From: an uncultured Bacteroidia bacterium
GTDB taxonomy: Bacteria; Bacteroidota; Bacteroidia; J057; JADKCL01
Reading direction: 5' to 3'
NCBI GenBank assembly: GCA_964352215.1
Contig: CAYGRE010000002.1
Span: 22,353 to 86,352 of the forward strand
DNA length: 64,000 bases
Part shown: positions 1-64,000 of the stretch, in pieces
How the letters are laid out: each line of letters opens with the position of its first letter
How positions within the stretch are numbered: the stretch's first letter is position 1
Made by a program: the position numbers and the translations under genes
The notes under the pieces: model-generated
Told to the model about the DNA's origin: nothing
The model's input: the letters and a program-made list of their open reading frames with translations, nothing else
Databases searched by the model: none

Positions 1-3000
1 TTTGCGCAGCTTGCAGTCTGTGGGGTAGACAGCCATGTTGTCTTGAACGTACTGCCTGCGACTTACACCGAACGTGTCTTCGTCAACAATATTCCGGGTG
101 CTGCTGATACCGCCACCGTTACCCTGGACGGAGCCGACACCAGCCTGGTGACCGTAACCAATAACAACCTCGCTACCTTCCAATTCGACAATGGTAGCTG
201 GGTCACGGTTAAAAATATCAATATTCAGAATACCGCAGCCTCCAATGGTTACGGTGTTATGTTCCGCAACCAATCCGACAACAACACCATCGACAGTTGC
301 CGGATTGAAGTAGCTACCGGAACTACATCCTTGCTTTCCCCTGTTTGTTGGTCTTCCAGTGAAACTTCACCTGCCGGCTCAGGCACGAATGGGGAATTCA
401 ATACTGTATCCAATAACCACCTTGTCAACGGTTACTACGGCGTACGTGTGCAAGGTGATCTTAACAATCACCAAGACGGTAACCGCGTGATTGGAAACAC
501 CTTTGAGGATACCTATTACTACTGCGTCTATGCACAGTACCAGGACTCGCTGGACATTATGAACAATGTGTGTGACTGGACGGGATCCAATATCAATGCC
601 GATGGTATGTATATCCTGGACTCTGAAGGCATCTGGGCTATGGGCAACGACATCAGCGATGCACCTGACTACGGTCTTTACATCTCTGATGGCAACTTTG
701 ACCTTCCTCCAACGCGTCGGATTCGGGTAATCAACAACTTCATCTCGACTTCTACCGACCGTGCCTTGTATTTTGATGATGTCAACAATGTTGATGTCTA
801 CCACAATACCATGTACGGTACCTATGGCTTCTACTACGATGATGTGGACAGTATGAATGTCTACAACAATATCATTGTTGGTAGCACCCTATATGCAGTC
901 TACTCATTGGACGCTTTCACGGTTCAGCCTTCTGTAAGAATCAACTATAACGATTACTGGGGTATCAGTACTACGGCCCTGGCTTACTACGGTGGCACTA
1001 CTTGGCCCAACCTGGCTGCCTGGCAGGCAGCAGTTCCACCATGGAACCAGAATTCAGTTGAAGGCAATCCTGACTTTGCCAACGGCTTGGTCGACATGCA
1101 CGTTCTGGGTCCACTGGTCAATGACATCGGTGACAATACCCTGGGTGTAACCGTGGATATCGACGGAGATGCACGCCCACTGCCTCCTTCTATCAATCCT
1201 GACCTCGGTGCAGACGAATTCTTCCTGCCCCCATTGGACGCTGGTATTACGGCACTGGACGCACCGAACTCTCCTTTGACTCCCGGCCTTCAGAATGTTG
1301 AGGTCACCATCCGCAACTTTGGTACCAATACCCTGACTTCTGCCACGATTGACTGGGAAGTAAATGGTACTCCTCAGACTGGCTTTGCCTGGACTGGTAG
1401 CTTGCCGGTAGGTGCAAGCCAATCCAACGTCAACATTGGTCAGTACAACTTTGCACTGGGTACCACCGACCTGAAGTTCTGGACTACTGGTCCAAACGGC
1501 GGTGTAGACGGTGACAACAGCAACGACACCCTCTTTGCCAGCGGCTGTACCGGACTGAGCGGAACCTATACGGTAGGATCAGGCCAGACCTATCCAGACC
1601 TAAGAGCTGCGTTTGACGATATCGAGCAGTGTGGTGTAGCTGCCGCGGTCATCCTGGATGTTATTCCTGGTACCTATACCGGATCGCTGAATCTCGTTCC
1701 CTTCCCCGGTGCCAGTTCAGTGAATACTGTTACGGTTGACGGTGGAGATACCAGCCTGGTATTGCTCACCCACAGTGGAATTGCTGAACCCACCATCCAC
1801 ATGCAAGATGTTGACTGGGTCACCTTTAAGAACATGACCATTGAGAACCTGGCCACCAGCAATGCTTATGCGGTTCAGTTCTCAGACAGTGCCGACCACA
1901 ACACGATTGACAGTTGTCATGTCCGGGTTGCAGCCAGCACCTCTTCCCTCTTCTCACCCATTTGCTGGTCGAATACCAGGACTTCTCCTGCTGCCAGCGG
2001 TTGGAATGGTAACTACAACACCATTTCGAACAACGTGATCGAGAATGGTTACTACGGTATCCGGGTGCAGGGTGATCTGAACAACCACCAGAGCCTGAAC
2101 CGAATTGTGAACAATGAATTCGTCACTCCTTATTTGTACAATATCTATGCACAATACCAGGATTCTCTCGAAATCATTGGCAACAAAGCAGCTACCACAA
2201 CCAATGTAGGTGGTGATGGCTTCTACCTCCTGGACTTAGAGAACTACATCATCGAGGAAAACGACCTCAGCGATATGGCCGACTGGGCAATGTACATTGC
2301 CGATGGTAATTTTGACTTAACTCCTACCCGTCGTGGTCGAATTGTAAACAATTTCATTTCTTCTACTTCGGATTATGGCCTCTACATTGATGATGTCAAT
2401 GAAACTGACATCTTCCACAACACTTGCTATGGTACCAGAGGTATCTACACCAATGATATCATTGACGTGGACATCCGGAACAATATATTTGTTGGAACTC
2501 AGTACGCATTCTATTCTCTGGACAACTTCGGTACCCTGAGCAACTGCGTCATTGACTACAACGTGTATTTCAAAGACGGTGCGCCCAACCTGGCTTACGG
2601 TGGTGGGGTCAACTATGTGGACCTCCCAAGCTGGCAAGGTGCTTTCGCAGCTTACAACGGTGCTTCTGTTGAAGGAGATCCCGTCTTTGTCAATGGTTCT
2701 ACTGACATGCACGCCATCGGTTCTGCTGCCAATGATGCCGGAGACAACTCGGTTGGTGTTACCATCGACATCGATGGCGATGCCCGTCCACAGTCTCCAT
2801 CAACAACGGTTGATATCGGAGCTGACGAATACACTCCATTGCTGAATGATGCAACCCTGGTTGAATTGATTGAGCCTAACTCAAGCCAGTGTGGCGACAG
2901 TTCCACTGCAGTATCTGTTTCCATCACCAACCTGGGACAGGCTCCTATGACCAACCTGCCTATCACAGTCAATGTGAGCGGAGACATTACCCAGACTTTC

Positions 3001-5022
3001 AATGTCACTTATACCGACACCCTGCAGTTCCTTGAGACTGACACCGTAGTCGTTGGCTTCCTGAATACTTATGCCGGTTATCAGACTGTCAATTTTGATG
3101 GTTATGTTGCCCTGGCCAGTGATCAGAATACCACCAATGATACGGTCAACCCACTGGGTAGTTCACTCTTCATCCCAATAGTTCCGGTTGGTTTTGCAAA
3201 CAGCGGCTGTGGTTCTGATACCTCAGTCCTGGAAGGTTTAGCCTGGCCCAATGCCAGCTATGCCTGGTATGCCAATGCGACCGATACGACTCCAATCGCG
3301 ATCGGTCCTACCTTTACCATTCCTTCCCTTGCGGCTCAGTCGACCTACTTCCTCGGATATGAATCCGGTGCTTCTGACTCAATGACCACTGGCTTCCCCG
3401 GTGGCAATGCTCAAGCTGGTAATATGTTTGACATGACCGCCAACCAGACGACCACCATCAACGGGATCGCTGGCAACTTCAACCCAGGCACCAACACGGT
3501 TGATGTCTGGTACCGGACTGATTCCTATACCAATAGCCCTAACAGTCCTACTGGTTGGATTCAGGTGGTATCTGGCGCAACGGTTGTAAGTCCTGGTAAT
3601 GGTCAGGGAACCCTGATCCCCGGTACTTACAACATCACCATACCTGCGGGTGCCACTTATGGCTTCTTCGTCATCTGTCAAACTGGTGGAGTAGCCTATA
3701 CCAATGGTGTTACTGTTGGTAACCTTTGGGCAACCGATGGTCGTTTGACCATATTCGAAGGTATTGGCCGCGGTGTTCCCGCATTTACCGGTGGCACCTT
3801 CTCACCACGTAACTTCAACGGTACTTTCTACTATGGAAGTGATCCTTGTAGCAACCTGCGTACACCTGTTACCGGTTTCTCTGGAACCGCTGCATCCGTG
3901 AACCTTGGCCCTGACGTGAGCACTTGTGATACCCTCGCATTGCTGGATGCTGGCAATCCTGCTGGAACTTCCAGCTATTCATGGAGCACCAGTGATACCA
4001 CTCAGACCACAGTTGCCCTGGCAACCGGTTCCTACAATGTCACCATTGTGGATACAGTTGGCTGTTCTGCTTCAGATACGGTCAATGTGACACTGAATCC
4101 TCCTCCAACCATTCCGCTGGGAGCCGATACCACCATCTGCTTGGGTGACTCCATTACCCTGGATGCTGGAAACCCCGGTGGTCAGTACCTCTGGTCCAAT
4201 TCCGCAACTACGCAGACCATCACCGTTCCCGGTGGTACCTTCTCTGTAACGGTTGTTGATTCCAATACCTGCCAGAACAGTACAACCATTATTGTCAGCG
4301 AATCCGGTGTTGCTATTGATCTTGGTGCCGATACCACGCTTTGTAATGGTGCTTCTCTGAATCTGGATGCAGGTGCAGGTGGCGTCAGCTATACATGGTT
4401 GCCTAATGGTGATACTACCCAGGCCATCAATGTAAACACTGCCAATACGTACAGCGTCTCCGCGACTGACTCCATTGGTTGTGTTACCACGGACGATATC
4501 ATCGTCAATACCGATGTCACCCCAACCGCAGCCTTTACCTTCCTCGTGACTGGTGCTGGTCTCACTTATGACTTCACTTACACTGGAACCGCAGGTACCA
4601 ACTACGTTTGGGACTTCGGTGACGGTAGCCCGGCCGGCTCTGGTGCCACCCCATCTCATACCTATGCGATGGACGGCAACTATACCGTTTGCCTGACTGC
4701 GGACAATGATTGTGGTCTGGACTCTATCTGCCAGGTACTGAGTGTTGTTGCCATCGACCTCGGATTGCAAGCTGAAACTGTCAGCCTCTTCCCGAATCCG
4801 AACAATGGTCACTTCACCTTGTCCTTCACCAGCTATGACATCACCGACGTTGACGTCGAGATCTTTAGCATGAGAGGCAAGTCTGTCTGGAGAAAAGGCT
4901 ATGAATCTGTCAATGGAACCGTGGAAGAAGATGTTACCCTGAACGATGTCGCCAGCGGCATCTACTTCGTGCGTTTCTCTTCAGCCAATCAGGTTATCAC
5001 ACGCAAGCTAACTGTAGAGTAA
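1..5022 (+). CDS. Large secreted cell-surface protein, truncated at its 5' end by the window edge. It has two tandem parallel beta-helix modules, CARDB/Ig-like domains, a PKD domain and a T9SS type-A C-terminal sorting domain.
   Basis: Frame 1 is open from position 1, and the TTG at 43 is only an ORF-finder start. The ~500-aa module with NNTIDSC(R/H)(I/V)(E/R)VA ... NGYYG(V/I)RVQGDLNNHQ occurs twice (pectate-lyase-like beta-helix). The PKD signature is YVWDFGDGS ... HTY ... GNYTVCLTA. The C-terminus LFPNPNNGHFTLSF ... GIYFVRF ... KLTVE is typical of a Por secretion tail. No N-terminal signal peptide is visible because the N-terminus lies outside the window. Confidence 0.8.
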   Translation, partial: FAQLAVCGVDSHVVLNVLPATYTERVFVNNIPGAADTATVTLDGADTSLVTVTNNNLATFQFDNGSWVTVKNINIQNTAASNGYGVMFRNQSDNNTIDSCRIEVATGTTSLLSPVCWSSSETSPAGSGTNGEFNTVSNNHLVNGYYGVRVQGDLNNHQDGNRVIGNTFEDTYYYCVYAQYQDSLDIMNNVCDWTGSNINADGMYILDSEGIWAMGNDISDAPDYGLYISDGNFDLPPTRRIRVINNFISTSTDRALYFDDVNNVDVYHNTMYGTYGFYYDDVDSMNVYNNIIVGSTLYAVYSLDAFTVQPSVRINYNDYWGISTTALAYYGGTTWPNLAAWQAAVPPWNQNSVEGNPDFANGLVDMHVLGPLVNDIGDNTLGVTVDIDGDARPLPPSINPDLGADEFFLPPLDAGITALDAPNSPLTPGLQNVEVTIRNFGTNTLTSATIDWEVNGTPQTGFAWTGSLPVGASQSNVNIGQYNFALGTTDLKFWTTGPNGGVDGDNSNDTLFASGCTGLSGTYTVGSGQTYPDLRAAFDDIEQCGVAAAVILDVIPGTYTGSLNLVPFPGASSVNTVTVDGGDTSLVLLTHSGIAEPTIHMQDVDWVTFKNMTIENLATSNAYAVQFSDSADHNTIDSCHVRVAASTSSLFSPICWSNTRTSPAASGWNGNYNTISNNVIENGYYGIRVQGDLNNHQSLNRIVNNEFVTPYLYNIYAQYQDSLEIIGNKAATTTNVGGDGFYLLDLENYIIEENDLSDMADWAMYIADGNFDLTPTRRGRIVNNFISSTSDYGLYIDDVNETDIFHNTCYGTRGIYTNDIIDVDIRNNIFVGTQYAFYSLDNFGTLSNCVIDYNVYFKDGAPNLAYGGGVNYVDLPSWQGAFAAYNGASVEGDPVFVNGSTDMHAIGSAANDAGDNSVGVTIDIDGDARPQSPSTTVDIGADEYTPLLNDATLVELIEPNSSQCGDSSTAVSVSITNLGQAPMTNLPITVNVSGDITQTFNVTYTDTLQFLETDTVVVGFLNTYAGYQTVNFDGYVALASDQNTTNDTVNPLGSSLFIPIVPVGFANSGCGSDTSVLEGLAWPNASYAWYANATDTTPIAIGPTFTIPSLAAQSTYFLGYESGASDSMTTGFPGGNAQAGNMFDMTANQTTTINGIAGNFNPGTNTVDVWYRTDSYTNSPNSPTGWIQVVSGATVVSPGNGQGTLIPGTYNITIPAGATYGFFVICQTGGVAYTNGVTVGNLWATDGRLTIFEGIGRGVPAFTGGTFSPRNFNGTFYYGSDPCSNLRTPVTGFSGTAASVNLGPDVSTCDTLALLDAGNPAGTSSYSWSTSDTTQTTVALATGSYNVTIVDTVGCSASDTVNVTLNPPPTIPLGADTTICLGDSITLDAGNPGGQYLWSNSATTQTITVPGGTFSVTVVDSNTCQNSTTIIVSESGVAIDLGADTTLCNGASLNLDAGAGGVSYTWLPNGDTTQAINVNTANTYSVSATDSIGCVTTDDIIVNTDVTPTAAFTFLVTGAGLTYDFTYTGTAGTNYVWDFGDGSPAGSGATPSHTYAMDGNYTVCLTADNDCGLDSICQVLSVVAIDLGLQAETVSLFPNPNNGHFTLSFTSYDITDVDVEIFSMRGKSVWRKGYESVNGTVEEDVTLNDVASGIYFVRFSSANQVITRKLTVE

Positions 5023-5044
5023 AATCTACGTCATTCATAAAATC

Positions 5045-5078
5045 GGTCGTTGCCTTGTGCAGCGACCGGTTTTTTTTT
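5045..5078 (+). terminator. Rho-independent terminator for the upstream T9SS cargo gene.
   Basis: A 9-bp stem ggtcgttgc/gcagcgacc with a 5-nt loop is followed by a run of 9 T, 23 bp after the stop codon at 5022. Confidence 0.7.
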
Positions 5079-5359
5079 GCCCTCGATCTCAACGCGCCTG
5101 CGACTTCAGAAAATATCTATGTCCCGACTTTCTCCATGGATCAGGACGCTCAGGTTTTGCAAATTATCCGGCAACATACCAGCAAGAATGTGATCGAAGT
5201 GGAGGCCAATGGGGTATGGGAGATGGGGGGAAGCGTACGTTGCCTGACCTGGCAACTGACCGGCGCGAATGCCGAAAAAATTATTCTCGGTGCAAGAAAC
5301 GATTAGACCTTTGAATTCGTTGTCTTGGTGATTAATTTAACCGTACCAAATAAAAGACA

Positions 5360-6727
5360 ATGAAATCGCCCACTATTCTAATCATAGACGACGAGGAAGC
5401 CATCCGCAGCACCTTGAAAGACATCCTCGAATACGAGGACTACAAGATCGAAACTGCCGTAGATGGTGAAGACGGGTTAAAAAAGATCATGGCCAAGGAT
5501 TATGACGTCATTCTTTGTGATGTCAAGATGCCTAAGAAAGACGGCCTGGAGGTTTTGGATGAAGCCCTCGCCTTCAATCCGGAGCTGCAATTCATCATGA
5601 TCTCCGGTCACTCGAATATTGATACCGCGGTCGAAGCCACTAAAAAAGGTGCCTACGACTTTATCCAGAAGCCACCAGACCTGAACCGTTTGCTGGTCTC
5701 CATCCGGAACGCTCAGGACAAGACCGAGTTGGTGACGGAGACCCGGATTCTGAAGCGGAAGGTTACCAAGGTCCGTGAGATCACAGGTGACTCTCCCATC
5801 ATTTCCAAAATCAAGGAGACGATTGAACGGGTTGCGCCTACAGATGCACGGGTACTGATCACCGGTTCAAATGGTACCGGTAAAGAATTGGTTGCCCGCT
5901 GGATCCATGAAAAGTCCAGCCGCAACGGTGGCAAGCTGGTGGAAGTCAACTGTGCCGCCATTCCGAGTGAGTTGATCGAATCTGAACTTTTCGGCCATGA
6001 AAAAGGAGCTTTTACCGGTGCCCTGAAGCAGCGCATCGGAAAGTTCGAGCAGGCCAATGGCGGTACGCTCTTCCTGGACGAGATCGGTGACATGAGCCTG
6101 GAGGCCCAGGCCAAAGTGCTGCGGGCCTTGCAGGAGCATAAGATCACCAGGGTAGGTGGAGACAAAGACATCGGAGTCGATGTACGGATCGTTGCCGCAA
6201 CCAACAAAGACCTCCTCTCAGAGATTGAAAACAATAGCTTCCGAGAAGACCTTTACCACCGCCTCAGTGTCATCCTCATCCATGTCCCTTCTCTCAAGGA
6301 ACGCCGGGAAGACATTCCATTGCTGGTAGATCAGTTCCTGAAGGAAATCTGCAATGAATACAAGGTGCCGCTGGTGACCATTACCAAGAAGGCCATGGAG
6401 GAATTGATCAAGCTGGATTGGCGGGGCAATGTCCGGGAACTTCACAATGTGATCGAACGCCTGGTCATTCTGAGCGATGGGGAGATTACCGAAAACGAGG
6501 TACACTCCTTCGCCATCCCACGGAAAACGAAGAAAGTAGAAGAGAGCTTCTTTGACCGCTTCGACAAGTTCCAGGAGTTCAAGGATTTTGCTGAAAAGGA
6601 GTTTATCGACCGTAAGCTCAAGAAGAACGGGTGGAATATCACCAAGACAGCCGAAGAGATTGATATTCAACGCAGTCACCTTTACAACAAGATTGACAAG
6701 TACGGACTTCAGCGGGAGAAAAATTGA
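5360..6727 (+). CDS. Sigma-54-dependent two-component response regulator (NtrC/AtoC family) with receiver, AAA+ sigma-54 activator and Fis-type HTH domains.
   Basis: The receiver domain has the phospho-acceptor Asp in ILCDVKMP. The sigma-54 activator domain has Walker A GSNGTGKELVARWIH, the GAFTGA loop (ESELFGHEKGAFTGA), the GGTLFLDEIGDM Walker B and RVIAATN sensor. The C-terminus carries an HTH. Confidence 0.85.
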   Translation: MKSPTILIIDDEEAIRSTLKDILEYEDYKIETAVDGEDGLKKIMAKDYDVILCDVKMPKKDGLEVLDEALAFNPELQFIMISGHSNIDTAVEATKKGAYDFIQKPPDLNRLLVSIRNAQDKTELVTETRILKRKVTKVREITGDSPIISKIKETIERVAPTDARVLITGSNGTGKELVARWIHEKSSRNGGKLVEVNCAAIPSELIESELFGHEKGAFTGALKQRIGKFEQANGGTLFLDEIGDMSLEAQAKVLRALQEHKITRVGGDKDIGVDVRIVAATNKDLLSEIENNSFREDLYHRLSVILIHVPSLKERREDIPLLVDQFLKEICNEYKVPLVTITKKAMEELIKLDWRGNVRELHNVIERLVILSDGEITENEVHSFAIPRKTKKVEESFFDRFDKFQEFKDFAEKEFIDRKLKKNGWNITKTAEEIDIQRSHLYNKIDKYGLQREKN

Positions 6728-6739
6728 GCCATTTAAGGG

Positions 6740-6771
6740 TTGGTGTAATGCCCGCCATTCACGTAGATTTG
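6740..6771 (+). promoter_or_regulatory. Candidate Bacteroidetes sigma-A-type promoter for lepA (-33 TTG, 21-nt spacer, -7 TAGATTTG).
   Basis: TTG lies at 6740-6742. TAGATTTG (6764-6771) matches the TAnnTTTG -7 consensus exactly, about 40 bp upstream of the lepA ATG. Confidence 0.35.
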
Positions 6772-6810
6772 CAAATTGGGTTTCAGTAATCGCGACCCGG
6801 TTATATCCTT

Positions 6811-8601
6811 ATGAAGAACATCCGTAATTTTTGCATCATCGCACACATCGACCACGGTAAAAGTACCTTGGCTGACCGGCTACTTGAAGCCACCGGGGCC
6901 ATTACTCAGCGTGAGATGATGAACCAGGTGCTCGACGACATGGATTTGGAGCGGGAAAAGGGCATTACGATCAAGAGCCACGCCATCCAAATGGATTATA
7001 TCTATGAAGGCGAGAAGTACACCCTCAACCTGATCGATACCCCTGGCCACGTGGACTTTTCCTACGAAGTTTCCCGGTCGATTGCTGCCTGTGAAGGGGC
7101 ACTTTTGATTGTGGATGCTGCCCAGGGCATTGAAGCCCAGACCATCTCCAACCTTTACCTGGCCATTGAGCATGACCTGGAGATCATCCCGGTGATCAAC
7201 AAGATTGACCTTCCTGGTGCCATGGTGCCAGAGGTTACGGATGAAATCGTGGACCTGATCGGTTGCGATGCCAGTGATGTCATCAAAGCCAGTGCCAAAG
7301 AAGGTATCGGAATTGAAGATATCCTTGAGAACATCATCCTCCGGGTGCCGCCTCCAACCGGCAATCCCGATGGCCCCCTCAAAGCGCTTGTTTTCGACTC
7401 TGTATTCAATTCCTACCGGGGTACGATCGTCTATTTCCGGATTTTCGATGGTATGTTGCGGAAGCGGGACAAGGTGAAGTTCATGGCACTCGGTTCCGAA
7501 TACGAAGCCGATGAGATCGGGGTATTGAAACTCAAGCCGGAAGCACGGGACGTGATTGAAACCGGCAGTGTGGGCTACCTCATCTCGGGAATCAAGAATG
7601 TCAGGGAAGTCAAGGTCGGGGATACTATCACCCATATTGACAATCCTGCTGAAATCGCTATTGACGGCTTTTTAGAGGTAAAACCGATGGTATTTGCCGG
7701 ACTCTACCCGGTAGACACCGACGAGTTTGAAGAACTGCGGTCCTCATTGCATAAGCTCCAGCTCAATGATGCTGCCCTGGTCTTCGAACCAGAGACTTCA
7801 GCCGCACTGGGCTTTGGGTTCCGTACCGGCTTCCTCGGGATGCTCCACATGGAAATCGTGCAGGAGCGCCTGGAACGGGAATTCAATATGACGGTCATCA
7901 CCACCGTACCCAACGTTGGTTTCAAGGCCTACCTGACCAATGGAGAAACTGTGAATGTACAGAATCCAAGTGATTTCCCCGATCCGGCCCGGATGTCTTA
8001 TATGGAAGAGCCGTTTATCAGGGCGCAGATCATCACCCGCTCCGACTTCATCGGTTCGGTTATGAATCTGTGCATGGACAAGCGGGGCTTGTTTGTCAAC
8101 CAGACCTACCTGACCACTGACCGGGTGGAGTTGGTCTTCGAAATGCCGCTTACGGAAGTGGTATTTGACTTTTTTGACCGTTTGAAAACCATTTCTAAGG
8201 GTTACGCTTCCTTCGACTACGAGTTGATCGGATTGCGGGAATCCAAAATGGTGAAACTCGATATATTGGTGAATGGCGAACAGGTCGACGCCCTGAGTGC
8301 GATCATTCACCGGGACCGTGCCTTTGACTGGGGCAAAAAGCTCTGCCTCAAGTTGAAGGAATTGATCCCGCGTCAGCAATTTATGATTGCGCTGCAAGCT
8401 GCGATCGGGGCGAAGATCATCGCCCGGGAAACCATCCGTGCCTTGCGGAAAGATGTTACTGCCAAATGTTATGGTGGTGATATCAGCCGGAAGCGGAAAT
8501 TGCTGGAAAAGCAGAAGAAGGGCAAGAAGCGCATGCGTCAGGTGGGATCGGTGGAGATTCCCCAAAGTGCCTTTATGGCAGTTCTGAGAATCGATGATTG
8601 A
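6811..8601 (+). CDS. lepA: Translation elongation factor 4 (LepA/EF4).
   Basis: The N-terminus [25 protein letters not shown] carries G1, followed by DTPGHVDF (G3) and NKIDL (G4). Length is 596 aa. The conserved C-terminus is ...[15 protein letters not shown]. Confidence 0.95.
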
Positions 8602-9518
8602 CATCCTTTAATTTTATGGTATTACTGGACGGCAAGAAGGTCTCCCAGGAGATCAAAGAAGAGGTTAAAGTCGAAACTGAGGCTATTTTGGCTCAAGGTT
8701 ACCGACCTCCCCACTTGGTGGCCATCATTGTCGGAGACAATCCAGCCAGCCAGACCTATGTGGCGCACAAGATCAAAGCCTGCGACTTTGTTGGTTTTGA
8801 ATCCACGGTGCTCACCTACCCGGCCGACCTCAAAGAATCTTTCCTGCTGCGCAAGCTCCATTCCCTGAACATTGATCCGGACATCGACGGCATTCTGGTC
8901 CAGCTACCCCTTCCCGAACAGATTTCTGAGCACAATGTGATTGAGACCATCTCTCCGGAAAAGGATGTGGATGGATTTCATCCGATTAACAATGGTCGGA
9001 TGGCCAAGAACCTTCCGGCTCCTCTTCCGGCGACTCCTGCCGGTATCCTGGAACTCCTGCACCGTTACGGGATCGATCCCAAGGGGAAACATGTGGTCGT
9101 GGTTGGCAACAGCAATATTGTCGGCTCTCCGGTCAGCACCTTGCTGGCACGGGAAAACGAAATGGGTCGGGCCACGGTGACGACCTGTCATATCCATACG
9201 CATGACCTGGCGTTTCATACGCGGCAGGCAGACATTCTGGTGGTGGCCACCGGGGTCGTCGGCCTGATCAAGGCAGACATGGTCAAGGAGGGTGTGGTGG
9301 TCGTAGATGTGGGGATCAACCGGGTGGATGATGATAGCCGAAAACGGGGTTACCGACTGGTGGGAGATGTAGACTTCGAAGGCGTTGCTGCCAAGGCCAG
9401 TCATATTACGCCCGTTCCGGGCGGGGTAGGTCCGATGACGATTGCCATGTTGCTGAAGAATACCTTGATGCTGTACCGGCAGCATTTGGGAATTACAGCC
9501 AACCAAACCACCAGATAA
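8598..9518 (+). CDS. folD: Bifunctional methylenetetrahydrofolate dehydrogenase / methenyltetrahydrofolate cyclohydrolase (FolD).
   Basis: [15 protein letters not shown] ... [24 protein letters not shown] ... [10 protein letters not shown] ... [14 protein letters not shown] are hallmark FolD motifs. It overlaps the lepA stop by 4 bp. The true start may be the internal Met at 8616 (MVLLDGKK). Confidence 0.9.
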
Positions 9519-10263
9519 AAAACACCACCCAGGTCAGGGCGACCCAGTTGGCCAGAATCACCCAATACGGTTCTATCCGATAGAGTGCACGTACCCTCCG
9601 CAGGTGGAGCAGGATGGGAATTCCGGCTGCTGCGAACAGAGCTATCATGGTCATGTAGAGTGTAAGCAGAATGGATGATAAGGGGATATAAAAATCGAGA
9701 CGAGAGAAGAAAAGCAGACCCTTTATACTCAGCACAGCATCCCAAAGCATGAACAAGGTAAAGGTAGATGCCAGAATAGTGGACAGAATCCAGCCGACTT
9801 TTTTCCTCAGCATCAGCAAAGGCACCGCTGCCAGCAAGATGAGGTAAGGCAAATACATATAGGCTTCAAACCAGCTAAGCTTGTACCCGGTGTCCCAAAG
9901 TATATTTATCAGATATGGAAAGTCAGCATTGCGATACCCCCGGAATAAAATCCAAAAGCTCAGGCCAAGCGCAGAAAGGGCTCCCAATTGACGGTTCTCT
10001 TCGACCTTGCCCAACCAACCTTTAAAGCGGCTCACCAACCTGGAATTCATCCAGTCCCAATTGATCTTCCTGGAAGCAATCGTTGCGACTTCATCCGTTA
10101 AGGCCGCGATCTCCCCCTCAGTCAATTGCCGGCTCTCCAATTCAGCCCGGGCGGCTACAATCGCTTCTGGAAGATAATCTTTCTCCTCCTGAATGATTTG
10201 CAGCAACTTCCGATCGCTGAATTGCTGGTACCGTTCTGAGAAGTTGTTGATGGGGTCTGCCAT
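9493..10263 (-). CDS. Hypothetical polytopic inner-membrane protein.
   Basis: It has about 6 predicted hydrophobic helices. The start was moved to the ATG at 10263 (MADPINNF...) because the ORF-finder extension translates a low-complexity tandem-repeat region. No family could be recognised from the sequence. Confidence 0.5.
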   Translation of the reverse strand: MADPINNFSERYQQFSDRKLLQIIQEEKDYLPEAIVAARAELESRQLTEGEIAALTDEVATIASRKINWDWMNSRLVSRFKGWLGKVEENRQLGALSALGLSFWILFRGYRNADFPYLINILWDTGYKLSWFEAYMYLPYLILLAAVPLLMLRKKVGWILSTILASTFTLFMLWDAVLSIKGLLFFSRLDFYIPLSSILLTLYMTMIALFAAAGIPILLHLRRVRALYRIEPYWVILANWVALTWVVFFIWWFGWL

Positions 10264-10280
10264 AGGATCACCAAATATAC

Positions 10281-10329
10281 TTTTCTTTCCCTTATCTCCT
10301 TTTCTTTCCCTTATCTCCTTTTCTTTCCA
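10281..10329. repeat. 19-bp tandem direct repeat (ttttctttcccttatctcc, 2.6 copies) in a divergent intergenic/promoter region.
   Basis: Two perfect copies at 10281-10299 and 10300-10318 are followed by a partial third. The repeat sits 18-66 nt upstream of the minus-strand start codon at 10263. Confidence 0.8.
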
Positions 10330-10435
10330 CTCCAATCCCGATCTCATTCATTCAATCTGGTTTCCTGGCAATCTCCCCCATTCTGTTTCTTTCCCGACCG
10401 TTGAGTCTTTGTGAATAACCACTCATCCCTTTGAG

Positions 10436-10466
10436 CTTGCAAAGCCCATGCATTAGGTTATTTTTG
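10436..10466 (+). promoter_or_regulatory. Candidate Bacteroidetes promoter for the giant adhesin gene (-33 TTG, 20-nt spacer, -7 TATTTTTG).
   Basis: TTG lies at 10436-10438. TATTTTTG (10459-10466) matches TAnnTTTG, 34 nt upstream of the ATG at 10500. This supports 10500 rather than the TTG at 10431 as the start. Confidence 0.35.
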
Positions 10467-10499
10467 TTAATAGAGGGAGCACGCCCGGACATTAACCCC

Positions 10500-13400
10500 A
10501 TGACCACTCTCAGAATCGAAAATATCTTCCCTCCAGGGCGCACAGGCAGGTGGCTTCTATATCTATTTGCCGGGTGGATAGTTATGGCTTTGCCCCAAGT
10601 GGCGAAAGCGGGCCATGGCGCCGGGGTCGACGTTACCTACGAATGTATCAACAGCTGCACCATCCGGGTACATTTCCGTGCCTTTCGCAGTTGCAATACC
10701 AATATCCAGAACATTTCCCCCGTCAATACCTTTTACATCACTGCCCCTACCAATTGCACGATGCCGGTCCAGACCAGCCCCTGGGTCAATGTATCCAACC
10801 AGGAAGTGACCCCTGTTTGTCCCGGAACCCCCACCCTCTGCAATTCTCCCACGGCCGGGATCAACGGCATCATGGAGCACTACTGGGTCGGGGACTTCGA
10901 TTTCTGCGCCTCCAATTGCAATGCCTATACCCTCAATTGGGGTTTGTGCTGTCGCAACAATACGATCACTTCCATGGCCAGCCCGAATATGACCACCCTC
11001 TATGTCGGCACCACCATCGATCCCCTGGCAACTCCCTGCAACAATTCCCCGGTTTTCAACAACCCTCCCATTCCCTATATCTGCGAAGGCCAGAGCCACA
11101 ATTTTCTCCAACATGCTTCTGACCCGGATGGTGACTCGCTTGCCTATTATCTTGGCCCCTGTCTTTCTGGTCCCAATACACCCGTTCCCTACTTTCCGGG
11201 ATACAGTGCAATATCCCCCCTGGGACCAGATTGGATCGTTCAGATCGACCCCATCAGTGGCCAATTGAGTATTGACCCCCATCCTTTCAGCCCCAATAGC
11301 GGAAGCATCCAGGTAGGAGTGGTATGCATCAATGTCGAGGAATGGCGGAATGGGCAATTGATCGGCACCACAACCCGCGATCTGCAGGTCACGGTAATTC
11401 CTTGTGCCGGCAATGACCAACCGCAGCTTTCCGGAGCAGCCAACCCTTATGGTGCCACCGCCAATGGATTCGTGGTTACAACCTGCCTCGGGGCAAGCCT
11501 TTGCTTCGAAGTCCCCAGCCTCGACCCTGATCCGGGTCAAACCCTGGACCTCTACTGGAATGGAAGCCTGAGCAACCTCGGTGCCACTTTTACCAAACTG
11601 GGCGACCCGGTAGTAATCGATACGATTTCTGGAACCAACCCGGTTGGCGAATTTTGCTGGACCCCTTCCGCAGCCGGGACCTACCAATTTGTGGCGACTG
11701 TGATGGACGACCATTGCCCCCTCCCCGGCTTCAACCAGTACACATTCACGATCATCGTGGAACAAATCGACATCTCGGTTACAGATTCTGCTCTTGGCTG
11801 TGACCGTGCCCTTTTCAATGCCGTCCCCCAAACTGGAAGTGCCCCTTTTACCTACCAGTGGAACCCCTTGAATTTCCCGATCCAAACCGATTCCAGTTTT
11901 ATCCAACAAGTCCCGGGGCCCGGTTCTTACCCCTATACTTTGTCTGTGGTTGACTCGGCAGGATGTATTTTCGAGTATGCGGACACGGCAGTCGTCGTCA
12001 ACAATGTAAATGCTGACCCCGGATTGGGTCAATCGGTCTGTTCCGGGGCTCAGATCATCCTTGGAGGCAGCACTGGTACCAACCCTAACTTCATTTATCA
12101 ATGGTCACCGGCTACCCATCTCAGCGATTCGACAGTTGCACAGCCCCTCCTGACCCCAGTTAACCAATCTGGTCTCTCTGAAAGCCAGACCTTCTATTTA
12201 CTAATAGTGGATACCCTGACAAACTGCTCAGATTCGGATTCGGTGCAGTTACAGGTCAACCCCATTCCCGATGCCAGTTTCTCTATGCCACAGGAAATTT
12301 GTGGCTATGACACCGCACTGATCAATTACACAGGAACCCTCAGCACCTTTGGAACCTTTATCTGGAACTTCGGCAACGGAGCACCGCCTTCTATCGGCCA
12401 GGGGCCCTACCAAATGAACTGGGCCGCGCCTGGGTCCTATGAAGTCAGCCTGGTGGTATCCAGCATGGGCTGTTCCTCCCCTCCCAACCGGGATACGATT
12501 CTGGTGAAGCCCGTTCCGGTAGCCGCTATTGCCAATGTACTGCCCCAATGCTTTGCGGGCCATTCATTTGACCTGCTGAACATTGGCAATTATGACAGTA
12601 CCGCCACCTTCAACTGGGATTTCAGCCAGGGGGCTATCTATGCGACCGATACCACCGAACACCTGGACAGCTTGACGTTTTCCAACCCAGGACAGCACCG
12701 GGTAACTTTACAGATCGAACAGAATGGCTGTTTCGGCAATGTCGACACTGTGCTCTTGGATATTATTCCCGATCCCGATCCGGCTTTTGCCTTCTCCAGT
12801 ACCGGGCAGTGCTTCCCCCTCAATGATTTCCAATTCCAGGCCACCGGACAGAACTCGAGCAATGCGGTTTATAACTGGAGTTTCCAGGATGGAAGCCCTG
12901 GCAGTTCGTCCAGCACCAGCCAAACCGTCAGTTTTATTTCGCAGGGACCGAAAATAGTCACCTTAACGGTGGTGGATAACGGATGCAGCCTGTCCTACTC
13001 GGATACGGTCATGGTATATCCTTCTCCCTTCGTGGATGCTGGTCAGAATGTTTCCTTCTGCGAAGGCAGTGCCGGAGGCTTGATGAATGGCTCCATCGTG
13101 GGTGGACAGGCGCCTTATACCTGGAACTGGTATGTGGGCTCAGGAACGGTACTTACCATTGACAGCCTCAACGATGACGATCCCCAGGTAATGCTGGACA
13201 GTTCTGCCTACTTGTTCGTCCAGGTAATGGACAGCAATGGTTGCAGCAGCAGTCCAGACTCTCTGCTGATCAATATCCTTCCCCGCCCGGTTGCCATGGC
13301 TCCGGACGATACCTCTAGGTGCGCAGGTGCGGCACCCTGTGTAGTTCTGAGCCCCACCGTATCCAATACCGGTGGCCCCTATACCTACACTTGGTCACCG

Positions 13401-15311
13401 GCTACCGGCCTCAATGACAGCACCCTCCTTTATCCCTGTGCCTCCTCCAATATTACCACGACCTACTCCTTTGTAGCTACCGACCAGAGTACGGGCTGCC
13501 GAAGTGATATGGGAGGACTGGATTCAAGTGCCATGGTCACCGTGCATGTGGTCCAGAGTCCGATTGCGGAAGCCGGAAACTCCATCGACCTGTGTACGGG
13601 TGATTCCATTCAACTGAATGGGACCGGCCTGGGTGCCGGCCCCAGCTATACCTACCAGTGGAGTCCCACTTCCGGGATGAGCAACCCCAATATTGGCAAC
13701 CCGGTGGTCAGTCCTGTGATCACGACCCTCTACACGCTGAGCGTGGAATCCAACGGTTGCTCCGGCGTTACAGACACCATGCGGGTGCGGGTACGCGGCC
13801 TTCCGGAGGCCAACGCGGGCAACGATGTACAGATTTGCCTGGGAGAAAGTACCCAGCTCAACGGTACCGCCGGTGGGGGTGATGGTAGTTCTGCTTATAC
13901 CTTCACCTGGAGCAATGGCAATTCGCTGAGCGACCCCCAGATATCCAATCCGGTAGCGACTCCCGATGCCACTACCACCTATTTCCTGACGGCCTACAAT
14001 GAATGGGGATGCGAAAGTCCGCCAGATTCGGTCGCTGTTTTTCTCCACCCCACCCCGATCGCAGAAGCTGGTGATTCCGCCTTTGTCTGTCTCGGAAATG
14101 ATTTCCAGTTCCAGGGATCCTACTATTACGGCCAAACAGATACCGTCACCAATACCAGCCTCATCTATTACAATTGGACGCCGGGTGCGGAACTGAATGA
14201 CCCAACCCTACTCCAACCTACTTTTACCCCGACTGTATCCGGCTGGTACCACCTCCAGGTCAATTATGAAACCTGCCAGACCACTGACTCGGTTTACCTC
14301 ACTGCCATCCCAAATCTGAACGCCTCCGCCCTTGCGGATACCAATACCGTCTGTGCCAGAGATTCTGTCATGCTTCTGGCCAGCGGAGGTTTCTCCGGAC
14401 CTAGCTTTCTCTGGACACCTGCGACCGGTCTGAACGATCCGCACTCAGCTCATCCGATGGCTGCACCGGAGATCACCACCACCTACATGGTCTACCTCGA
14501 AGAATATGGATGCCTGGACAGCACCCAGGTCACGGTGCGCGTTCTCCCCAGGCCCAGAGCTGACTTTGCCCATACCCAGCCCATCGGCTGCCCGGCCCAC
14601 AGCGTCTTCTTCTCCTCTACTTCCCAAAATGCTGACCACCTGATCTGGAACTTCGGGGACGGAAGTCCGCCCCAAAATGTCACCGAATACGAGCATACCT
14701 ACACTCAGGTTGGAAATTACCCGGTCAGCCTGATCGCGCTTGCCAGTGGAGGATGTGCCGATACCGCTGAATTCCTGACCGTACAAGTAACGCCTCCCCC
14801 CAGGATGAACGTCATCGGATTCCCCGATCTCCCGGCCCAGCTTTACCTTCCCGATGCGGAAATCCAATTGAGCGAAAACCATGGCGAGGTCTTGGAATGG
14901 CAATGGGTCTTTGAAAATGGGCAACAGTATGGGGGCAGGTCCATCAATTATTCCTTTGCTTCAGAAGGCACCTATTTTGTCACCCTTCGCGGAGTGGATG
15001 ATAAGGGATGCTGGAATGATACCGTGGTAGGCCCCATTGTCGTTCAATCCCCTGACGTGATCATTTACAATGTATTCAGCCCCAACAACGATGGGATCAA
15101 CGATGTCTTTCTCCCGGTTTACGAAGGGCATCAACCGACCTCCCTTCAAATCTATGACCGATGGGGAGCCCTGCTTTTTGAAAGCCGCAACAAGACCGAA
15201 AGCTGGAAGGGCACCGCATTAAATGGCAAACCAGCACCCGCAGGAGATTATTTTTACCATTTCAGGGCAGGTCAAAAAGATTATTCAGGCTCAGTTACCC
15301 TGGTCCGATAG
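10500..15311 (+). CDS. Giant (about 1600 aa) secreted adhesin-like protein with many tandem Ig/PKD/SprB-like repeat domains and a T9SS type-B ('gliding motility-associated') C-terminal domain.
   Basis: The signal peptide is RWLLYLFAGWIVMALPQVAKA. There are at least 10 repeats with the pattern A(G/N)xDxxxCxGxSxxLxG(S/T)G ... Y(T/Q)WSP(A/T)xGL(S/N)D. PKD-like FIWNFGNG / LIWNFGDGSP segments are present. The C-terminus IIYNVFSPNNDGINDVF ... IYDRWGALLFES ... GDYFYHF matches the CHU_C / TIGR04131 type-B sorting domain. Confidence 0.85.
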   Translation: MTTLRIENIFPPGRTGRWLLYLFAGWIVMALPQVAKAGHGAGVDVTYECINSCTIRVHFRAFRSCNTNIQNISPVNTFYITAPTNCTMPVQTSPWVNVSNQEVTPVCPGTPTLCNSPTAGINGIMEHYWVGDFDFCASNCNAYTLNWGLCCRNNTITSMASPNMTTLYVGTTIDPLATPCNNSPVFNNPPIPYICEGQSHNFLQHASDPDGDSLAYYLGPCLSGPNTPVPYFPGYSAISPLGPDWIVQIDPISGQLSIDPHPFSPNSGSIQVGVVCINVEEWRNGQLIGTTTRDLQVTVIPCAGNDQPQLSGAANPYGATANGFVVTTCLGASLCFEVPSLDPDPGQTLDLYWNGSLSNLGATFTKLGDPVVIDTISGTNPVGEFCWTPSAAGTYQFVATVMDDHCPLPGFNQYTFTIIVEQIDISVTDSALGCDRALFNAVPQTGSAPFTYQWNPLNFPIQTDSSFIQQVPGPGSYPYTLSVVDSAGCIFEYADTAVVVNNVNADPGLGQSVCSGAQIILGGSTGTNPNFIYQWSPATHLSDSTVAQPLLTPVNQSGLSESQTFYLLIVDTLTNCSDSDSVQLQVNPIPDASFSMPQEICGYDTALINYTGTLSTFGTFIWNFGNGAPPSIGQGPYQMNWAAPGSYEVSLVVSSMGCSSPPNRDTILVKPVPVAAIANVLPQCFAGHSFDLLNIGNYDSTATFNWDFSQGAIYATDTTEHLDSLTFSNPGQHRVTLQIEQNGCFGNVDTVLLDIIPDPDPAFAFSSTGQCFPLNDFQFQATGQNSSNAVYNWSFQDGSPGSSSSTSQTVSFISQGPKIVTLTVVDNGCSLSYSDTVMVYPSPFVDAGQNVSFCEGSAGGLMNGSIVGGQAPYTWNWYVGSGTVLTIDSLNDDDPQVMLDSSAYLFVQVMDSNGCSSSPDSLLINILPRPVAMAPDDTSRCAGAAPCVVLSPTVSNTGGPYTYTWSPATGLNDSTLLYPCASSNITTTYSFVATDQSTGCRSDMGGLDSSAMVTVHVVQSPIAEAGNSIDLCTGDSIQLNGTGLGAGPSYTYQWSPTSGMSNPNIGNPVVSPVITTLYTLSVESNGCSGVTDTMRVRVRGLPEANAGNDVQICLGESTQLNGTAGGGDGSSAYTFTWSNGNSLSDPQISNPVATPDATTTYFLTAYNEWGCESPPDSVAVFLHPTPIAEAGDSAFVCLGNDFQFQGSYYYGQTDTVTNTSLIYYNWTPGAELNDPTLLQPTFTPTVSGWYHLQVNYETCQTTDSVYLTAIPNLNASALADTNTVCARDSVMLLASGGFSGPSFLWTPATGLNDPHSAHPMAAPEITTTYMVYLEEYGCLDSTQVTVRVLPRPRADFAHTQPIGCPAHSVFFSSTSQNADHLIWNFGDGSPPQNVTEYEHTYTQVGNYPVSLIALASGGCADTAEFLTVQVTPPPRMNVIGFPDLPAQLYLPDAEIQLSENHGEVLEWQWVFENGQQYGGRSINYSFASEGTYFVTLRGVDDKGCWNDTVVGPIVVQSPDVIIYNVFSPNNDGINDVFLPVYEGHQPTSLQIYDRWGALLFESRNKTESWKGTALNGKPAPAGDYFYHFRAGQKDYSGSVTLVR

Positions 15312-15377
15312 GAGTCATATCAGAAACCACCCCTTTCATTCGTTTCATGAGTAGCTACATTTAATTACTTTTGTCCT

Positions 15378-16049
15378 GTGAAACAATTGTTCATCCTTTG
15401 CTTGGTCGTGTTTATTGCTGGAACTGGTATCCCCACCGTTCAGGCGCAAGCCAATTTCGATATTCAGATTGCAAAATTGCAGTACGAGGGAGGGGGAGAC
15501 TGGTATTCCAACCCAACCTCTGTCCCGAACCTGATTGACTTTGTCAGAACCTCTACCAATATCCAATTGGATCCGGAAGAATACCTGGTCAAGCCCGGTG
15601 GTACGCAAATCTTCCAATACCCCTATGTGTACATGACGGGGCATGGAAACGTGGTCTTCACCGATGAAGAGGCACAAAATCTCCGTTTGTACATGACCGC
15701 TGGTGGATTTCTCCATATTGATGACAACTATGGAATGGATAAGTATATCCGCCGGGAGATGAAAAAGGTATTTCCGGACCTCGAGTTCGTGGAGGTCGAT
15801 TGGGAACACCCCATCTTTCACCAGCAATATGATTTTGACAAAGGGCTCCCCAAAATTCATGAGCACGACAATAAACCCCCTCAGGGCTTTGGCATCTTCT
15901 ATGAAAACAGGTTGGTCTGTTTTTACACTTATGAGAGTGACCTCGGAGATGGTTGGGAAGACACCAATGTCCACAATGATCCCACTGAGGTCCGGGAATC
16001 TGCCCTGAAGATGGGAGCAAACATCATCATCTACGCGCTGAACCACTGA
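15378..16049 (+). CDS. Secreted DUF4159-family protein.
   Basis: It has a signal peptide and a GTG start. The motifs LQYEGGGDWYSNPTS ... HIDDNYGMDKYIRREMKKVFP ... KIHEHDNKPPQGFG ... VCFYTYESDLGDGWED match my recollection of the DUF4159 family. Confidence 0.6.
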   Translation: MKQLFILCLVVFIAGTGIPTVQAQANFDIQIAKLQYEGGGDWYSNPTSVPNLIDFVRTSTNIQLDPEEYLVKPGGTQIFQYPYVYMTGHGNVVFTDEEAQNLRLYMTAGGFLHIDDNYGMDKYIRREMKKVFPDLEFVEVDWEHPIFHQQYDFDKGLPKIHEHDNKPPQGFGIFYENRLVCFYTYESDLGDGWEDTNVHNDPTEVRESALKMGANIIIYALNH

Positions 16050-16053
16050 TCTG

Positions 16054-17931
16054 ATGAAGGCTGAAAGGAGGCAGACATACTTCCTGTGGACCTTTTGGCT
16101 TATTTGGGTGGTCGTCGCGCAGCCCCTTGCTTCCCCCCTTTCCGCTCAAAATACTTCCGGCAACTTTACCCTGCGCAATGGGGTGGAGGCCTTCTATGTT
16201 CAAGACACTTCCCGGCCTTTGCTGGAAGTGGCCCTCTCGGTTCGGGGAGGAGCCAGGATCGACCATCCCGGGGCGGATGGGATCGCAGCCCTTTGGGCCC
16301 GCACCTTTTGGGAGCGGGGAGCGGATTCGCTTCGTTACAGCACTTATGGTAAGGCCCGAGGCATCAGAACGGGCGCCAGGCAGGGCTTAAGCCACTCCCA
16401 GTTTTACCTGCGTATGCTGCCCCACCGCCTCTCCGGTGCGCTGGACCTATTGCGCTTCGCCCTTGAAGACTCCGATTATTCCGGCACCGATCTGAATGGA
16501 GCGCTTCGGGACTTTGCCCTGGACTTGCAGCAAATGGATGGCGATCCATTCGCCTTTCTGGACCAGCAGTTAGGGCAGACCCTCTGGCAGGAACGCTATG
16601 CAGAGATGAACCCATACGGATACTATCCAGACCTCGCCTCTCCCAATCCCAAGACTTTCCGGTCCATCCACCAAGCCTATCTCCACCCTGCCAATGCCCT
16701 CCTTTGTGCAACCGGGCCGCTTCCAGCGGAAACCTTTTTCCAGGTATCAGATTCAATCCTGGGCGGCTGGGAAAATTACGGACCACAACCCTACCTGCCC
16801 CACACCGCTTTTCCAAACCTTACAAAACCAAGCTACGAGGTCTATTTCAATGAGTTGACCAAGATCCCCCAGCTGAAAATGATCTGGCCCCTGGATGGCA
16901 GCTTTCGCGACAGCTCCATCCTATCCCTGTCTGAATGGTTCATTCAATTGGCTCAGTCGCGCCAAAGCCCCTTTTATCAAAATCTGATCCGGGGCAACCT
17001 CGCCAGTAGCTTCCGCTGGGAATACATCCCCACCCGGGGTCCGGGCCAACTCAGTCTGAGCCTTGCCCCGAATCTGGACAGCTTATCCCAATGTCTTGAA
17101 TCCATCTTTGCCGGCATCGCACAAATAATGCAACCCAATCCGGAATGGTTGAATGAAATTGACCTGGCAGGGAGAGGGCTGGAAACCCAACTTGCCCGCA
17201 GAACCGACATTCCCCAAAACCAATTGTTCTACCTCAGCAGACGCTGGGCAGTTGGACTCGACCCGGACCACCCCACATGGAAGCAAATTCCTGAGCAAGC
17301 TGATTTGGCAGCATTTATTGAGCGCTTTCTTTTCAGAAAACCACATGTTGCCGGTCTCCTGCTCAACAGCAGAATGGCTGGAAGAAAGAACTTCGAAGCG
17401 CTGTTCGTTCCCCCAAGCGGTTTCACAATTGCCCCGGAAGTGGTGGCGAATGCTGATGCTTCAGGAAATGGTTCCGTCAATTCCGATACGTCAGGTATAG
17501 CCATTGCCGATTCCCTGGGCTCCGATTCAGCCAATGCCGATTCCCTTCCCCCCGCTCCCAGTTACCCCTGGCTGGCCGAAATCAAGATTTATTTCAATCC
17601 CTCTTCCTTTGACCCGGACAGTATCTCCCTCCTGGGACTAGAGAAGGTCAGCCAATTGATGCTGGAGGTAGACAGTCTGCGCCTATTCGTAAATGGATAC
17701 GCCGATGGGCAAGGTGATGGTGTCTACAATTATCTGTTGTCTATCCAACGTTCAGAATCCGTAAAGCAAATCCTCAGTAACCGATTGGGAATTCCTGAAG
17801 AGCGACTTATCGTCCGTGGATACGGCGAGGCGTTTGCAGAATTTCCCGATGATACGCCCGAACACCGGGCCAAAAACCGAAGGGTGACTTTTGAACTGGT
17901 TCCCAAAGACTTCGTGCCAAATGATTTCTAA
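16054..17931 (+). CDS. Secreted M16 (pitrilysin/insulinase)-like protein, probably non-catalytic, fused to a C-terminal OmpA-like peptidoglycan-binding domain.
   Basis: It has a signal peptide and M16-like N-terminal and C-terminal halves without an HxxEH zinc motif. The C-terminus LFVNGYADGQGDGVYNYLLSIQRSESVKQIL ... RGYGEAFAEFPDDTPEHRAKNRRVTFELV is a typical OmpA_C-like domain. Confidence 0.5.
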   Translation: MKAERRQTYFLWTFWLIWVVVAQPLASPLSAQNTSGNFTLRNGVEAFYVQDTSRPLLEVALSVRGGARIDHPGADGIAALWARTFWERGADSLRYSTYGKARGIRTGARQGLSHSQFYLRMLPHRLSGALDLLRFALEDSDYSGTDLNGALRDFALDLQQMDGDPFAFLDQQLGQTLWQERYAEMNPYGYYPDLASPNPKTFRSIHQAYLHPANALLCATGPLPAETFFQVSDSILGGWENYGPQPYLPHTAFPNLTKPSYEVYFNELTKIPQLKMIWPLDGSFRDSSILSLSEWFIQLAQSRQSPFYQNLIRGNLASSFRWEYIPTRGPGQLSLSLAPNLDSLSQCLESIFAGIAQIMQPNPEWLNEIDLAGRGLETQLARRTDIPQNQLFYLSRRWAVGLDPDHPTWKQIPEQADLAAFIERFLFRKPHVAGLLLNSRMAGRKNFEALFVPPSGFTIAPEVVANADASGNGSVNSDTSGIAIADSLGSDSANADSLPPAPSYPWLAEIKIYFNPSSFDPDSISLLGLEKVSQLMLEVDSLRLFVNGYADGQGDGVYNYLLSIQRSESVKQILSNRLGIPEERLIVRGYGEAFAEFPDDTPEHRAKNRRVTFELVPKDFVPNDF

Positions 17932-17941
17932 ATGGAAATAC

Positions 17942-19273
17942 ATGCTTGGCCTGTTGGTGGCCACTTTTCTTCTGGGTTGCCCTCCACGATCCCAGGAGGC
18001 CACCTTTGCCGGGGAAAAATGGATCCCGACCACTTATGATTATGCCGGTATTCGGGTGATTCAGACCCAGACGCCCCACGCTCCGGTGGAAATCCGCCTC
18101 GTCTATTGTGGAGATCCTTCGTGGTATACCGGCACGGGACCCTTGATGAATCAACTTGCCCTTTCCACCCTCATCAGAGGCGGCACTTCTGATTTGGAAC
18201 CGGAGGCCTTTTCCAATCAGGTGGACACAGAAAAGGCGGGACTTTCTTACGGGGTCGGCGATGGTTATGGTTGGATTGGATTGTCCTGTCTTGAGGACCG
18301 TATCCGACCTGCATGGAAACTCTTTGCCGCATGTGCGTCCCAACCGGGATTCGATGAAGCCACCTTCTCGTCTGAGATCAGGGAGATCACACAGAATTCA
18401 GAGGTTTGGAGCAAATTACCCATTCACGGCCTGGCCCAACTGGTCCTTTCCAAGGGGTTTGGACCACTCCCTTTTAAAACTGGTACGGTTTTGGCAACGG
18501 AGGAGGTAGCACCCACTGCTGAGACCGCTCTTCAATGGTACCGGAACACCTTGCTGGGCAAAGGTCGCCTGGCCCTGGTCGTGACTGGCCCGGTGGATGC
18601 TGAACTGGTTGCCGACCTCCTCCTACAAGGATTGACTGACCTCAGTTCTCTTTCCTGGGAGGATTGGGAGGGATTGCAACCGGCACCGACTGCTCCGGGC
18701 ATACACCTGGAGAAAAGCCCGGAAGACAAGGAGGCCATCGCCCTTCACCTGCCTTTGGTAGATGCAAAGGGGGAAGCTTATGCGCGGAACGCGGTGGAAG
18801 AAGCTGCATTCCTGATCTTTGGGCAACTACTTGCTGAACGGCTGGAAAGGTTGTTCACCGACGACCCGCAAGCGAAAAGAAACATCCGTTATGACCTGTC
18901 CCGTGGGACGAGACCGGGTGCCTGGCTCATGCTGGATGGCATTCAGGTGATGCCGCGGGCGGAATTGATCATGTCCGAACTGCGCAGGTTCTACCAGGAG
19001 GGCGCCCGGGAAGGCGAAGTATTACGCGCCAGGCGGGTCCTGCTCAATGACCAACTGAGTGCCCTGCAATCGAATCGGCAACGGGCTGATCTCTGGACCC
19101 GGGAAATTGGCCAGGGAAGCTTCCAACGCTGGGGGCAGCTTGTCAACCTCATCCAGGTCGTACCGGAAAAAGCAGTCATTCAGGTAGGGCAGACTGCCCT
19201 CGATAATCTGTCGTGGTTTTACTACGGAGTTCCCAGCCGATTGGATCGGAACTCCCTGGGAAGACTAAACTGA
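17942..19273 (+). CDS. Lipoprotein, M16 peptidase-like (inactive-domain type).
   Basis: The start was set at MLGLLVATFLLGC (lipobox LLGC), which removes the overlap with the upstream gene. Overall similarity to M16 non-catalytic domains is weak, and there is no HxxEH motif. Confidence 0.4.
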   Translation: MLGLLVATFLLGCPPRSQEATFAGEKWIPTTYDYAGIRVIQTQTPHAPVEIRLVYCGDPSWYTGTGPLMNQLALSTLIRGGTSDLEPEAFSNQVDTEKAGLSYGVGDGYGWIGLSCLEDRIRPAWKLFAACASQPGFDEATFSSEIREITQNSEVWSKLPIHGLAQLVLSKGFGPLPFKTGTVLATEEVAPTAETALQWYRNTLLGKGRLALVVTGPVDAELVADLLLQGLTDLSSLSWEDWEGLQPAPTAPGIHLEKSPEDKEAIALHLPLVDAKGEAYARNAVEEAAFLIFGQLLAERLERLFTDDPQAKRNIRYDLSRGTRPGAWLMLDGIQVMPRAELIMSELRRFYQEGAREGEVLRARRVLLNDQLSALQSNRQRADLWTREIGQGSFQRWGQLVNLIQVVPEKAVIQVGQTALDNLSWFYYGVPSRLDRNSLGRLN

Positions 19274-19355
19274 CTTGAATTATACGGTCCAGCCCTTCTC
19301 TTTCTCTTCCGTTTTTCGGAATTTTATAACTGGTAATCAAATTCATACTTTATTT

Positions 19356-19814
19356 ATGTCGATCAGTAAATCAATAATTCTTTCTGCCTTTGTTTTCATC
19401 GCTTCATTTGGATTCAGTCAGTTACAAGCCCAGACCGGGCAACGTGGAACCATAATTGTAAAAGTCCTCGCATTCCGGAACACGAATGGAAATCTCGAAC
19501 TGACTTTGTACAACCAGGAAAAAGGCTTTCCCAGAGACCTCGACACCTCCGTAGAGACCAAAAGGGTGAAAGTCGTCAACCGGGATGTATGTGAAATCCG
19601 TTTTCCCGATTTGCCCTATGGCAGCTATGCCATTGCCGGCCTCCACGATGAAAACTACAATGAAGACATGGATTACAACTGGATCGGCATGCCCAAAGAA
19701 GGTTATTGTTTTTCCAACGATGCCAAGCCAGTCCTCTCAGCCCCCTCTTACAAATCGACAAAGTTCAGCCTGAATCAGAAGCAAAAAATCGTTTATATTA
19801 CGATGCAGTATTGA
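19356..19814 (+). CDS. Secreted DUF2141-family protein.
   Basis: The signal peptide is MSISKSIILSAFVFIASFGFSQLQAQ. The motif HDENYNEDMDYNWIGMPKEGYCFSND resembles the conserved DUF2141 core (DENxNGKxDxxxxGxPKEGxGFSN). Confidence 0.55.
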   Translation: MSISKSIILSAFVFIASFGFSQLQAQTGQRGTIIVKVLAFRNTNGNLELTLYNQEKGFPRDLDTSVETKRVKVVNRDVCEIRFPDLPYGSYAIAGLHDENYNEDMDYNWIGMPKEGYCFSNDAKPVLSAPSYKSTKFSLNQKQKIVYITMQY

Positions 19815-19828
19815 TGCACGGCTTCTAA

Positions 19829-20362
19829 ATGTATTCTACCAATCAGCTCATACTCCTTTTCATGATATTGTTGCTTCTCGGAGCATGCTCACCCGACATG
19901 TCCACCCGTGAGCCACTTCTCACCCAGATCGCTTTACTGGAATCGGTTGAGCGGTCTCAACAATTACAGGAGCGTATTCAGGACCAGGTGAACTTAGGGA
20001 GCCAATACCTGGCAGCCATTGAAGACACTGCCAATCAGAACCGGGTCATGATTCTCAAACTGGATACTGTCTTTCAGATTCGATACAGGAAGAAAATGGA
20101 GGAGTGGACGCTGTGCTCTGAAAAAGGGCTCAGGATTTCCCGTCGTTTTCAGCAAAGGGTTCAGGACCGGCATTCGAAATTACAGGCATCGTCCTGGGAA
20201 GAATCACTTGGAGACCGGACAGGATTTGAACAGGAAGCATCTCAATTCGAAGCAAGAATCAAAGAAACCGAGGCGGTGATCGTGCAAAGGGCTCAGGAAC
20301 TCAGACAACTGTCTAACAGTATGGATACCATTCCAGTACCAAAACTGCCACTACCCATATAA
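19829..20362 (+). CDS. Hypothetical lipoprotein with a coiled-coil region.
   Basis: The signal and lipobox are LLLLGACSP. The rest is Gln/Glu-rich and helical. Confidence 0.45.
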   Translation: MYSTNQLILLFMILLLLGACSPDMSTREPLLTQIALLESVERSQQLQERIQDQVNLGSQYLAAIEDTANQNRVMILKLDTVFQIRYRKKMEEWTLCSEKGLRISRRFQQRVQDRHSKLQASSWEESLGDRTGFEQEASQFEARIKETEAVIVQRAQELRQLSNSMDTIPVPKLPLPI

Positions 20363-20435
20363 AGGAATTCAGAGTTGGGACTTAAAATTTGGTTACTTTT
20401 GACAATCAAGGCTAGGAAGATCAGGTAAATATAAC

Positions 20436-20999
20436 ATGCAGAAAAAATACCTCATTGCTCTCATTTTAGTATTGTCATGCTCAGCCTTTGTAACAGGTTG
20501 TGAGAAAGTCAGTTCCCGTGAGGATCTTGAAAAGATTCAAACCCTGGAAAAAAAGGCTGACAAAGAGCGTGAAAGGCTTCTGAGTGGAGAGGCGGACACC
20601 TCGCTGATCGGAGAATTGGGGCGTGCCTATATTGCCTATGCCGACAATTATCCCCAGGCAACCGAAACCCCTGAATTCCTTTTCAGAGCCGGAGAGCTTT
20701 TCTCCAATGATCTTGGCAGCATGGACCGGGCAATTGCCACTTTCAAGCGCAATTACCAGGAATATCCGGATCACGAAACTGCGGCCAATGCCCTGTTCCT
20801 GATCGCCTACCTTTACCACAATGTGATGCAAAACCTGGTCCAGGCTGAGAAATATTATACTGAGTTTCTGGAAAAATACCCCGATCACAAGATGAGCCAA
20901 ACTGCACAGTTTGAACTCAGCCACTTAGGCAAAAGTCCCGAGGAAGTATTCAGGGAATTTATTCAGCCTGATCCTGCCCCTTCCGACAGCATCCAGTAA
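20436..20999 (+). CDS. TPR-repeat lipoprotein.
   Basis: The lipobox is FVTGCEK. It contains TPR-like helical repeats (AYIAYADNYPQA, ATFKRNYQEYPDHETAANALFLIAYLYHN). Confidence 0.5.
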   Translation: MQKKYLIALILVLSCSAFVTGCEKVSSREDLEKIQTLEKKADKERERLLSGEADTSLIGELGRAYIAYADNYPQATETPEFLFRAGELFSNDLGSMDRAIATFKRNYQEYPDHETAANALFLIAYLYHNVMQNLVQAEKYYTEFLEKYPDHKMSQTAQFELSHLGKSPEEVFREFIQPDPAPSDSIQ

Positions 21000-21045
21000 G
21001 TTCTGGAGGTCACCGCTTCAAAGCTTCAGACTCCATGCTTAAGTC

Positions 21046-21900
21046 TTACACCACTGCTTTCAAGGAGATGTCAAGGCTGTGCACCGAATGGGTCAGAGCT
21101 CCCATGGAAAGGAAATCTACACCTGACTCGGCCTTTTCCCGAATCGTTTCATAATTGATATTGCCAGAGGCTTCGGTCTCATACTTCCCTCCTATCAGGG
21201 CCACTGCCTCTTTCATCTCAGCCGAAGACATATTGTCCAGCATGATCCGGTGAATCCCTCCTACCCTCAAGACCTCCTTTACTTCCTCCAGGTTCCGGGT
21301 CTCGACTTCGATGCGCAAATCCAGCCCCTTTTCCTTCAGGTAAGTATGCACCCGGCGAATGGCTGCCTCGATCCCTCCGGCATAGTCATGGTGGTTGTCC
21401 TTGATCATGATCATATCATACAGGCCCATGCGGTGGTTTTCTCCCCCACCGATCTTCACCGCCCATTTCTCAATATGACGCACCAAAGGGGTCGTCTTGC
21501 GGGTATCGAGCAGTTTGCAGTCCAGCCCGTCCAAACGGGAAACCATCTTCGCAGTGAGGGTTGCAATCCCACTCATCCGCTGCATAAAGTTCAGCACCAA
21601 CCGCTCGGAGGTCAGGATAGACCGGGCCCTCCCCTCTACATAGAGTGCCACATCACCGTACTTAACCGGGCTTCCGTCCTCAATCAGGACTTCCACTTTC
21701 AAATCCGGATCAAAATGGTGGAATATCTTCTCTGCCAGGGCAATTCCGGCGATGATCCCATCATCCTTGATGAGGCAACGTGCCCGCCGTTGTGCGTCCG
21801 GTCCAATGGTAGACAGTGAGGTATGGTCACCATCACGTACATCTTCAAGAAAGGCAGCCGCAATGATGCGTTCAGTCTCTGGGTGATTCAAGAAATCCAT
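21046..21900 (-). CDS. nadC: Nicotinate-nucleotide pyrophosphorylase (carboxylating), i.e. quinolinate phosphoribosyltransferase.
   Basis: It is 284 aa and has the conserved QPRTase motifs (DVTS-like DGDHTSL, IKDNH, GGGENHRMGLYD, and the C-terminal TIM-barrel segment MLDNMS ... VDFLSMGALTHS). Confidence 0.9.
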   Translation of the reverse strand: MDFLNHPETERIIAAAFLEDVRDGDHTSLSTIGPDAQRRARCLIKDDGIIAGIALAEKIFHHFDPDLKVEVLIEDGSPVKYGDVALYVEGRARSILTSERLVLNFMQRMSGIATLTAKMVSRLDGLDCKLLDTRKTTPLVRHIEKWAVKIGGGENHRMGLYDMIMIKDNHHDYAGGIEAAIRRVHTYLKEKGLDLRIEVETRNLEEVKEVLRVGGIHRIMLDNMSSAEMKEAVALIGGKYETEASGNINYETIREKAESGVDFLSMGALTHSVHSLDISLKAVV

Positions 21901-21946
21901 TCCGCAAAGATAATAAAAGGGTCCGCAGCCTAAAGTATAGTTGAAG

Positions 21947-22065
21947 AACTTAATTAAGGAATTCCGCTAATTAAGTTTTTGGGCCAAAACTTAATTAACT
22001 ACCTTTGCTAGTAAAGAAAATGGCCAAATACTTAATTAGTGACTCCCACTAATTAAGCTTTGGCC
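21947..22065. promoter_or_regulatory. Cluster of perfect palindromes, candidate operator sites, upstream of the fic gene.
   Basis: There is a 31-bp palindrome aacttaatta-aggaattccgc-taattaagtt (21947-21977), a half-site acttaattaac (21989-21999), and a 45-bp palindrome tggccaaatacttaattagtg-actcc-cactaattaagctttggcc (22021-22065). Confidence 0.6.
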
Positions 22066-22116
22066 CTCTTTCTTTATCAAAGTAGAGGACATCAAAGGAA
22101 TTGATCCGGAGCAGCC

Positions 22117-23241
22117 ATGAAAAATTTCAAAGCAGGAGCCTATATCAACCAAGGAAGCTACAAGAGCTTCCAACCTGAGAAGATCAATCGTCAATGGCGT
22201 ATCGATGATGTAGAACTCATCACCTTGCTTGGAGTTGCAGAAAGGGCCTTGGGGAGACTGGACATGTATTCAGAGTACATTCCCAATATCGATCTCTGCA
22301 TCCGCATGCACGTTGCCAAAGAGGCCACCCAGTCCAGTAAAATAGAGGGTACCAAGACCAATATCGAAGAAGCTTTCCTGACCAAGGAGGACATCAATCG
22401 GGAAAACAGGGATGATTGGGAAGAGGTACAAAACTACATCGAAGCACTGAACTCGGCGATCAACAGCCTGGAAAAACTTCCCTTTTCATCCAGATTGATC
22501 AGGCAAACCCACCAGATACTGCTCCAGGGAGTCAGAGGAACCCAAAAGCTACCGGGGGAGTTTCGAAAAAGCCAAAACTGGATCGGTGGTGCAAGCATCA
22601 ATGATGCGCGATTTGTACCTCCCACCCACAATTCCATCCATGAACTCATGGGGGATCTGGAGAAGTTTGCCCATGACACTGATAACTTCTTTCCCAAATT
22701 GCTCAAGATCGCATTGATCCATTATCAATTTGAGACGATTCACCCCTTCCTGGATGGCAATGGTCGGGTTGGGCGGTTGATGATTACGTTGTTTCTCGTG
22801 GAAAATAATATCCTGAAAAAGCCGGTATTGTACCTCTCCGATTTCTTTGAGCGGAACCGGAGCTTGTACTATGACAATCTGACCCTGGTAAGAGAAAAGA
22901 ACGACCTGATTCAGTGGTGTAAATTCTTCCTGGTGGGCATCATTGAAACCGCAGAGAAAAGTTCCGCCACTTTTGATGGAATCCTGAAGCTGCAAAAAGA
23001 GGTTGAAGGGAAGATCCAGGCACTCGGAAGCCGCTCCGTCAATGCCCAATTGGTACTCGATTATCTGTTTCAAAATCCGGCGGTGGATGCTGCCAAGGTA
23101 AAAGAGTTGACCGGGCTCTCTTCTCCCTCAGTTTACAAACTGATCGGGGATCTGGAAGAAGCCAGAATCCTTGCCGAAGTGACAGGGGCAAAGAGGGGAA
23201 AGCTCTACTTCTTTGACGACTATATCAATCTGTTCCGATAA
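22117..23241 (+). CDS. Fic-family protein (AMPylation/Fido domain) with a C-terminal winged-helix domain.
   Basis: The canonical Fic motif HPFLDGNGRVGRLM is present, embedded in a typical roughly 370-aa Fic architecture. Confidence 0.9.
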   Translation: MKNFKAGAYINQGSYKSFQPEKINRQWRIDDVELITLLGVAERALGRLDMYSEYIPNIDLCIRMHVAKEATQSSKIEGTKTNIEEAFLTKEDINRENRDDWEEVQNYIEALNSAINSLEKLPFSSRLIRQTHQILLQGVRGTQKLPGEFRKSQNWIGGASINDARFVPPTHNSIHELMGDLEKFAHDTDNFFPKLLKIALIHYQFETIHPFLDGNGRVGRLMITLFLVENNILKKPVLYLSDFFERNRSLYYDNLTLVREKNDLIQWCKFFLVGIIETAEKSSATFDGILKLQKEVEGKIQALGSRSVNAQLVLDYLFQNPAVDAAKVKELTGLSSPSVYKLIGDLEEARILAEVTGAKRGKLYFFDDYINLFR

Positions 23242-23275
23242 TAAAAAAAGGGGCAAGATGCTATGTCCTTGCCCC
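23241..23275 (-). terminator. Rho-independent terminator, read on the minus strand, serving the 23319-23732 gene. It may also act weakly in both directions.
   Basis: An 8-bp stem ggggcaag/cttgcccc is followed on the minus strand by a run of about 9 T (the plus strand has an A-run before the stem). Confidence 0.6.
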
Positions 23276-23318
23276 CTAACCTTACCCGGTTATCGCTGTG
23301 GTGGTTTATATATGAGTA

Positions 23319-23732
23319 TCAGTTCTCAAATCTTATCTGAGTGATCAGGAACTTATCCCCGAATTTCTTCAGGAAGACCGTGGTATCAAATTCACCTTTC
23401 CCAGTGGTCAGTAGTCCTGTGGAATAATGGGTGATCCCGGACTGTCCTGAATGATTCAAGGTGAAATCTTTTACGCCTTGATCGGCAAAGAAGTCCTTGA
23501 TGACAAACGTGGCTTGCTTGTCTGAGAAGGATTCGTCCGAAGCAGGCACGGTAACGTCCACTGATGTATTGAAATATGTACTCAATGTGGCAGCATCTCC
23601 AGCCTTGATGGCCTTGCTGATCGCAGCCAATTCCGCCTTAGGTTGCTGGGCCTGGGCCTGCACTTCGGTACTTATGCCCAAAAAGAGGACGAGACCGAGG
23701 ATGAGCGCTGAGATATATGTAAATTTTTTCAT
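23319..23732 (-). CDS. Small secreted hypothetical protein, possibly DUF4783-like.
   Basis: The start was set at MKKFTYISALILGLVLFLGIST (signal peptide). It is about 137 aa. The DUF4783 assignment is a weak recollection. Confidence 0.45.
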   Translation of the reverse strand: MKKFTYISALILGLVLFLGISTEVQAQAQQPKAELAAISKAIKAGDAATLSTYFNTSVDVTVPASDESFSDKQATFVIKDFFADQGVKDFTLNHSGQSGITHYSTGLLTTGKGEFDTTVFLKKFGDKFLITQIRFEN

Positions 23733-23929
23733 GGTGTCTACGATTGTTTTGCCTGTACCACTGCACAGACCGTGCCAGAAACTAAAGCTAGCCAAAAAAC
23801 CTGTTTAGCTCAAACCCAATGCTGAAGAGGGCGGTTTGTGATCCCCCAATGCCCAGCAAAAATCTCCATTCCAAACACCTGTCGGATATAATAGACGGAG
23901 ATGGAGTGTTTTCAATCCGGTAGCAATTC

Positions 23930-24025
23930 CCTGGTGCTTGATCAACTTGAAAGTCAATTGCCGGGCGTGTCCCACCGGGTCTCCCAAGCCTAGTGCTTGA
24001 TCAACTTGAAAGTCAATTGCCGGGC
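23930..24025. repeat. 33-37 bp direct repeat with 59-bp period that duplicates the last 11 codons of the M43 protease gene.
   Basis: gtgcttgatcaacttgaaagtcaattgccgggc occurs at 23934-23966 and again at 23993-24025. The second copy encodes the C-terminal ARQLTFKLIKH. Confidence 0.9.
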
Positions 24026-26488
24026 TGGAGAAACAATCCTCAAGAAGTACATGCCGGCGGGGACCTTGCCCATGTCAAAAGCCCTCACCCCCGCTACCTC
24101 TGAGCTTGTCTCCTGAAATCCGAACACTTCTTTTCCAGTGATATCCACCAGCATCAGGCTTGAGGTCTCCCAATCAATGGAACCACTGATGTAAGTCATG
24201 TCCACGAAGGGATTGGGGAATACCCTGACCGGCTCCTCCTGGACACTGACCCTGACCTGGTTGGACAAATGCAATCCTCCGTTGATGTCCCGGGCAAGGA
24301 CCCGGTAAGTCTGCCAGCCACTCCCCGGATTCGTATCCGAAAAAGCAAGGGCAGGATTTCGGTTTCCGGTAACCTGGACTTCACCTAAAGCCTGATACTC
24401 CTGACCAACTAATTTTTGTATTTCAAACCGCTCAGTGGGTACATCGGCTGCATAGGACCAACTCAATTCGATTGCCCCTTCGCCGGCAACTCCTTCCAAC
24501 TGGAAGTCCTGGACTCCCAGAGGACTGGTGGCATTGAGGTTGATATTGTCCACGTAGAGGACATTTCCCCAACCCGGAATATTTCTGAATGCCAACATCA
24601 CGCTGGGAGCTCCATTGAGTCCGGCCGCGGTAAGGCTGACGGTTTCGGTTCGCCATTGGGCCGCACTGGGGATAAAAAGTGAGGTATTGTCTGGGGCTGT
24701 CGCCAGCGTGGTGCCGGTCTTGGAGAAAACCTGGGTCCAGGTGGCGCCACAATCGGTGGAGTAGTAGACTTCCAGCCCATCGAAATTGCCCGCGTTGTAC
24801 CGGGCGTAAGCGACATCAAAGGAAAGCAGGATACTGGTCTGACCCGTAAAATCGAGGATATTGGTCCGCAATTCATCTACGGTTCCGATCTCGTTCCGGT
24901 TGAAGTTGTCAAACAGCATAGAGGCTGAGCTGGCTCCGAAACCACCTACGGCAGTGTTGCGCTCCCAGGTATAATCCGCGTCGGGATTGTAAAGGCTGAA
25001 ATTCGAGGGTGGAAAAGTTCCACCCTCGAATCCTTCGAACAAGGGGTAGGTGTTGAAGGCAGCGTTGTAATCAAATTCGATGCAGGTGCCATCGTTTTCA
25101 GCGTACCCATCTACCGCCCCATTGGGGAGTGAGGTATAGGCGAAAAGCAGGTGGGTTCCCAGAGGGGTAGCCACTGGATTGAGGGTAACGGTTTGGGTGG
25201 CACCAGGTGCCAGGTTTCCTACCCAGGCGAAGGTCTGTACCAGCGTACTGTTGAGCTCCAGTTGAATATTGCAACTGGTCAGGTTGGCAGTACCAGTATT
25301 GGAAAGGACCACTTCCGGGGTAAAGGGAGAGGCACAGATATCGTCTACCGGGTAGTTGATGGCTGTTATTCCAGCGTCATTGGGCGAAAATGGAATGAGC
25401 GCGGGTGAGGTCAGCAGGCTGGCCCGTCCGGCAAGGATGGAGGCATGCATCCGGTCACCTTGACCGACGGTAAAGGCTTCCCAGCACCCTGCCGTATAGT
25501 CCATATAATTCTCAAGGTCATCCGTCTGGTCTCCGAGGCCACCGTTGGCGACCGGACGGAATGGATTGTTGATACTCAGATCTGCTTCATCTGCATTGCA
25601 GGCATTCGAAGGAGCGACACAGGTTCCACCACTGTAACCGGGACTCGTCTTAGGTGGGGTGTCACAAACACCGTCTCCGTCAACGGTACAGTCATTGTTG
25701 ACACAACCTCCCTGGAAGGTATGCCGCACACCAAAATAATGGCCACCTTCATGGGCGACCAGGCCGGACCAATAGGAACCAGCGCGAAAGACCGCTCCAT
25801 CGTAATTCTGACCATGGGCAGAGGGGTAATAAGCAAAGCCTCCCACCCCGTTGCCAGCGGGGCAACTCCCCGCATCACAGATCGTCTCAACGACAAAGAG
25901 GTTGAAGTAATCAGTGGAAGGCCAGCCAAAGGCGATCTGGGTATTGTCGGTCCCGTAAACGTTTTCGGCATTGATATCATCGGAGTGGCGAATGATCCCA
26001 TTGGTAGGATTGCCGGATGGATCCCGAAAAGCCAGTACCAATTCAATATTGACATCCACGCCGCTGTAAGGATTGTTGAAAGTCAATCCCGAATTGTGGC
26101 GTAATCGATCGTTCAACAGGTTAATCGAGTTGATGACATCCGCATCGGTCAGGTTGGCCCCGGTTCCCAAAGCACTGGTGGTATAATGGCAGAGATGGAC
26201 CACGACCGGAACCCGGAAGGTTGTACTGGCTCCCACACAGGCAGTTGAACTCCTGGCTTGGTTAAGTTCCACCCCTTGAAGCATCATTTCCCGGACCTTC
26301 TTATCGAGCGCCTTCTGGGTCGCCTCAAAGGCGGGATCATTCATCCGGGCTTCGTGAAGTTCTTCGGTTCCACAGCCTCCTGGACGCGTGATCTCAGGTG
26401 ATTGTCCATAAACGGCTGGGTGGACGAGCATCAAGGGAACAAGGATCAAAAAATAAAGCAGGAGGTCGAGTTTCCAGGACTGTTTCAT
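23990..26488 (-). CDS. Secreted zinc metalloprotease of the M43 (cytophagalysin/pappalysin-like) family with a T9SS type-A C-terminal sorting domain.
   Basis: The start was set at MKQSWKLDLLLYFLILVPLMLVHPAVYGQ (signal peptide). The zinc site is VAHEGGHYFGVRHTF (HExxHxxGxxH). The C-terminus VFPNPFVDMTYISG ... AGMYFLRIVS ... KLIKH is a Por secretion tail. Confidence 0.8.
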   Translation of the reverse strand: MKQSWKLDLLLYFLILVPLMLVHPAVYGQSPEITRPGGCGTEELHEARMNDPAFEATQKALDKKVREMMLQGVELNQARSSTACVGASTTFRVPVVVHLCHYTTSALGTGANLTDADVINSINLLNDRLRHNSGLTFNNPYSGVDVNIELVLAFRDPSGNPTNGIIRHSDDINAENVYGTDNTQIAFGWPSTDYFNLFVVETICDAGSCPAGNGVGGFAYYPSAHGQNYDGAVFRAGSYWSGLVAHEGGHYFGVRHTFQGGCVNNDCTVDGDGVCDTPPKTSPGYSGGTCVAPSNACNADEADLSINNPFRPVANGGLGDQTDDLENYMDYTAGCWEAFTVGQGDRMHASILAGRASLLTSPALIPFSPNDAGITAINYPVDDICASPFTPEVVLSNTGTANLTSCNIQLELNSTLVQTFAWVGNLAPGATQTVTLNPVATPLGTHLLFAYTSLPNGAVDGYAENDGTCIEFDYNAAFNTYPLFEGFEGGTFPPSNFSLYNPDADYTWERNTAVGGFGASSASMLFDNFNRNEIGTVDELRTNILDFTGQTSILLSFDVAYARYNAGNFDGLEVYYSTDCGATWTQVFSKTGTTLATAPDNTSLFIPSAAQWRTETVSLTAAGLNGAPSVMLAFRNIPGWGNVLYVDNINLNATSPLGVQDFQLEGVAGEGAIELSWSYAADVPTERFEIQKLVGQEYQALGEVQVTGNRNPALAFSDTNPGSGWQTYRVLARDINGGLHLSNQVRVSVQEEPVRVFPNPFVDMTYISGSIDWETSSLMLVDITGKEVFGFQETSSEVAGVRAFDMGKVPAGMYFLRIVSPARQLTFKLIKH

Positions 26489-26564
26489 AAATCGGGTTAA
26501 TGAAAAGGTTGGTCGTTGATTGATGGCACAATATATGAAATTCAATTCTGAAACCTCAATTGGA

Positions 26565-27194
26565 TCAGCTTTGTCGTCCAGAAAAGGCGACAACGCGCTT
26601 ATGGATAACTGCCAACCAAAAGCCAACCGTAAAACTCATGGCCACCGAGCCCCATTCTGCCCAGGACCATTTGGCATCGCTTTGCAAGTAAATGATGTCC
26701 AGGGCAGCAGAAAGGATACAGAAAAATATGAGGATCTTGTCGATCCGGGGGTGCCGGAAGGCCACGTAGACTCCGAGCAGCATCAGGACCACATCCAGAC
26801 CGAAGTAAATTCCTCCCAAAATTTTATGGGTTAAATGGTGGTCTCCGTTAAAGACAGCAATCCCGAACAGACAGGCAGAAGCGGTGTACCCCAGCGTGGT
26901 CATCAGGGAAACTCCACGGTCCAGATTGCGGTCACCCGTTTTCCAGATATAAAGAGAGCGGTAAAAACCCAGCATCAGGATGGCTGATCCAGCAGTACCA
27001 AGGAAAGAATAGATATAGCCATTGGGGTTCCAGGTGGGCCGGCCCAGGCGGCTGATATTATTGGAAACAATGCTGTATTCGTGGTCGTACTGAAGCCAGG
27101 CCAGGTACAGAAAGGTGTACAGTACAACTGCAGCCAGAAAGATCACATAGGGAGAGGTGAAAAACTTCTTCACACCATAACTTCTAAATGCCAT
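26565..27194 (-). CDS. Hypothetical integral membrane protein.
   Basis: It has about 5-6 hydrophobic helices. There is no recognisable catalytic motif. Confidence 0.5.
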   Translation of the reverse strand: MAFRSYGVKKFFTSPYVIFLAAVVLYTFLYLAWLQYDHEYSIVSNNISRLGRPTWNPNGYIYSFLGTAGSAILMLGFYRSLYIWKTGDRNLDRGVSLMTTLGYTASACLFGIAVFNGDHHLTHKILGGIYFGLDVVLMLLGVYVAFRHPRIDKILIFFCILSAALDIIYLQSDAKWSWAEWGSVAMSFTVGFWLAVIHKRVVAFSGRQS

Positions 27195-27231
27195 CAGGCA
27201 ATACCAGGTTCAGTGAAGCCGGGAGACGTTC

Positions 27232-27852
27232 TTATTTCAGGCGGATATCTTCGTGGTCATTCACCCAATCGTCATCCTCTTTACCCAACCTGAGCCGGAT
27301 CACCAACCCTACGGTCAGGGTATGGGCGGTCAAACCACCAATGGTGTACTTGTATTCAGCAAAAGGGCCCAATTGTTCGGGAAACAGGTGAAAACCACCT
27401 CCGATATTGACTCCAAAAATACCTTCTTTGAGGGGGTCCGTGGTAGGCTCACCATCCACAACCACCCCATCTTCCAACAGGTATTCATTGGTCAGATTGA
27501 GACCTACCAATGGGTAGAGGGTAGCCACCTTTCCCAGGTGAATATCAATGTGGGCATTGAGGTCAAGCGTCCAGAGACGGCGACGGGAAAACTCCGTGAC
27601 ATTGTCTCCATCAGAATCTCCTTCATAAACGAGGGGCTTGAAGTAGGAAAACTCAGGACCGATGGACAACCACTTAGGAAATTGATAAGCAACCCTAAAT
27701 GAGATCCCTTCCAATCCTTCTTCCTGAAGCAATGCGAGGCGCTCTTCGTTTCGGAAAGTGATCCCAGGTGCCACCAGAATCGACTGGGCCTGCGCAACTC
27801 CGAATCCTACAAGAAAAGCGGTTAATACCAGTGTGAGTAGTTGTCTCTTCAT
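27232..27852 (-). CDS. Small outer-membrane beta-barrel (porin-family, OmpW/OmpA-TM-like) protein.
   Basis: The signal peptide is MKRQLLTLVLTAFLVGFGVAQAQ. The rest shows the alternating amphipathic beta-strand pattern with aromatic girdle residues. Confidence 0.6.
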   Translation of the reverse strand: MKRQLLTLVLTAFLVGFGVAQAQSILVAPGITFRNEERLALLQEEGLEGISFRVAYQFPKWLSIGPEFSYFKPLVYEGDSDGDNVTEFSRRRLWTLDLNAHIDIHLGKVATLYPLVGLNLTNEYLLEDGVVVDGEPTTDPLKEGIFGVNIGGGFHLFPEQLGPFAEYKYTIGGLTAHTLTVGLVIRLRLGKEDDDWVNDHEDIRLK

Positions 27853-27859
27853 TTCATCG

Positions 27860-29497
27860 TCAATCTAACTGCAATATACCTGCATAAGAAATCCCTGTCA
27901 ACCTGTGAATATCCCAATTCCAGGTGGTTAAGTCATCGGCATTGAATTTATTGACATCATTATAGCCACAAGCCCTTGCAATGACCCTAATGAGGTCATT
28001 GGAGGCGGTAAGAAAATTGTACAGTTGGCGTGAACTTTTGAGAATTTCCAGGCGGGCACGAAGGTGATCTTTCATAGTAGCAATGCCTACGGGGCAATTA
28101 TTGGTATTACAGGCCCGCATCCCGAGGCAGCCAATGGCTTGCAGTGCTGAGTTAGAAACCGCAATTGCATCTGCCCCCAACATCAGGGCTTTGGCAAAAT
28201 CAGCCGGGGTCCGGAGGCCTCCGGTCACCACCAGGCTCACACCTTTGGCCCCGACCTTGTCGAGGTGACGTCTGGCCCGCGCCAAGGCCGGAATGGTCGG
28301 AACATTGATATTGTCCCGCAATATGGTCGGTGCAGCCCCGGTTCCCCCTCCCCGACCATCAAGAATGATATAATCCGCACCTGCTTCCAAAGCAAAGTCG
28401 ATGTCTGCTTCCACCCGGCTGGCAGCCAGTTTAAAGCCCACCGGAATCCCCCCGGTCAAGGTCCTTACCTCCTGGGCAAAGGCGGCAAAATCTGCAGGCG
28501 TACGGAATTCCTCAAAGGTAGCCGGACTGATCGCAGCCTCTCCTTCGGGAAGATTGCGGACCTTCGCGATTTCGCCAACAACCTTTTCCGCAGGCAAATG
28601 CCCTCCGGTTCCCGTCTTTGCTCCCTGCCCGCCTTTAAAATGAAAAGCCTGGGCCTTCTTCACTTTGTCCCAACTAAAGCCAAACTTTGCCGAAGCCAAC
28701 TCATAAAAATAGCGGCTATTGTTCTCCTGTTCTTCCGGCAACATCCCCCCTTCCCCTGAACAAATCCCTGTTCCAGCCATTTCAGCTCCCTTGGACAGCG
28801 AAATCTTTGCTTCCCGGCTCAGGGCGCCAAAAGACATATCAGAAACGAAGATCGGCATCTCCAGTTCCAAGGGCCGCGCTGCATTCGGACCAATCACCAC
28901 CTTGGTATGGACCTCCTCATGATCCAACAATGGACGCCGCGCCAATTGCGCCGGCAGGAATTGAATATTTTCCCACTTGGGAAGGGTATTCCGGTCGACC
29001 CCCATCGCAGCGGAAGGTCCGTGATGACCGGTCTTGCTGAGACCATTTCGGGCCAGATCCTGAATGTACCGGGTATGGGGCTCGGTATCTTCAGGATGGG
29101 TGTCTGCATAGTCGCCAAGGTACTGGTCCCGGTCAAAGGGCTGCGGATGGGCAACATGAAAAGCACGGATTTCAGCAGCATCTACATACAGACCTCCCTC
29201 ATGCACTCCCCCCTTGAACTTGTGCAAGGCCTCATCATTGTTGTATTCAGAGACACCCGTATCGTAGCGATAATCCCAGTGGTGAACCCCGCACATCAGA
29301 TTGTGCCCATCTATATAACCATCGGACAACAAGGCCCCCCGGTGGTGACAACGACCGTACAATACCGAGACATCCTCTCCAAAACGGACGATGACGAGGT
29401 CGACATTTTCAACCAGGGCATGAGCGGGAGCGAGGTCCTCCAGCGTTGTCCAATCAGCAATCTTCTGAGGTTCAGCCAGTTTCGAATACGGGGTCAT
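27860..29497 (-). CDS. Rieske [2Fe-2S] domain fused to an FMN-binding glutamate-synthase-like (GltB domain-2 family) oxidoreductase.
   Basis: The N-terminus has the Rieske ligands GRCHHRGALLS ... LMCGVHHWDY (CxH ... CxxH). The C-terminal 440 aa match the glutamate synthase FMN/Fe-S TIM-barrel (ALSREAKISL ... SGEGG ... GGTGAAP ... VVTGGLRTPADFAKALMLGADA). Confidence 0.8.
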   Translation of the reverse strand: MTPYSKLAEPQKIADWTTLEDLAPAHALVENVDLVIVRFGEDVSVLYGRCHHRGALLSDGYIDGHNLMCGVHHWDYRYDTGVSEYNNDEALHKFKGGVHEGGLYVDAAEIRAFHVAHPQPFDRDQYLGDYADTHPEDTEPHTRYIQDLARNGLSKTGHHGPSAAMGVDRNTLPKWENIQFLPAQLARRPLLDHEEVHTKVVIGPNAARPLELEMPIFVSDMSFGALSREAKISLSKGAEMAGTGICSGEGGMLPEEQENNSRYFYELASAKFGFSWDKVKKAQAFHFKGGQGAKTGTGGHLPAEKVVGEIAKVRNLPEGEAAISPATFEEFRTPADFAAFAQEVRTLTGGIPVGFKLAASRVEADIDFALEAGADYIILDGRGGGTGAAPTILRDNINVPTIPALARARRHLDKVGAKGVSLVVTGGLRTPADFAKALMLGADAIAVSNSALQAIGCLGMRACNTNNCPVGIATMKDHLRARLEILKSSRQLYNFLTASNDLIRVIARACGYNDVNKFNADDLTTWNWDIHRLTGISYAGILQLD

Positions 29498-29857
29498 AAA
29501 GGAGAGAAGTATTTTAATGAAAATGATAGTAATACTATAACCTTGCGGAGTATTCCTACGTAAGTATAATCAAACACAAAGAACACCAATTTAGTGAATA
29601 TGATATAAACCGCTACCCAAAACACAAGCCCAACTCGCTAACCGTCCAGAGTCTGACCTCTGGACGGACAACAAACCCAGCAGCGAACATTTAACCAACC
29701 AACTTACTTACCCCACGAAACAATGATCCGGACCGGGTATTCAATCCCGGCTCCGGTTCTGAGTTACTCTTACCTGAATTCTTACCATCGTCATTGTGAA
29801 ATGATTTTTTTCCCACAGGGAATGAATCTATTTTTGTGCCAATGCGGCATTAGACCC

Positions 29858-30643
29858 ATGCAAGAACTTTTCGACTTATCCATCGCCCCTGAAAATCTGT
29901 TTCCCACCATTCTGCTGACTTTTGTCGCAGTCTACTGGGTGATTTTCATTGTCGGATTGCTGGACTTCAGCTTTCTGGACTTCGATCTGGACAAAGACCT
30001 GGGTGTCGAAGTAGATTTTGATGGAAGCGTCGGAGCCCATGTGGACGGTGACCTCGGCGCAGGTGTCGGAGCCTATGTCGACGGCGACCTCGGCGCAAGC
30101 GTCGGAGGCGACGTGGATGGAGATGCCGACCTCGGCAAAGATGTCTCCTCCCACGGGAAAAACATCTCAGGCCCCGGCAAAGATGTCGGTATTGGCACCA
30201 AAATCCTTTGGTTCCTCAACCTGGGTGATGTCCCCTTCATGGCCTTTATGACCTTCTTCGCCCTCTTCTTCTGGGCTGGCTGTATATTGGGGCACCATTA
30301 TCTGAGCAAGGACAGCCTCCTGCTTTCGATCCTGGTCACCCTTGGCAGCATCGTCATAGCCGCATTGCTTACCAAAGCCATCACCCAACCTTTCCGCAAG
30401 TTTTTCCGGTCCCTGAACCAGGCCGAGAAACCACTGGTCCTCACCGGCCAGATTTGCACCATGGAAACAGGAGCCGCCGGGGATCGTCTGGGCCAGGCCT
30501 ATGTCAGCCTGGAAGACAAACATCTGCTGATCAATGTAAAATCCGATAGTGGAGACCGCATTGACAAAGGGGTACAGTGTCTTATCCTCGCGAAAAGCGA
30601 CGACGGTGACTATTACTTTATACAACCATTTGACTTAGAATAA
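29858..30643 (+). CDS. YqiJ/NfeD-like membrane protein: 3 transmembrane helices, an acidic Asp/Gly-rich repeat loop and a C-terminal NfeD-type OB-fold. It is the first gene of the flotillin cluster.
   Basis: The start was set at the ATG at 29858 (MQELFDL...), which is preceded by TATTTTTG at 29829-36. The TM helices are ILLTFVAVYWVIFIVGLL, FMAFMTFFALFFWAGCILG and LLLSILVTLGSIVIAALL. The C-terminal beta-rich segment is LVLTGQICTMETGAAGDRLGQAYVSLEDKHLLINVKSD ... CLILAKSDDGDYYFIQP. It sits immediately upstream of a flotillin gene, like E. coli yqiJ-yqiK and B. subtilis nfeD-floT. Confidence 0.6.
   Translation: MQELFDLSIAPENLFPTILLTFVAVYWVIFIVGLLDFSFLDFDLDKDLGVEVDFDGSVGAHVDGDLGAGVGAYVDGDLGASVGGDVDGDADLGKDVSSHGKNISGPGKDVGIGTKILWFLNLGDVPFMAFMTFFALFFWAGCILGHHYLSKDSLLLSILVTLGSIVIAALLTKAITQPFRKFFRSLNQAEKPLVLTGQICTMETGAAGDRLGQAYVSLEDKHLLINVKSDSGDRIDKGVQCLILAKSDDGDYYFIQPFDLE
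30029..30136. repeat. 36-bp tandem repeat (3 copies) inside the yqiJ-like CDS, encoding (V)G(A)xVDGDLGA.
   Basis: The copies are gtcggagcccatgtggacggtgacctcggcgcaggt, gtcggagcctatgtcgacggcgacctcggcgcaagc and a degenerate third. The unit is in frame (36 = 12 codons). Confidence 0.8.
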
Positions 30644-30805
30644 ATGCGCACACTGATGTTCGGAATGGGAACCGGAGAAATCATGTTGATCATATTGGTC
30701 CTCATTGTCATGCTGGTCGTCATCCCCATGATTCTCGTCGTCATCCTACGGCTGACCGGCAAGCACAAGGACCCAGATGACCGCTATCCCGGACATCGAT
30801 CTTAA
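30644..30805 (+). CDS. Unannotated 53-aa single-pass membrane micro-protein whose start overlaps the upstream stop (TAAATG).
   Basis: It falls below the 60-aa ORF-track cutoff. The translation is MRTLMFGMGTGEIMLIILVLIVMLVVIPMILVVILRLTGKHKDPDDRYPGHRS, a strongly hydrophobic 25-aa core with a charged C-terminus. The ATG directly abuts the TAA of the upstream gene. It lies between the nfeD-like and flotillin genes on the same strand. Confidence 0.45.
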   Translation: MRTLMFGMGTGEIMLIILVLIVMLVVIPMILVVILRLTGKHKDPDDRYPGHRS

Positions 30806-30910
30806 TAACAAACCCGTGCAGATTTCCTGATGAAATCGTAAATTATCGACCGAAATCATCTAGTACGGAATTTACCAGAATATTTAACCATTGCACTTTA
30901 ATCATCCGAA

Positions 30911-33091
30911 ATGCTCAACTCACAACTATTCATTGGAGCGGTGTTTGACAATGTGATCACCTTCGTGATCATCGGCATCGCAGTCGCTATTGTCCTTTCT
31001 CTGGCCCTTGTACTCTCCTGGTACAAGAAAGTCCCTCAAGGAAAGGCCCTGGTCCGAACCGGAATCGGTGGGATCAAGATATCCTTCAATGGCATGATCG
31101 TCATCCCGGTTGCCCACAAGATGGAGATGATGGACATCTCTCTTAAGAAAGTAGAGATTGGCCGTACTGGCAAGGACGGTCTGATCTGTAAAGACAATAT
31201 GCGGGCCGATATCAAGGTGGCCTTTTTCGTCCGGGTCAATCCGGAAAAAGAAGCAGTTGGAAGGGTGGCTCAGACCATCGGGGTATCCAGAGGCTCGGCG
31301 GAAGGAACGCTGACCCAACTGTTTGAAGCAAAATTCTCCGAAGCACTCAAGTCTGTCGGTAAACGCTTCAACTTTGTGGAGCTCTATGACAACCGGGAAT
31401 CCTTTCGGGAGGAGATCATCAATATGATTGGCACCAACCTCAACGGCTATATTCTGGACGATGCCGCCATTGACTACCTGGAGCAAACCCCGATTGAATT
31501 CCTTCAGGATGACAATATCCTTGATTCCGAAGGTATCAAGAAGATCACCGACCTCACCGCGATCCAGCACATTGCTGCCAACAAGATCCGCAATGAAGAG
31601 AAGAAGGTCATCACCCAGCAGGATGTTGAAGCCCAGGAAGCCATCCTGGAGCTGAACCGCCAACTCGTGGAAAAGGAGCAAATCCAGCAGCGGGAAATTG
31701 CTTCCATCACGGCCCGGGAAGAAGCCGAAACCAAGAAGATCCAGGCTGAAGAATTACTGCGCTCTGAGCAAGCCCGCATCCAGACCGAAGAAGAGGTCGC
31801 TATCGCGGAGCAAAACAAGCAGCGTCAGGTCATTGTGGCTCAAAAGTCCAAAGAGAAGACCGAAGCAGTGGAAACCGAGCGCGTCACCAAAGAGCGTGAA
31901 CTGGAGATCAATGAACGGGAGCGGGTGGTCACCCTGGCCCAGATCGAGAAAGAGAAGTCGGTCGAGGAAGAAAAGAAGAATATCCAGGAAGTGATCCGGG
32001 AACGGGTCATTGTGGAAAAGGCCACCGTGGTGGAAGAAGAGAAGATTAAAGACACCCGTGAATTTGCCACCGCTGACCGTTCCAAAAAAGTTGCACTGAC
32101 CAAGGCGGAAGAAACTTCCGGCCAGGAGAAGATCATGGCTGTGATCAAAGCAGAAGCAGATAAGGAAGCGGCTCAGATTGAAGCCCTGCGGAAGATCATC
32201 GAAGCGGAGGCCGCCCTGAAAGCATCTGAGCTGGATGCGGAAGCCATCAAGAGACGTGCTGAGGCCCGGGCCGCCGAAGAAGCTGCCGTCGGTGTCTCTG
32301 AAGCACAGGTCATCGAAGCCAAAGCTATTGCCAGCCAGCGCAAAGGTGAAGCCGATGCCAAAATCATTGAACTTCGGGCCAGTGCCGAAGCCAAAGAGAT
32401 CGAACTGAAAGCGGCGGCCAATGAGCAGGCCGGACTCAAAGAAGCCAACGTGCTTGAACAAACTGCCCTGGCCGCAGCCAAAGGCAAGACCGCCAATGCG
32501 GAGGCGACCGAGCGCGAAGGCCTGGCCGAAGCCCTTACCATCGAGAGCAAGCTGATTGCGGAAGCAAAAGGTATCGAGAAGAAAGCCGATGCGATGAAGA
32601 AGCTCGACGGAGTGGGCAAAGACCACGAAGAGTTCCGCCTCAGGTTGCAGAAAGACAAAGAAGTCGAGTTGGCTCAGATCGGGATCATGGCCGAGATCGC
32701 AGGTGCCCAGGCAACTGTGCTCAGCGAGGCCCTCAAGTCCGCCAATATCGACATCGTAGGTGGCGAAGCCGTATTCTTTGACAAACTGATGAATGCAGTG
32801 ACCCAGGCCAAGACCATTGATGGGCTGGTCAACAAGAGCAGCGTCCTCAGCGATCTGAAGAACAACCTACTCGACGGGGAGGATGGCAATGTGATCGACA
32901 AGGTCAAAGGACTGGTCCAGCAAATTGGGCTGAAGTCCGATGACATCAAGAACCTGAGTATTGCAGCCCTGCTGTTGAAAATGAACGATGCAACCGACGA
33001 CAACAGTGTCAAAGGGGTGATCAACCGCCTCATGAACGCTGCGTGGCAGACAGGCATCGCCGACAAATCAGCAGGTTTGCTCGGACTGTAA
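30911..33091 (+). CDS. Flotillin-family protein (SPFH/band 7 domain, YqiK/FloT-like) with a long Ala/Glu/Lys-rich coiled-coil C-terminus.
   Basis: An N-terminal TM helix (VITFVIIGIAVAIVLSLALVLSWY) is followed by the SPFH domain (KKVPQGKALVRTGIGG ... RADIKVAFFVRV), then about 400 aa of EA-repeat coiled coil (KAEADKEAAQIEALRKIIEAEA ...). Confidence 0.85.
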   Translation: MLNSQLFIGAVFDNVITFVIIGIAVAIVLSLALVLSWYKKVPQGKALVRTGIGGIKISFNGMIVIPVAHKMEMMDISLKKVEIGRTGKDGLICKDNMRADIKVAFFVRVNPEKEAVGRVAQTIGVSRGSAEGTLTQLFEAKFSEALKSVGKRFNFVELYDNRESFREEIINMIGTNLNGYILDDAAIDYLEQTPIEFLQDDNILDSEGIKKITDLTAIQHIAANKIRNEEKKVITQQDVEAQEAILELNRQLVEKEQIQQREIASITAREEAETKKIQAEELLRSEQARIQTEEEVAIAEQNKQRQVIVAQKSKEKTEAVETERVTKERELEINERERVVTLAQIEKEKSVEEEKKNIQEVIRERVIVEKATVVEEEKIKDTREFATADRSKKVALTKAEETSGQEKIMAVIKAEADKEAAQIEALRKIIEAEAALKASELDAEAIKRRAEARAAEEAAVGVSEAQVIEAKAIASQRKGEADAKIIELRASAEAKEIELKAAANEQAGLKEANVLEQTALAAAKGKTANAEATEREGLAEALTIESKLIAEAKGIEKKADAMKKLDGVGKDHEEFRLRLQKDKEVELAQIGIMAEIAGAQATVLSEALKSANIDIVGGEAVFFDKLMNAVTQAKTIDGLVNKSSVLSDLKNNLLDGEDGNVIDKVKGLVQQIGLKSDDIKNLSIAALLLKMNDATDDNSVKGVINRLMNAAWQTGIADKSAGLLGL

Positions 33092-33112
33092 GAACAGTTT
33101 CAGAATTTCACA

Positions 33113-36100
33113 GTGGAAAATACCAATAACATACAACTCGAAGGCGGGGCCTACGAGATCATCCGCAACCGCCTCCTGACCCACGGCACCGAGCTGCGCC
33201 AAAGACTTGGCCAGCTCGATGAAGCCCGCCGGGAGGTGTTCGGATCGATCTCCACCGAACTTCTGGCCACCGACCGGATATCAACTGAAAACAATTGCAT
33301 CGCCAGAGACATCGTCTCTATCGGAGGCAAGTCCATCTTCGGATACAATGTCCAGTTGGGCTTGCGGACCGAGATGCATCTCAAAGATGTCTTTGCAGTA
33401 TTTCACTACAAGGACCAACGCTACCACGAGGACAGCCTGGACTTCATCCGGCATCCACGGTTTGAAGAGGATTTTACCAACCTCTACAAATATTACCGTC
33501 ATACCGTCTTCTCGAAGTTCGCGGTCATCGGTCCACACCTCTATATGGTGTTTCAGATCGGTAAAAGCGTCACCGACATCAAAGCCTTTAAGTTCCTCAT
33601 CACCCCGGAGCAGACCCTCCAATTTGTTGACAGTCGCTCCGAGGCAGAGGTCAGGTATCCCGAACAGCACGAATTCAAATGGGTACGTGCCCACCGGGAC
33701 ATGCACCGGACAGGTCAATTCCCCCATGTATCCATCATGGACAAGGTGTTCGTGGAGACCATGGGCGGAAGCCTGACCATCAAGGTCGAGGACAATACCG
33801 ACTCCGGGCTGGGAATTTACACCGAGGACGTCGACCATAAGGAGCAGTCTCTGGACGACGCGGAAATGTTCTATGCAGATCTGGGCAATATCCTTGTTCT
33901 GAAAATCCGCCCCTTTCAGGAAAAGGATTTTCGCTACATCGCCTACAACGAAAAGATGCAGGAAGCCCGGAGGATTGATACATTGGCGCACAGCTGTGTT
34001 CTCCTCCCCGATAGCCACGGCATCATTTTCGCCAATGGCTATTACCTCCAGACCGGTGAGTACAAGATTTTCCAGACCGGCCTCACCGATCTGCATTTCG
34101 AAAAGCGGATTTCAAGCCCCAATGGTGAAGATTACCTCTATGTATTCTTCAACCAGGACACAGGCTCCTACGTCCTGCTCAGTTACAACCTGATCGCTCA
34201 GAAGGTCGAAGCCCCCATCATCTGCAATGGATTTGCCCTCTTTGAAAATGGCGAGTTGACCTATTTCCGGGCCGAAGTCGAACCGACCAAGCACCACGCC
34301 ATCCAGATCTGGCAGACCCCTTATGTGGGCCTCAATTTCCGACTTCCGGTTTCTGAGGACAACAAGCTGTATAAGATTGGCAACAAGGACATCGTCCGGG
34401 CCATGGCCGAGTGTACCGAGATCCTCACCATTCTCAACAAAGAGGACACCTACGGTGGGCTCTACATCGACCTGGTCAAGCTGAGCGGCAATGTGCTGGA
34501 CAGCTATTACTGGATCGCAGACAAAGACACCTTCCAACTCAACGAACCGCTGAAAGAAATCAGGGAGTCAGCGGAGGGGGCCATTGAAGAGTTTGAGAAA
34601 GTAACCAGGGTACGGAGACACACCCGCGACGAAATGGAACGGGTCAGCCAGGCCGCCGACCACCTCGTCCGCGAGATCAAGCGCTCCATCTTCGAGAATG
34701 TCAACCAATTCGTAAAGATGCTGGCCGACCTCCGCAAGATGCGGGGCGAAGTCATCTCCCTGAAAGAATTGCGGTATGTCGATCTGGAACTCGTGGACCG
34801 CCTGGCAACGGACCTGTCCGAAGAAACCGAACGCCTGTCCCGCAAATGCGTGGAATTCCTACTGCGCGAGGGTGCACTCGCCCCCTACCAGGACAAAGTC
34901 ACCGAAGTCCACGGCGAGATCGACAGCGTCAAAACCGCCGCCGAAGCGGCCCAGGTAGAATTGAAGATCGAGGAGGTCGCCTCTGAACTGGAACTGCTGA
35001 TCGAGATCGTCTCCAATCTCAAGATTGACGATGCCACTCAGACGGCCCGCATCATCGACAGCATCTCGAATATATTCGCCGAGCTCAACCAGGTCCGGGC
35101 CGCCTTGCGCCGCCACAAAAAAGAACTGATGAGCACCGAGGCGGTGGCCGAGTTCAGCGCCCAGCTCAAACTGGTCGGCCAGGCGGTGGTCAACTACCTC
35201 GATGTCTCCGACACCCCTCAGAAATGCGATGAGTACGTCACCAAACTCATGGTACAGGTCGAGGAACTTGAAGGAAAGTTCTCCGAGTACGATGAATTCA
35301 TTGACCAACTCACCGAGAAGCGGGAAGAGATCTACAATGCTTTCGAAGCCCGGAAATTGTCTCTGACCGAAGCGCGTAACAAGCGGGCCTCGGCCCTCTT
35401 CAAGAGCGCAGAACGCATCCTCTCCGGCATCCGCAACCGGGTGGCCCAGTTCGGGGAAGTCACTGAGATCAATGGCTATTTCGCCTCCGACCTGATGATC
35501 GACAAGGTCCGGGACATCGTTGAGAAACTGATGGAGCTGGATGACAATGTCAAGTCCGAAGACCTGCAATCCCGGCTCAAGACCATCCGCGAGGATGCGG
35601 TGCGCCAACTCAGGGACCGCAAAGACCTCTTTGTCGATGGCAAGAATATCATCCAGTTGGGCAAGCATAAGTTTTCAGTCAACGTCCAACCGCTGGACCT
35701 GACCATTGTCCCCAAGGACGACGACCAATACTTCCACCTGAGTGGCACCAATTTTTTTGAGCGCATCCGCAACGAAGACTTCGAAGCCACCCGACCGATC
35801 TGGAAGCAAGAGCTCGTTTCCGAAAGCGAGGAAGTCTACCGGGCCGAATTTCTGGCTTATGCATTCTTCAAAGAAATGGTCGGGGACAGGAAGGGCCTTG
35901 ATGCCTTTGCAAATGCCCCCGAAGCGGAGCAATTGGAGCAACTCCATACCTATATGGGGCCCCGCTACCAGGAGGGCTATGCCAAGGGAGTCCACGACCA
36001 GGATGCCTACGCAATCCTGAACGCATTGCTGACCCTCCATTCCGACATCGGACTGCAACGGTACGCCCCTTCCGTACGGGCCTGTGCCATGCTCTGGTGG

Positions 36101-37996
36101 GAAACCTTCGTTAGCAAATCCGACAAAGCCCTTCTGCAACACCGGCTCAAAGGTGCGGGTTCAGTCCTGAAAGTATTTCCGGATTCCAAAGAATTTGGCG
36201 ACCTGGAAGCAGACATTTCCGAGCTCATCCATCAATTTCAGGAAGCAACCGGCCTCTTTGCCGCGGTATCCCAGTGCCTGGCTGCCGAGTATTTATTTGC
36301 CGAATTGACGCAAAACGACCGCTTTCTCGCTTCCGGCCCGGCCCAGCAGTTGCACCGGGATTTGAACGCATTTCTGAGCCGCAAGTCCTCGGTCAAGACC
36401 TTCCAGGAATCGCTCCGGCAATTGGAAGAGGTACCCGAAGACCGCTATTCGCTGATCTGCAGCTGGCTGACCGCTTATGTAGAAATGGAAGGCAAACCGG
36501 AGGCAGTGGATTATGTCCAGGAAGCCGCAGTGATTCAGTTCCTCGGCGATCAGGACCATTTCCGCACCGTTCCCGGCTCCGTCCATACTGAACTGAAAGG
36601 CCTGCGGGGAGACCATCCTGCCCTGGGAGAAAAAGGCCATTACCGTCTCAACTACAACCACTTCATGGCCCGGCTGGGCAATTACCACCGGGAGACCGTT
36701 CCCAAATTTCACCAATACCACCAGCTCAAGCACAAACTCACCGAAGAGTTCCGGTCTGAGCTCCGCCTCAGTGAGTTCAAACCAAGGGTATTGTCCAGTT
36801 TCGTCCGCAACAAACTGATCGACGAGGTCTATTTGCCCCTGTTCGGCAACAACCTGGCCAAGCAGATCGGCACGGTCGGCGACGACAAGCGCACCGACCG
36901 GATGGGGATGTTGCTCCTCATCTCGCCGCCGGGATACGGTAAGACGACCCTGATGGAATACATCGCCAACCGTCTCGGGCTGATCTTCATGAAGATCAAT
37001 GGCCCCGCGATCGGACACTCGGTGACCGCTCTCGATCCGGAAGAAGCCCCCAATGCTGCTGCCCGCGAGGAACTGCAAAAGCTGAACCTGGCATTGGAGA
37101 TGGGAGACAATATCATGCTCTACATCGACGATATTCAGCACTGTCACCCTGAGTTCCTGCAAAAATTCATCTCACTCTGTGATGCGCAGCGCAAGATCGA
37201 AGGGGTGTACAAGGGCCGTTCCCAGACCTATGACCTGCGCGGCAAACGCGTCTGTGTGGTCATGGCGGGCAATCCTTATACCGAATCCGGCACCAAGTTT
37301 CAGGTACCGGACATGCTGGCCAACCGCGCCGATACCTACAACCTGGGGGATATCATTGGGGAAACGGATACCTACTTCAAATTGTCTCTGGTCGAGAACT
37401 GTCTCACCAGCAACAATGCCTTGCAAAAGATAGCCCAGCGCTCCCACAAGGATGTTTATACCTTCCTGAAAATCGCAGAGACTGACAAACAGGAGGGGCT
37501 GGATTTCGAAGGGAATTATACCCCGGAAGAAGTTTCAGAAATCGTGGCAGTCTTGAAAAAGTTGATGGTGGTGCGGGATGTAATCCTGACCGTCAACCAG
37601 GAATACATCCGCAGTGCTGGGATGGGTGATGAGTTCCGTACGGAACCGGCTTTCAAACTCCAGGGTTCTTACCGGGACATGAACAAGCTGGCAGAGAAGC
37701 TTATCCCCATCATGAACGACCGGGAGTTGAAAGCCATGCTGCTCACCCACTACGAAAGCGAATCTCAAACCCTCACCTCTGGTGCGGAGGCGAATTTGCT
37801 CAAGTTCAAGCAAATGGTGGGTTGGATGACCGAGGAGGAGCAAGCCCGCTGGAACGATATCAAGGCGACTTTTATGAAGAAGCAGAGCCTTCTGGGCATC
37901 GATGCCGGCGACAAATTCGGCCAGGTGATTGCCCAATTGGGGAGTCTGGTGGATGGGATTGAAGGGATGCGAAAAGCAGTGGAAGGACAGAAGTAA
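33113..37996 (+). CDS. Giant (1627 aa) protein with an N-terminal domain of unknown fold, a central roughly 600-aa coiled coil and a C-terminal AAA_5 (MoxR/dynein-related) ATPase domain. It is probably co-operonic with the flotillin gene 22 bp upstream.
   Basis: Walker A is LLLISPPGYGKTTLMEY, Walker B is IMLYIDDIQHCHPEFL, sensor-1 is VCVVMAGNPY, and the Arg finger region is VPDMLANRADTYNL. This order matches AAA_5. Residues roughly 480-1100 have a heptad-rich helical composition. No match to a characterised family could be recalled. Confidence 0.6.
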   Translation: MENTNNIQLEGGAYEIIRNRLLTHGTELRQRLGQLDEARREVFGSISTELLATDRISTENNCIARDIVSIGGKSIFGYNVQLGLRTEMHLKDVFAVFHYKDQRYHEDSLDFIRHPRFEEDFTNLYKYYRHTVFSKFAVIGPHLYMVFQIGKSVTDIKAFKFLITPEQTLQFVDSRSEAEVRYPEQHEFKWVRAHRDMHRTGQFPHVSIMDKVFVETMGGSLTIKVEDNTDSGLGIYTEDVDHKEQSLDDAEMFYADLGNILVLKIRPFQEKDFRYIAYNEKMQEARRIDTLAHSCVLLPDSHGIIFANGYYLQTGEYKIFQTGLTDLHFEKRISSPNGEDYLYVFFNQDTGSYVLLSYNLIAQKVEAPIICNGFALFENGELTYFRAEVEPTKHHAIQIWQTPYVGLNFRLPVSEDNKLYKIGNKDIVRAMAECTEILTILNKEDTYGGLYIDLVKLSGNVLDSYYWIADKDTFQLNEPLKEIRESAEGAIEEFEKVTRVRRHTRDEMERVSQAADHLVREIKRSIFENVNQFVKMLADLRKMRGEVISLKELRYVDLELVDRLATDLSEETERLSRKCVEFLLREGALAPYQDKVTEVHGEIDSVKTAAEAAQVELKIEEVASELELLIEIVSNLKIDDATQTARIIDSISNIFAELNQVRAALRRHKKELMSTEAVAEFSAQLKLVGQAVVNYLDVSDTPQKCDEYVTKLMVQVEELEGKFSEYDEFIDQLTEKREEIYNAFEARKLSLTEARNKRASALFKSAERILSGIRNRVAQFGEVTEINGYFASDLMIDKVRDIVEKLMELDDNVKSEDLQSRLKTIREDAVRQLRDRKDLFVDGKNIIQLGKHKFSVNVQPLDLTIVPKDDDQYFHLSGTNFFERIRNEDFEATRPIWKQELVSESEEVYRAEFLAYAFFKEMVGDRKGLDAFANAPEAEQLEQLHTYMGPRYQEGYAKGVHDQDAYAILNALLTLHSDIGLQRYAPSVRACAMLWWETFVSKSDKALLQHRLKGAGSVLKVFPDSKEFGDLEADISELIHQFQEATGLFAAVSQCLAAEYLFAELTQNDRFLASGPAQQLHRDLNAFLSRKSSVKTFQESLRQLEEVPEDRYSLICSWLTAYVEMEGKPEAVDYVQEAAVIQFLGDQDHFRTVPGSVHTELKGLRGDHPALGEKGHYRLNYNHFMARLGNYHRETVPKFHQYHQLKHKLTEEFRSELRLSEFKPRVLSSFVRNKLIDEVYLPLFGNNLAKQIGTVGDDKRTDRMGMLLLISPPGYGKTTLMEYIANRLGLIFMKINGPAIGHSVTALDPEEAPNAAAREELQKLNLALEMGDNIMLYIDDIQHCHPEFLQKFISLCDAQRKIEGVYKGRSQTYDLRGKRVCVVMAGNPYTESGTKFQVPDMLANRADTYNLGDIIGETDTYFKLSLVENCLTSNNALQKIAQRSHKDVYTFLKIAETDKQEGLDFEGNYTPEEVSEIVAVLKKLMVVRDVILTVNQEYIRSAGMGDEFRTEPAFKLQGSYRDMNKLAEKLIPIMNDRELKAMLLTHYESESQTLTSGAEANLLKFKQMVGWMTEEEQARWNDIKATFMKKQSLLGIDAGDKFGQVIAQLGSLVDGIEGMRKAVEGQK

Positions 37997-38074
37997 TCTG
38001 TATCTTTGCAGCAATAAGCATCTGTAGCACCGAGCATCTGCAGCACAAGAATTTCGAAGCATAAGAAGCGCACC

Positions 38075-38809
38075 ATGTCCGATTCTTCATATTTGATCAG
38101 TGACCCGGTTGTATTGCACAACGCCCTGATTGATGCCCATTCCAAGGCGGATGGGTTAAGGTACAGAGCCTTGTGCGACCAGAATTCAAACTTGATTCAC
38201 AAGCACTTCCCAGCCTGGATGGTGATTCCCTACGCCATCAAGAACGATGAAAACGCGGTGAATGTCTATTCGGCTGCGATTGTGAATGTCGCGGTCCACT
38301 TTGCCATGAAGGGCGATACGCGCCTCATGGACCTGATCAACGGTATCGGAGACGATCCTTCTGTAAAATGGGACGAGGCATTCCACCAGTTCGAGGACCT
38401 GATGAAGAAGTTTGACTTCGCCGCTGCCCGTGACTTGTTGCTCGAGGTGGCATCGGAAATGCGGGAGCTGTCCGGGCCGGCCATTGACTACCGTATACCC
38501 TACGTCCACGAACGCCTGACCTGGTTGTTTTTTCTTTCCGGGGACATGGAATCGGCCGAATTGTACGGACGGGCGGCGCTGATGGGATTCAGAAAGACGA
38601 AAAATACCGAAGGGATATTGACAATCACCCGGCGCCTCGCAGACATCTTCAAAGCAGCGGGCGAATGGGAAAAGTCCCGGCAATGGATCATCCGATTTAC
38701 CAATATCCTACTGCAAAATGGCCGTCAGGAGAATGCAGAGGCAGTTCGCAGGTTACATGGGATTGAGCCCCTGGGAGAAGTGATTCCCCTTTCTGCTTCC
38801 GAAGATTGA
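38075..38809 (+). CDS. Hypothetical protein, possibly helical-repeat or TPR-like, probably the last gene of the flotillin/ATPase cluster.
   Basis: It is on the same strand, 79 bp after the giant ATPase. It has no signal peptide and no recognisable motif. Confidence 0.4.
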   Translation: MSDSSYLISDPVVLHNALIDAHSKADGLRYRALCDQNSNLIHKHFPAWMVIPYAIKNDENAVNVYSAAIVNVAVHFAMKGDTRLMDLINGIGDDPSVKWDEAFHQFEDLMKKFDFAAARDLLLEVASEMRELSGPAIDYRIPYVHERLTWLFFLSGDMESAELYGRAALMGFRKTKNTEGILTITRRLADIFKAAGEWEKSRQWIIRFTNILLQNGRQENAEAVRRLHGIEPLGEVIPLSASED

Positions 38810-38882
38810 CACAAAGAATACATCTTGATTTGCGTGGGAAAATTTCCGATATTCGTAGGTAAGCCAATAAAATTTCTGAGCC

Positions 38883-39098
38883 ATGTTATACGCAGACAAT
38901 AAAGAGAATAAGCCCAAGAAAACCCCTGCTGGTCGCGTCAACACTCCTGAGGACGCCCAAGGGCCTTCATTTGCTCCCCCGGAACTCTTCAAAGACGACG
39001 AAGACAAAGAGGATGAAATGGAGGATCATGGTGGACTTTCCGCTACGGAAAAAGAGAAGAAGAAAGCACTCGAGAAGAAGGAAAGAAAGGGACTTTAA
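38883..39098 (+). CDS. Small, highly charged hypothetical protein (71 aa).
   Basis: This is an ORF only. Its composition is KEKKKALEKKERK and it contains the motif GPSFAPPELF seen in neighbouring leader-like ORFs. Its coding status is uncertain. Confidence 0.25.
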   Translation: MLYADNKENKPKKTPAGRVNTPEDAQGPSFAPPELFKDDEDKEDEMEDHGGLSATEKEKKKALEKKERKGL

Positions 39099-39152
39099 GT
39101 CTCAACCCTGTCTTTTGTGCCCCAATTTGTCGAGTAAATAACCCCATCCATC

Positions 39153-39986
39153 ATGTTTGAGCCAACGCATCAAAACACGAATCAGAGTTCGCACGAAAAC
39201 GAAGGCAATGTCCTTCAGGCCAAGTCTGCGTCTCCCCCGGCATTTTCAATTGCCGCATCACCAATGCAGCAGACGTCTGATGCTTCTGGTGGTTGCTCGC
39301 TTTGTGAACCTATGCAATTGACTGCGCTGAGCAGTTTTCCTGAAGGCACGAGCGAAGAGCAGATGATGGGCGGTGGCAATAACAAGGATGGGCAACCCGT
39401 ACAACGCAAAGCAGACAACAGTGCTGGTGGCAGTGGCGGCGATTCGCCTATGCAACTCACCGCTGCTGGTTCAGGTCCACTTCAGCTTAGAGGTGGCGCG
39501 ACCGTGGGAACCCTTTGCGTCAAAACCAACGTAGTAAATGAAGGTTTGACAGCCGGGCATGCCTGGCTCTCCTATACACCTGTCAGTGGTGGAGAAGAAA
39601 CTTATGGCACCTGGGGTAACCGCACCCCAATCGGACTGCACAGAAATATCGAAGTAGGTATGGGGGGCAAAGCAACCCGTTGCACCGAGATCGATGCTAC
39701 GGACAAAGCCAACCTGGACTCCTTCGCCTCCTCCAACAACGATTGGGGTTTGTTCAACAACTGCTCTTCCTTCGCAGCACGCGGCTGGCTGGCCGTAACC
39801 GGTGAACACCTCAACTACACTTCCGCTGGCATCCCTAATCCGAGCAAGCTCGGTGAAAGCATCATCGCGGCTGGTGGAACCCTCTCACCCTCTGGTACGG
39901 GAGGCTCAAGTGACAGCTCAGGAAGCTCTTATGGAAGCAGCTCTGCCAACAGCTCTGTAACCAGCTCCTACAATTCCTCCATGTAA
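39153..39986 (+). CDS. Putative polymorphic-toxin or eCIS-type effector-like protein: a leader region without signal peptide carrying QRK/PMQL motifs, a central putative His ... Cys hydrolase-like domain, and a Ser/Gly-rich C-terminal tail.
   Basis: There is no signal peptide. The N-terminal 110 aa are low-complexity, with SPPAFSIAASPMQQ, EPMQLTA, PVQRKADNSAGGSGG and SPMQLTAAG, resembling the xxQRK leader regions found N-terminal to DUF4157/eCIS cargo. The central GHAWLSYTP ... TYGTWGN ... NNCSSFAARGW gives a conserved His ... Cys order reminiscent of permuted papain-like (LRAT/NlpC) folds. The tail is SGTGGSSDSSGSSYGSSSANSS. Confidence 0.4.
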   Translation: MFEPTHQNTNQSSHENEGNVLQAKSASPPAFSIAASPMQQTSDASGGCSLCEPMQLTALSSFPEGTSEEQMMGGGNNKDGQPVQRKADNSAGGSGGDSPMQLTAAGSGPLQLRGGATVGTLCVKTNVVNEGLTAGHAWLSYTPVSGGEETYGTWGNRTPIGLHRNIEVGMGGKATRCTEIDATDKANLDSFASSNNDWGLFNNCSSFAARGWLAVTGEHLNYTSAGIPNPSKLGESIIAAGGTLSPSGTGGSSDSSGSSYGSSSANSSVTSSYNSSM

Positions 39987-40031
39987 TTCCGGTATTTCTC
40001 CGAAGTACCTGACGCAATAACACAGATCACA

Positions 40032-40538
40032 ATGTCTGTTTTCAAAGACTTGATCCCGCACCGTTTGCTCTATGAAGTAAACAAGCACATCGATCAAAAC
40101 AACCTCCAGGATGCTACCAGTCAGCTGGTCTCCCTATTGGAAGCTTTCCCCTACTTTGCCCCCGGATACAATGTTCTGGGTTACCTCTATGCCAATCAGT
40201 TCAGTGATCCGCGCAATGCCATTCCATGCTATGAAAAAGCACTGGAAACCGACCCCAACTATCCCCCTACCTATTTCAACTTTATCGTCACCCTCAATGC
40301 GGTCGAACAACATGGCAGAGTGCCTGAAATCGCAGAAAAAGCGCTTCAGGTAAAGGGGGTTGATCCGGGTAAAATTTATTACGGGCTGGGAATGAGCAAG
40401 GAACTTGTCCGGGAATATGCTGCTGCCAAAATGGATTACCTGAAAGCGATCAGACATTCAGTGGTAGACGTTGAGATCAATGAATACCGCAAAGCAGTGC
40501 AACGCTGTGATCTGAAATTGTCCATCCCCGCATCGTAA
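40032..40538 (+). CDS. TPR-repeat protein, a candidate immunity or partner protein for the upstream toxin-like gene.
   Basis: The TPR-like segments are YNVLGYLYANQFSDPRNAIPCYEKALETDPNY and IYYGLGMSKELVREYAAAKMDYLKAI. It lies 46 bp downstream of the toxin-like gene on the same strand. Confidence 0.4.
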   Translation: MSVFKDLIPHRLLYEVNKHIDQNNLQDATSQLVSLLEAFPYFAPGYNVLGYLYANQFSDPRNAIPCYEKALETDPNYPPTYFNFIVTLNAVEQHGRVPEIAEKALQVKGVDPGKIYYGLGMSKELVREYAAAKMDYLKAIRHSVVDVEINEYRKAVQRCDLKLSIPAS

Positions 40539-40660
40539 ACCTTAGGCTAATTTACTTCGTATTCAAAAGTTGAAAACCTTCCTTACCTGAGGTTGGTGGA
40601 CTTCCTATCCCGAAATGGGAAATATACGTACCTTTAGATGAACTCATTTTCGAATAATAA

Positions 40661-41023
40661 ATGTTACTGATGCTGTTATTATCATTCCTTGGATCTCGTG
40701 GTGTCACCTTTGCGGAGATGGCTCCTCCACCTCAGTTGACATTGACAGAACATAGCCTCAGTCTTCAGGTCTCTAATTCCAGAGAGCATTCCTCCCTGGT
40801 CATTACCAAAATCGAGTTTTCCAGAGATGAAGATTGCGTGATCCTAAAAGGATGGCAAAAACTTGCTCCTGTGAGTAAACACGATGGCCACTTCGAAGAG
40901 CCATTCGAAAACCTCGACCTTACCTATGAGACAGCTTCTCAGGTCAAGTACTATTGGGAAGATCCTAATGGGAACCGCACCCAAATAGAACTGGAACCAC
41001 AAACCGCAGCTCCTGAGGAATAA
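40661..41023 (+). CDS. Small secreted hypothetical protein.
   Basis: It has a hydrophobic N-terminus, MLLMLLLSFLGSRGVTFA. This is an ORF only. Confidence 0.35.
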   Translation: MLLMLLLSFLGSRGVTFAEMAPPPQLTLTEHSLSLQVSNSREHSSLVITKIEFSRDEDCVILKGWQKLAPVSKHDGHFEEPFENLDLTYETASQVKYYWEDPNGNRTQIELEPQTAAPEE

Positions 41024-41226
41024 TACCCACTTGCTCATCATCGGTAATCCCTTCCGATTAGGTCCTTGGCTATGAGCTCTCTTCCTACCATCGCATTGGT
41101 CTGGGAAAATAAATCATTCATCGAATCTGCGGGCCTGGCCTGAGGGGAAAGTAGTACTTATGTACTGAACAATGAGTAATTCATAATCTTCCAACAGAAT
41201 ACCGAAACAAGCTTTAGAATACCAGA

Positions 41227-41254
41227 AGGCCGCCGAAAGGCGGTCTCTTTTTTT
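41227..41254 (+). terminator. Isolated Rho-independent terminator that may end a small RNA or a long 3' UTR.
   Basis: The stem-loop ggccgcc-gaaa-ggcggtc is followed by TCTTTTTTT. It lies about 200 bp downstream of the nearest plus-strand CDS. Confidence 0.5.
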
Positions 41255-41805
41255 GGGGTTGACCTCGCATTTGAGAAGCGGATTTTGGTGCAACTGCCAA
41301 TCAGGAAGGGAGGCAGACATTTGAGAAAGCTGAAAGGAGTGCGGGCTTTGGCTGCATCTGATACAAGCGGGATGCTGGTCGAGCCACCCCCAATCACCAC
41401 AAAATAGACGCTGGTTAAGCGCAATCGGAGATTGGGGAACTTGACTAGAGAAACAGCAGAAACCAGGAAAGGGTTTCTTCTGTGGAATTACCTGACGATT
41501 TCTGAGGGATTTGATTTTTGCGGGGAAATGATGAAGGTCCGGATGCTCAAACCTGAGCGTCCGGACCTTCAAGGTTCGAGCATCCGTACCTCCAACCTTG
41601 ACAGTTAGGAGGGAACAGGTATTCTACTTGAGACCTGAATATCCGAGCCTGCCGAGGGCCGACCTATTAGGGTCCGGCCCCTCAGATTTGACACTCTTGA
41701 CCCTCATAGGTCGAAGCTTGAGCCCGGCAAATTTGAGGGTAGGGAGGGGAAAGGGTTTATGCTGCCAACACGGGCCTGCCTGGCAAATGACCATCTTCCT
41801 TTATG

Positions 41806-41930
41806 GTCGGGACCCTCTCCCCGAGCCGGTTTCGACCCGGAAAAGAGACGGTCGGGACCCTCTCTCTGTGACGGTTTGGACCCGGAAAAGAGAGGGTCCG
41901 GACCCTCTCTCCTTGAGGCTTGTTCGCCGC
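41806..41930. repeat. 45-bp tandem repeat (about 2.6 units), each unit containing the perfect palindrome gagagggtccggaccctctc.
   Basis: The units are ggtcgggaccctctccccgagccggtttcgacccggaaaagagac, ggtcgggaccctctctctgtgacggtttggacccggaaaagagag and a partial third. Confidence 0.8.
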
Positions 41931-41978
41931 ATCAATGACGGTCCCAACCGTAAAGGTTTGACACTCTTGCTTGTCAAT

Positions 41979-42022
41979 GGGAGACACTTCCGACCCTCAT
42001 TGGAGACACTCCCGACCCTCAT
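41979..42022. repeat. 22-bp direct repeat x2 (gagacacttccgaccctcattg / gagacactcccgaccctcattg).
   Basis: Two adjacent copies differ at one position. Confidence 0.8.
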
Positions 42023-42469
42023 TGATTCGGCATGTTTTTCTCAAATTGCTTTCTAATTCGCTTGCAATTACTGGATGCTGTTGGATACTTGATACCCTGC
42101 AAGGAGTTTGCTGCCACATGAGTGTAATCTCGGTGGTCTTGCTACTACTATGACCGAGCAATGTTTGAATAAATCAAAGATCGGTTCCTGCCCCAAACAA
42201 ATAGGTAGCAAAAGCGGGCTGCCATTCCATAAAATAGCTTCTTAGATCCGGCAGGATCGTCTTACTCAGAAGAGTATAGCGATCACCAGCAAAGCGACCT
42301 GAGAACGGTCTTAACACTTATCAAAAGTAACTTGAGACACCAGCTATAGACCTTCTCGAGTAACAGAGCTGGTAACTAAGAAGCACTGAATCTGATACCA
42401 AGGCAGGTATCTTAAAGTGGTCGAAAAAGGGGATAAATATAGTAATGCTGGAATCAAAAATCTTGAACC

Positions 42470-43099
42470 CTACTTACCATAATTGTCCTGAAGCCCCTCC
42501 CCCCGGAGAATTTTCTCCCGGCATTTTTCAATCCTTGCCAACCGGGTTTGGGATTGCTTCGCAGCGGAAAAATAGAGGATATAGCCTCTCTGCCGCCCAG
42601 GTGTCAATCCCTCAAAGGCGGCTTTCAAATCCGGATCACCCTCCAATGTCTCCAGTAATTCTTCAGGAACAGGCTCAGGGTTCTTCTCAAATTTTACTTT
42701 TTGCCCCGCCTTTTCCAAATCCACCGCCTCATGCACATACGCTTTCAATATGTCTTCCATCTCCAGGATGTCGCTGACCTGGGTAAACCGGGCCTGGCGG
42801 ACAGCCTGAGAATTCTCCCCCGGGGCGACCAATATCTGGTTTGGGTCTTTCATCAGAGCACCTTTAAAGAAAGCAATCACCGCATATTCCTTAAAAGCCG
42901 TCACCAAAAGGACATTCTTATTCTGAAAGGTGTAACAGGGCTGCGACCATTTGAATTCTTCCGTCAATCCATAAGCGAGCACGATCCTTCTCAAATGCTG
43001 CAACTCCTCTGACCAGGTATGGACTTTGCATTGCGGCGTTCGGTACAAGGAACAGCGTCCGCAACCTTCTGATAAATAAATGTCCACTTTGGGATTCAT
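42470..43099 (-). CDS. YdhG/DUF1801-like N-terminal domain plus YdeI/OmpD-associated family C-terminal domain protein.
   Basis: The start was set at MNPKVDIYLSEGCGRCSLYRTPQCKVHTW (typical DUF1801/YdhG N-terminus). The C-terminus GRQRGYILYFSAAKQSQTRLARIEKCREKILRGEG matches the YdeI/OmpD-associated domain. Confidence 0.6.
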   Translation of the reverse strand: MNPKVDIYLSEGCGRCSLYRTPQCKVHTWSEELQHLRRIVLAYGLTEEFKWSQPCYTFQNKNVLLVTAFKEYAVIAFFKGALMKDPNQILVAPGENSQAVRQARFTQVSDILEMEDILKAYVHEAVDLEKAGQKVKFEKNPEPVPEELLETLEGDPDLKAAFEGLTPGRQRGYILYFSAAKQSQTRLARIEKCREKILRGEGLQDNYGK

Positions 43100-43288
43100 G
43101 CTGGTATCTATTATTAAGTAAAGGTCGCCGATGAATGCTCTTGTTTGGGTCCCAAAGTTAACCAATTGGTTTCATTGCCGGGGTTTGAAATTCTTTGTCT
43201 TTTGGGTTTGAATGACAGAAAAAGTGTATATTGCAAATAGCATTTGGACTATCCAGCCAGCACACCTCATAGATACAACCAACTCAAG

Positions 43289-43649
43289 ATGGAAAAGACG
43301 GCCGAACAATCACATGCCTTGGACCAACAAAGTGAGCACAGCCCGGGAAGATCAATGTCTCCCCCTCCTTTCCAACTCCAAGCCAATTCAGAAGATTCTG
43401 GTGAAAAATCGGAAGAGAATTGACCACATGCAATTCACAGCATCAGCTCTTGATATGAAAGTAGGGACAGAGTTCGGTGCCATTTCCTGGGGCTATCAAT
43501 ATGATGAGACCAAAGAAATCTATACTGAAGAAACCCCGCAGCTTCAAGATGCAAAATCGGATAGAATGCAGGGTCGGGACCGTGCAGTAGGCGTTTGGAA
43601 TAAGGATGTTGCCCAAGGGGATATCGACAAGGTACCGGTTTCAGAATGA
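43289..43649 (+). pseudogene. Probable frameshifted paralog of the effector leader region (first frame 43289-43423, continuing in another frame to 43649).
   Basis: The first frame reads MEKTAEQSHALDQQSEHSPGRSMSPPPFQLQANSEDSGEKSEEN*. The continuing frame reads ...DHMQFTASALDMKVG.... Together these mirror SPPAFSIAASPMQQ ... EPMQLTALS of the 39153 protein but are split across two reading frames. Confidence 0.35.
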
Positions 43650-43650
43650 T

Positions 43651-44274
43651 ATGCTCAGAGGATTTCCAGTCCTGGTATTCATCTTCGGCACCTTCTTAAC
43701 TATTGGATGCTGTCAAAATGGTCAATTGGCCAACGATGGGGAAAATATGTCACAGAAAAATATCAATGAGATCGCGGAAATCCTGAAAGGCATGCTTGAA
43801 GAGTCCCACCAGTGCTATACCATTGGCTGTTTTGATGAAACTGAGCGGCTTCGTGGATTGGTGAAGGACTTCGAGAAGCCATGGCAATACTTTCAGCCCA
43901 TTGAAAGTTTTTTCCTCTTTGAGGCCACTCCTGACCTCATTGAATCCGCTGACCGGTCAGTTCTTGCCGCATCCTATAGTAGTGCATTGATGAAATTAAC
44001 CTCTAATTGGTGGGGCCCTCCCGGAAGTCCGGATGGTGCCGCTGCCGACCACCTGCTTGCAATCCCTAATATCACTTCGGACCTCATGCCTCTGCTAAAG
44101 GTCCAAACCCCACTTTCATATCACGGCAGTGAGATCTCCACCATGAATGAAATGTTCGGATGGACGGTGGCAGACCTGGCAGGAGGATTCATCGCTGAGT
44201 TGAGAGGGGAAGCTTATCCCTTCCGCGAAGAATTGGATGTGCGTATTCTCTATCAAAAAGGGCTTCTTGAATAA
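43651..44274 (+). CDS. Hypothetical lipoprotein.
   Basis: The start was set at MLRGFPVLVFIFGTFLTIGCCQN (lipobox). There are no recognisable domains. It may belong with the disrupted upstream ORFs. Confidence 0.4.
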   Translation: MLRGFPVLVFIFGTFLTIGCCQNGQLANDGENMSQKNINEIAEILKGMLEESHQCYTIGCFDETERLRGLVKDFEKPWQYFQPIESFFLFEATPDLIESADRSVLAASYSSALMKLTSNWWGPPGSPDGAAADHLLAIPNITSDLMPLLKVQTPLSYHGSEISTMNEMFGWTVADLAGGFIAELRGEAYPFREELDVRILYQKGLLE

Positions 44275-44436
44275 GCATGGTCCAGCCTTGGATCATGTCT
44301 AAAAGTAATTGGGTTTGGCTCGTGTGAAGGTCCAGACCAGTCCGGCAGAACATCATCAACAGAAACACAAATATGCCATAGGAGCCCTGGAAGAGGGTTT
44401 TGGTTCATAATCCGCGTGTACAGGGGTGACAGCACG

Positions 44437-45032
44437 CGGGTCCAGACCTGCGGGTTCACGGGTTCAGACCCTCGGATTCGAGGGGCCAGACCTGTGGATT
44501 CGCGGGTTCAGACCCGTAGATTCGAGGGTCAAGACCCGTAGATTCGCGGGTTCAAACCCGTAGATTCGCGGGTCCAAACCCGTAGATTCGAGGGTTCAAA
44601 CCCGTAGATTCGAGGGTCCAGACCCGTAGATTCACGGGTTCAAACCCTCGGATTCGCGGGTTCATACCTGTGGACTCAAGGGTTCAGACCCGTAGATTCG
44701 CGGGTCCAGACCCTCGGATTCGCGGGTCCAAACCCTCGGATTCGCGGGTTCAGACCCGTAGATTCGCGGGTTCAAACCCGTAGATTCACGGGTTCAAACC
44801 CTCGGATTCACGGGTCCAGACCCGTAGATTCACGGGTTCAAACCCTCGGATTCGCGGGTCCAGACCCGTAGATTCACGGGTCCAAACCCTCGGATTCACG
44901 GGTCCAAACCCTCGGATTCACGGGTCCAGACCCGTAGATTCACGGGTCCAAACCCTCGGATTCACGGGTCAAGACCCGTAGATTCGCAGGTCCAGACCTG
45001 CGGCTTCGCAGGTTCAAACCCGTAGATTTCGG
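44437..45032. repeat. Minisatellite of about 27 tandem copies of a 22-bp unit (consensus cgggtYcaRacccgtagattcg) between convergent genes. Each unit is self-complementary (gacccg-N8-cgggtc).
   Basis: The units are directly adjacent, with no spacers. Variation is confined to about 4 positions (gcgggt/acgggt/agggt; tt/tc; cag/caa; ccgtag/cctcgg). There are stop codons in all frames. Confidence 0.9.
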
Positions 45033-45200
45033 ACTTTTTGCCTCACCTGAAGCAGCCCAAGATTCGCGAATTGAGTCCATAAAACGTCTGCAAACAGCAC
45101 CTGAAATCTTCTTCTGATCGGGATAGAACTCGTCATGCCAAGGGCGAAGCCCCCAACCGAGGAGAGATAATGATCGGGGCTTTATGCGATGGGGAACGAA

Positions 45201-48137
45201 CTACCGCACAATCAAGCGTTCGACCTTCCTGGCTCCTCCACCCGCAGTGACTTGCAGCAAGTACTGCCCGGCCGGAAGCGACCCGAGGTCGAGCATGACA
45301 CCAGCGCGTGCTTCGACTTCGTCGATGCTCCGTTCCAGCATGGTCTGGCCGACCAGGTTCATGACCTCAATCCTGGCCCCGCCGCTGAGTTCTCCATCCA
45401 AACGGAGCTCAGTATAATCTCCGGCTGGATTGGGAGCCAGTTCGACCAGCAATTGGTCATCCGGGCTGATGATCGCGGCGACGGTATTGGAGTAAGAAGA
45501 AACTCCATTCAGATCGACCTGAAGGAGACGGTATTCGTAGAGGATACCGGGACGGGCATTGCCATCGAGATAGCCATAAGAGACTTGTTGGGTCGTTTCG
45601 CCTTTGGAAGCGACAAATCCAATCCTGGTGAAGGCATCTTCGTAAGCGGCACGGCGCTGCACTTCAAACCCCCGGTTGTCTTCTTCCATGCTGACTTCCC
45701 AGTCGACCGCGATGTCGCGGGAACCGGCGGTGGCAGACAGGTGGACCCATTCCACCGGAAATGCGGTGCAGAAGGGAGGCATGTCAAAGGCTTCATTGCC
45801 ATCAGAACGGTTGTTGGAACTGCCCTGACTGGCAGAGAAACCCATGCCGCGCTTGGCGAAGGCTTCCCAAATGAGACAGGTATGGATGCCGCCAAAGTTG
45901 GCAGAATCGGCCTGGATAATGGCGTCGCGGCCATCCTCCATCCCAGGATCGCAATTCAGGAAAGCCATCCCGTCGATAACGAGGCGCATGGCGATGTTAT
46001 TGCCACCGGTCCCAGCTTCGAGATCGGGATCAAAACCATAGACGTCGATCAGGGACCAGGTCATTTCCCAGATCATATTGCACCAGAGAAAACCGATGCC
46101 GTGGGGCCTGGAAATGGCGCCGGTATTGGCAATGTCCCCGTAAGTAAAAGGGTTAATGGCCATATTGGTGGAATAGGGAGCCGGGCGAATGCCATTGCCG
46201 GAAACCGGCTGGGAAATGGCAAAAGTGCCTATTCCCCGGGCATCACTACCGGCATCACCTGGCTCAATGGTCATGATCAGACCGAGCCAGTCGCTCCAGC
46301 CTTCGCCCATCTGTTCCTGATTGCCGAGGCAACTGGTATTGTTCCCACCTCCGACCAAACGGTTGGAAACGCCGTGCCCGTACTCATGGGCGATGATGCC
46401 ATTGTCCAGGTCACCGTCTTTGTCTACCGCCCCCCCGGAACCGGATAGGCTGACGTTAACGCCAGAGCCGAGCTCGGCCCGGATGATTGCACAGTCCGCC
46501 TGGCTGATCATCACAGAAGGGATGGTGATGGCACCATTGTTGCCGCCCATGGCAAATGGAGCCCCACCGACATTGTTACAGACAATGCAAGCGACGGCTC
46601 CTACATTCTGGGCATTGATTACTTTGTCGACAAAATTGCAATTGCCCCGGTCGACGAGGGCGATATTCCCATTGACCGCGGCCCCGTTGTTGAGCGCATT
46701 GCAGCCTTCGGTGGGCGCACCAGAACCGTCGTTGACGAGGACCAGGTTGCCAGTGATCGGGGTGGTCGGCAGTGCCGGGCCAAAGCCCGCTTCTACTGCA
46801 TTGTAAGCTCCGGCGATATTTCCGGGGCTGTTGACGTCAAAATTGGTGGTTGCCTGACCGGTCCAGAGGAACATCTGCATCCGGGGATTTTGCCCATCGG
46901 GAGGGGTGCCAAAATTAGCATTGTTGATGCCACTGCCATCCTGACAATCAGCATTAACATAATCCGATCCTGCGCCCCCGTTGCCATAGTTATTTTCCTG
47001 AAAATTTCCACCCAACTCGTCAAACCCATACAGGTAAAAGACGTCGTGGATCCGGTTGTTCCAGAAGAAGAGATTGGTCAATGCAGCATCGAGGTAAGTA
47101 TTGGGCTGCAGGTTCAGGTTGATGGGGAAGTTGAAATCGAGGCTGGGACCACCGTCGGCCATCGCACCAGTCCCGTTGTTGCCGTTCTGGTCTTCCTGGG
47201 CCCGGACATTGTTGCCGCGGGTGGTCGTGTATTCTGCACCGGGTACGCCATCGTCGTCGTGCCAACCAAAAGGCGAGGCGGTCAGGTTCCAGGGGTTGGA
47301 AACGATGGTTCGGTTACCGTGGTTGGGGCTTTCCAACGGATCGGCGTAGACGTTGTATGAGTTTGGGGGAGGGGCCGCAGCGGGCAAGGGAGTGGGTGCG
47401 AAGTCGTGCAATTGCAGGGCAGCGCCATCAGAAAGGTGCTCCACTACACAATCTTCATCTCCCTCATGGGGTCCAAAATTGCAGGTCGTCATCCAGTCAA
47501 ATTCGCTCAGTACCCGGCCATTCAATGCATCGATCCGCAAGCTCCACCAGTGGGAGCCATCCTCGGTGAGGATGCTGAGGTCCCAGCAAAGGCGCAGTTG
47601 CTGCCCATCCTTTTCGACGTACATCAGGCGAACCGGGATATCTTCCTGGGAAACACCGCCATTGCTCAGGAGTCCTTGCTGGTCATCTCCTTCGGGACGC
47701 TGGATAAATCTCAGGTCCTGGGGTGTCCCCAGGTTGTAGACAGAAGCAGCCGCCAGGACAGCATCCGTAGCACTCAGAGTTGGAACGGTGGTATTGACCC
47801 GGCGGGCGATATCTGGCAAACAGGCTACTCCCATGCTGAGTACCCGTCCCTGGTCATTGATATTCACATTGACATTGGCCTGAAAGATACCAATCCCGCG
47901 ATATGCCTGACGAAAGTAGACGTGAGAGACGCCATTGAGCCGGGAAGTATAGTTGTCGGTTACGATCATGTCGTCCACGTCCTGTGGAGTCAATTCGTAA
48001 CTGGCAGCCTTGTCCTTCAGGTGATTGAGGGCGATTTGCACAGGGGATTGGGCGGTTAAGATGCCTCCCGTGCATAAAAAAATAATGGCGCTCAGCCAGA
48101 AAGCGGCTTTATGCAGTGATTGAAAAATACGTTCCAT
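45201..48137 (-). CDS. Secreted M36 (fungalysin-like) zinc metalloprotease with an FTP-like propeptide, a PA-like insert and a T9SS type-A C-terminal sorting domain.
   Basis: The signal peptide is MERIFQSLHKAAFWLSAIIFLCTGGILTAQS. The zinc motif IIAHEYGHGVSNRLVGGG corresponds to fungalysin HEYTHGLSNRLTGG. The C-terminus VELAPNPAGDYTELRL ... AGQYLLQVTAGGG ... RLIVR is a Por tail. Confidence 0.8.
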   Translation of the reverse strand: MERIFQSLHKAAFWLSAIIFLCTGGILTAQSPVQIALNHLKDKAASYELTPQDVDDMIVTDNYTSRLNGVSHVYFRQAYRGIGIFQANVNVNINDQGRVLSMGVACLPDIARRVNTTVPTLSATDAVLAAASVYNLGTPQDLRFIQRPEGDDQQGLLSNGGVSQEDIPVRLMYVEKDGQQLRLCWDLSILTEDGSHWWSLRIDALNGRVLSEFDWMTTCNFGPHEGDEDCVVEHLSDGAALQLHDFAPTPLPAAAPPPNSYNVYADPLESPNHGNRTIVSNPWNLTASPFGWHDDDGVPGAEYTTTRGNNVRAQEDQNGNNGTGAMADGGPSLDFNFPINLNLQPNTYLDAALTNLFFWNNRIHDVFYLYGFDELGGNFQENNYGNGGAGSDYVNADCQDGSGINNANFGTPPDGQNPRMQMFLWTGQATTNFDVNSPGNIAGAYNAVEAGFGPALPTTPITGNLVLVNDGSGAPTEGCNALNNGAAVNGNIALVDRGNCNFVDKVINAQNVGAVACIVCNNVGGAPFAMGGNNGAITIPSVMISQADCAIIRAELGSGVNVSLSGSGGAVDKDGDLDNGIIAHEYGHGVSNRLVGGGNNTSCLGNQEQMGEGWSDWLGLIMTIEPGDAGSDARGIGTFAISQPVSGNGIRPAPYSTNMAINPFTYGDIANTGAISRPHGIGFLWCNMIWEMTWSLIDVYGFDPDLEAGTGGNNIAMRLVIDGMAFLNCDPGMEDGRDAIIQADSANFGGIHTCLIWEAFAKRGMGFSASQGSSNNRSDGNEAFDMPPFCTAFPVEWVHLSATAGSRDIAVDWEVSMEEDNRGFEVQRRAAYEDAFTRIGFVASKGETTQQVSYGYLDGNARPGILYEYRLLQVDLNGVSSYSNTVAAIISPDDQLLVELAPNPAGDYTELRLDGELSGGARIEVMNLVGQTMLERSIDEVEARAGVMLDLGSLPAGQYLLQVTAGGGARKVERLIVR

Positions 48138-48302
48138 GATCCAAAAGTTCTTTTTCCCTGAGCTTCAATAAGGAATTTACAGCGTTGTAACAATATACGC
48201 ATTTTTTGTTGTTATCCCCCAAGGAGAGGCCTACCCCACCAAATTCCCCCCTGTTTCTTATCCATATTTATTTAGAACTTACCCCCGCAATCTACCGCCA
48301 CT

Positions 48303-50678
48303 ATGAATCGATACGTCCTTCTGCTTTCACTTCTCCTGCTTGCCGGTCTCCTGCCCGCGCAAAATGTCACCCTCAGTGGATACATCCAGGACCTCGAAAC
48401 CGGGGAGCCGCTGATCGGAGCTTCGGTATTTGATACCAGGTCCCAAAAAGGCGCTATCAGCAACGAATATGGCTTTTACAGCCTGACTTTGCCTGCCGAC
48501 AGTGTCATTCTTCGCACTTCCTATGTCGGCTACCAGGCTATGGAGTTCCGCCTCAAGGTCACCGCCAACCAGCAATTCATGATCAATATGAAGGCTTCGC
48601 TGGTGCTCGATGCGGTGGAGATTTCTGCAAGTGACCTGGAGCGGATTGAGGAGCAAACCCAGATGAGTGCGATTGATATTTCGATGGACAAGGTGAAGGC
48701 ACTACCGGTATTTCTGGGAGAAAAAGACGTATTGAAGACAATTCAGTTACTTCCCGGGGTGCAATCCGGGAGCGAAGGTGCGAGTGGGATTTATGTGCGG
48801 GGCGGTGGCCAAGACCAAAATCTGATCCTCCTGGATGGGGTACCGATCTACAATGCTTCCCACCTGTTTGGCTTTTTCTCAGTCTTCAATGCAGACGCCA
48901 TCAACAGTGCCAAGTTGATCAAGGGTGGATTCCCAGCCCGGTATGGGGGTCGATTGTCCTCGGTGATCGACATCCGCATGAAGGAAGGGAATATGAAAGA
49001 GCTTCATGCGGAGGGCAGCATCGGGGTTGTTTCTTCTAAGCTGACCATCGAAGGGCCGATTGTGAAAGACAAAACCTCATTCATTGTCTCCGGACGGAGA
49101 ACCTACCTCGACCTGCTGGCCCGGCCCCTGATCAAGCTCTCCCAAAGAAACAACGAGGAGCAGATCGACGGGGGCTACTACTTCTGGGACTTCAACGCGA
49201 AGGTCAACCATAAATTCTCAGAAAGCAGCCGCCTCTTTGCCAGTGGCTATTTCGGACAGGATCGGTTTTTTGCCAGCATCGAAGACCGGTTTTCCTTTGG
49301 CGGCGAAAGCAACGAGGAAACGGAAAGCAACAACCTTCGCTGGGGCAATGCGATCATGGCTCTCCGTTGGAACAAGATCATCGGCCCCAAATTATTTGTC
49401 AATGTCACCGGAACCTACAGCCAGTATAAATTTGACATTGGTTTTGACTCAGAAGCAAAAGTTACCCGGCCCGATACTTCCTTCACGGAAAACTTCGGCT
49501 TTTCTTACCTCTCCGGAATCAGGGATTGGACGGGAAAGGTCGATTTTGATTACCACCCTTCCGCCAACCACGCGGTCAAATTTGGGGGTGGCAACACCTA
49601 CCATACCTTCACCCCCGGGGTCAACCAATTCACAGCCACCGAGCTGAACACCACTCCGATCGACACCACCTTTGGATCGGCCCAGCAATTCGCCCATGAA
49701 CACTGGGTTTATATAGAGGATGATTGGAAGGTTTCTTCCCGGTTCAAAGTCAATGCAGGGCTTCATTTCTCGGGTTTTCTGGCAAAGGACAAATGGTATT
49801 CCAGCCTTCAGCCCAGAGTTTCGGCCCGCTTCCTGCTGGATGACAAATCTTCCCTCAAAGCTTCTTATGCCCGGATGACCCAATTTCTCCACCTCCTGAC
49901 CAACCCATCTATCGGCCTGCCTACGGATCTCTGGGTTCCGGTAACCGACCAGGTGGCACCTCAGCAGTCTCACCAGGTTGCGATTGGTTACGCGCGGAGC
50001 TTGCCGGAGGGATTCCAGATTACGGTAGAGGGGTACTACAAGCAAATGACTGGCCTGATTGATTACAAAGAAGGGACCAGTTTCTTAGGGACAGGGCAGG
50101 ATTGGCAGGAAAAAGTCGTTTTTGGCAAGGGGAATAGCTATGGAGGTGAGATCCTGCTCGAGCGAAAATTCGGCAAGACCAGCGGCTGGATTGGCTACAC
50201 CCTCAGCTGGACCAACCGCCAATTTGACGACCTGAACTTTGGCGAACCCTTCCCCTATATCTTCGACCGCCGCCACGATGTAGGCCTCGCGGTTACCCAT
50301 AAGTTCAACGAACGGGTTGATGTAGGCCTGGTTTGGGTCTATGGTACCGGCAATGCCCTTACTTTGGGGCAGGAGCGCTACCTCGGCATTAACAGTACGG
50401 GGACCAACAGTATTTTTGGAGGCTTGCAGGAACTGGAGTTTATCGGTCAACGCAACAATTACCGAATGCCTTCCTACCACCGGCTGGACCTGGGGGTCAA
50501 CCTTCACAAGCAGAAGAAGAAATTCAAACGGACCTGGAGTTTTGGTGTCTACAATGCCTATTCCCGGCAAAACCCTTTCTTCCTCTACTTCGGTTTTGAC
50601 AACGCTAACCAGCGGAAGTTGTACCAGATCAGCTTGTTCCCCCTTATTCCCAGCGTTTCTTACGGCTTCAAATTTTGA
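48303..50678 (+). CDS. TonB-dependent outer-membrane receptor with an N-terminal carboxypeptidase-regulatory-like domain.
   Basis: It has a signal peptide, a CarboxypepD_reg-like segment (VTLSGYIQDLETGEPLIGASVFD), a plug (VLKTIQLLPGVQS ... GIYVRGGGQDQNLILLDGVPIYN) and a beta-barrel ending in the C-terminal YGFKF. Confidence 0.85.
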   Translation: MNRYVLLLSLLLLAGLLPAQNVTLSGYIQDLETGEPLIGASVFDTRSQKGAISNEYGFYSLTLPADSVILRTSYVGYQAMEFRLKVTANQQFMINMKASLVLDAVEISASDLERIEEQTQMSAIDISMDKVKALPVFLGEKDVLKTIQLLPGVQSGSEGASGIYVRGGGQDQNLILLDGVPIYNASHLFGFFSVFNADAINSAKLIKGGFPARYGGRLSSVIDIRMKEGNMKELHAEGSIGVVSSKLTIEGPIVKDKTSFIVSGRRTYLDLLARPLIKLSQRNNEEQIDGGYYFWDFNAKVNHKFSESSRLFASGYFGQDRFFASIEDRFSFGGESNEETESNNLRWGNAIMALRWNKIIGPKLFVNVTGTYSQYKFDIGFDSEAKVTRPDTSFTENFGFSYLSGIRDWTGKVDFDYHPSANHAVKFGGGNTYHTFTPGVNQFTATELNTTPIDTTFGSAQQFAHEHWVYIEDDWKVSSRFKVNAGLHFSGFLAKDKWYSSLQPRVSARFLLDDKSSLKASYARMTQFLHLLTNPSIGLPTDLWVPVTDQVAPQQSHQVAIGYARSLPEGFQITVEGYYKQMTGLIDYKEGTSFLGTGQDWQEKVVFGKGNSYGGEILLERKFGKTSGWIGYTLSWTNRQFDDLNFGEPFPYIFDRRHDVGLAVTHKFNERVDVGLVWVYGTGNALTLGQERYLGINSTGTNSIFGGLQELEFIGQRNNYRMPSYHRLDLGVNLHKQKKKFKRTWSFGVYNAYSRQNPFFLYFGFDNANQRKLYQISLFPLIPSVSYGFKF

Positions 50679-50689
50679 TCTCCCCCACC

Positions 50690-51604
50690 ATGAAATATAT
50701 CCTCCTGTTTTCCCTCACCCTGCTTTCCCTGACCACCCTCACGACCCTGCAAAGTTGTGAAAAGGAAATCCCATTTGATGCGGAAGTCTCGGAACCCAAA
50801 TTGGTGCTCAACAGTCTGTTCACCTCCGACTCGGTCTGGCGGGTGCATGTCAGCCGGAGCCTCAGCGTGCTGGATACCGGCCAATTGGACCCGGTCACGG
50901 ATGCGATGCTCACCATCAGCGATGGTTCAGGTAATCCGGTTGCCACCCTGCAACACCTGGGGATAGGTCTGTACGAAAGCAGTACGGCCATGCCAAGCCC
51001 TGACCAGAGTTACCGCATCGATGCCAGCGCTCCCGGTTATGAACCCGTCTATGCCGTTGATGAGATTCCCGGCACGGTCCAGATCATCAGTCTGGATACA
51101 TTCTACCGCTATGACCCTGACAGCAACCTGACCATTGATTTCGAACTCACCTTCGCCGACCCTACCGGAGCGCGGAATTTTTATATGGTTGATTTGCTGG
51201 CGTCCTATACTTATGTCTTTGGTACGGACACCATATTCGATTCCTACCCGGCTTATGTGCAATGTACCGATCCCAATATTGAAACGGACAATGGATTCTC
51301 CGGCCTCGGGTTTGAGAATTACTATGAATACATCCTCCTGAAAGACCTTGCCTTTGACGGGCAAAACTATACGCTGAGGTTCACAGTCGAAGATTTGTTC
51401 AGAGATCCTTTCGCGGAGAGCCGGCTGACCTTAAGTCTGGTGACCAGCAGCGAGGCCTTTTTCAATTACCGCAGGTCTTACAGTGCCTTTCGCAATACCC
51501 AGGGCGACCCGTTTGCCCAACCAGTGCAGGTCTATTCGAATGTTGAGGGGGGACATGGGATTTTTGCCGGGGGAGCCCGGCAGGTCTGGGAGATTGAATA
51601 TTAA
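50690..51604 (+). CDS. DUF4249-like lipoprotein, the usual partner found immediately downstream of CarboxypepD_reg TonB-dependent receptors.
   Basis: The start is at MKYILLFSLTLLSLTTLTTLQSC (lipobox). It overlaps or abuts the receptor stop. The family assignment rests on context plus size and composition. Confidence 0.5.
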   Translation: MKYILLFSLTLLSLTTLTTLQSCEKEIPFDAEVSEPKLVLNSLFTSDSVWRVHVSRSLSVLDTGQLDPVTDAMLTISDGSGNPVATLQHLGIGLYESSTAMPSPDQSYRIDASAPGYEPVYAVDEIPGTVQIISLDTFYRYDPDSNLTIDFELTFADPTGARNFYMVDLLASYTYVFGTDTIFDSYPAYVQCTDPNIETDNGFSGLGFENYYEYILLKDLAFDGQNYTLRFTVEDLFRDPFAESRLTLSLVTSSEAFFNYRRSYSAFRNTQGDPFAQPVQVYSNVEGGHGIFAGGARQVWEIEY

Positions 51605-51617
51605 ATAGATGGAGAGC

Positions 51618-52085
51618 TTAAATCTTTTCAAAAACTTTGATCCAGGTATCCCCATTGTCATCTACCATACGAATGACGTGTCTATCTTTATTCATTTCGA
51701 GGATATCCCAGGTTGAAATGCAGTCTGAAGTGCAGTCGCGGGTTTCGTCATTAACTGTAAGTGTTAAGGTTGTAAAGGTAATTTGAGTTCCTTTTTCATG
51801 GATTCGAAAGAGAAATGTGCTCCCACCGGCAACTACTCCTCCCAACCCCAGATCCAAGGAAAAATCTTGTAATCCTGTACAATCAGCATTTTTCACATTG
51901 CACTTATTGTAAATTTGAGTTAGGACCAGAATCCCACCCGTATCTTGCTCCTCCCCATTAATCGTGGTGGATGTCTGAGACCAACTCCCATCACCAAGCC
52001 ATTCAACATACTTTTGATCCTTGGAGCAGCTGGTAAAAAGTACTGTTAGCAAAAGGAGGGTTCCTACATGTCTGAAGCTAGCCAT
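51618..52085 (-). CDS. Hypothetical lipoprotein (lipocalin-like size).
   Basis: The lipobox is VLFTSCSKD. It is 155 aa and Cys-rich. Confidence 0.45.
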   Translation of the reverse strand: MASFRHVGTLLLLTVLFTSCSKDQKYVEWLGDGSWSQTSTTINGEEQDTGGILVLTQIYNKCNVKNADCTGLQDFSLDLGLGGVVAGGSTFLFRIHEKGTQITFTTLTLTVNDETRDCTSDCISTWDILEMNKDRHVIRMVDDNGDTWIKVFEKI

Positions 52086-52271
52086 GTTTTAAAAATAGGG
52101 AATACCCTGTGGTGGTCCAATTTGAATGAAGTATAACTCAACCTCGCAGAAAAGATAAACGACATATTTGCCAGCATAAAAACCATTCGGGAATTGGATT
52201 TAGGCTTTCCAAGGTTTCCCCTTGTTCCCTTAGCAGGAACACTCGATATTCCATCTGACAAGACCAACACT

Positions 52272-53507
52272 ATGAAAAACCTAAAAACCCTTCTACTCTT
52301 CCTCGGAATATCCATTTCGTTTTCCACTTCCCAAGCGCAATTTCAAATTTGCAATTCATCTACCAACCAAGACCTTCATGATGTCTACTTCGTAGATGCC
52401 AACCTCGGGATTGCGGTTGGGGATTCCGGTGTGATCGTCAGAAGTACAGATGGGGGCTTGAATTGGGTCACTATCATGTCTGAGGACACGGTCTCATTCA
52501 GGAAGGTCCGGTTTTTTGATGGGTTTAATGGGATGGCCATCGGTTCTGACCTCTACAAAACCAGCGATGCCGGATTGACCTGGGTCCCGGTTGCGAGCCT
52601 CAATACGGATCACTTTGACATCGCGGTTCTGGATTCAACTACCTGCCTGGTTACGGGTTACCCCAATTCCCTTCTCCGGTCTACGGATAAGGGGGCAACC
52701 TTTGGGATTCTAATGGGCCCTACTTCACCAAGCTATGAATATGGTCTTCTCAGCTTCGTAGATGAAAACATCGGTTATGCCTGTGGCTACGGAGGAGGCG
52801 ATACCAGAATCACAAGGAAGACCATAGATGGTGGGGTTTCATGGGTAGTAGTCATGGATTCCGCCAATGGAGGAAACCCGACGGTGATGGAAGCCATGTA
52901 CTTTGTCTCTGAAAATACCGGATTCAAAGGTGGGTGGTACAATGCGCATCTGCAAAAGACGGTTGATGGGGCCAATCATTGGGATTGGGTTACTTACCAA
53001 GACTCGACCCAATACCTTCAAATCCTCGACTTCCACATTGAAGCCAACCAACCTGGTGCTTACTATGCCTCAGGCTGGTATGGTGAACTATCCAAATCAA
53101 CCGATGGTGGGGACACCTGGTTCAACCTGAACTCCGGGCTTTCAAATACGACTTCTCTTTACGGGATTTTCTTTTTGGATGAAGAGACGGGATGGGCAGT
53201 GGGCAGTTACGGGAGTATTATCAAGACTACCACCGGTGGGGTAATTTTGGGCATGGAAGAGGTAGTTTCTGATTTGGCATCCAGGATCACGATTTCCCCC
53301 AACCCATCAACTGACATCATCCATCTGAGCTATCCGAATGACCTTGAAGTGATTTCCATTAGGGTCATTGATGCCCATGGAAGGAATTTGCGTTCAGGAT
53401 CCAGTGGTGAAAAAGCAATTGACCTGACCGGGCTCTCCGCTGGTATCTATTTCATAGAATTAGTTACGGATCAAGGTCGCTGGGTCAGGCAAGTTGTCAA
53501 AAATTGA
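52272..53507 (+). CDS. Secreted Ycf48/BNR-like beta-propeller protein with a T9SS type-A C-terminal sorting domain.
   Basis: The start is at MKNLKTLLLFLGISISFSTSQA. It has repeated BNR-like S-x-D-x-G-x-T/W motifs (RSTDGGLNW, KTSDAGLTW, RSTDKGATF, KTIDGGVSW, KSTDGGDTW). The C-terminus ITISPNPSTDIIHLSY ... AGIYFIELV ... VVKN is a Por tail. Confidence 0.75.
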   Translation: MKNLKTLLLFLGISISFSTSQAQFQICNSSTNQDLHDVYFVDANLGIAVGDSGVIVRSTDGGLNWVTIMSEDTVSFRKVRFFDGFNGMAIGSDLYKTSDAGLTWVPVASLNTDHFDIAVLDSTTCLVTGYPNSLLRSTDKGATFGILMGPTSPSYEYGLLSFVDENIGYACGYGGGDTRITRKTIDGGVSWVVVMDSANGGNPTVMEAMYFVSENTGFKGGWYNAHLQKTVDGANHWDWVTYQDSTQYLQILDFHIEANQPGAYYASGWYGELSKSTDGGDTWFNLNSGLSNTTSLYGIFFLDEETGWAVGSYGSIIKTTTGGVILGMEEVVSDLASRITISPNPSTDIIHLSYPNDLEVISIRVIDAHGRNLRSGSSGEKAIDLTGLSAGIYFIELVTDQGRWVRQVVKN

Positions 53508-53510
53508 GAT

Positions 53511-54194
53511 TCAAAAGGATTTATTCTTGAAGATGGCCGAGGAGAGAAGCATCAGCCCGACCGTAATCACAGCCCCGATCAGCAGAGACCAGAGCATCGA
53601 ATTGTCCAGTCCAAACATGGTTGGCAGGGCAGGAAGCAGAGGCAGGTTTCCACCCACGAACAAGATCAAGAGGACTCCGAGCAGGATAGAATCGGCCAAT
53701 ACGCCAACTAAAATGCCAGTCGCGGCAAAGGCGCCTACGATTCCTACGCTCATCACAAAGGACTCCAGGGTTTTTTCGATGATAAAGCTGGAAGGTGGAT
53801 TGCCGGCAATGGTGTCGACCAGGATACCGGTAAAGAGGGCGATGATACAGGCCAGTATCACGCAGAGAAAGACGGAGAGGAATTTAGACCAAAGGAGGTC
53901 GCTACGCCGGATGGGGCGGATTACGAAGATTTCGTAGACCTTGGCATTCTTCTCATTGATGATGTTCACCGTGAGCATGATCGCGGTGATCTGCGCCCCG
54001 AGGTTGGACACGATGTAGCCAATGAAGATGGTCATGGGAACTTCCTGACCGGGCATCATCTCGGTCATTTGGCCACCTATCAGAAAATATACGAGGATTC
54101 CGATCAGGGGAAGCAGTACCCAAAGGGCGATCATAACCCCTGATTTATAGAACCCGTTCAGTTCGTCGCGGAAAAGGAGGGTGAAGTTTTTCAT
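53511..54194 (-). CDS. ABC-2 family transporter permease.
   Basis: It has 6 TM helices. It overlaps the upstream ATPase gene by 4 bp. Confidence 0.65.
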   Translation of the reverse strand: MKNFTLLFRDELNGFYKSGVMIALWVLLPLIGILVYFLIGGQMTEMMPGQEVPMTIFIGYIVSNLGAQITAIMLTVNIINEKNAKVYEIFVIRPIRRSDLLWSKFLSVFLCVILACIIALFTGILVDTIAGNPPSSFIIEKTLESFVMSVGIVGAFAATGILVGVLADSILLGVLLILFVGGNLPLLPALPTMFGLDNSMLWSLLIGAVITVGLMLLSSAIFKNKSF

Positions 54195-55135
54195 TTTTTG
54201 CCCAGGAATCTCATGTACAACAAATCCAAGCTTGGAGGGATGTTACCAGCCTTGCGGATCTTACCGCCATTGGCCAGGGTCTGGGTGATGACCTGGTGGA
54301 TGAGTTCGTCGGTATTGTCATCGGGAAAGAAGACAATCTTGTATTGCGACTCAGTGACTTTCTGCATCGGCCTTGTCCCGGCGATCTCGTTCAGATACCC
54401 CATTGATCCCGGGATCTGAGAAAACTCGACCACCAACTCATTGGGGATACCAATATGCCGTTTGAGGTCTTCAAGGGAGCCTTTTACCCGCAGGTGACCT
54501 TCGCTGATCAGGCCCATCCGGTCGGCTACGTCCTGCACATCGCTCAGGATATGCGAGGAAAAGATCACGGTGGTGCCCTGGTTTCGGATATCGCGGATCA
54601 CGTCTTTGAGGAGGAGGCGACTCGAGGGATCAAGGCCGGAAAGTGGCTCGTCCAGCACCAGCAATTTGGGTTTGTGCAGGAGGGCCTGGATAAATCCAAC
54701 CTTCTGCATCATCCCCCCTGACAATTGCCGTACTTTATATTTACCCCAGCCCCCGAGACCGAAGCGTTCCAGCCATTCCGGGATCACCTTGTCCAGTTCT
54801 GAATTTTCCATTCCGGAGAGGAGCCCGAAGGTGCGCAAGGCATTGTCAACGGTTCGCCAACGCTGGAAGGACACGCCCTGGGGAAGGTAGCCGATCAACT
54901 GGTGAACCTTGTTCCTGTCTTGGGGAAGATTGAAACCACCTACGCGGAGATTCCCTTCAAACTTGTTGATCAAGCCAACCAGAACCTTCATCGTGGTGGT
55001 CTTGCCGGCGCCGTTGGGACCGATATAACCAAATATCTCTCCTTCCCTCAGATTGAGAGTAAGGTTGATCAAACCTTTGTTCCCAAAGTAGGTCTTGGAG
55101 ACATTTTCAAAGGAGACGAGGGCGTTTTTATCCAT
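54191..55135 (-). CDS. ABC transporter ATP-binding protein.
   Basis: Walker A is GPNGAGKTTTMKVL, the signature is LSGGMMQKV, and Walker B is LLVLDEPLSGLD. Confidence 0.9.
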   Translation of the reverse strand: MDKNALVSFENVSKTYFGNKGLINLTLNLREGEIFGYIGPNGAGKTTTMKVLVGLINKFEGNLRVGGFNLPQDRNKVHQLIGYLPQGVSFQRWRTVDNALRTFGLLSGMENSELDKVIPEWLERFGLGGWGKYKVRQLSGGMMQKVGFIQALLHKPKLLVLDEPLSGLDPSSRLLLKDVIRDIRNQGTTVIFSSHILSDVQDVADRMGLISEGHLRVKGSLEDLKRHIGIPNELVVEFSQIPGSMGYLNEIAGTRPMQKVTESQYKIVFFPDDNTDELIHQVITQTLANGGKIRKAGNIPPSLDLLYMRFLGKK

Positions 55136-55298
55136 AGTCAGATACTTCTTGGTACCTCAATTGCTCGAAAATAATCCTATTGTGTGGCAAAAGCCAGAGA
55201 ATAGGGCTTCCAATACGTGAATTCGCAAGATTTATACCGTTCGGAGGTGTGGGTGCCGGCCTAAGATGTCGATGCCGGACCAGCTCGTGTGGGCCGGC

Positions 55299-55649
55299 TT
55301 AAGATTCAGCTTCAGCAAAGACTTCATCCATGAACTCAAATGCCTTTCGCAGTTCCGGAATGACGATTGTCCCACCTACCAGAGTAGCGATTTCAAAAGT
55401 CTCGATCAGCTCTTTTTCGGTGGCTCCGGCTTCGATACAACTCTCGATGTGGTACTTGATGCAGTCCCCACAACGGAGGACCATGGAAGAGACGAGGCCC
55501 AGCAATTCTTTGGTTTTGACATCGAGTGCACCTGCTTTGTAGGTATTGGTGTCGAGGTTGTACATCCGCTTGATGATCTTCGAGTCCGCTGAGAGGATGC
55601 GCTCGTTCATCTTGGTGCGGTAGGCGTGAAATTCTTCTAGTTGTGACAT
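55299..55649 (-). CDS. Carboxymuconolactone decarboxylase-family (AhpD-like) protein.
   Basis: The CxxxH motif RCGDCIKYHIESC is embedded in an AhpD-like helical fold. It is 116 aa. Confidence 0.7.
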   Translation of the reverse strand: MSQLEEFHAYRTKMNERILSADSKIIKRMYNLDTNTYKAGALDVKTKELLGLVSSMVLRCGDCIKYHIESCIEAGATEKELIETFEIATLVGGTIVIPELRKAFEFMDEVFAEAES

Positions 55650-55658
55650 GGGTGTTGT

Positions 55659-57593
55659 TTAATTATAAGCCTCCAGTGCCTGCAGGTCTTCCCGGAAACT
55701 CCCACTCAGGATGGGGAATCTACACCAGGTCTTGGGGTCCAGGTTGGCGTCGTCCAGGTGAAAACTGGGTGCATAACGTTCCCGCTTCCACTGGTTCCTG
55801 CTCCAAAGGGTGAAGAATTTATTGATATATCCTTTGAGGACTTCATCTGAACGTACGCCTCGCAGGGTCTTGAAAACCTCCACCGGACTTTTGTAATCCC
55901 GGATCGCGGCCTTTTCAATCATGTCCAGGATGGGATAAGGCATCAAATCTCCTTCATCGGTCTGCTCTTCTTCCGCCGGCCGCAGTTCGGCACTCGGCTG
56001 CAGGTTGTTGACGTATTTCAAGCCTTCTATGCCCAACTCCTGCTCGGCGTAACGGAGCCATTTCAGCAAAAATGCCTTGTCAATTCCACCAAGAGGAGCA
56101 ATTCCACCTGAGGTATCCCCATCCATGGTGGCATATCCGACTGCGGCTTCACTCCGGTTGCTGGTGGTGACCAGCAAAGCCCGGCGAATATTTGCGATCA
56201 TCCAGATACCGGGGGAACGCAGCCGCGCCTGGATATTTTGCAGGGCGAGGTCATCCTGCTCCCAGGTGAGGTCCCGCTCGAGGCTTGCCTCGATCATCCC
56301 GGTGTACTGATCGTAGAGGGGCTGGACATTCCAGTTGTACCAGGTGGCACCGAGGTCCCTGGCGAGTTCGCGGGCACTCTCGAGGGTGCCATCCGAGCTG
56401 TTGTCGGTCCCCTGGTAGACACAGGTGAGGAGTCGAGAGGTAAGGGTGTCGAGGTCGCCCAGGTCCATATAGTGGAGGCGCTTGCGCAAACCTTCATCTC
56501 CCAGTTCTTTGCGGGCGAGGCGGAAAGATTCATAAATCAAAGCGGCACAACAAGAGGAGTCCGCCCCTCCGCTGAGAGAAACGACAAAGCCCCGGCTGTA
56601 ACTCTTGCGCATATAGTCAAAAAGGCCAAGGGCGACCGCCTGGTGAAACTCTGCCTCTTTGCTGATGAATTCAGGTACATGGGTCCGGTCCTTGAAATAA
56701 TCGGGATCGTTGGCTTCGGGGATATTCCATGATCCTTTGATTACGTCCTTTGGAAAGGAAGGCTCAAAATTGAAGGACTTCTTTTTCTGGCGGCGGATGG
56801 CCTGGACGTCCAGTACGGCCGAACTGACTACTGCATCCTGGAAAGAGAATCGTTCGCCGCGGGCGAGGAGTTGACCGCCGGAAGCGATGAGGACTTCGCC
56901 GTCGAAGATGAGGCGACCGGATTCATTGCCGAGGAGATTGGAGTAGACGTAGGCGCAGAAGAATCCGCGGGTGGTTTCGGTCACGAGCTTTTCCCTGACC
57001 CTGGATTTGCCGAAGGCGAAGTGGGAAGCACTGGGGTTGAGAATGATGTCTACATTGTTGAGGTAGTGGTCCTGGGCAGGACGCACACCATTCCAGGCGT
57101 CTTCGCAGATTTCAAACCCGATGCGCAGGCCGTCGATCTCAAAGATCAGGTCGCCGAAGGGATAGGGAGTACCGTCGAATTCATAGGTATGGAGCAGGTT
57201 GTCGGGCCAGGTCTTGAACCAGCGCGGCTCGTAGTGGACCCCATCACCGGCCAGTTCCTGCTTGGCGACAAAGCCCAGGATCTTCTGGTTCTGGATCAGA
57301 CAGGAGACATTGTAGAGGCAGTTCTCGACCAGCATGGGCAGGCCGACGGAAACGATGATGTCCTGACATTCCTTCGCGATGCGCCGGAGTCCGTTCAGGC
57401 TATGCTTGAGTACGTAGTCACTGAAAAAAGTATCTTCACAGCCGTAGCCGCAAATAGACAATTCCGGGAGGCAGAGGAGGGAGACATCCTGGGAACGGGC
57501 TTCGCGGATGGCCGCAATAAGGTTTTGTAAGTTGTTTTCCCAATCGAGCGGTGTCTGGTTGACCGCTGCTCCAGCGACTTTGATGTATTTCAT
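55659..57593 (-). CDS. nadE: Glutamine-dependent NAD+ synthetase (N-terminal CN-hydrolase domain plus C-terminal NAD synthase domain).
   Basis: The nitrilase-type domain has the catalytic EK ... C region (SLLCLPELSICGY). The PP-loop SGGADSS is present (VVSLSGGADSSCCAALIY). It is 644 aa. Confidence 0.9.
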   Translation of the reverse strand: MKYIKVAGAAVNQTPLDWENNLQNLIAAIREARSQDVSLLCLPELSICGYGCEDTFFSDYVLKHSLNGLRRIAKECQDIIVSVGLPMLVENCLYNVSCLIQNQKILGFVAKQELAGDGVHYEPRWFKTWPDNLLHTYEFDGTPYPFGDLIFEIDGLRIGFEICEDAWNGVRPAQDHYLNNVDIILNPSASHFAFGKSRVREKLVTETTRGFFCAYVYSNLLGNESGRLIFDGEVLIASGGQLLARGERFSFQDAVVSSAVLDVQAIRRQKKKSFNFEPSFPKDVIKGSWNIPEANDPDYFKDRTHVPEFISKEAEFHQAVALGLFDYMRKSYSRGFVVSLSGGADSSCCAALIYESFRLARKELGDEGLRKRLHYMDLGDLDTLTSRLLTCVYQGTDNSSDGTLESARELARDLGATWYNWNVQPLYDQYTGMIEASLERDLTWEQDDLALQNIQARLRSPGIWMIANIRRALLVTTSNRSEAAVGYATMDGDTSGGIAPLGGIDKAFLLKWLRYAEQELGIEGLKYVNNLQPSAELRPAEEEQTDEGDLMPYPILDMIEKAAIRDYKSPVEVFKTLRGVRSDEVLKGYINKFFTLWSRNQWKRERYAPSFHLDDANLDPKTWCRFPILSGSFREDLQALEAYN

Positions 57594-57669
57594 GCGGATG
57601 GCGTTTCCGCAAAGATAATCGTTTTCAAGTACCCTGATGGGTCTTTTCCCCTGGATCCTTCTTTTCCAC

Positions 57670-59124
57670 CTATTCGGTCATTTCTCCCTGACCCTTCATC
57701 TCCGAAGAACCTTTTTCTCCGGTCGGCCAACGCTTTGGTTTCATCTGAATGATGTATCCGGTCATGAGCATCAAAGGCAGCCAGATGGCGTTCTCGGTGC
57801 TGAGGTCGTTGAAAAAACCGTGCACGATCCAGGTTCCCAGCGCAAAGGCAATGCAGGCCCCATATACCCGTCCTAAAATTTCGTATTTAATCAGACGGTA
57901 CAGAACGACCATAACCCAGACAATATAGCCGATGAACATCAGGGTAGCGGGCAGACCTCTCTCCGCGAGGCGGGTGAGGTATTCTGAATGAGCACCCCCA
58001 TTCCAGCCGTACCAATAGCTGATTTGCTCCACTTCTTCCATGCTTTCCAACTTAAACTTGAACCGTTTGTCAAAGCGGCCAGGCTGTATACCCAGGAAAG
58101 GACTGTCTGCAAACAAGCGGAAGGCCATTTTCCAACGGATAATCCTTTCCCGGTTGGAGAAGTTGTACTCGGTATCGACGATGGATTTCAATTGCTCCAC
58201 CCCACTGTCCTTGCGCAATGCCTCCTCCTGCCTCTCCGAATCGTAGGTCCAATAAATTAAGGTGACCATTCCCACCACCAGAAACCCTGCGATCGCGAGC
58301 CGCTGTCTGGTCTTTTGGCTCAAATACCAGGCGAAAAAGACAATTCCTCCTGCGAGTCCGACCCAGGCACCCCGGGATTGGAACCAGATGATGCCAAAGA
58401 GAAAGAAGCCTGCTATTCCCCAACCCAGCCACCGCAACCAATCCCGGCGGCTCCATCCGATCCATATCATAAACGGCAGACCGATCGAGAGGGCTGCAGA
58501 AAAGTAATTGGCATTTTCAAAGAAGGGAATGGGCGCTCCTTTGCCTCCATGGGGACTGAAGAGCAAACTGTAGACCAATACGATCCAGAGTCCACAGGAA
58601 AATACAACCATCCATTCCAGGGCCAGTAGTTTCTGCTGTTTGTGACGGATCAGCCAAGCAAAAATACCTATGGCAATCACCATCTCATTGAGAATGGGCC
58701 AAATGGCATCATTGTGAAACCGCTGAAAAAAGAGAGAGGCGTATCCCATCACGAAGTACAAAATCAGCAGGATATGGTTTTGCCCTGAAAAGTTCCCATA
58801 GGGCCCTCGCCAGTATTTGGGGGTGATTTTTGCGATGAGCCACACCCCGACAAAAACTCCAGTTGCAACAACCGTAATTGCGTAGTCCTCATATCCATCG
58901 GGATAATTGATTTTCAATGCCATCATCCCTGCTAGCATCAGGCCAGCCCATTGATTCTCCTGGATAATCAGCAGCGCCAGAAATATAAAAAACGCCAGCC
59001 CGGTGACCGCCCCGATCCCCACACTAAAATGGTCATCGAAAGAAGGGACAATAACAGTTCCAATCCCGGCTATTGCACCAGCAACAACGATCCACCAATT
59101 GGTACGGGCGCGTTCAAACAGCAT
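57670..59124 (-). CDS. O-antigen ligase/polymerase-family (Wzy_C) polytopic membrane protein.
   Basis: It has about 12 TM helices and the Wzy_C hallmark FQSRGAWVGLAGG. Confidence 0.6.
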   Translation of the reverse strand: MLFERARTNWWIVVAGAIAGIGTVIVPSFDDHFSVGIGAVTGLAFFIFLALLIIQENQWAGLMLAGMMALKINYPDGYEDYAITVVATGVFVGVWLIAKITPKYWRGPYGNFSGQNHILLILYFVMGYASLFFQRFHNDAIWPILNEMVIAIGIFAWLIRHKQQKLLALEWMVVFSCGLWIVLVYSLLFSPHGGKGAPIPFFENANYFSAALSIGLPFMIWIGWSRRDWLRWLGWGIAGFFLFGIIWFQSRGAWVGLAGGIVFFAWYLSQKTRQRLAIAGFLVVGMVTLIYWTYDSERQEEALRKDSGVEQLKSIVDTEYNFSNRERIIRWKMAFRLFADSPFLGIQPGRFDKRFKFKLESMEEVEQISYWYGWNGGAHSEYLTRLAERGLPATLMFIGYIVWVMVVLYRLIKYEILGRVYGACIAFALGTWIVHGFFNDLSTENAIWLPLMLMTGYIIQMKPKRWPTGEKGSSEMKGQGEMTE

Positions 59125-59125
59125 G

Positions 59126-60004
59126 TCAGTTCGGGGTGAGGATTTCGCGTATGTTCTTTCGGATATTCATGGCCATCCCATCCGTGTCGAGGTCGTTGGC
59201 GTCATACCCAAAAGGGTCTTCGATCTCTTCCCCAATCAGTTCCAGCCCGGTCAGTACATAGGCGGTAAACATGACCATGGGAATGGTCCAATAATGCAGG
59301 GAGTTGATGATACTGAAGGGGAGGGACAGCAAATAGAAAATGATCACTTTCTTGACGTACATGCTGTAAGAAAAGGGAATGGGAGTTTTTCGGATGCGTT
59401 CACAGGCTCCCAATACATCCACCATTGCAGACACATCTTCGTTGAGTACACGGTATTGGTCCCCATTGATGAGGCGGTCCCGGAGCATCTTGTTCATACG
59501 GTCCTGCATACTCCCGGCCAGGGCATTGGGGATATGGCCGACTTTCGTCACCTTCTCCCGGTAGGGCATGTCCTCCAGGTCCAATTCTTCCAATTCAACG
59601 CCTTCCCGCAGGTGCTCTTTGAGGGCAAAATAGAAGTTGGAAATGGTTTTGCTGAAAAATCGGCGGGCTTCCAGGTCTTCTTCGGGAAGCATCGAATGGA
59701 GCTTTAGGGCCAGGTTGCGGGAATGGTTGGTCAGGGCTCCAAACTGTTTCCGTCCTTCCCACCAGCGGTCATAAGCAGTATTGGTTCGGAAAACCAGTAC
59801 CAATCCGAGGACAATTCCTACATAGGCATGGATGTTCACACCGGGGGGGACACTGAGTTCAACAATCCCTTCGAGGAAGAGATAACACAGCCCACCGGCA
59901 ATGGCCCCCACCACCAATAATGTGGGTAATATATTGCGCATCAGGCTGGACTTGTGGAAGTTGAAGACCAGTCTGGCCCAGCTCTTAGGATTGTAGTCGA
60001 TCAT
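59126..60004 (-). CDS. Bestrophin-family (YneE/UPF0187) putative anion channel.
   Basis: The hallmark RTNTAYDRWWEGRKQFG is present, with 4 TM helices and a length of 292 aa. Confidence 0.75.
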   Translation of the reverse strand: MIDYNPKSWARLVFNFHKSSLMRNILPTLLVVGAIAGGLCYLFLEGIVELSVPPGVNIHAYVGIVLGLVLVFRTNTAYDRWWEGRKQFGALTNHSRNLALKLHSMLPEEDLEARRFFSKTISNFYFALKEHLREGVELEELDLEDMPYREKVTKVGHIPNALAGSMQDRMNKMLRDRLINGDQYRVLNEDVSAMVDVLGACERIRKTPIPFSYSMYVKKVIIFYLLSLPFSIINSLHYWTIPMVMFTAYVLTGLELIGEEIEDPFGYDANDLDTDGMAMNIRKNIREILTPN

Positions 60005-60218
60005 AAATCAAATTTCATCAAAAATATCCAATGTCCAATTTGGACCAAATCCTTACCTGCGGATACACTTTTCCACGTACCCTGTGCAAAAGTAAATTGC
60101 TATTGTGTCAGATCGATATCTTATCTTATTGTCATTGGATTCTGAAATGTTTAGATCAGCGGGACGCCCCGCTACTCATTGGATTATTTAGTATTGGTAT
60201 TGTTTTTATAGGATTAAG

Positions 60219-60854
60219 ATGAAATCAACAGGTTCTGGTTTAATGCAACCGCTTGTAGTTTTGGCGGTATTGTGCACCCTTGTTTTGCCCTTAAATGCTC
60301 AAAATTCCGGTCCCTTCTGTGCGAACCGGATATTCACCAGCAGCGAAAATGGAAGTACCAATACCTGGTACGAACCCGGTTTGGCCCGCTGCGACGATGA
60401 CGCTTCCTTTGCGACGACGGATCTTCTGAACAATGGACAGATCTCTTCATATATTATTTTTGAAAATTTTGGCCTTTCAGTGCCCCAGGAGGCGACCGTT
60501 GAAGGGATCGAAGTGGTGGTGATCCGTCGGAGCCACCAAGCGGCTCGTCTTTCGGACAGGAGTGTGCGTTTGATCAGGAACGGCCGTCTGGTCGGTCAGG
60601 ATCAGCGCTCCTCCGAACCCTGGGAGGAAAACTGGGAGGCGGTGTACTATGGAGGCGAAGACCAAACCTGGGGCAGTGCATGGGTTCCTACCTTGGTCAA
60701 TAGTTCGCAGTTTGGGGTGGCTATTTCAGTAGAACAGTTAGGAGGTAGCTCCCGTGCTGAGATCGACGAAGTATTGATCACGGTGTATTATTCTGAAGAT
60801 GGTGCAGTCGGCGCCAGTCATATTCAGCGCACCTGTCTGCCCGCACCCTATTAA
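60219..60854 (+). CDS. Secreted hypothetical protein.
   Basis: The signal peptide is LVVLAVLCTLVLPLNAQ. No recognisable domain was found. Confidence 0.4.
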   Translation: MKSTGSGLMQPLVVLAVLCTLVLPLNAQNSGPFCANRIFTSSENGSTNTWYEPGLARCDDDASFATTDLLNNGQISSYIIFENFGLSVPQEATVEGIEVVVIRRSHQAARLSDRSVRLIRNGRLVGQDQRSSEPWEENWEAVYYGGEDQTWGSAWVPTLVNSSQFGVAISVEQLGGSSRAEIDEVLITVYYSEDGAVGASHIQRTCLPAPY

Positions 60855-60881
60855 ATCACCCGGTTCTCCGTAAATTGCTGC

Positions 60882-61847
60882 ATGGTGACGTTCCCCGATC
60901 CCATGCGGATATTTTCTCAATCGCAGTCCTTTGAGGCCCTTTCTGAAGAGGTCTGGCAATTCCAATTGGCACATAACCCTGTCATCCACCGGTTTTGTCA
61001 ACTCCTCGGAACAGCGCATCAGACCTTCGTACCGATCCAGTTCTTCAAACAATATGAGATGGTCACGGCTGGCCCCTGGGAGGCCGAGGCAGTTTTCCGC
61101 AGCAGTGGAACCACCGGACAGCAGCCCAGTCAGCATTTTGTACGTGACCTCAGCCTCTACCATGCCTCTCACCTGAATGCTTTCCGCCATTTCTACGGCA
61201 CCGGTGAACGTTCGATTTTCGCCCTATTACCGAATTACCTGGAGCGGGGAGATTCCTCTCTGGTGCGAATGGTTCAGGATTGGATCACTGAGATGGGCTT
61301 GCCCGGTAGTGGCTTCTACCTCTATGACCTCGACGCCTTGCAGCAGGCTCTGGTTGAGGCATTGGAGCGTGGGGAGCGTATCCTGCTAATCGGTGTAAGC
61401 TTTGCCCTGCTCGACTTTGTGGAGCAAAATCAGATCGCCCTCCCTCCTGATGCGATTGTCATGGAAACGGGTGGTATGAAGGGGCGCCGCAAGGAAATGG
61501 TGCGGGAGGAATTGCATGGTATTCTGCGGGAAGGTCTGGGGGTGACGCAAATCCATTCTGAGTATGGGATGACCGAATTGCTGAGCCAGGCGTATGCCAG
61601 GGGCGGAAGCCGGTTCCGCTGTCCTCCCTGGATGAAGGTGGTGATCACCGATCCTTACATTCCCGGCCGGGAGGCTGCCCTGGGACGCACCGGCCGCATC
61701 AATGTGATCGACCTTGCCAATGTCTATTCCTCTGCATTTATTCAGACTGAAGACCTGGGCCGGGCGCATCCAGATGGCAGTTTTGAAGTATTGGGCCGCA
61801 TGGACCATGCGGAGTTGCGGGGTTGCAACCTGATGGTGGCGGATTAA
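60882..61847 (+). CDS. LuxE/PaaK-family acyl-protein synthetase-like 'acyl transferase'.
   Basis: RSSGTTGQQPS (AMP-binding-like SSGTTG loop), METGGMKGRRKEM and the overall ~320-aa architecture are typical of Bacteroidetes LuxE-like proteins. Confidence 0.55.
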   Translation: MVTFPDPMRIFSQSQSFEALSEEVWQFQLAHNPVIHRFCQLLGTAHQTFVPIQFFKQYEMVTAGPWEAEAVFRSSGTTGQQPSQHFVRDLSLYHASHLNAFRHFYGTGERSIFALLPNYLERGDSSLVRMVQDWITEMGLPGSGFYLYDLDALQQALVEALERGERILLIGVSFALLDFVEQNQIALPPDAIVMETGGMKGRRKEMVREELHGILREGLGVTQIHSEYGMTELLSQAYARGGSRFRCPPWMKVVITDPYIPGREAALGRTGRINVIDLANVYSSAFIQTEDLGRAHPDGSFEVLGRMDHAELRGCNLMVAD

Positions 61848-61901
61848 AACCAGAAATGGGTAGATAAACCCGGCGGGTAAACCGGAGCTTCACCCAGGGT
61901 A

Positions 61902-63152
61902 TCAAATCCCGGAATCATCACGGCTGTTCTCATCCCGCTCCTGTTGCTCCTGCATCTCCTTCTGCTCCTGCGCTTCCTTTTCTGTCATCAGCGGTAACCG
62001 CTTGTAGGGTTTGGTGCGGTCAAACAAGTAACGCATGGTATGGTAGGTCTTGTAGATTTCCCCGCCAACGTCCTGGGCTACTTTGAGCATCTTAACATTG
62101 AAGTCCCCAATCCAGACCATTTCCATGTGGTTCCAGAAATTCACCGGGTGGATCTTGAGGCTGGCAGCATGGATTATGCCTCCATCTACCCCTTTCCCTT
62201 GTTGACTGGGCACAACCCCAAATACAATTCCATAACACTTGCTGGATACCCGGCGCTTGATTCTGAAAAAGGTCTTGACCTTCTGAATCAAGCCAAACTT
62301 TCCATTGAAGTCTTTGAAGATCTGGTTCATGTCGGGGATCATGATGAAGAAGGCGATGGGCTCATTCTTATAATAGCCAAACCAAGCCAATTCGGGAGCC
62401 AGGATCGGCTTCAATGATTTGAACAACTTCATGGCCTGTTCCCGGCGCATCTTCTTGAAGTTGGCATGACCGCCCCAGGCATTGTTGTATATATGAAGAA
62501 AGTCTTCGCCAAACTTGACCAGGTCTTTCTTGCGGTAGTGTTCAAAATGGTAATCTCCCTCCTCCATCAGCCGGTTGTACTTCACGGTAAACTTTTCCTG
62601 AACGGGGTCGAGGATATTGCGCTGCAGGACAAACTGCTTGAAGTACATCTGCCACCCATAGTTCTCGAACAACTTCACATAGTAGGGTGGATTGTAATTC
62701 ATTTGGTAAACCGGCTCATAGAAGCCTTCTACCAGGAGTCCCCACCAGGCATTCCGGTCCCCAAAATTGATGGGACCATCCATAGCCTCCATCCCTTTGT
62801 TGCTTAACCATTTTTTACAGACATTGAACAGGTAATTGGCTGCCTCCTGGTCATCAATGCATTCAAAGAAGCCCATTCCACCAGTGGGTTGTTCTTCAGT
62901 ATGAGAAGTGCGTTCATTGATAAATGCTGCAACTCTCCCAATCGTTTCCCCGGTGCTGCTGCGCAGTACCCACCTAATGGCTTTCCCATGGCGCCAAAAC
63001 TTATTTTTGGCTGGGTCAAATACAAATTCGATGTCCTTGTCCAGGGGGCGAATGAAATTGGGGTCATCTTTGTGCAGCCGCGAAGGCAAATCCAAAAAGT
63101 CCCTTACCCGTTGTTTATCGTCGCGCTTGACTTCTATTAACTTCATATCCAT
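61902..63152 (-). CDS. GNAT-family N-acyltransferase-like protein.
   Basis: The acetyl-CoA pyrophosphate-binding motif SQQGKGVDGGII (Q/RxxGxG/A) is present. The start was chosen at MDMKLIEVK, although 63158 and 63146 are alternative start codons. Confidence 0.45.
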   Translation of the reverse strand: MDMKLIEVKRDDKQRVRDFLDLPSRLHKDDPNFIRPLDKDIEFVFDPAKNKFWRHGKAIRWVLRSSTGETIGRVAAFINERTSHTEEQPTGGMGFFECIDDQEAANYLFNVCKKWLSNKGMEAMDGPINFGDRNAWWGLLVEGFYEPVYQMNYNPPYYVKLFENYGWQMYFKQFVLQRNILDPVQEKFTVKYNRLMEEGDYHFEHYRKKDLVKFGEDFLHIYNNAWGGHANFKKMRREQAMKLFKSLKPILAPELAWFGYYKNEPIAFFIMIPDMNQIFKDFNGKFGLIQKVKTFFRIKRRVSSKCYGIVFGVVPSQQGKGVDGGIIHAASLKIHPVNFWNHMEMVWIGDFNVKMLKVAQDVGGEIYKTYHTMRYLFDRTKPYKRLPLMTEKEAQEQKEMQEQQERDENSRDDSGI

Positions 63153-63198
63153 AATCATTCCTGACACAAAATTGAATAAGGAGGATTGAAAAGGCAAA

Positions 63199-64000
63199 TC
63201 ATTTTCCGACGTTCATGCTTTCCTGGTTGGCTTGGACAGTCTCGGCGAATAGTTGCCGCATCGGTTTGCCGATTCTTTTACTTTCCACCCAAAACTGCAC
63301 TTCACTCAGTCCCAGGAGTGGGATTCCCCCAGAGGATTGCTCAATCAGTCCCTGAATTTCCTTCTGAAGCTCTTCGAGGGCCTGAAGCTTTCTTTCCCTC
63401 TCAGGGAGACTCATCAGTTTTTCCAGGCATTTGATCACGGCAGACTCAAACTCCCAGAGCCGGGGGCTCTTTTTAAAATACCGCTTGCCGGAACGAGCCA
63501 GGTATTCGTTGAGTTGGAAATTACCCAGTTCAAATTGGAGAATAACCTGGAGTACCCTGGCAAAATCCAGAATATCCGTACGGACCTTGCGGGTTGGGAA
63601 GTTCAAAATACGCAGTACATAGGGATAGGCCTTTTGCGGTTCACCAGCAAAAAACTGCATCACGGCAAAGTTGTGCAAAAAGGGGAGTTGGTGGGCATCT
63701 TTCAGTTTGCGCTGGTTGGCTTCCATCCAGGATTCTATTTCCGGGATCAGGGAACTTGCAAGTTCAAAATTGGCAGTATTCAAAGCCAGGTTGAACCGGT
63801 TGTGGTAGATCAACCGTTGAAAGTGGATGGCATGCTTCTCCCCCAACAGATTAAAATCCGGTATCATCTCCAGATAAAGATGGGCTTCTTCCACTGTAAT
63901 GGGACTGGTAAAGATTGCTATCTGAAAATTATAACAAATTCGCATGAAGAGTTGAGGCTTTTCGCTGAGCCACTCCGGGTTTTGAGACCAGTCACTGATA
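63199..64000 (-). CDS. Hypothetical protein whose N-terminal part lies beyond the window end.
   Basis: The minus-strand frame stays open through position 64000 (...ISDWSQNPEWLSEKPQLFMRICYN...). The product is helical with no recognisable family. Confidence 0.4.
   Translation of the reverse strand, partial: ISDWSQNPEWLSEKPQLFMRICYNFQIAIFTSPITVEEAHLYLEMIPDFNLLGEKHAIHFQRLIYHNRFNLALNTANFELASSLIPEIESWMEANQRKLKDAHQLPFLHNFAVMQFFAGEPQKAYPYVLRILNFPTRKVRTDILDFARVLQVILQFELGNFQLNEYLARSGKRYFKKSPRLWEFESAVIKCLEKLMSLPERERKLQALEELQKEIQGLIEQSSGGIPLLGLSEVQFWVESKRIGKPMRQLFAETVQANQESMNVGK

Follow-up and report, generated by a model that had tools for sequence, protein, structure and literature searches.

An abbreviated YqiJ/YuaF-flotillin operon with a giant β-propeller/coiled-coil AAA+ protein in an uncultured Bacteroidia bacterium: a proposed ATP-driven module for the remodelling of flotillin assemblies

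The gene pairs yqiJ-yqiK of E. coli and yuaF(nfeD2)-floT of B. subtilis each encode a membrane partner and a flotillin. A larger arrangement was predicted by Ravi et al. in 2024 (mSystems 9:e00847-23, PMC11237479), who described an operon consisting of a CesT/Tir-PspA dyad, a YqiJ/YuaF protein, a Band-7/flotillin protein and a giant protein combining a β-propeller, a coiled coil and an AAA-ATPase domain, with the Dokdonia donghaensis protein ANH61663.1 as the prototype. Their paper also reports abbreviated operons that are reduced to the flotillin and the YqiJ/YuaF protein, in some cases with the AAA+ ATPase, and it proposes an ATP-dependent, chaperone-like role in membrane dynamics or assembly. 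SPFH proteins have also been connected with ATPases or with PspA in other systems: HflK/C form an SPFH cage that partners with the AAA+ protease FtsH, and, in B. subtilis, PspA is brought to the membrane by the SPFH protein YdjI. Human flotillin assembles into a 44-mer dome. How bacteria and eukaryotes build SPFH/flotillin scaffolds, set their size and turn them over is, to our knowledge, unsettled.

The 64,000-nucleotide stretch of DNA from an uncultured Bacteroidia bacterium studied here (the window) encodes the three core proteins of the operon of Ravi et al. (PMC11237479), with the gene order unchanged and on a single strand, and their features agree with the published ones: a YqiJ/YuaF protein with three TM segments, a TM-anchored flotillin, and a propeller/coiled-coil/AAA+ protein. 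In contrast to the full operon outlined there, the window lacks the CesT/Tir-PspA dyad and the divergent cHTH-protease regulator. Since family HMMs for CesT/Tir, PspA and the HTH regulator find none of them in the 64-kb window, the locus can be assigned to the abbreviated class. In addition, a micro-TM gene separates the YqiJ-like gene from the flotillin gene in the window, an element not found in the searched parts of the paper's text and supplementary table. Because Ravi et al. described the operon and its abbreviated form, the architecture is already known in silico, and the suggestion in the original prediction that it has no known counterpart does not stand; the gene set is not a discovery, having been published as a prediction in 2024. 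Our literature search found no experimental study of the module, which is known as a prediction only. What is added here is the recognition of flotillin as the constant partner of the giant protein, the finding that its database name 'DNA repair ATPase' is unsupported, a blind spot of Pfam, a Walker B motif of the DD type, and the exclusion of a fifth gene. The E. coli and B. subtilis pairs contain a homologous membrane partner and a flotillin in the same order, but, unlike the module described here, they have no AAA+ gene; the flotillins linked to the giant protein are also longer (median about 695 aa, versus 553 aa for YqiK).

The conservation of this arrangement was surveyed in the best 80 of at least 590 genome matches to the giant protein; these 80 are all at least 44% identical and derive from Bacteroidota, Planctomycetota, Verrucomicrobiota, Bacillota, Desulfobacterota, Lentisphaeria and Acidobacteriota (at least six phyla). 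Within these best 80, a flotillin gene lies upstream of the giant gene and on the same strand in 62 of the 64 informative loci, and a YqiJ-like gene is found upstream in 56 of 63. In this sample, homologs of the giant protein are hence not located mostly away from flotillin, and the proposed extension of a flotillin/YqiJ pair by a giant coiled-coil AAA+ protein is borne out by a linkage that is kept across phyla. Two loci with enough upstream DNA have no nearby flotillin (L022, L025). In the five loci that possess flotillin and the giant protein and lack the YqiJ-like gene, the upstream ORFs are mutually non-homologous and, apart from one MFS transporter, match no Pfam model. Two of them look like spurious high-GC ORFs. 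The median gap amounts to 18 bp between the YqiJ-like and flotillin genes and to 123 bp between flotillin and the giant gene, and other genes are inserted between the latter two in 22 of 73 loci; tight co-translation is therefore not universal. Many Bacteroidota loci carry, in addition, CesT/Tir, PspA and a divergent HTH/S24-like regulator, and the extended form described by Ravi et al. (PMC11237479) was thus recovered independently, with CesT/Tir, PspA and the HTH regulator upstream in about 25 Bacteroidota loci among the best 80 of at least 590. PspA adjoins the giant locus in only these approximately 25 of the 80 loci, all of them from Bacteroidota; the constant partner of the giant protein is flotillin, not PspA. 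Apart from the core, no family among the 25 largest in the neighbourhood is common to all sampled phyla. Judged by gene neighbourhood, the conserved unit consists of the YqiJ-like, flotillin and giant genes on one strand, across phyla. The five-gene unit originally envisioned contracts accordingly to three genes that are conserved together, with a clade-specific micro-ORF and a 244-aa gene that is unlinked elsewhere.

All five ORFs are nevertheless real, reside on the + strand and lie at the coordinates at which they had been placed. The YqiJ-like gene (29858-30643, + strand; 261 aa) starts with the Met codon at 29858 and not with the longer ORF from 29723, as the family HMM begins exactly there. 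Its product has three predicted TM segments (residues 17-35, 122-140 and 154-172), an acidic loop rich in DxD and, at the C-terminus, an OB-like domain. A 36-bp tandem repeat present inside the gene in 2.3 copies (30025..30107, + strand; TRF score 131) adds about 45 D/G-rich residues to the acidic loop, an insertion that is visible against the family HMM. This HMM, built from 52 giant-linked homologs, matches the window protein with E=5.8e-66, and the family profile detects E. coli YqiJ (hmmsearch E=1.3e-12; hhalign 96.9%, E=1.7e-10), while its best PDB match, a weak one, is B. subtilis YuaF (2K14; E=0.12). The Pfam model YqiJ_N is matched by 17 of 32 family members and the Pfam NfeD model (PF01957, the C-terminal OB domain) by one of 32 with E=0.03; the window protein itself matches neither of the two. 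Hence, of the NfeD/YqiJ-like label, the YqiJ part is confirmed by the profile match and the NfeD part finds no match to the domain model; by its sequence relationships, the protein belongs to the YqiJ family and can be called NfeD-like in a broad sense only.

The TAA stop codon of the YqiJ-like gene abuts the ATG of the micro-ORF (30644-30805, + strand), and the two genes share no bases, contrary to the overlap that had been claimed. The micro-ORF encodes 53 aa, or 49 aa if translation starts at 30656, as in database gene calls; public records hold it as a 49-aa gene with two homologs of 77% and 71% identity. A single TM segment (residues 16-34) is predicted for the peptide. The close relative L085 has an ortholog at the same position and L084, another close relative, carries five paralogs in tandem; no micro-TM ORF is present between the YqiJ-like and flotillin genes in 58 loci of other genera. 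The peptide is therefore the product of a real gene, as had been proposed, but, being clade-restricted and absent from those 58 loci, not a core component; its distribution points to an accessory that close relatives carry singly or in up to five tandem copies.

The flotillin gene (30911-33091, + strand; 726 aa) follows the micro-ORF after a gap of 105 bp. Its product has a predicted N-terminal TM anchor (residues 15-33) and an SPFH/Band_7 domain (residues 40-180; nt 31028-31450), followed by a long E/A/K-rich coiled coil and a C-terminal region. Scans of the full-length protein against Pfam, NCBIfam, PADLOC and PDB sequences yielded no match, and Band_7 becomes detectable only once the coiled coil is removed: the N-terminal 263 aa alone match with E=1.2e-9 and 38.9 bits, above the Pfam gathering cut-off of 23.6. 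Pfam-based pipelines thus miss this flotillin because of its composition bias. The N-terminal fragment has no relative among PDB sequences, and the C-terminal 206 aa match no Pfam model at E<=1, and hence no flotillin C-terminal model. Over 455 aa, the protein shares 29% identity with E. coli YqiK (E=1.6e-45), and the flotillin family HMM detects YqiK with E=4.5e-74. The identification of this gene product as a flotillin is consequently upheld by the Band_7 match of the N-terminal 263 aa together with the YqiK homology.

With 1627 aa, the ATPase (33113-37996, + strand; GTG start) is the giant of the module. No TM segment is predicted in it, in contrast to flotillin and the YqiJ-like protein, and it is a cytoplasmic protein composed of a β-propeller, a long coiled coil, a helical domain and a MoxR/midasin-like AAA+ module. 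It had been described as a coiled coil combined with an AAA_5 ATPase, a description that missed the most diagnostic domain, the N-terminal DUF3686 β-propeller; Pfam matches are DUF3686 (E=5e-181), DUF7902 (E=1.6e-27), AAA_5 (24.7 bits, cut-off 22) and AAA (28.7 bits). A long N-terminal helix (residues 11-43) precedes the propeller (33257..34315, + strand; residues 49-401), which was modelled by AF2 with a pLDDT of 87.9 and a pTM of 0.85, and for which all top Foldseek matches in the PDB are WD40 or other β-propellers. There follows a long helical region, probably a coiled coil (34520..35722, + strand; residues ~470-870; 57% identity across phyla), in which DUF7902 (34874-35125, + strand; residues 588-671; E=8.5e-30 in this stretch) is embedded; its other matches are weak ones of the coiled-coil type, among them those to LmuB and TrlF. 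The all-helical middle domain (35723..36772, + strand; residues 871-1220) is the least conserved part, with 39% identity across phyla.

The AAA+ module (36875..37822, + strand; residues ~1255-1570) is contained in an AF2 model of residues 870-1627 with a pLDDT of 84.5. It possesses a Walker A motif (SPPGYGKTT, 1271-1279), a Walker B motif of the form hhhhDD (D1339, D1340), a sensor-1 asparagine (N1387) and a candidate arginine finger (R1405). In the large subdomain, identity across phyla reaches 81%, and Walker A, the sensor-1 Asn and the Arg vary hardly or not at all among 120 clusters. From its motifs, the giant protein is likely to be an active ATPase. Its Walker B motif is DD rather than the canonical DE in 119 of 120 clusters and in 79 of 79 genome copies, a feature that could mean slow or switch-like hydrolysis, and not a processive remodeller. 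MoxR ATPases (CbbQ, NorQ, RavA) and the midasin/dynein AAA_5 proteins provide the best structural matches, with CbbQ, NorQ and midasin as the nearest relatives and the AAA_5 match above cut-off. In the model, a pre-sensor-1 β-hairpin (strands at AF2-model residues 492-497 and 500-505), which we take to be a mark of the MoxR/AAA_5 clade, lies between core helix 3 and core strand 4; the sensor-1 motif GNP resembles those of MoxR proteins and dynein as well. MoxR-type ATPases usually act with VWA partners in cofactor insertion or complex maturation. No VWA gene was found among the conserved neighbour families, and the scanned neighbours are devoid of a VWA domain.

We favour, with modest confidence, the reading that this abbreviated operon, with its YqiJ/YuaF protein, YqiK-type flotillin and propeller/coiled-coil/AAA+ protein, serves to remodel flotillin assemblies at the expense of ATP when the membrane is maintained or the envelope is under stress. 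With its N-terminal TM segment as the anchor, the flotillin would oligomerize at the cytoplasmic side of the inner membrane to form an SPFH dome or lattice, and the YqiJ-like protein may dock to it via its C-terminal OB domain, by analogy with the behaviour of NfeD-type partners towards SPFH proteins. The giant protein would form a ring through its MoxR/midasin-like AAA+ module, its propellers, held on long coiled-coil arms, might grip flotillin or clients held by flotillin, and ATP would be spent on building the scaffold up, taking it apart or changing its shape. In genomes that also encode PspA, the module could act jointly with it. The 53-aa TM peptide may be a lineage-specific accessory, client or modulator, whereas the 244-aa gene would be an unrelated neighbour with its own putative promoter. 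The membrane-remodelling or surveillance role suggested in the original prediction fits the frequent PspA/CesT extension of the operon. ESCRT-III/PspA with Vps4-type AAA+ proteins and B. subtilis PspA-YdjGHI are examples of membrane-remodelling polymers linked with ATPases or brought in by SPFH proteins, and PspA often adjoins the module. A more specific proposal, which we put forward tentatively and as rather doubtful, is that the giant protein is a dedicated ATP-driven assembly/disassembly machine for flotillin domes, a Vps4-like recycler whose propellers grip flotillin on coiled-coil arms of ~400 residues, with the tandemly amplifying micro-TM peptides as modulators or cargo. If true, it would be the first known enzyme controlling SPFH scaffold dynamics. 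In its make-up, the giant protein is not of the Vps4 type: it lacks an MIT domain and has a pre-sensor-1 hairpin. It also tracks flotillin rather than PspA.

The AAA+ protein might instead act as a MoxR-style chaperone that works from the flotillin platform on other membrane proteins, maturing, inserting or extracting them, with small TM peptides among its clients, comparable to HflK/C with FtsH substrates and to MoxR-dependent maturation. The kinship of the AAA+ module with CbbQ, NorQ and midasin agrees with this idea, as does the recurrence of small single-pass TM genes in the operon (the window, L084, L085, and the Aquimarina loci L024 and L063), and Ravi et al. (PMC11237479) favour a chaperone-like assembly role. 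HflK/C-FtsH offers a precedent for the pairing of SPFH and AAA+ proteins, with an SPFH scaffold and a ring ATPase at the inner membrane, although the likeness is an analogy only: FtsH is a membrane-anchored AAA protease of the classical clade that is enclosed periplasmically by HflK/C, whereas the giant protein is cytoplasmic, MoxR/midasin-like and without a protease domain. With neither a VWA partner nor a protease domain detected, with TM peptides that are lineage-restricted, and with no family outside the core among the top 25 neighbour families common to all sampled phyla, and therefore no conserved client gene, we consider a client chaperone unlikely, while worth bearing in mind.

A role in anti-phage defence or abortive infection, in which a membrane scaffold and a large NTPase would sense infection, had been raised with the argument that defence systems often pair large NTPases with membrane partners. 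Insertions of small nuclease-family genes (DUF559, PD-(D/E)XK_3) beside the giant gene do occur at times, and PADLOC reports weak matches of the giant protein to LmuB (E=5e-6) and mad8 (E=1e-3). The former, however, falls into the coiled coil (residues 468-871) and the latter into the P-loop region, so that neither is specific; the YqiJ-like protein, the 53-aa peptide and flotillin have no match in PADLOC-DB v2, and the 244-aa product reaches 14.6 bits only. Relatives of the giant protein occur in 0 of 2.9 M viral contigs, no effector domain was found, the flanking genes are ordinary metabolic or envelope genes that vary by genus, and the recurrent partner is PspA. An identity of 55-57% over 1600 aa across phyla (more than 5500 clusters of homologs), with 81% in the AAA+ core, is unlike that of fast-evolving defence genes, and a literature search on SPFH proteins and anti-phage systems retrieved nothing relevant. 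These weak coiled-coil and P-loop matches, the lack of viral copies, the housekeeping-type neighbours and the unusually high conservation make a defence role improbable. Even less credible is a DNA repair ATPase, as suggested by the NCBI annotation, by the Pfam description of DUF3686, by database names ('DNA repair ATPase', 'ATPase involved in DNA repair') and by weak RuvB_N matches in Pfam and NCBIfam. The RuvB equivalog scores 22.9 bits against a cut-off of 282 and covers 45 residues of the P-loop only, no DNA-binding or nuclease domain was found in the giant protein, and its conserved neighbours are membrane proteins, not repair genes; our literature search found no paper on DUF3686 and none pairing flotillin with a 'DNA repair ATPase'. 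The database name is unsupported.

In this module, a flotillin is coupled almost obligatorily to a highly conserved AAA+ protein in thousands of genomes, including those of culturable Bacteroidota, and this coupling therefore offers a direct experimental handle on the energy-dependent control of membrane microdomains. The module is likewise a handle on the link between flotillin and the PspA (ESCRT-III-like) stress response.

The fifth gene (38075-38809, + strand; 244 aa) had been counted as a component of the cluster. It lies on the same strand as the giant gene, 78 bp behind it, and is conserved in this position in one close relative (L085), but it is not found downstream of the giant gene in L084, L087, L088 and L089, nor in any of the 80 genome loci. 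Its family comprises 12 clusters among 5.8 billion proteins, compared with more than 5500 for the giant protein; in L090 and L091, the homolog sits beside a partner of 74-75 aa, with neither the giant nor the flotillin gene within 9 kb. Furthermore, a promoter-like TAnnTTTG motif is present just past the stop codon of the giant gene, between it and the 244-aa gene. Because this orphan family resides elsewhere away from the module, it is very unlikely that the protein is a functional part of a five-gene operon, and the gene should, on this distribution, be dropped from the cluster.

Of the gaps that had been noted as tight, those between flotillin and the ATPase and between the giant and 244-aa genes measure 21 and 78 bp and not 22 and 79 bp. 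TAnnTTTG is the -7 promoter consensus of Bacteroidota, known from Bacteroides promoters. Only two + strand matches occur within 29500-38900, one of which, TATTTTTG (29829..29836, + strand), is located 21 nt upstream of the ATG of the YqiJ-like gene and may be considered a weakly supported candidate for the operon promoter; in the window as a whole, the 34 matches to this motif are not above chance (25 +/- 5 expected). A scan for sigma-70 promoters and terminators was uninformative, since the counts matched chance expectation and the consensus is ill suited to Bacteroidota. In this genome, co-transcription is thus suggested by gene spacing and promoter-like motifs only. Long antisense ORFs in the flotillin and giant genes (e.g., 31754-32626 and 36293-37162, - strand) were treated as shadow ORFs because they lie wholly inside conserved + strand genes. 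A neighbouring gene in the window, whose product carries a T9SS sorting tail, marks the window as chromosomal DNA of Bacteroidota. In E. coli genomes and among PLSDB plasmids, a megablast search with the locus gave no match.

The original prediction had grouped five plus-strand open reading frames into an expanded flotillin cluster, and all five are present in the window: a gene for a YqiJ-like protein (29858-30643; 261 aa), a micro-TM gene (30644-30805; 53 aa), the flotillin gene (30911-33091; 726 aa), a gene with a GTG start for a giant AAA+ protein (33113-37996; 1627 aa), and a gene for a 244-aa protein (38075-38809). An HMM built from 52 homologs of the YqiJ-like protein aligns exactly from the Met at 29858, and not from the longer reading frame at 29723. 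Its TAA stop codon (30641-30643) abuts the ATG of the micro-TM gene and does not overlap it, as had been thought, and the remaining intergenic gaps measure 105 bp (micro-TM gene/flotillin), 21 bp (flotillin/giant) and 78 bp (giant/244-aa gene). For the last two gaps, 22 and 79 bp had been given. The window is chromosomal DNA of Bacteroidota, to judge from a T9SS sorting tail on a neighboring M43 peptidase; E. coli genomes and plasmids contain no nucleotide match to the locus.

More than 5500 homologous clusters of the giant exist, and its genomic context was surveyed in the 80 best genome matches (at least 44% identity) by searching the open reading frames of each locus, including 10-kb flanks, with the window proteins. 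These loci stem from Bacteroidota, Planctomycetota, Verrucomicrobiota, Bacillota (Clostridia), Desulfobacterota and Lentisphaeria; one Acidobacteriota locus came from a separate search. Among these best matches, 64 loci extend far enough upstream, and 62 of them, all but L022 and L025, encode flotillin upstream of the giant in the same orientation; homologs of the giant hence do not reside mostly away from flotillin genes. The YqiJ-like gene is found in 56 of 63 such loci, and is missing in five loci of the PVC group. The YqiJ-like and flotillin genes are separated by a median of 18 bp, flotillin and the giant by a median of 123 bp. What remains of the envisioned five-gene unit is therefore a core of three genes and one micro-protein specific to a clade. 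About 25 Bacteroidota loci carry an upstream extension encoding CesT_Tir_1 (E=2e-51) and PspA_IM30 (E=6e-41) proteins and a divergent HTH/S24-like regulator, none of which occurs in the 64-kb window. The constant partner of the giant is flotillin, not PspA, a finding that points to flotillin as its target or platform.

This architecture had been regarded as uncharacterized, but the same operon was already predicted by Ravi et al. 2024 (mSystems, PMC11237479; preprint 2020), who join a CesT/Tir-PspA dyad with three proteins, one of them a 3-TM protein that has YqiJ and YuaF as its prototypes. In their Table S3, Dokdonia donghaensis shows the same gene order as that recovered in our survey. Targeted literature searches yielded just this paper and no experimental work on the system, and the papers searched do not mention DUF3686, the N-terminal domain family of the giant. 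The window system is a further case of a known, predicted kind. A four-gene block located directly downstream of the giant is conserved in L014, L032, L034 and L083, and its first genes encode a DUF4178 protein and a probable S/R/Y/G-rich lipoprotein; since Ravi et al. tie DUF4178 to CesT/Tir-PspA polyamine operons (PMC11237479), this block may be another PSP-related module.

The giant has been correctly described as combining a coiled coil with an AAA_5 ATPase, but its N-terminal propeller was missed. Pfam matches comprise DUF3686 (residues 27-466; E=5e-181), DUF7902 (residues 588-671), and both AAA and AAA_5 (residues 1267-1390). In the AF2 model of residues 1-480 (pLDDT 87.9), a long N-terminal helix is followed by a beta-propeller, and all top structural matches in the PDB are propellers; the model of residues 870-1627 (pLDDT 84.5) exhibits an all-helical domain followed by the AAA+ module, with a beta-hairpin preceding sensor 1. 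The AAA_5 match and this hairpin uphold the assignment to the MoxR/dynein-type clade, by modest score margins. Little or no variation is seen in the Walker A motif (SPPGYGKTT), the sensor-1 Asn or a candidate Arg finger. Walker B reads hhhhDD instead of hhhhDE in 119 of 120 protein clusters and in all 79 genome copies (D1339-D1340 in the window, codons 37127-37132), which may indicate slow, switch-like hydrolysis. Across phyla, identity amounts to 81% in the AAA+ large subdomain, 59% in the propeller, 57% in the coiled coil and 39% in the middle domain. No TM segment is predicted, so the giant is cytoplasmic. For the database name 'DNA repair ATPase' no basis was found; RuvB matches span just 45 P-loop residues.

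The full-length flotillin gave no match in Pfam, NCBIfam or PADLOC. When its N-terminal 263 residues were scanned alone, Band_7 was detected (E=1.2e-9; 38.9 bits, cut-off 23.6), and a composition-bias filter acting on the E/A/K-rich coiled coil most likely explains the empty full-length scans. The protein possesses one N-terminal TM segment and is 29% identical to E. coli YqiK across 455 residues (E=1.6e-45); the family HMM matches YqiK with E=4.5e-74. Both the window flotillin and all homologs in L002 and L084-L089 lack a Pfam annotation, full-length or in precomputed tables, and Band_7 becomes visible in these giant-linked flotillins only once the coiled coil is removed. Neighborhood surveys based on domains would consequently overlook the flotillin link of the giant.

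For the product of 29858-30643, YqiJ/YuaF-like is the accurate label, because the family profile covers E. coli YqiJ nearly full length (hmmsearch E=1.3e-12; hhalign 96.9%, E=1.7e-10) while the Pfam NfeD model is matched by just one of 32 family members. Pfam YqiJ_N is matched by 17 of the 32 members, the window protein itself has no Pfam match, and the top PDB match of the profile, a weak one, is B. subtilis YuaF. Three TM segments are predicted. In the window copy, a 36-bp tandem repeat (2.3 copies; 30025-30107) encodes a D/G-rich insertion in a loop in which DxD repeats are abundant across the family already, and this loop may bind cations.

The 53-aa peptide, a predicted single-pass TM protein called as 49 aa in public annotations, has homologs that are 77% and 71% identical to it. 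Among relatives with long contigs, the two closest carry one ortholog (L085:5391-5549) or five tandem paralogs (L084:4656-5530; the L084 giant is 73% identical to that of the window) in its slot. The paralogs are 50-56 aa long, all single-pass, with charged C-terminal tails and some overlapping stop/start codons; from its sequence, this array looks like a tandem amplification of a micro-membrane-protein gene inside the flotillin operon. No micro-TM gene occurs at that position in 58 loci of other genera. Hence, the peptide is the product of a real gene, but a clade-restricted accessory and not a core component. In L087 (3167-3730; 187 aa) and L007 (6957-7508), the same slot, after the YqiJ-like gene and before the full-length flotillin, is filled by a short paralog that consists of just a TM segment and an SPFH domain. 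Furthermore, the flotillin-giant junction is a recurrent insertion site (22 of 73 loci; more than 400 bp and up to 2.4 kb; for instance L005, L019, L023, L024, L033, L037, L038 and L070). Inserts include DUF559 and PD-(D/E)XK_3 nuclease-family genes, and gene order and strand are kept in every such locus. In Aquimarina, tail-anchored proteins of 79-84 aa are encoded there (L024:8534-9042, two tandem copies; L063:9613-9852); here the same operon has taken up small membrane proteins of another kind.

The 244-aa protein, originally counted as a component, is not part of the system. Its family comprises just 12 clusters among 5.8 billion proteins, its gene does not follow the giant in most close relatives, nor in any of the 80 genome loci, and neither giant nor flotillin lies within 9 kb of its homologs in L090 and L091. 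Those homologs are accompanied by a 74-75-aa partner that corresponds to a 71-aa reading frame in the window (38883-39098). This two-gene unit, with the small frame directly 3', is found at 38075-39098 in the window and at L085:13015-14043, L090:8304-9345 and L091:3595-4686. The 71-75-aa partner is acidic and lysine-rich, and always adjoins the 244-aa gene in the few related contigs examined; neither protein has a Pfam family. TAnnTTTG is the -7 promoter consensus of Bacteroidota. On the plus strand between 29500 and 38900, it occurs just twice, once 21 nt ahead of the ATG of the YqiJ-like gene and once right behind the giant stop codon (38001-38008), an arrangement that weakly suggests one transcript of four genes and a separate one after it. 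Just downstream of the second motif, within the 78-bp spacer, lie two 14-nt direct repeats, AGCATCTG(T/C)AGCAC (38017-38030 and 38033-38046), which might be an operator for the gene downstream.

The data directly support homology, conserved linkage, the predicted location of each product in cytoplasm or membrane, and ATPase motifs that are intact. Reading the locus as a membrane machine is reasonable and agrees with published predictions. By analogy to the 44-mer dome of human flotillin, and with SPFH rings being a general feature, the flotillin would build a dome or lattice at the cytoplasmic face, onto which the YqiJ-like protein might dock via its OB domain. The giant would assemble as an AAA+ ring and contact flotillin or its clients through propellers carried on long coiled-coil arms; ATP would power assembly, disassembly or reshaping of the scaffold. 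Its role might lie in membrane maintenance or envelope stress, jointly with PspA where encoded; in B. subtilis, an SPFH protein brings PspA to the membrane. The main rival to such scaffold remodeling is a MoxR-style chaperone that handles client membrane proteins on a flotillin platform. The anti-phage role that had been considered conceivable is unlikely: PADLOC gave no specific matches, no copy was found in viral contigs, the flanks consist of varied housekeeping genes, and the sequence is unusually conserved. The system is widespread and extremely conserved.

Upstream of the window operon, a divergent gene (27860-29497, minus strand) encodes a 545-aa protein in which an N-terminal Rieske [2Fe-2S] domain is fused to a glutamate-synthase FMN-type domain; its position beside the system is not conserved in other loci. 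Further away lie a Fic/DOC family gene whose product contains a Fic_N domain (22117-23241, plus strand) and a gene for an M43 metallopeptidase of 878 aa that has CARDB and T9SS sorting domains (23990-26626, minus strand).

Follow-up and report, generated by a model that had tools for sequence, protein, structure and literature searches.

The ATPase gene and its two upstream partners

We analyzed a 64,000-nucleotide stretch of DNA from an uncultured Bacteroidia bacterium (hereafter the window) that carries a three-gene module, all features of which lie on the forward (+) strand. The first gene of the module (29858..30643) encodes a YqiJ/YuaF-type (DUF1449, NfeD-like) membrane protein with three transmembrane (TM) segments; its start is likely the ATG at 29858, while the mechanically called open reading frame runs from 29723. 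The predicted product contains three hydrophobic segments in a Kyte-Doolittle scan, is 30% identical (E=3e-31) to a Hymenobacter protein annotated as ‘DUF1449 family protein’, and matches Pfam YqiJ_N weakly (E=0.074). The second gene (30911..33091) encodes a flotillin-type SPFH protein of 726 amino acids, consisting of an N-terminal region with one TM segment (about residues 4-41), a Band_7 domain (PF01145, E=7.1e-10, residues 1-260), an E/A/K-rich coil and a C-terminal flotillin region. It aligned along its full length, over 690 amino acids, with a Streptomyces ‘flotillin family protein’ at 43% identity.

The third gene (33113..37996) begins 21 bp past the flotillin stop codon, on the same strand, and is a single open reading frame with a GTG start that encodes a 1627-amino-acid ATPase. 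A preliminary description, made from the DNA sequence, had reported this reading frame, and we found it to be real. It had also stated that the protein lacks a TM helix, and our scan agreed: the highest Kyte-Doolittle mean over 19 residues was 1.54, with no TM-like segment, and the N-terminus was not hydrophobic. From the N-terminus, the domains are a DUF3686 propeller with its helical bundle, a segmented helical region, a small beta domain, an all-alpha domain and an AAA+ module.

What that description had missed was that the protein is already catalogued, as Pfam DUF3686 and DUF7902 and, at NCBI, as ‘DNA repair ATPase’, and that its operon is already in the literature. The window ATPase gives full-length matches to both Pfam families and is 55-73% identical, over 99-100% of its length, to proteins bearing this NCBI name, which do not differ from it in architecture. 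Relatives are encoded in at least 587 species of many phyla, and the complete ones share a single architecture, all being about 1600-1900 amino acids long with an N-terminal DUF3686 domain. We found no experimental work on any family member in the literature. The window ATPase is a typical member of the known DUF3686/DUF7902 family, encoded in an abbreviated operon, and adds nothing to it beyond another example.

The propeller and the middle region

The N-terminal domain, which had been called unknown, is Pfam DUF3686 (PF12458): residues 27-466 (33191..34510) matched profile positions 1-448 of 448 with E=5e-181 and 602.5 bits (cut-off 25). The AlphaFold model, which is confident, predicts an N-terminal helix (residues 7-43), a beta-rich core (49-401) of about seven four-stranded, propeller-like units, and closing helices (418-499), with a helical bundle clasping the propeller. 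The earlier guess of a beta-propeller was thus a good one, as the top Foldseek matches were all propellers (best E=2e-7). The N-terminal third is also aromatic-rich, as had been noticed, with F+W+Y at 12.4% vs 5.2% in the helical part.

The region that follows had been described as a coiled coil of about 600 amino acids, spanning about residues 480-1100. Heptad-like helices do occur at about residues 477-838 (34541..35626), where Pfam DUF7902 (PF25472) covers residues 588-671 (34874-35125; E=1.6e-27, 96 bits, cut-off 26), and a heptad score of z=2-4 was confined to about residues 440-830. However, DSSP assignment on the AF2 model broke this stretch into 10 helices of 15-58 residues with loops between them, and beyond about residue 838 the coiled coil did not hold up at all. 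There, the model predicts a small conserved beta domain of five strands (residues 846-884; 35648..35764), whose invariant residues in the homologue alignment include G850, F854, N857, Q859, L863, H875, G878 and T879, followed by a globular all-alpha domain (910-1144; 35840..36544) with helices of 10-24 residues and pLDDT of about 90. Nowhere in the protein is conservation lower than in the all-alpha domain (0.24-0.64).

The preliminary description had likened this organization to a molecular ruler or tether, a proposal that relied on the continuous coiled coil of about 600 amino acids, which is absent from the AF2 model. Stated in full, the idea is that a long tether holds the flotillin scaffold at a distance from some other structure and that the ATPase only regulates attachment. 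A heptad-like helical stretch that separates two globular ends by about 360 residues would suit such a role, but the helix breaks every 15-58 residues, modeled at pLDDT of 70-90, suggest folded-back bundles, residues 840-1220 are globular in the model, and the conservation peak lies in the AAA+ core, which points to an enzyme rather than a spacer. We therefore regard a tether as distinctly improbable.

The AAA+ module and its affinities

The C-terminal domain had been proposed to be an ATPase of the AAA_5 type, and it proved to be a genuine AAA+ ATPase. The module (about residues 1234-1530; 36812..37702) was recognized by Pfam AAA and AAA_5 and by Foldseek, which matched many AAA+ structures with a probability of 1.00, among them NorQ, CbbQ, spastin, Lon, ClpB, Vps4, p97 and proteasome Rpt subunits. 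Its core, with 80-93% majority identity across phyla, is the most strongly conserved part of the protein, and it carries the sole P-loop, no second one being present.

All four ATPase motifs quoted earlier are present, and across 20-50 homologues drawn from several phyla they vary hardly or not at all. Walker A (SPPGYGKTT, residues 1271-1279; 36923-36949) is invariant across SPPGYGKT (1271-1278), with Ser at the position of the first Gly in the classical motif GPPGxGKT. Walker B (YIDDIQ, residues 1337-1342; 37112-37138) overlaps the segment MLYIDD (1334-1340), both acidic residues of which are invariant, the second being Asp rather than Glu; because of this DD variant, hydrolysis kinetics may be unusual. 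Three further invariant residues were given candidate roles by position only: N1387 in VMAGNPY (1383-1389; 37250-37279), at the end of predicted strand beta-4, as sensor 1; R1405 in ANRADTY (1403-1409; 37316-37339), before beta-5, as the Arg finger; and R1521 of an S-x-R motif in QGSYR (1517-1521; 37661-37675), at the start of a lid helix, as sensor 2, which a long predicted helix (1471-1502) precedes. On direct reading, no aromatic pore-loop motif was evident after strand beta-2, so that a threading mechanism is not assured. For the conserved 18-residue segment between beta-2 and alpha-2, AF2 predicted no hairpin.

The domain had further been assigned to the dynein/MoxR/midasin clade, which our results leave plausible but not decisive. 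The part that stood is structural: dynein heavy chains, NorQ and CbbQ were the first Foldseek matches (for NorQ and CbbQ, E of about 1e-4 and TM to target of 0.41-0.56), although they were less than 10-fold ahead of spastin and Lon. The AAA_5 match exceeded the profile's cut-off and covered 124 of its 139 positions, an NP motif follows the sensor-1 strand, and AF2 predicted a beta-hairpin at residues 1361-1374, before sensor-1 strand beta-4. On the other side, Pfam AAA scored as well as AAA_5 (E=4.8e-7 vs E=1.1e-6), with 25 of 25 family members matching both; a family profile searched against the PDB matched only at the Walker A region of p97, NVL and RuvB; and the Walker A/beta-2 region resembles classical AAA proteins in sequence.

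The same comparisons bear on whether the protein might be a strict MoxR-type chaperone, which would mature one specific client or insert its cofactor, as NorQ and CbbQ do with NorD and CbbO, and for which flotillin would be a mere scaffold. The NorQ and CbbQ matches, the nearly complete AAA_5 match, the NP motif and the predicted hairpin all agree with this explanation. MoxR systems typically have a VWA-domain partner encoded nearby, but no such partner was found among the conserved neighbors of 80 loci or annotated in the five annotated loci. In addition, AAA equals AAA_5 in score, the structural matches to spastin, Lon, ClpB, Vps4 and p97 fall within about one order of magnitude, and the sequence profile favors p97/NVL at Walker A. 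With its large extra domains and 1627 amino acids, the window ATPase is also five times longer than MoxR proteins, which are about 300 amino acids, and it differs from them in its Walker B DD. A strict MoxR-type chaperone is thus unlikely, though it deserves some weight.

Gene context and a proposed role at the membrane

Gene context was compared in loci from Bacteroidota, Planctomycetota, Verrucomicrobiota, Desulfobacterota, Kiritimatiellota, Omnitrophota and Clostridia. In 59 of 62 informative loci, a flotillin gene preceded the ATPase gene on the same strand, and in 56 a YqiJ-like homologue was also upstream, in the order YqiJ-like, flotillin, ATPase that is seen in the window; 3 of the 62 had neither flotillin nor YqiJ genes nearby. 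The trio is also annotated on Pseudomonas pQBR103 and on Hymenobacter, Streptomyces and Deinococcus replicons. Over 80 loci, flotillin and YqiJ-like proteins were the only conserved neighbor families, to which a subset added PspA-, CesT- and LexA-like genes. PspA/IM30 was encoded upstream in 19 of the 80 loci and a CesT/Tir-like protein in 17, the examples inspected being flavobacterial; the Hymenobacter plasmid has both genes upstream, and pQBR103 has PspA/IM30. A LexA-family regulator gene was found divergently upstream in 17 loci and on the Hymenobacter plasmid. Inside the operon of some loci, we also saw inserted genes that appeared IS200-like or DUF559-like when their translations were read.

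This arrangement corresponds to a published operon, CesT/Tir-PspA-YqiJ/YuaF-Band-7/flotillin, that includes a ‘Betapropeller + Coiled-coil + AAA-ATPase’ protein (Ravi et al. 2024, mSystems, PMC11237479). The example neighborhood given there is that of Dokdonia donghaensis ANH61663.1, which we provisionally equate with the window family by its architecture and context; the flavobacterial loci that we fetched show the full arrangement. The same study describes ‘abbreviated operons’ with flotillin, YqiJ/YuaF and the AAA+ ATPase only. The window, with its adjacent flotillin, 3-TM YqiJ/YuaF and propeller AAA+ ATPase genes, has the abbreviated form, because it lacks the CesT/Tir-PspA dyad: tblastn with flavobacterial PspA and CesT/Tir-like queries found nothing below E=0.3 in the 64 kb. 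The LexA-like regulator is likewise absent.

According to its database label, ‘DNA repair ATPase’ at NCBI and ‘ATPase involved in DNA repair’ in Pfam, the protein would be an SMC/Rad50/SbcC-like enzyme that bridges or processes DNA via a long coiled coil. The helical region did yield weak, sub-threshold matches to LmuB (E=5e-6) and TrlF (E=1e-3), and the divergent LexA-family gene would fit a repair function. However, an ABC-type split head is lacking; at the N-terminus there is a propeller and no P-loop, the only P-loop being that of the C-terminal AAA+ domain; the longest helix, of 58 residues, is unlike an SMC-type arm; the RuvB matches were limited to the Walker A region and fell below cut-offs; and the conserved neighbors are membrane proteins, with no conserved nuclease or SbcD-like partner among them. 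A role in DNA repair is accordingly exceedingly improbable. The name is misleading, the function that it implies having no support here, and it most likely arose as an annotation artefact from the region that resembles a coiled coil.

The distribution of the family raises the further question of whether the protein belongs to a conflict system, anti-phage or otherwise, that moves between genomes. Similarity does not track taxonomy, since the window ATPase is 54-57% identical to relatives from Planctomycetota, Desulfobacterota and Acidobacteriota vs 50-52% to flavobacterial ones; plasmid-borne copies occur in Streptomyces, Deinococcus and Hymenobacter and on megaplasmids, pQBR103 among them; and mobile-element-type genes occur within the operon in some loci. 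Against this, no module gene matched a PADLOC family above noise, no nuclease, toxin or other effector domain was seen, 50,697 phage records gave 0 matches, and only 13 of 72,556 plasmid records carried the ATPase, several of those being chromids or chromosomes. The fixed architecture and high sequence conservation are also unusual for such systems, and we judge this explanation to be very unlikely.

We consider it reasonably probable that the ATPase is the soluble subunit of a conserved three-gene membrane module, together with the YqiJ/NfeD-like 3-TM protein and flotillin, and serves as an ATP-driven remodeler of flotillin/PspA membrane assemblies. Because its gene nearly always directly follows a flotillin and a YqiJ/NfeD-type gene, the protein most likely acts at the cell membrane and not on DNA. 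Ravi et al. (2024; PMC11237479) arrived independently, also by computational inference, at sub-membrane dynamics for the same operon. The earlier suggestion that flotillin/NfeD partners recruit the ATPase to the membrane is reasonable, given the lack of a TM-like segment or hydrophobic N-terminus and the operon conserved in 59 of 62 loci; by itself, operon linkage does not show which partner, if any, is the substrate. In the proposed mechanism, the flotillin/YqiJ complex would recruit the ATPase to the cytoplasmic face of the membrane, probably via the propeller or the helical bundle, and the ATPase would oligomerize through its AAA+ domain. ATP might then be used to assemble, disassemble or remodel oligomers of flotillin (and PspA where present) or client proteins, during envelope maintenance or stress.

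Functional parallels may be sought in FtsH with HflK/C and in Vps4 with ESCRT-III. HflK/HflC-FtsH and prohibitin-m-AAA protease are SPFH cages with an AAA+ partner, and the likeness, an SPFH membrane scaffold coupled genetically or physically to an AAA+ machine, offers a useful working analogy. FtsH, however, is a membrane-anchored protein of the classical AAA clade with a protease domain, whereas the window ATPase is soluble, has a propeller and helical stalk but no protease, and shares no homology with FtsH outside the AAA+ fold. PspA and Vipp1 belong to the ESCRT-III superfamily, and the co-encoding of an AAA+ ATPase with PspA/IM30 in some lineages suggests ATP-dependent remodeling of a membrane-bound polymer, as with Vps4. 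The differences are that the helical-bundle matches of the window ATPase to Vta1 and the calpain-7 MIT domain were non-specific and demonstrate no MIT domain, that it is not clearly of the classical clade, and that its constant partner is flotillin, not PspA.

A more specific version of the remodeling proposal, which we put forward tentatively and think somewhat doubtful, is that the propeller-AAA+ protein is a dedicated factor that uses ATP to assemble or disassemble bacterial flotillin cages and, where a lineage has the extended operon, PspA/ESCRT-III-like polymers as well. If so, it would be a bacterial functional counterpart of Vps4 or of FtsH within HflK/C, and flotillin microdomains would gain an energy-dependent turnover that is so far undemonstrated in bacteria. 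A large ATPase of single architecture, with a core 80-93% conserved, encoded in at least 587 species and nearly always after a flotillin gene, is an obvious candidate for the missing motor that would couple the assembly and turnover of bacterial flotillins and PspA-type proteins to energy.

Gene, motifs and domain architecture of the ATPase

The gene of the ATPase, a DUF3686 propeller/helical/AAA+ protein, lies at 33113..37996 (+) as a single unbroken ORF of 1627 codons with a GTG start. It is clearly a real gene, and an identical copy of its product is present in public data (P0001; contig L081). All four ATPase motifs quoted in the preliminary description were found in the protein, i.e. SPPGYGKTT (Walker A, residues 1271-1279), YIDDIQ (Walker B, residues 1337-1342), VMAGNPY (residues 1383-1389) and ANRADTY (residues 1403-1409), and alignments of 20, 50 and 25 homologues showed them to be invariant or nearly invariant. 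Walker A opens with Ser (SPPGYGKT) and Walker B carries DD, not DE, both of which are invariant among homologues; DnaA has a similar IDDIQ box. As described previously, no TM-like segment is present, and the N-terminus has no hydrophobic stretch either.

The N-terminal domain, reported earlier as aromatic-rich and unknown, is indeed aromatic (F+W+Y of 12.4% in residues 1-476 vs 5.2% in the helical part), but it matches Pfam DUF3686 (PF12458) at residues 27-466 (E=5e-181) over the whole profile. An AlphaFold2 model of residues 1-500, for which 50 homologues were the input, was confident (pLDDT 89, pTM 0.87) and contained a long N-terminal helix (residues 7-43), a beta-rich core with strands in approximately seven four-stranded groups (residues 49-401) and closing helices (residues 418-499).

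For residues 470-1627, the model (pLDDT 82) predicted, with short loops in between, ten helices each 15-58 residues long (residues 477-838), a small, highly conserved five-stranded beta domain (residues 846-884), a globular all-alpha domain in which conservation is at its lowest for the protein (residues 910-1144), and short strands (residues 1150-1180) followed by a long helix leading into the AAA+ core. The core was predicted to begin with beta-1 (residues 1266-1270) and to include a beta-hairpin (residues 1361-1374) ahead of the sensor-1 strand, followed by a lid and further C-terminal helices. Pfam DUF7902 (PF25472) matched residues 588-671 (E=1.6e-27). Because the modeled helices are short and a crude heptad score was elevated (z=2-4) only at residues ~440-830, the coiled coil of ~600 aa proposed for residues 480-1100 comes down to a segmented helical region of ~360 residues and two globular domains, and the 'ruler or tether' picture drawn from it is not supported. 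A passive tether is a less likely explanation for this protein. Its nucleotide-binding motifs are intact. The original observation was largely correct, although its domain boundaries need changing and its 'unknown' domain was already catalogued.

Many homologues (L006-L009, L011, L013 and similar loci), e.g. from Planctomycetota, Desulfobacterota and Acidobacteriota, have a C-terminal extension of ~150-250 aa past the equivalent of residue 1627, which the window protein lacks.

Placement of the AAA+ domain

Foldseek confirmed an AAA+ fold for the C-terminal domain, and Pfam AAA (PF00004) and AAA_5 (PF07728) both matched residues ~1267-1390; its AAA+ identity is certain. Assignment to the dynein/MoxR/midasin clade, as first proposed, is plausible. 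In its favor, the best Foldseek matches were dynein heavy chains (E=7e-6 to 1e-4), and MoxR-type NorQ and CbbQ were also top matches (E ~1e-4, TM to target 0.41-0.56), with spastin, Lon, ClpB, Vps4, p97 and proteasomal Rpt subunits next, within about one order of magnitude. However, AAA and AAA_5 scored about equally in all 25 family members tested (the AAA_5 alignment spans nearly the whole profile and that of AAA stops after Walker B), and when a profile built from the ATPase region of the family was run against the PDB, its matches were confined to the Walker A/beta-2 part of p97, NVL and RuvB. Furthermore, MoxR systems typically have a VWA partner, and none was found as a conserved neighbor among the neighbor families of 80 loci. 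A strict MoxR-type cofactor chaperone, to which the NorQ and CbbQ matches might point, is a less likely reading.

The flotillin module in the window and across phyla

A gap of 21 bp separates the ATPase start codon from the stop codon of the gene before it, which encodes a 726-aa flotillin-type protein (30911-33091) with one N-terminal TM and a Band_7/SPFH domain. Along its whole length, this protein shares 43% identity with a Streptomyces 'flotillin family protein'. The full-length sequence had zero Pfam matches, even at E=10, and it took a separate scan of residues 1-260 to detect Band_7 (E=7e-10). This is probably due to biased composition; the E/A/K-rich coil apparently sets off the bias filter of HMMER, so that such flotillins can escape routine annotation. 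Upstream of the flotillin gene lies that of a YqiJ-like 3-TM protein (29858-30643), a homologue of a Hymenobacter 'DUF1449 family protein' of the YqiJ family (E=3e-31). Within it, a 36-bp tandem repeat (30025-30107) encodes a D/G-rich loop (GAHVDGDLGAGVGAYVDGDLGASVGGDVDGD...) that is missing from the Hymenobacter homologue. The 64-kb window contains no PspA or CesT/Tir gene. Two genes downstream on the ATPase strand (38075-39986) encode proteins of 244 aa (weak TPR-like matches) and 277 aa (S/G-rich, no matches); they recur only in the identical-organism contig L081, and elsewhere the window's downstream genes do not accompany the module.

When one genome per species was scanned, relatives of the ATPase turned up in at least 587 species, and 80 loci were kept from Bacteroidota, Planctomycetota, Verrucomicrobiota, Desulfobacterota, Kiritimatiellota, Omnitrophota and Clostridia. 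For 62 of them, 3.5 kb or more of upstream sequence was available; in this set, flotillin was upstream on the same strand in 59, the full order YqiJ-like, flotillin, ATPase was found in 56, and three had neither partner. In some loci, the flotillin-ATPase gap holds variable inserts (IS200-like, DUF559-like and small membrane protein genes, as judged by eye from translations). PspA/IM30-like (19/80) and CesT/Tir-like genes (17/80) precede the trio, the inspected examples being flavobacterial, and 17 loci have a divergent upstream gene for a LexA-family regulator (HTH plus S24 peptidase-like). Such upstream extensions are seen, e.g., at L045 (4289-5008), L059 (3931-4326) and L019 (2305-3066).

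Plasmids also carry these genes. The order on the Pseudomonas fluorescens megaplasmid pQBR103 is PspA/IM30, rhomboid, DUF2491, DUF350, DUF1190, glutathionylspermidine-synthase-like, hypothetical (at the place of the YqiJ-like gene, judged by position alone), SPFH and 'DNA repair ATPase', the trio here being joined to a yjf-type PspA/polyamine cluster. On a Hymenobacter plasmid, the genes run 'chaperone Tir', PspA/IM30, DUF1449, flotillin and ATPase. In Streptomyces and Deinococcus plasmids, the ATPase is preceded by a small gene and then a flotillin gene, the latter annotated as such in Streptomyces only (in Deinococcus it is hypothetical and was assigned from its size and position).

The 120 listed relatives, from various phyla, were 55-73% identical over 99-100% of their length, with up to 80-93% majority identity in the AAA+ core, and searching exhaustively for the N-terminal domain yielded just 738 clusters at 50% identity. 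Since every complete relative is ~1600-1900 aa with an N-terminal DUF3686, the family has one fixed architecture. Degrees of sequence similarity do not follow taxonomy, and some copies are carried by megaplasmids and chromids, suggesting that the module spread horizontally. No relatives were matched in phage genomes and defence-system profiles gave no match; that this module is a defence system is less likely.

Published description, name and proposed role

Ravi et al. 2024 (mSystems, PMC11237479; preprint 2020) described an operon of CesT/Tir-PspA and three further genes, including a 3-TM YqiJ/YuaF protein, and more widely distributed abbreviated operons with only flotillin, YqiJ/YuaF and sometimes the ATPase. 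Their supplementary table lists a 'Betapropeller+Coiled-coil+AAA-ATPase' after flotillin in Dokdonia donghaensis, and the authors inferred a role in sub-membrane assembly and dynamics. The module in the window is this operon in its abbreviated form, PspA and CesT/Tir being absent. We found no experimental study of any family member in the literature; the window protein is a typical further member of a family described computationally and uncharacterised by experiment. Being widespread, extremely conserved, misnamed and unstudied, the family is a worthwhile experimental target.

The NCBI name 'DNA repair ATPase' probably derives from coiled-coil similarity to SbcC/SMC-type proteins, and weak matches to LmuB and TrlF are of this kind. 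Neither the architecture, which has no SMC/Rad50-type head, nor the context, with no nuclease partner, supports the label, and a true DNA repair enzyme is less likely.

Domain composition, intact nucleotide-binding motifs, tight and phylogenetically broad linkage to flotillin and YqiJ-like genes, and recurrent addition of PspA are established, and we consider the ATPase very probably a functional partner of the flotillin/YqiJ module; the earlier interpretation is supported in part. More tentatively, a specific remodelling mechanism can be proposed. The flotillin/YqiJ complex would bring the ATPase to the inner face of the membrane, probably docking through the propeller and its helical bundle. 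The AAA+ domains would oligomerise, and ATP might drive the assembly, disassembly or remodelling of polymers of flotillin and/or PspA, or of their client proteins. ESCRT-III-Vps4 and HflK/C-FtsH serve as working analogies.

Repeats elsewhere in the window

A stretch of ~1.4 kb (~41024-42469) without a convincing ORF contains recurring palindromic GGTCCGGACC-type elements, several inverted repeats and a 45-bp x3 direct repeat (41805-41939); it had no Rfam or tRNA match. Between ORFs at 44435-45028 lies a tandem array of 27 copies of a 22-bp unit (CGCGGGTCCAGACCCGTAGATT) with 80% matches.

Follow-up and report, generated by a model that had tools for sequence, protein, structure and literature searches.

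The window analysed here is a 64,000-nucleotide stretch of DNA from an uncultured Bacteroidia bacterium (GCA_964352215.1 CAYGRE010000002.1:22353-86352). Positions 39153-41023 of its plus strand most plausibly hold a three-gene toxin cassette, encoding a candidate toxin, a tetratricopeptide repeat (TPR) protein and a small protein (Table 1). The original prediction, which described the first two of these genes as a toxin-immunity pair, was correct as to both open reading frames (ORFs), which are present with ATG starts on the plus strand, and as to the position of the TPR gene just downstream of the toxin gene; their spacing, given as 46 bp, measures 45 nt. The 277-aa protein has an identical copy in a public collection (P0001), and the toxin and TPR genes are both called on independent Logan contigs. 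The terminator-like hairpin beyond the third gene is likely to be the end of the co-directional gene string, as a match to the consensus only, in a count not above the shuffled expectation.

Table 1. Positions of the cassette genes and of the sequence features within and beyond them (numbered from the first nucleotide of the window).
Feature	Position	Strand	Description
Toxin gene	39153..39986	+	ATG ORF, 277 aa; leader, predicted Cys-His hydrolase domain, Gly/Ser-rich tail
Disordered leader and linker	39153..39482	+	aa 1-110; six hydrophobic-Q-basic motifs
SPPAFS leader motif	39231-39248	+	within leader aa 1-110
SSFPEG leader motif	39330-39347	+	within leader aa 1-110
Q-L-R-G-G motif	39483..39497	+	aa 111-115, just N-terminal to the domain
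Permuted papain-like catalytic domain (predicted)	39498..39875	+	aa 116-241
Putative catalytic His136	39558-39560	+	in GHAWLSY, aa 135-141
Putative catalytic Cys204	39762-39764	+	in NNCSSF, aa 202-207
Gly/Ser-rich C-terminal tail	39876..39983	+	aa 242-277
TPR gene	40032..40538	+	ATG ORF, 168 aa; cytoplasmic TPR protein, probably accessory (chaperone/adaptor candidate)
Small gene	40661..41023	+	120 aa, beta-rich, hydrophobic N-terminus; candidate cognate immunity protein
Terminator-like hairpin	41227..41246	+	8-pair stem with 6 G-C pairs, then a T-run; CTTTTTTT

No structural domains of extracellular contractile injection systems (eCIS) or of T6SS were detected among 39 ORFs scanned across the 64 kb, as had been noted from the sequence. 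PADLOC returned no defence-system match for the cassette, Rfam returned no match in 38000-45000, the GC content of the cassette is not distinct, and viral contigs scanned with the toxin and TPR alignments yielded nothing useful. Two large ORFs (1,659 and 1,626 aa), whose size had suggested that they might be DUF3686 ATPases, were identified by BLAST and Pfam as T9SS-secreted beta-helix and PKD proteins, which rules out that identity; the window contains only one DUF3686 ATPase. A sister genome (GCA_041565275.1; L036), whose assembly shows synteny with the window (73-84% nucleotide identity), was used for comparison. The ATPase block is missing there, while the 244-aa and 71-aa genes that flank it remain, and the block is likewise absent beside the two other Bacteroidota cassettes described below (L004 and L007). 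A functional link between ATPase and cassette was rejected on these grounds, and the block (30792-38062) represents an insertion that has nothing to do with the cassette. The two upstream genes (244 and 71 aa) were also considered as cassette members, and were discarded because they have no homologs near other cassettes.

A word-indexed search identified 78 homologs of the toxin; in 58 of these a PF13699 domain (DUF4157, which Pfam now names eCIS_core) precedes the matched region. An exhaustive profile search returned 1,062 cluster representatives with an E cut-off of 1e-3, of which 458 remained at 1e-10. In the alignment of the 78 homologs the domain spans ∼125 residues, and the His and Cys residues that had been called invariant-looking are in fact invariant in all of these close relatives (His136 and Cys204), together with Trp138, a T-Y-G-T-W-G stretch, Glu167, Trp198, the NNC[AS]SFAARGW surroundings of Cys204, Glu218 and Pro230. 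Among 106 diverse family members the His and the Cys are the sole invariant columns, a result far beyond chance. An AF2 model of the domain (pLDDT 92, pTM 0.87), in which Cys204 caps a helix and His136 starts a strand, presents a papain-like alpha+beta fold with the His-bearing strands preceding the Cys-capped helix, and so bears out the permuted papain-like fold that had been guessed from the order of these residues. The invariant residues and the modelled fold together argue for catalysis via Cys204 and His136.

The closest structural match of the domain is TseH, a remote one at 13% identity; Foldseek ranked the same proteins first, without significance (none below E 0.09). A profile built from 18 family members and compared with all PDB sequences at E up to 10 gave only chance matches to menin. 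The window toxin has no Pfam, NCBIfam or PADLOC match, no Pfam model covers the catalytic domain in the 106 family members, and searches with Peptidase_C97, Peptidase_C92, LRAT, NLPC_P60 and Amidase_6 gave the domain no membership in any of these curated families by sequence. Given the lack of a significant Foldseek match, of a PDB relative detectable by profile, and of Pfam coverage, the domain is a distinct, unannotated family within the permuted papain-like superfamily.

The genes encoding homologs of this domain are found in several delivery contexts. In the literature DUF4157 is treated as part of the eCIS core and as a toxin marker (PMC8213781), and DUF4157 proteins are placed, as cargo, in the tube lumen, where AlgoCIS Cgo1 and Cgo2 have been located (PMC8894135). 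The genes for the DUF4157-fused homologs P0033, P0066 and P0073 lie within eCIS loci. The fused gene of L008 and L010 is placed directly between a WHD+AAA ATPase gene and the Pvc16/sheath/tube genes, and in L009 the homolog follows the sheath, Pvc16 and ATPase genes and precedes those for the tube and baseplate. A further homolog (P0028) is encoded beside the eCIS locus of a Saprospiraceae MAG, alongside other DUF4157 cargo, and a Methanothrix locus contains three DUF4157 cargo genes in a row with different C-termini, one of which is the toxin domain. Homologs thus lie in or beside eCIS loci in L005, L008, L009, L010 and L012; the window copy is not so placed. Distant family members are RHS/teneurin-like proteins, as long as 2,684 aa, that end in the domain, which begins right after the DPxGL core-end motif. 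The delivery modules joined to the domain include DUF4157/eCIS_core, the RHS/YD shell and Fil_haemagg_2, and it also occurs in leader-only and stand-alone forms; the fusion of one toxin domain to different delivery modules is a feature of polymorphic toxins. The domain is a C-terminal module of DUF4157 eCIS-locus proteins and of RHS/YD-repeat toxins. Most homologs being DUF4157 proteins (encoded, where the loci were looked up, in eCIS loci) and the distant ones RHS toxin C-termini, it is best regarded as a toxin or cargo domain, in agreement with the original reading.

The protein encoded in the window carries this domain behind a leader. As anticipated, the 277-aa protein lacks a signal peptide: its N-terminus is polar and contains no hydrophobic segment, the highest 10-residue Kyte-Doolittle mean within the first 34 residues being 0.71, compared with 2.86 for the product of the 40661 gene. 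The low-complexity leader with QRK/PMQL-type motifs that had been described is also present, residues 1-112 consisting to 79% of G/S/P/Q/N/T/E/K/A/D and containing six motifs of the form [PV][MLV]Q[QLRA][TKR]. Its proposed resemblance to leaders of eCIS-associated cargo is supported by the motif PPxF[QS]L, common to the window toxin and a DUF4157 cargo protein encoded in an eCIS locus (L005:2375, a 1,226-aa DUF4157-nuclease cargo of a Saprospiraceae locus); here SPPAFSIAASPMQQ of the window aligns with TPPPFQLNATAPIQQK of the cargo. The first ∼45 residues of these two proteins follow a common scheme, in which a polar, H/Q/N/S/E-rich start precedes PP[PA]F[QS][LI] and then [PA][IML]Q[QRK][KQ]. 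PPxF[QS]L is likewise found in the L004 and L007 toxins, whose N-termini have the same leader pattern as the window toxin. Scanned for PPxF by regular expression, the six frames of the window gave only three occurrences, two of them in leader-like ORFs.

In AlgoCIS, loading requires a disordered N-terminal region and DUF4157 is dispensable (bioRxiv 10.64898/2026.05.27.728243), which makes a leader-only cargo plausible; neither the window toxin nor its neighbours have a PF13699 (DUF4157) match or an HExxH motif. Loading sequences are reported to be system-specific (bioRxiv 10.64898/2026.05.27.728243), so the PPxF[QS]L and hydrophobic-Q-basic motifs common to the window leader and L005:2375 cannot by sequence alone establish what the leader does. 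These likenesses support the presence, ahead of the toxin domain, of a leader of the type found in injection-system cargo.

Two further motifs, [QK]x[ET][ST]SFP[ED] and Q-x-[RK]-G-G, accompany the toxin domain; six other DUF4157 proteins from the same loci have neither. The second of these (Q.[RK]GG) lies exactly 24 aa ahead of GHAW in ∼70 of the 78 homologs. The corresponding Q-L-R-G-G segment of the window toxin has low pLDDT in the AF2 model, and stand-alone and RHS forms of the domain start 3-4 residues past this point. Q-x-R-G-G is possibly a processing site just before the domain, at which the protein may be cleaved. The Ser/Gly-rich tail was correctly recognized from the sequence (86% disorder-promoting residues over aa 242-277), and is conserved in eCIS-type homologs.

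Which of the downstream genes encodes the immunity protein was addressed by comparing 19 toxin loci. A family of small proteins (∼100-125 aa) is encoded directly downstream of the toxin in 16 of the 19, in eCIS, RHS and stand-alone contexts. In L004 and L007 the homolog of the window gene at 40661-41023 (34-36% identity) is the third gene, after the TPR gene. A hidden Markov model (HMM) built from these three Bacteroidota copies matches the gene directly downstream of the toxin in L005, L009, L015, L016 and L019 (E 1e-13 to 1e-18), and a slightly broader profile also matches those in L008, L010, L013 and L017. The ORFs directly downstream of three RHS toxins (L038-L040) and one stand-alone toxin (L037) are homologous to each other, and each is the top match of the small-protein profiles in its own locus. 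Taken singly, these four matches are weak (E 6e-5 to 4e-2); hhalign relates the RHS-type partners to the eCIS and Bacteroidota partners with a probability of 88.9% (E 2.4e-6). Of the 16 loci, 12 are assigned at E 1e-13 or better, and four more weakly. The small protein is missing from three loci: the Methanothrix array, one short contig and the locus of a very distant member in Eubacteriales. Among the database matches of the small protein, at least 12 of 27 are on contigs equal in length to toxin-bearing contigs.

Lipoprotein signals are found in the partners of L004, L038 and L039, and the window protein has a hydrophobic N-terminal stretch (the 10-residue mean of 2.86 given above), suggesting that it is probably exported in this organism; the eCIS-locus copies have no export signal. 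No relation of the small protein to a known immunity fold was detected. A small downstream gene that tracks the toxin domain and not the delivery module is characteristic of polymorphic toxin modules, and this description fits the gene at 40661-41023 and not the TPR gene. An adaptor or chaperone would be expected to track the delivery system, whereas constant association with the toxin domain, whatever system delivers it, is the signature of an immunity protein. The small protein is therefore a better immunity candidate than the TPR protein, a role that we infer from the computed co-occurrence.

The 168-aa product of the second gene is a TPR protein, as had been proposed: it scores 28.7 bits with TPR_8 (Pfam cut-off 25.7), a PDB search with its profile finds consensus TPR proteins (E 3e-26), and it is a canonical TPR protein with three or four repeats. 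Its orthologs (33-40% identity) occur only in the L004 and L007 cassettes, at the same position and with unrelated flanks, and both of those found adjoin a toxin homolog, contrary to the outcome that would have refuted the original prediction. Together with the window, this places a TPR ortholog in three of the 19 toxin loci, all of them Bacteroidota cassettes without DUF4157. When metagenome contigs were scanned with the TPR alignment, the matches were all generic giant TPR proteins, and none of them lay close to a toxin homolog.

The original prediction took the TPR protein to be the immunity protein, and the two genes (toxin and 40032-40538) to form a complete effector-immunity module. The closeness of the two genes, the conserved position in cassettes whose flanks differ, and the fact that both proteins are cytoplasmic by sequence, and hence could meet, agree with this proposal. 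We nevertheless consider it quite unlikely, as immunity proteins normally track the toxin domain whatever the delivery module, as the small protein does, whereas the TPR gene is absent from 16 of the 19 loci, including all eCIS-embedded and RHS-type ones, carries no export signal, and gave the metagenome result just described. The sister genome also counts against it. There, 311 nt stand in place of the 1.6-kb toxin and TPR region, comprising a remnant of 41 toxin residues (aa 156-196, 76% identity), with neither His136 nor Cys204, and a short TPR fragment; the TPR gene has thus decayed together with the toxin, whereas the small gene is intact (76% identity, dN/dS 0.11). This pattern fits the retention of an orphan immunity gene after joint loss of toxin and TPR genes, and provides an argument of moderate weight, weakened by the fact that the toxin fragment is as conserved as the intact genes, so that the loss was probably recent.

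The TPR protein is, in our assessment, probably accessory. Type III secretion class II chaperones and T6SS effector adaptors are proteins of ∼170 aa with three or four TPR repeats. Such small all-TPR chaperones and adaptors are encoded beside the secreted substrate, and bind an extended, unfolded segment of it. By analogy, and on the evidence of three cassettes, the window protein is best explained as a chaperone or adaptor that would bind the leader. It differs from these secretion chaperones in showing no homology to them beyond the generic TPR fold, and the eCIS papers cited here describe no TPR component in loading.

Taking these observations together, we favor, with moderate confidence, a cassette encoding an injected Cys-hydrolase toxin, a small immunity protein and an accessory TPR protein. 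The product of the first gene would be a cargo toxin with a disordered leader of the type by which proteins are targeted to extracellular contractile injection systems, followed by the Q-x-R-G-G boundary motif, the Cys-His hydrolase domain and the Gly/Ser-rich tail. Cys204 would most likely serve as the nucleophile and His136 as the general base, cleaving an amide or ester bond of a component of the target-cell envelope. The cytoplasmic TPR protein would most likely bind the unfolded leader, and keep the toxin or hand it over for loading, a role proposed to be needed in this cassette because the toxin lacks DUF4157. The product of the third gene, probably exported in the window organism, would neutralize the toxin as its cognate immunity protein. 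To be delivered, the toxin would need an injection machine encoded beyond the window; otherwise the cassette would be an orphan. Of this picture, computation provides the fold, the two invariant residues, the occurrence of the domain in eCIS and RHS toxins and the association with the small protein, from which catalysis, substrate, immunity, the part played by the TPR protein and the route of delivery are inferred.

The substrate cannot be read from the fold, which includes amidases, deSUMOylases, depalmitoylases and acyltransferases. For TseH, toxicity is seen only when the protein is in the periplasm; TseH also lyses cells that have been permeabilised, and TsiH, from the downstream gene, neutralises it (PMC4453574). 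This periplasmic toxicity, in conjunction with the lipoprotein-type partners of the family, points to a target in the envelope, and most likely to peptide bonds of peptidoglycan; our best guess is the peptide stem, as proposed for TseH, the main alternative being an acyl bond of membrane lipid. Under that alternative the domain would be a lipid-directed acyl hydrolase or acyltransferase (of the LRAT/PLAAT or MARTX RID type), not a peptidoglycan amidase, and would target membrane phospholipids or lipoproteins at either face of the inner membrane. The cytoplasmic location of the partners in eCIS loci makes it a serious alternative, and we rate it as possible rather than probable.

We regard as very unlikely the proposal that the domain is not a toxin at all, and instead a maturation or self-processing peptidase of eCIS (cutting, for example, at Q-x-R-G-G), with the small protein serving in assembly and the window copy left as a stray remnant. 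Such a role could account for the DUF4157-fused genes of L008 and L010, which directly separate the ATPase from the cap/sheath genes, and for a conserved, disordered G-G motif just before a PPPDE-like (deSUMOylase-like) fold. It is at odds with the occurrence of the domain at the ends of RHS/YD toxins, with DPxGL directly before it and a small partner, often with a lipoprotein signal, after it, a standard toxin-immunity signature that is unrelated to eCIS assembly; the domain is moreover one of three interchangeable cargo C-termini in Methanothrix, and is found in cassettes with no injection genes nearby.

A more elaborate version of the favored toxin-immunity reading would make the locus a ‘portable cargo kit’, a self-contained cassette for contractile injection systems in which the TPR protein grips the leader motifs and replaces DUF4157. 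Q-x-R-G-G, which is like the C-terminal tail of ubiquitin and SUMO, would here be a processing site, at which either the PPPDE-like domain itself or a target-cell protease would act, freeing a toxin whose N-terminus would match that of the stand-alone and RHS-released forms. With all of its parts taken jointly, we find this version rather doubtful.

Most predicted contractile-injection cargo has no known activity, and immunity genes for such cargo have rarely been identified (PMC8213781, PMC11297309). The analysis defines a widespread, unannotated Cys-His toxin domain (∼1,000 cluster representatives) common to eCIS cargo and RHS toxins, accompanied by a candidate immunity family and putative catalytic residues. 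It also brings to light leader-only versions without DUF4157, located in small cassettes away from any injection locus and with an added TPR gene. These cassettes offer a starting point for understanding the handling of cargo that lacks DUF4157, and could aid the design of loading tags for engineered injection systems.

Among characterized systems, the cassette resembles the TseH-TsiH effector-immunity pair of the Vibrio cholerae T6SS (PDB 6V98), TseH being the closest structural match of the domain. In contrast to that likeness of structure, identity to TseH is only 13%, and the family profile detects neither TseH nor any other PDB chain at E up to 10; the delivery context also differs, being eCIS/DUF4157 or RHS for the window family and PAAR-linked T6SS cargo for TseH. 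PPPDE/DeSI (Peptidase_C97), YiiX/YaeF (C92), LRAT/PLAAT and CLN5 are permuted papain-like enzymes related to the domain at the level of the fold, yet the Pfam models of these families match neither the window protein (E up to 0.1) nor the 106 family members (E up to 0.01), and the Trp-rich conserved motifs GHAW and TYGTWGN are specific to the toxin-domain family. The domain is therefore not a member by sequence of the TseH, PPPDE, YiiX, LRAT or NlpC/P60 families.

Most homologs have the architecture of eCIS DUF4157 cargo (PF13699, EATs, AlgoCIS Cgo1/Cgo2), namely a disordered N-terminus, DUF4157 and a variable C-terminal toxin (PMC8213781, PMC8894135). The window protein differs from these in having neither DUF4157 nor HExxH and in having no eCIS genes within 64 kb, and thus lacks two defining features of eCIS cargo, the DUF4157 domain and location in an eCIS locus. 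In RHS/YD-repeat polymorphic toxins, the distant family members form RHS tips after DPxGL, with a small partner ORF directly downstream; the window gene has no RHS shell, and release of its domain, if any, would proceed via Q-x-R-G-G and not by RHS autoproteolysis. With its toxin domain and small downstream partner, the cassette by analogy works like an eCIS or RHS polymorphic toxin-immunity module.

The toxin cassette is immediately preceded, on the same strand, by genes for a 244-aa product with weak TPR-like matches and a 71-aa product rich in Lys and Glu (Table), both of which are kept in the sister genome (GCA_041565275.1) at a dN/dS of about 0.10; homologs of these two genes were not found adjoining other toxin cassettes. 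Further upstream, a 7.3-kb block (30792-38062) is missing in the sister genome, and contains the gene for a 1,627-aa protein with DUF3686, DUF7902 and AAA ATPase domains, together with an upstream gene whose 726-aa product gave no family match. PADLOC returned nothing significant for this gene pair, and no mention of DUF3686 was found in the literature searched. Four other segments of the window (9497-15364, 19275-20362, 21900-23318 and 23801-27879) have no counterpart in the syntenic sister contig, and their products include a 1,626-aa PKD/CHU_C T9SS protein, a protein with a Fic domain, and an M43 peptidase that bears a T9SS sorting domain; this region of the window is an insertion/deletion patchwork.

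Features flanking the toxin cassette (window coordinates)
Feature	Position	Remarks
726-aa protein gene, then 1,627-aa ATPase gene	30911-37996	21 nt between
244-aa gene and 71-aa gene	38075-39098	directly 5' of cassette, same strand
45-nt tandem repeat	41805-41912	2.4 copies, 87% matches
22-nt repeat	41980-42024	2 copies
44-aa leader-like ORF, MEKTAEQSHALDQQSEHSPGRSMSPPPFQLQANSEDSGEKSEEN	43421-43423 (stop codon)	
74-aa ORF	43428-43649	frame differs from preceding 44-aa ORF
Gene 3' of 74-aa ORF	43651-44274	lipoprotein-like signal at product N-terminus

Downstream of the cassette lies a gene-poor stretch that contains both the 45-nt and the 22-nt repeats. What appears to be another leader-like ORF, the second in the window, occurs at 43289-44274, an interval that may represent a split or frameshifted cargo gene followed by an exported partner.

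The toxin domain also occurs as a stand-alone copy with the small partner, its candidate immunity protein, at locus L037 (1-6853), where the pair is preceded by genes for a 2,393-aa protein and a CHAT-protease protein and by an ORF of 130 aa, so that its setting here is a different one, resembling that of conflict systems. In the Methanothrix locus encoding an extracellular contractile injection system (L012, 5171-7476), a conserved ORF of ~85 aa (LELNIEELVLNGFPGMDRDRLA...) lies 5' of two among the three DUF4157 cargo genes, as if this ORF formed a repeated unit associated with cargo.
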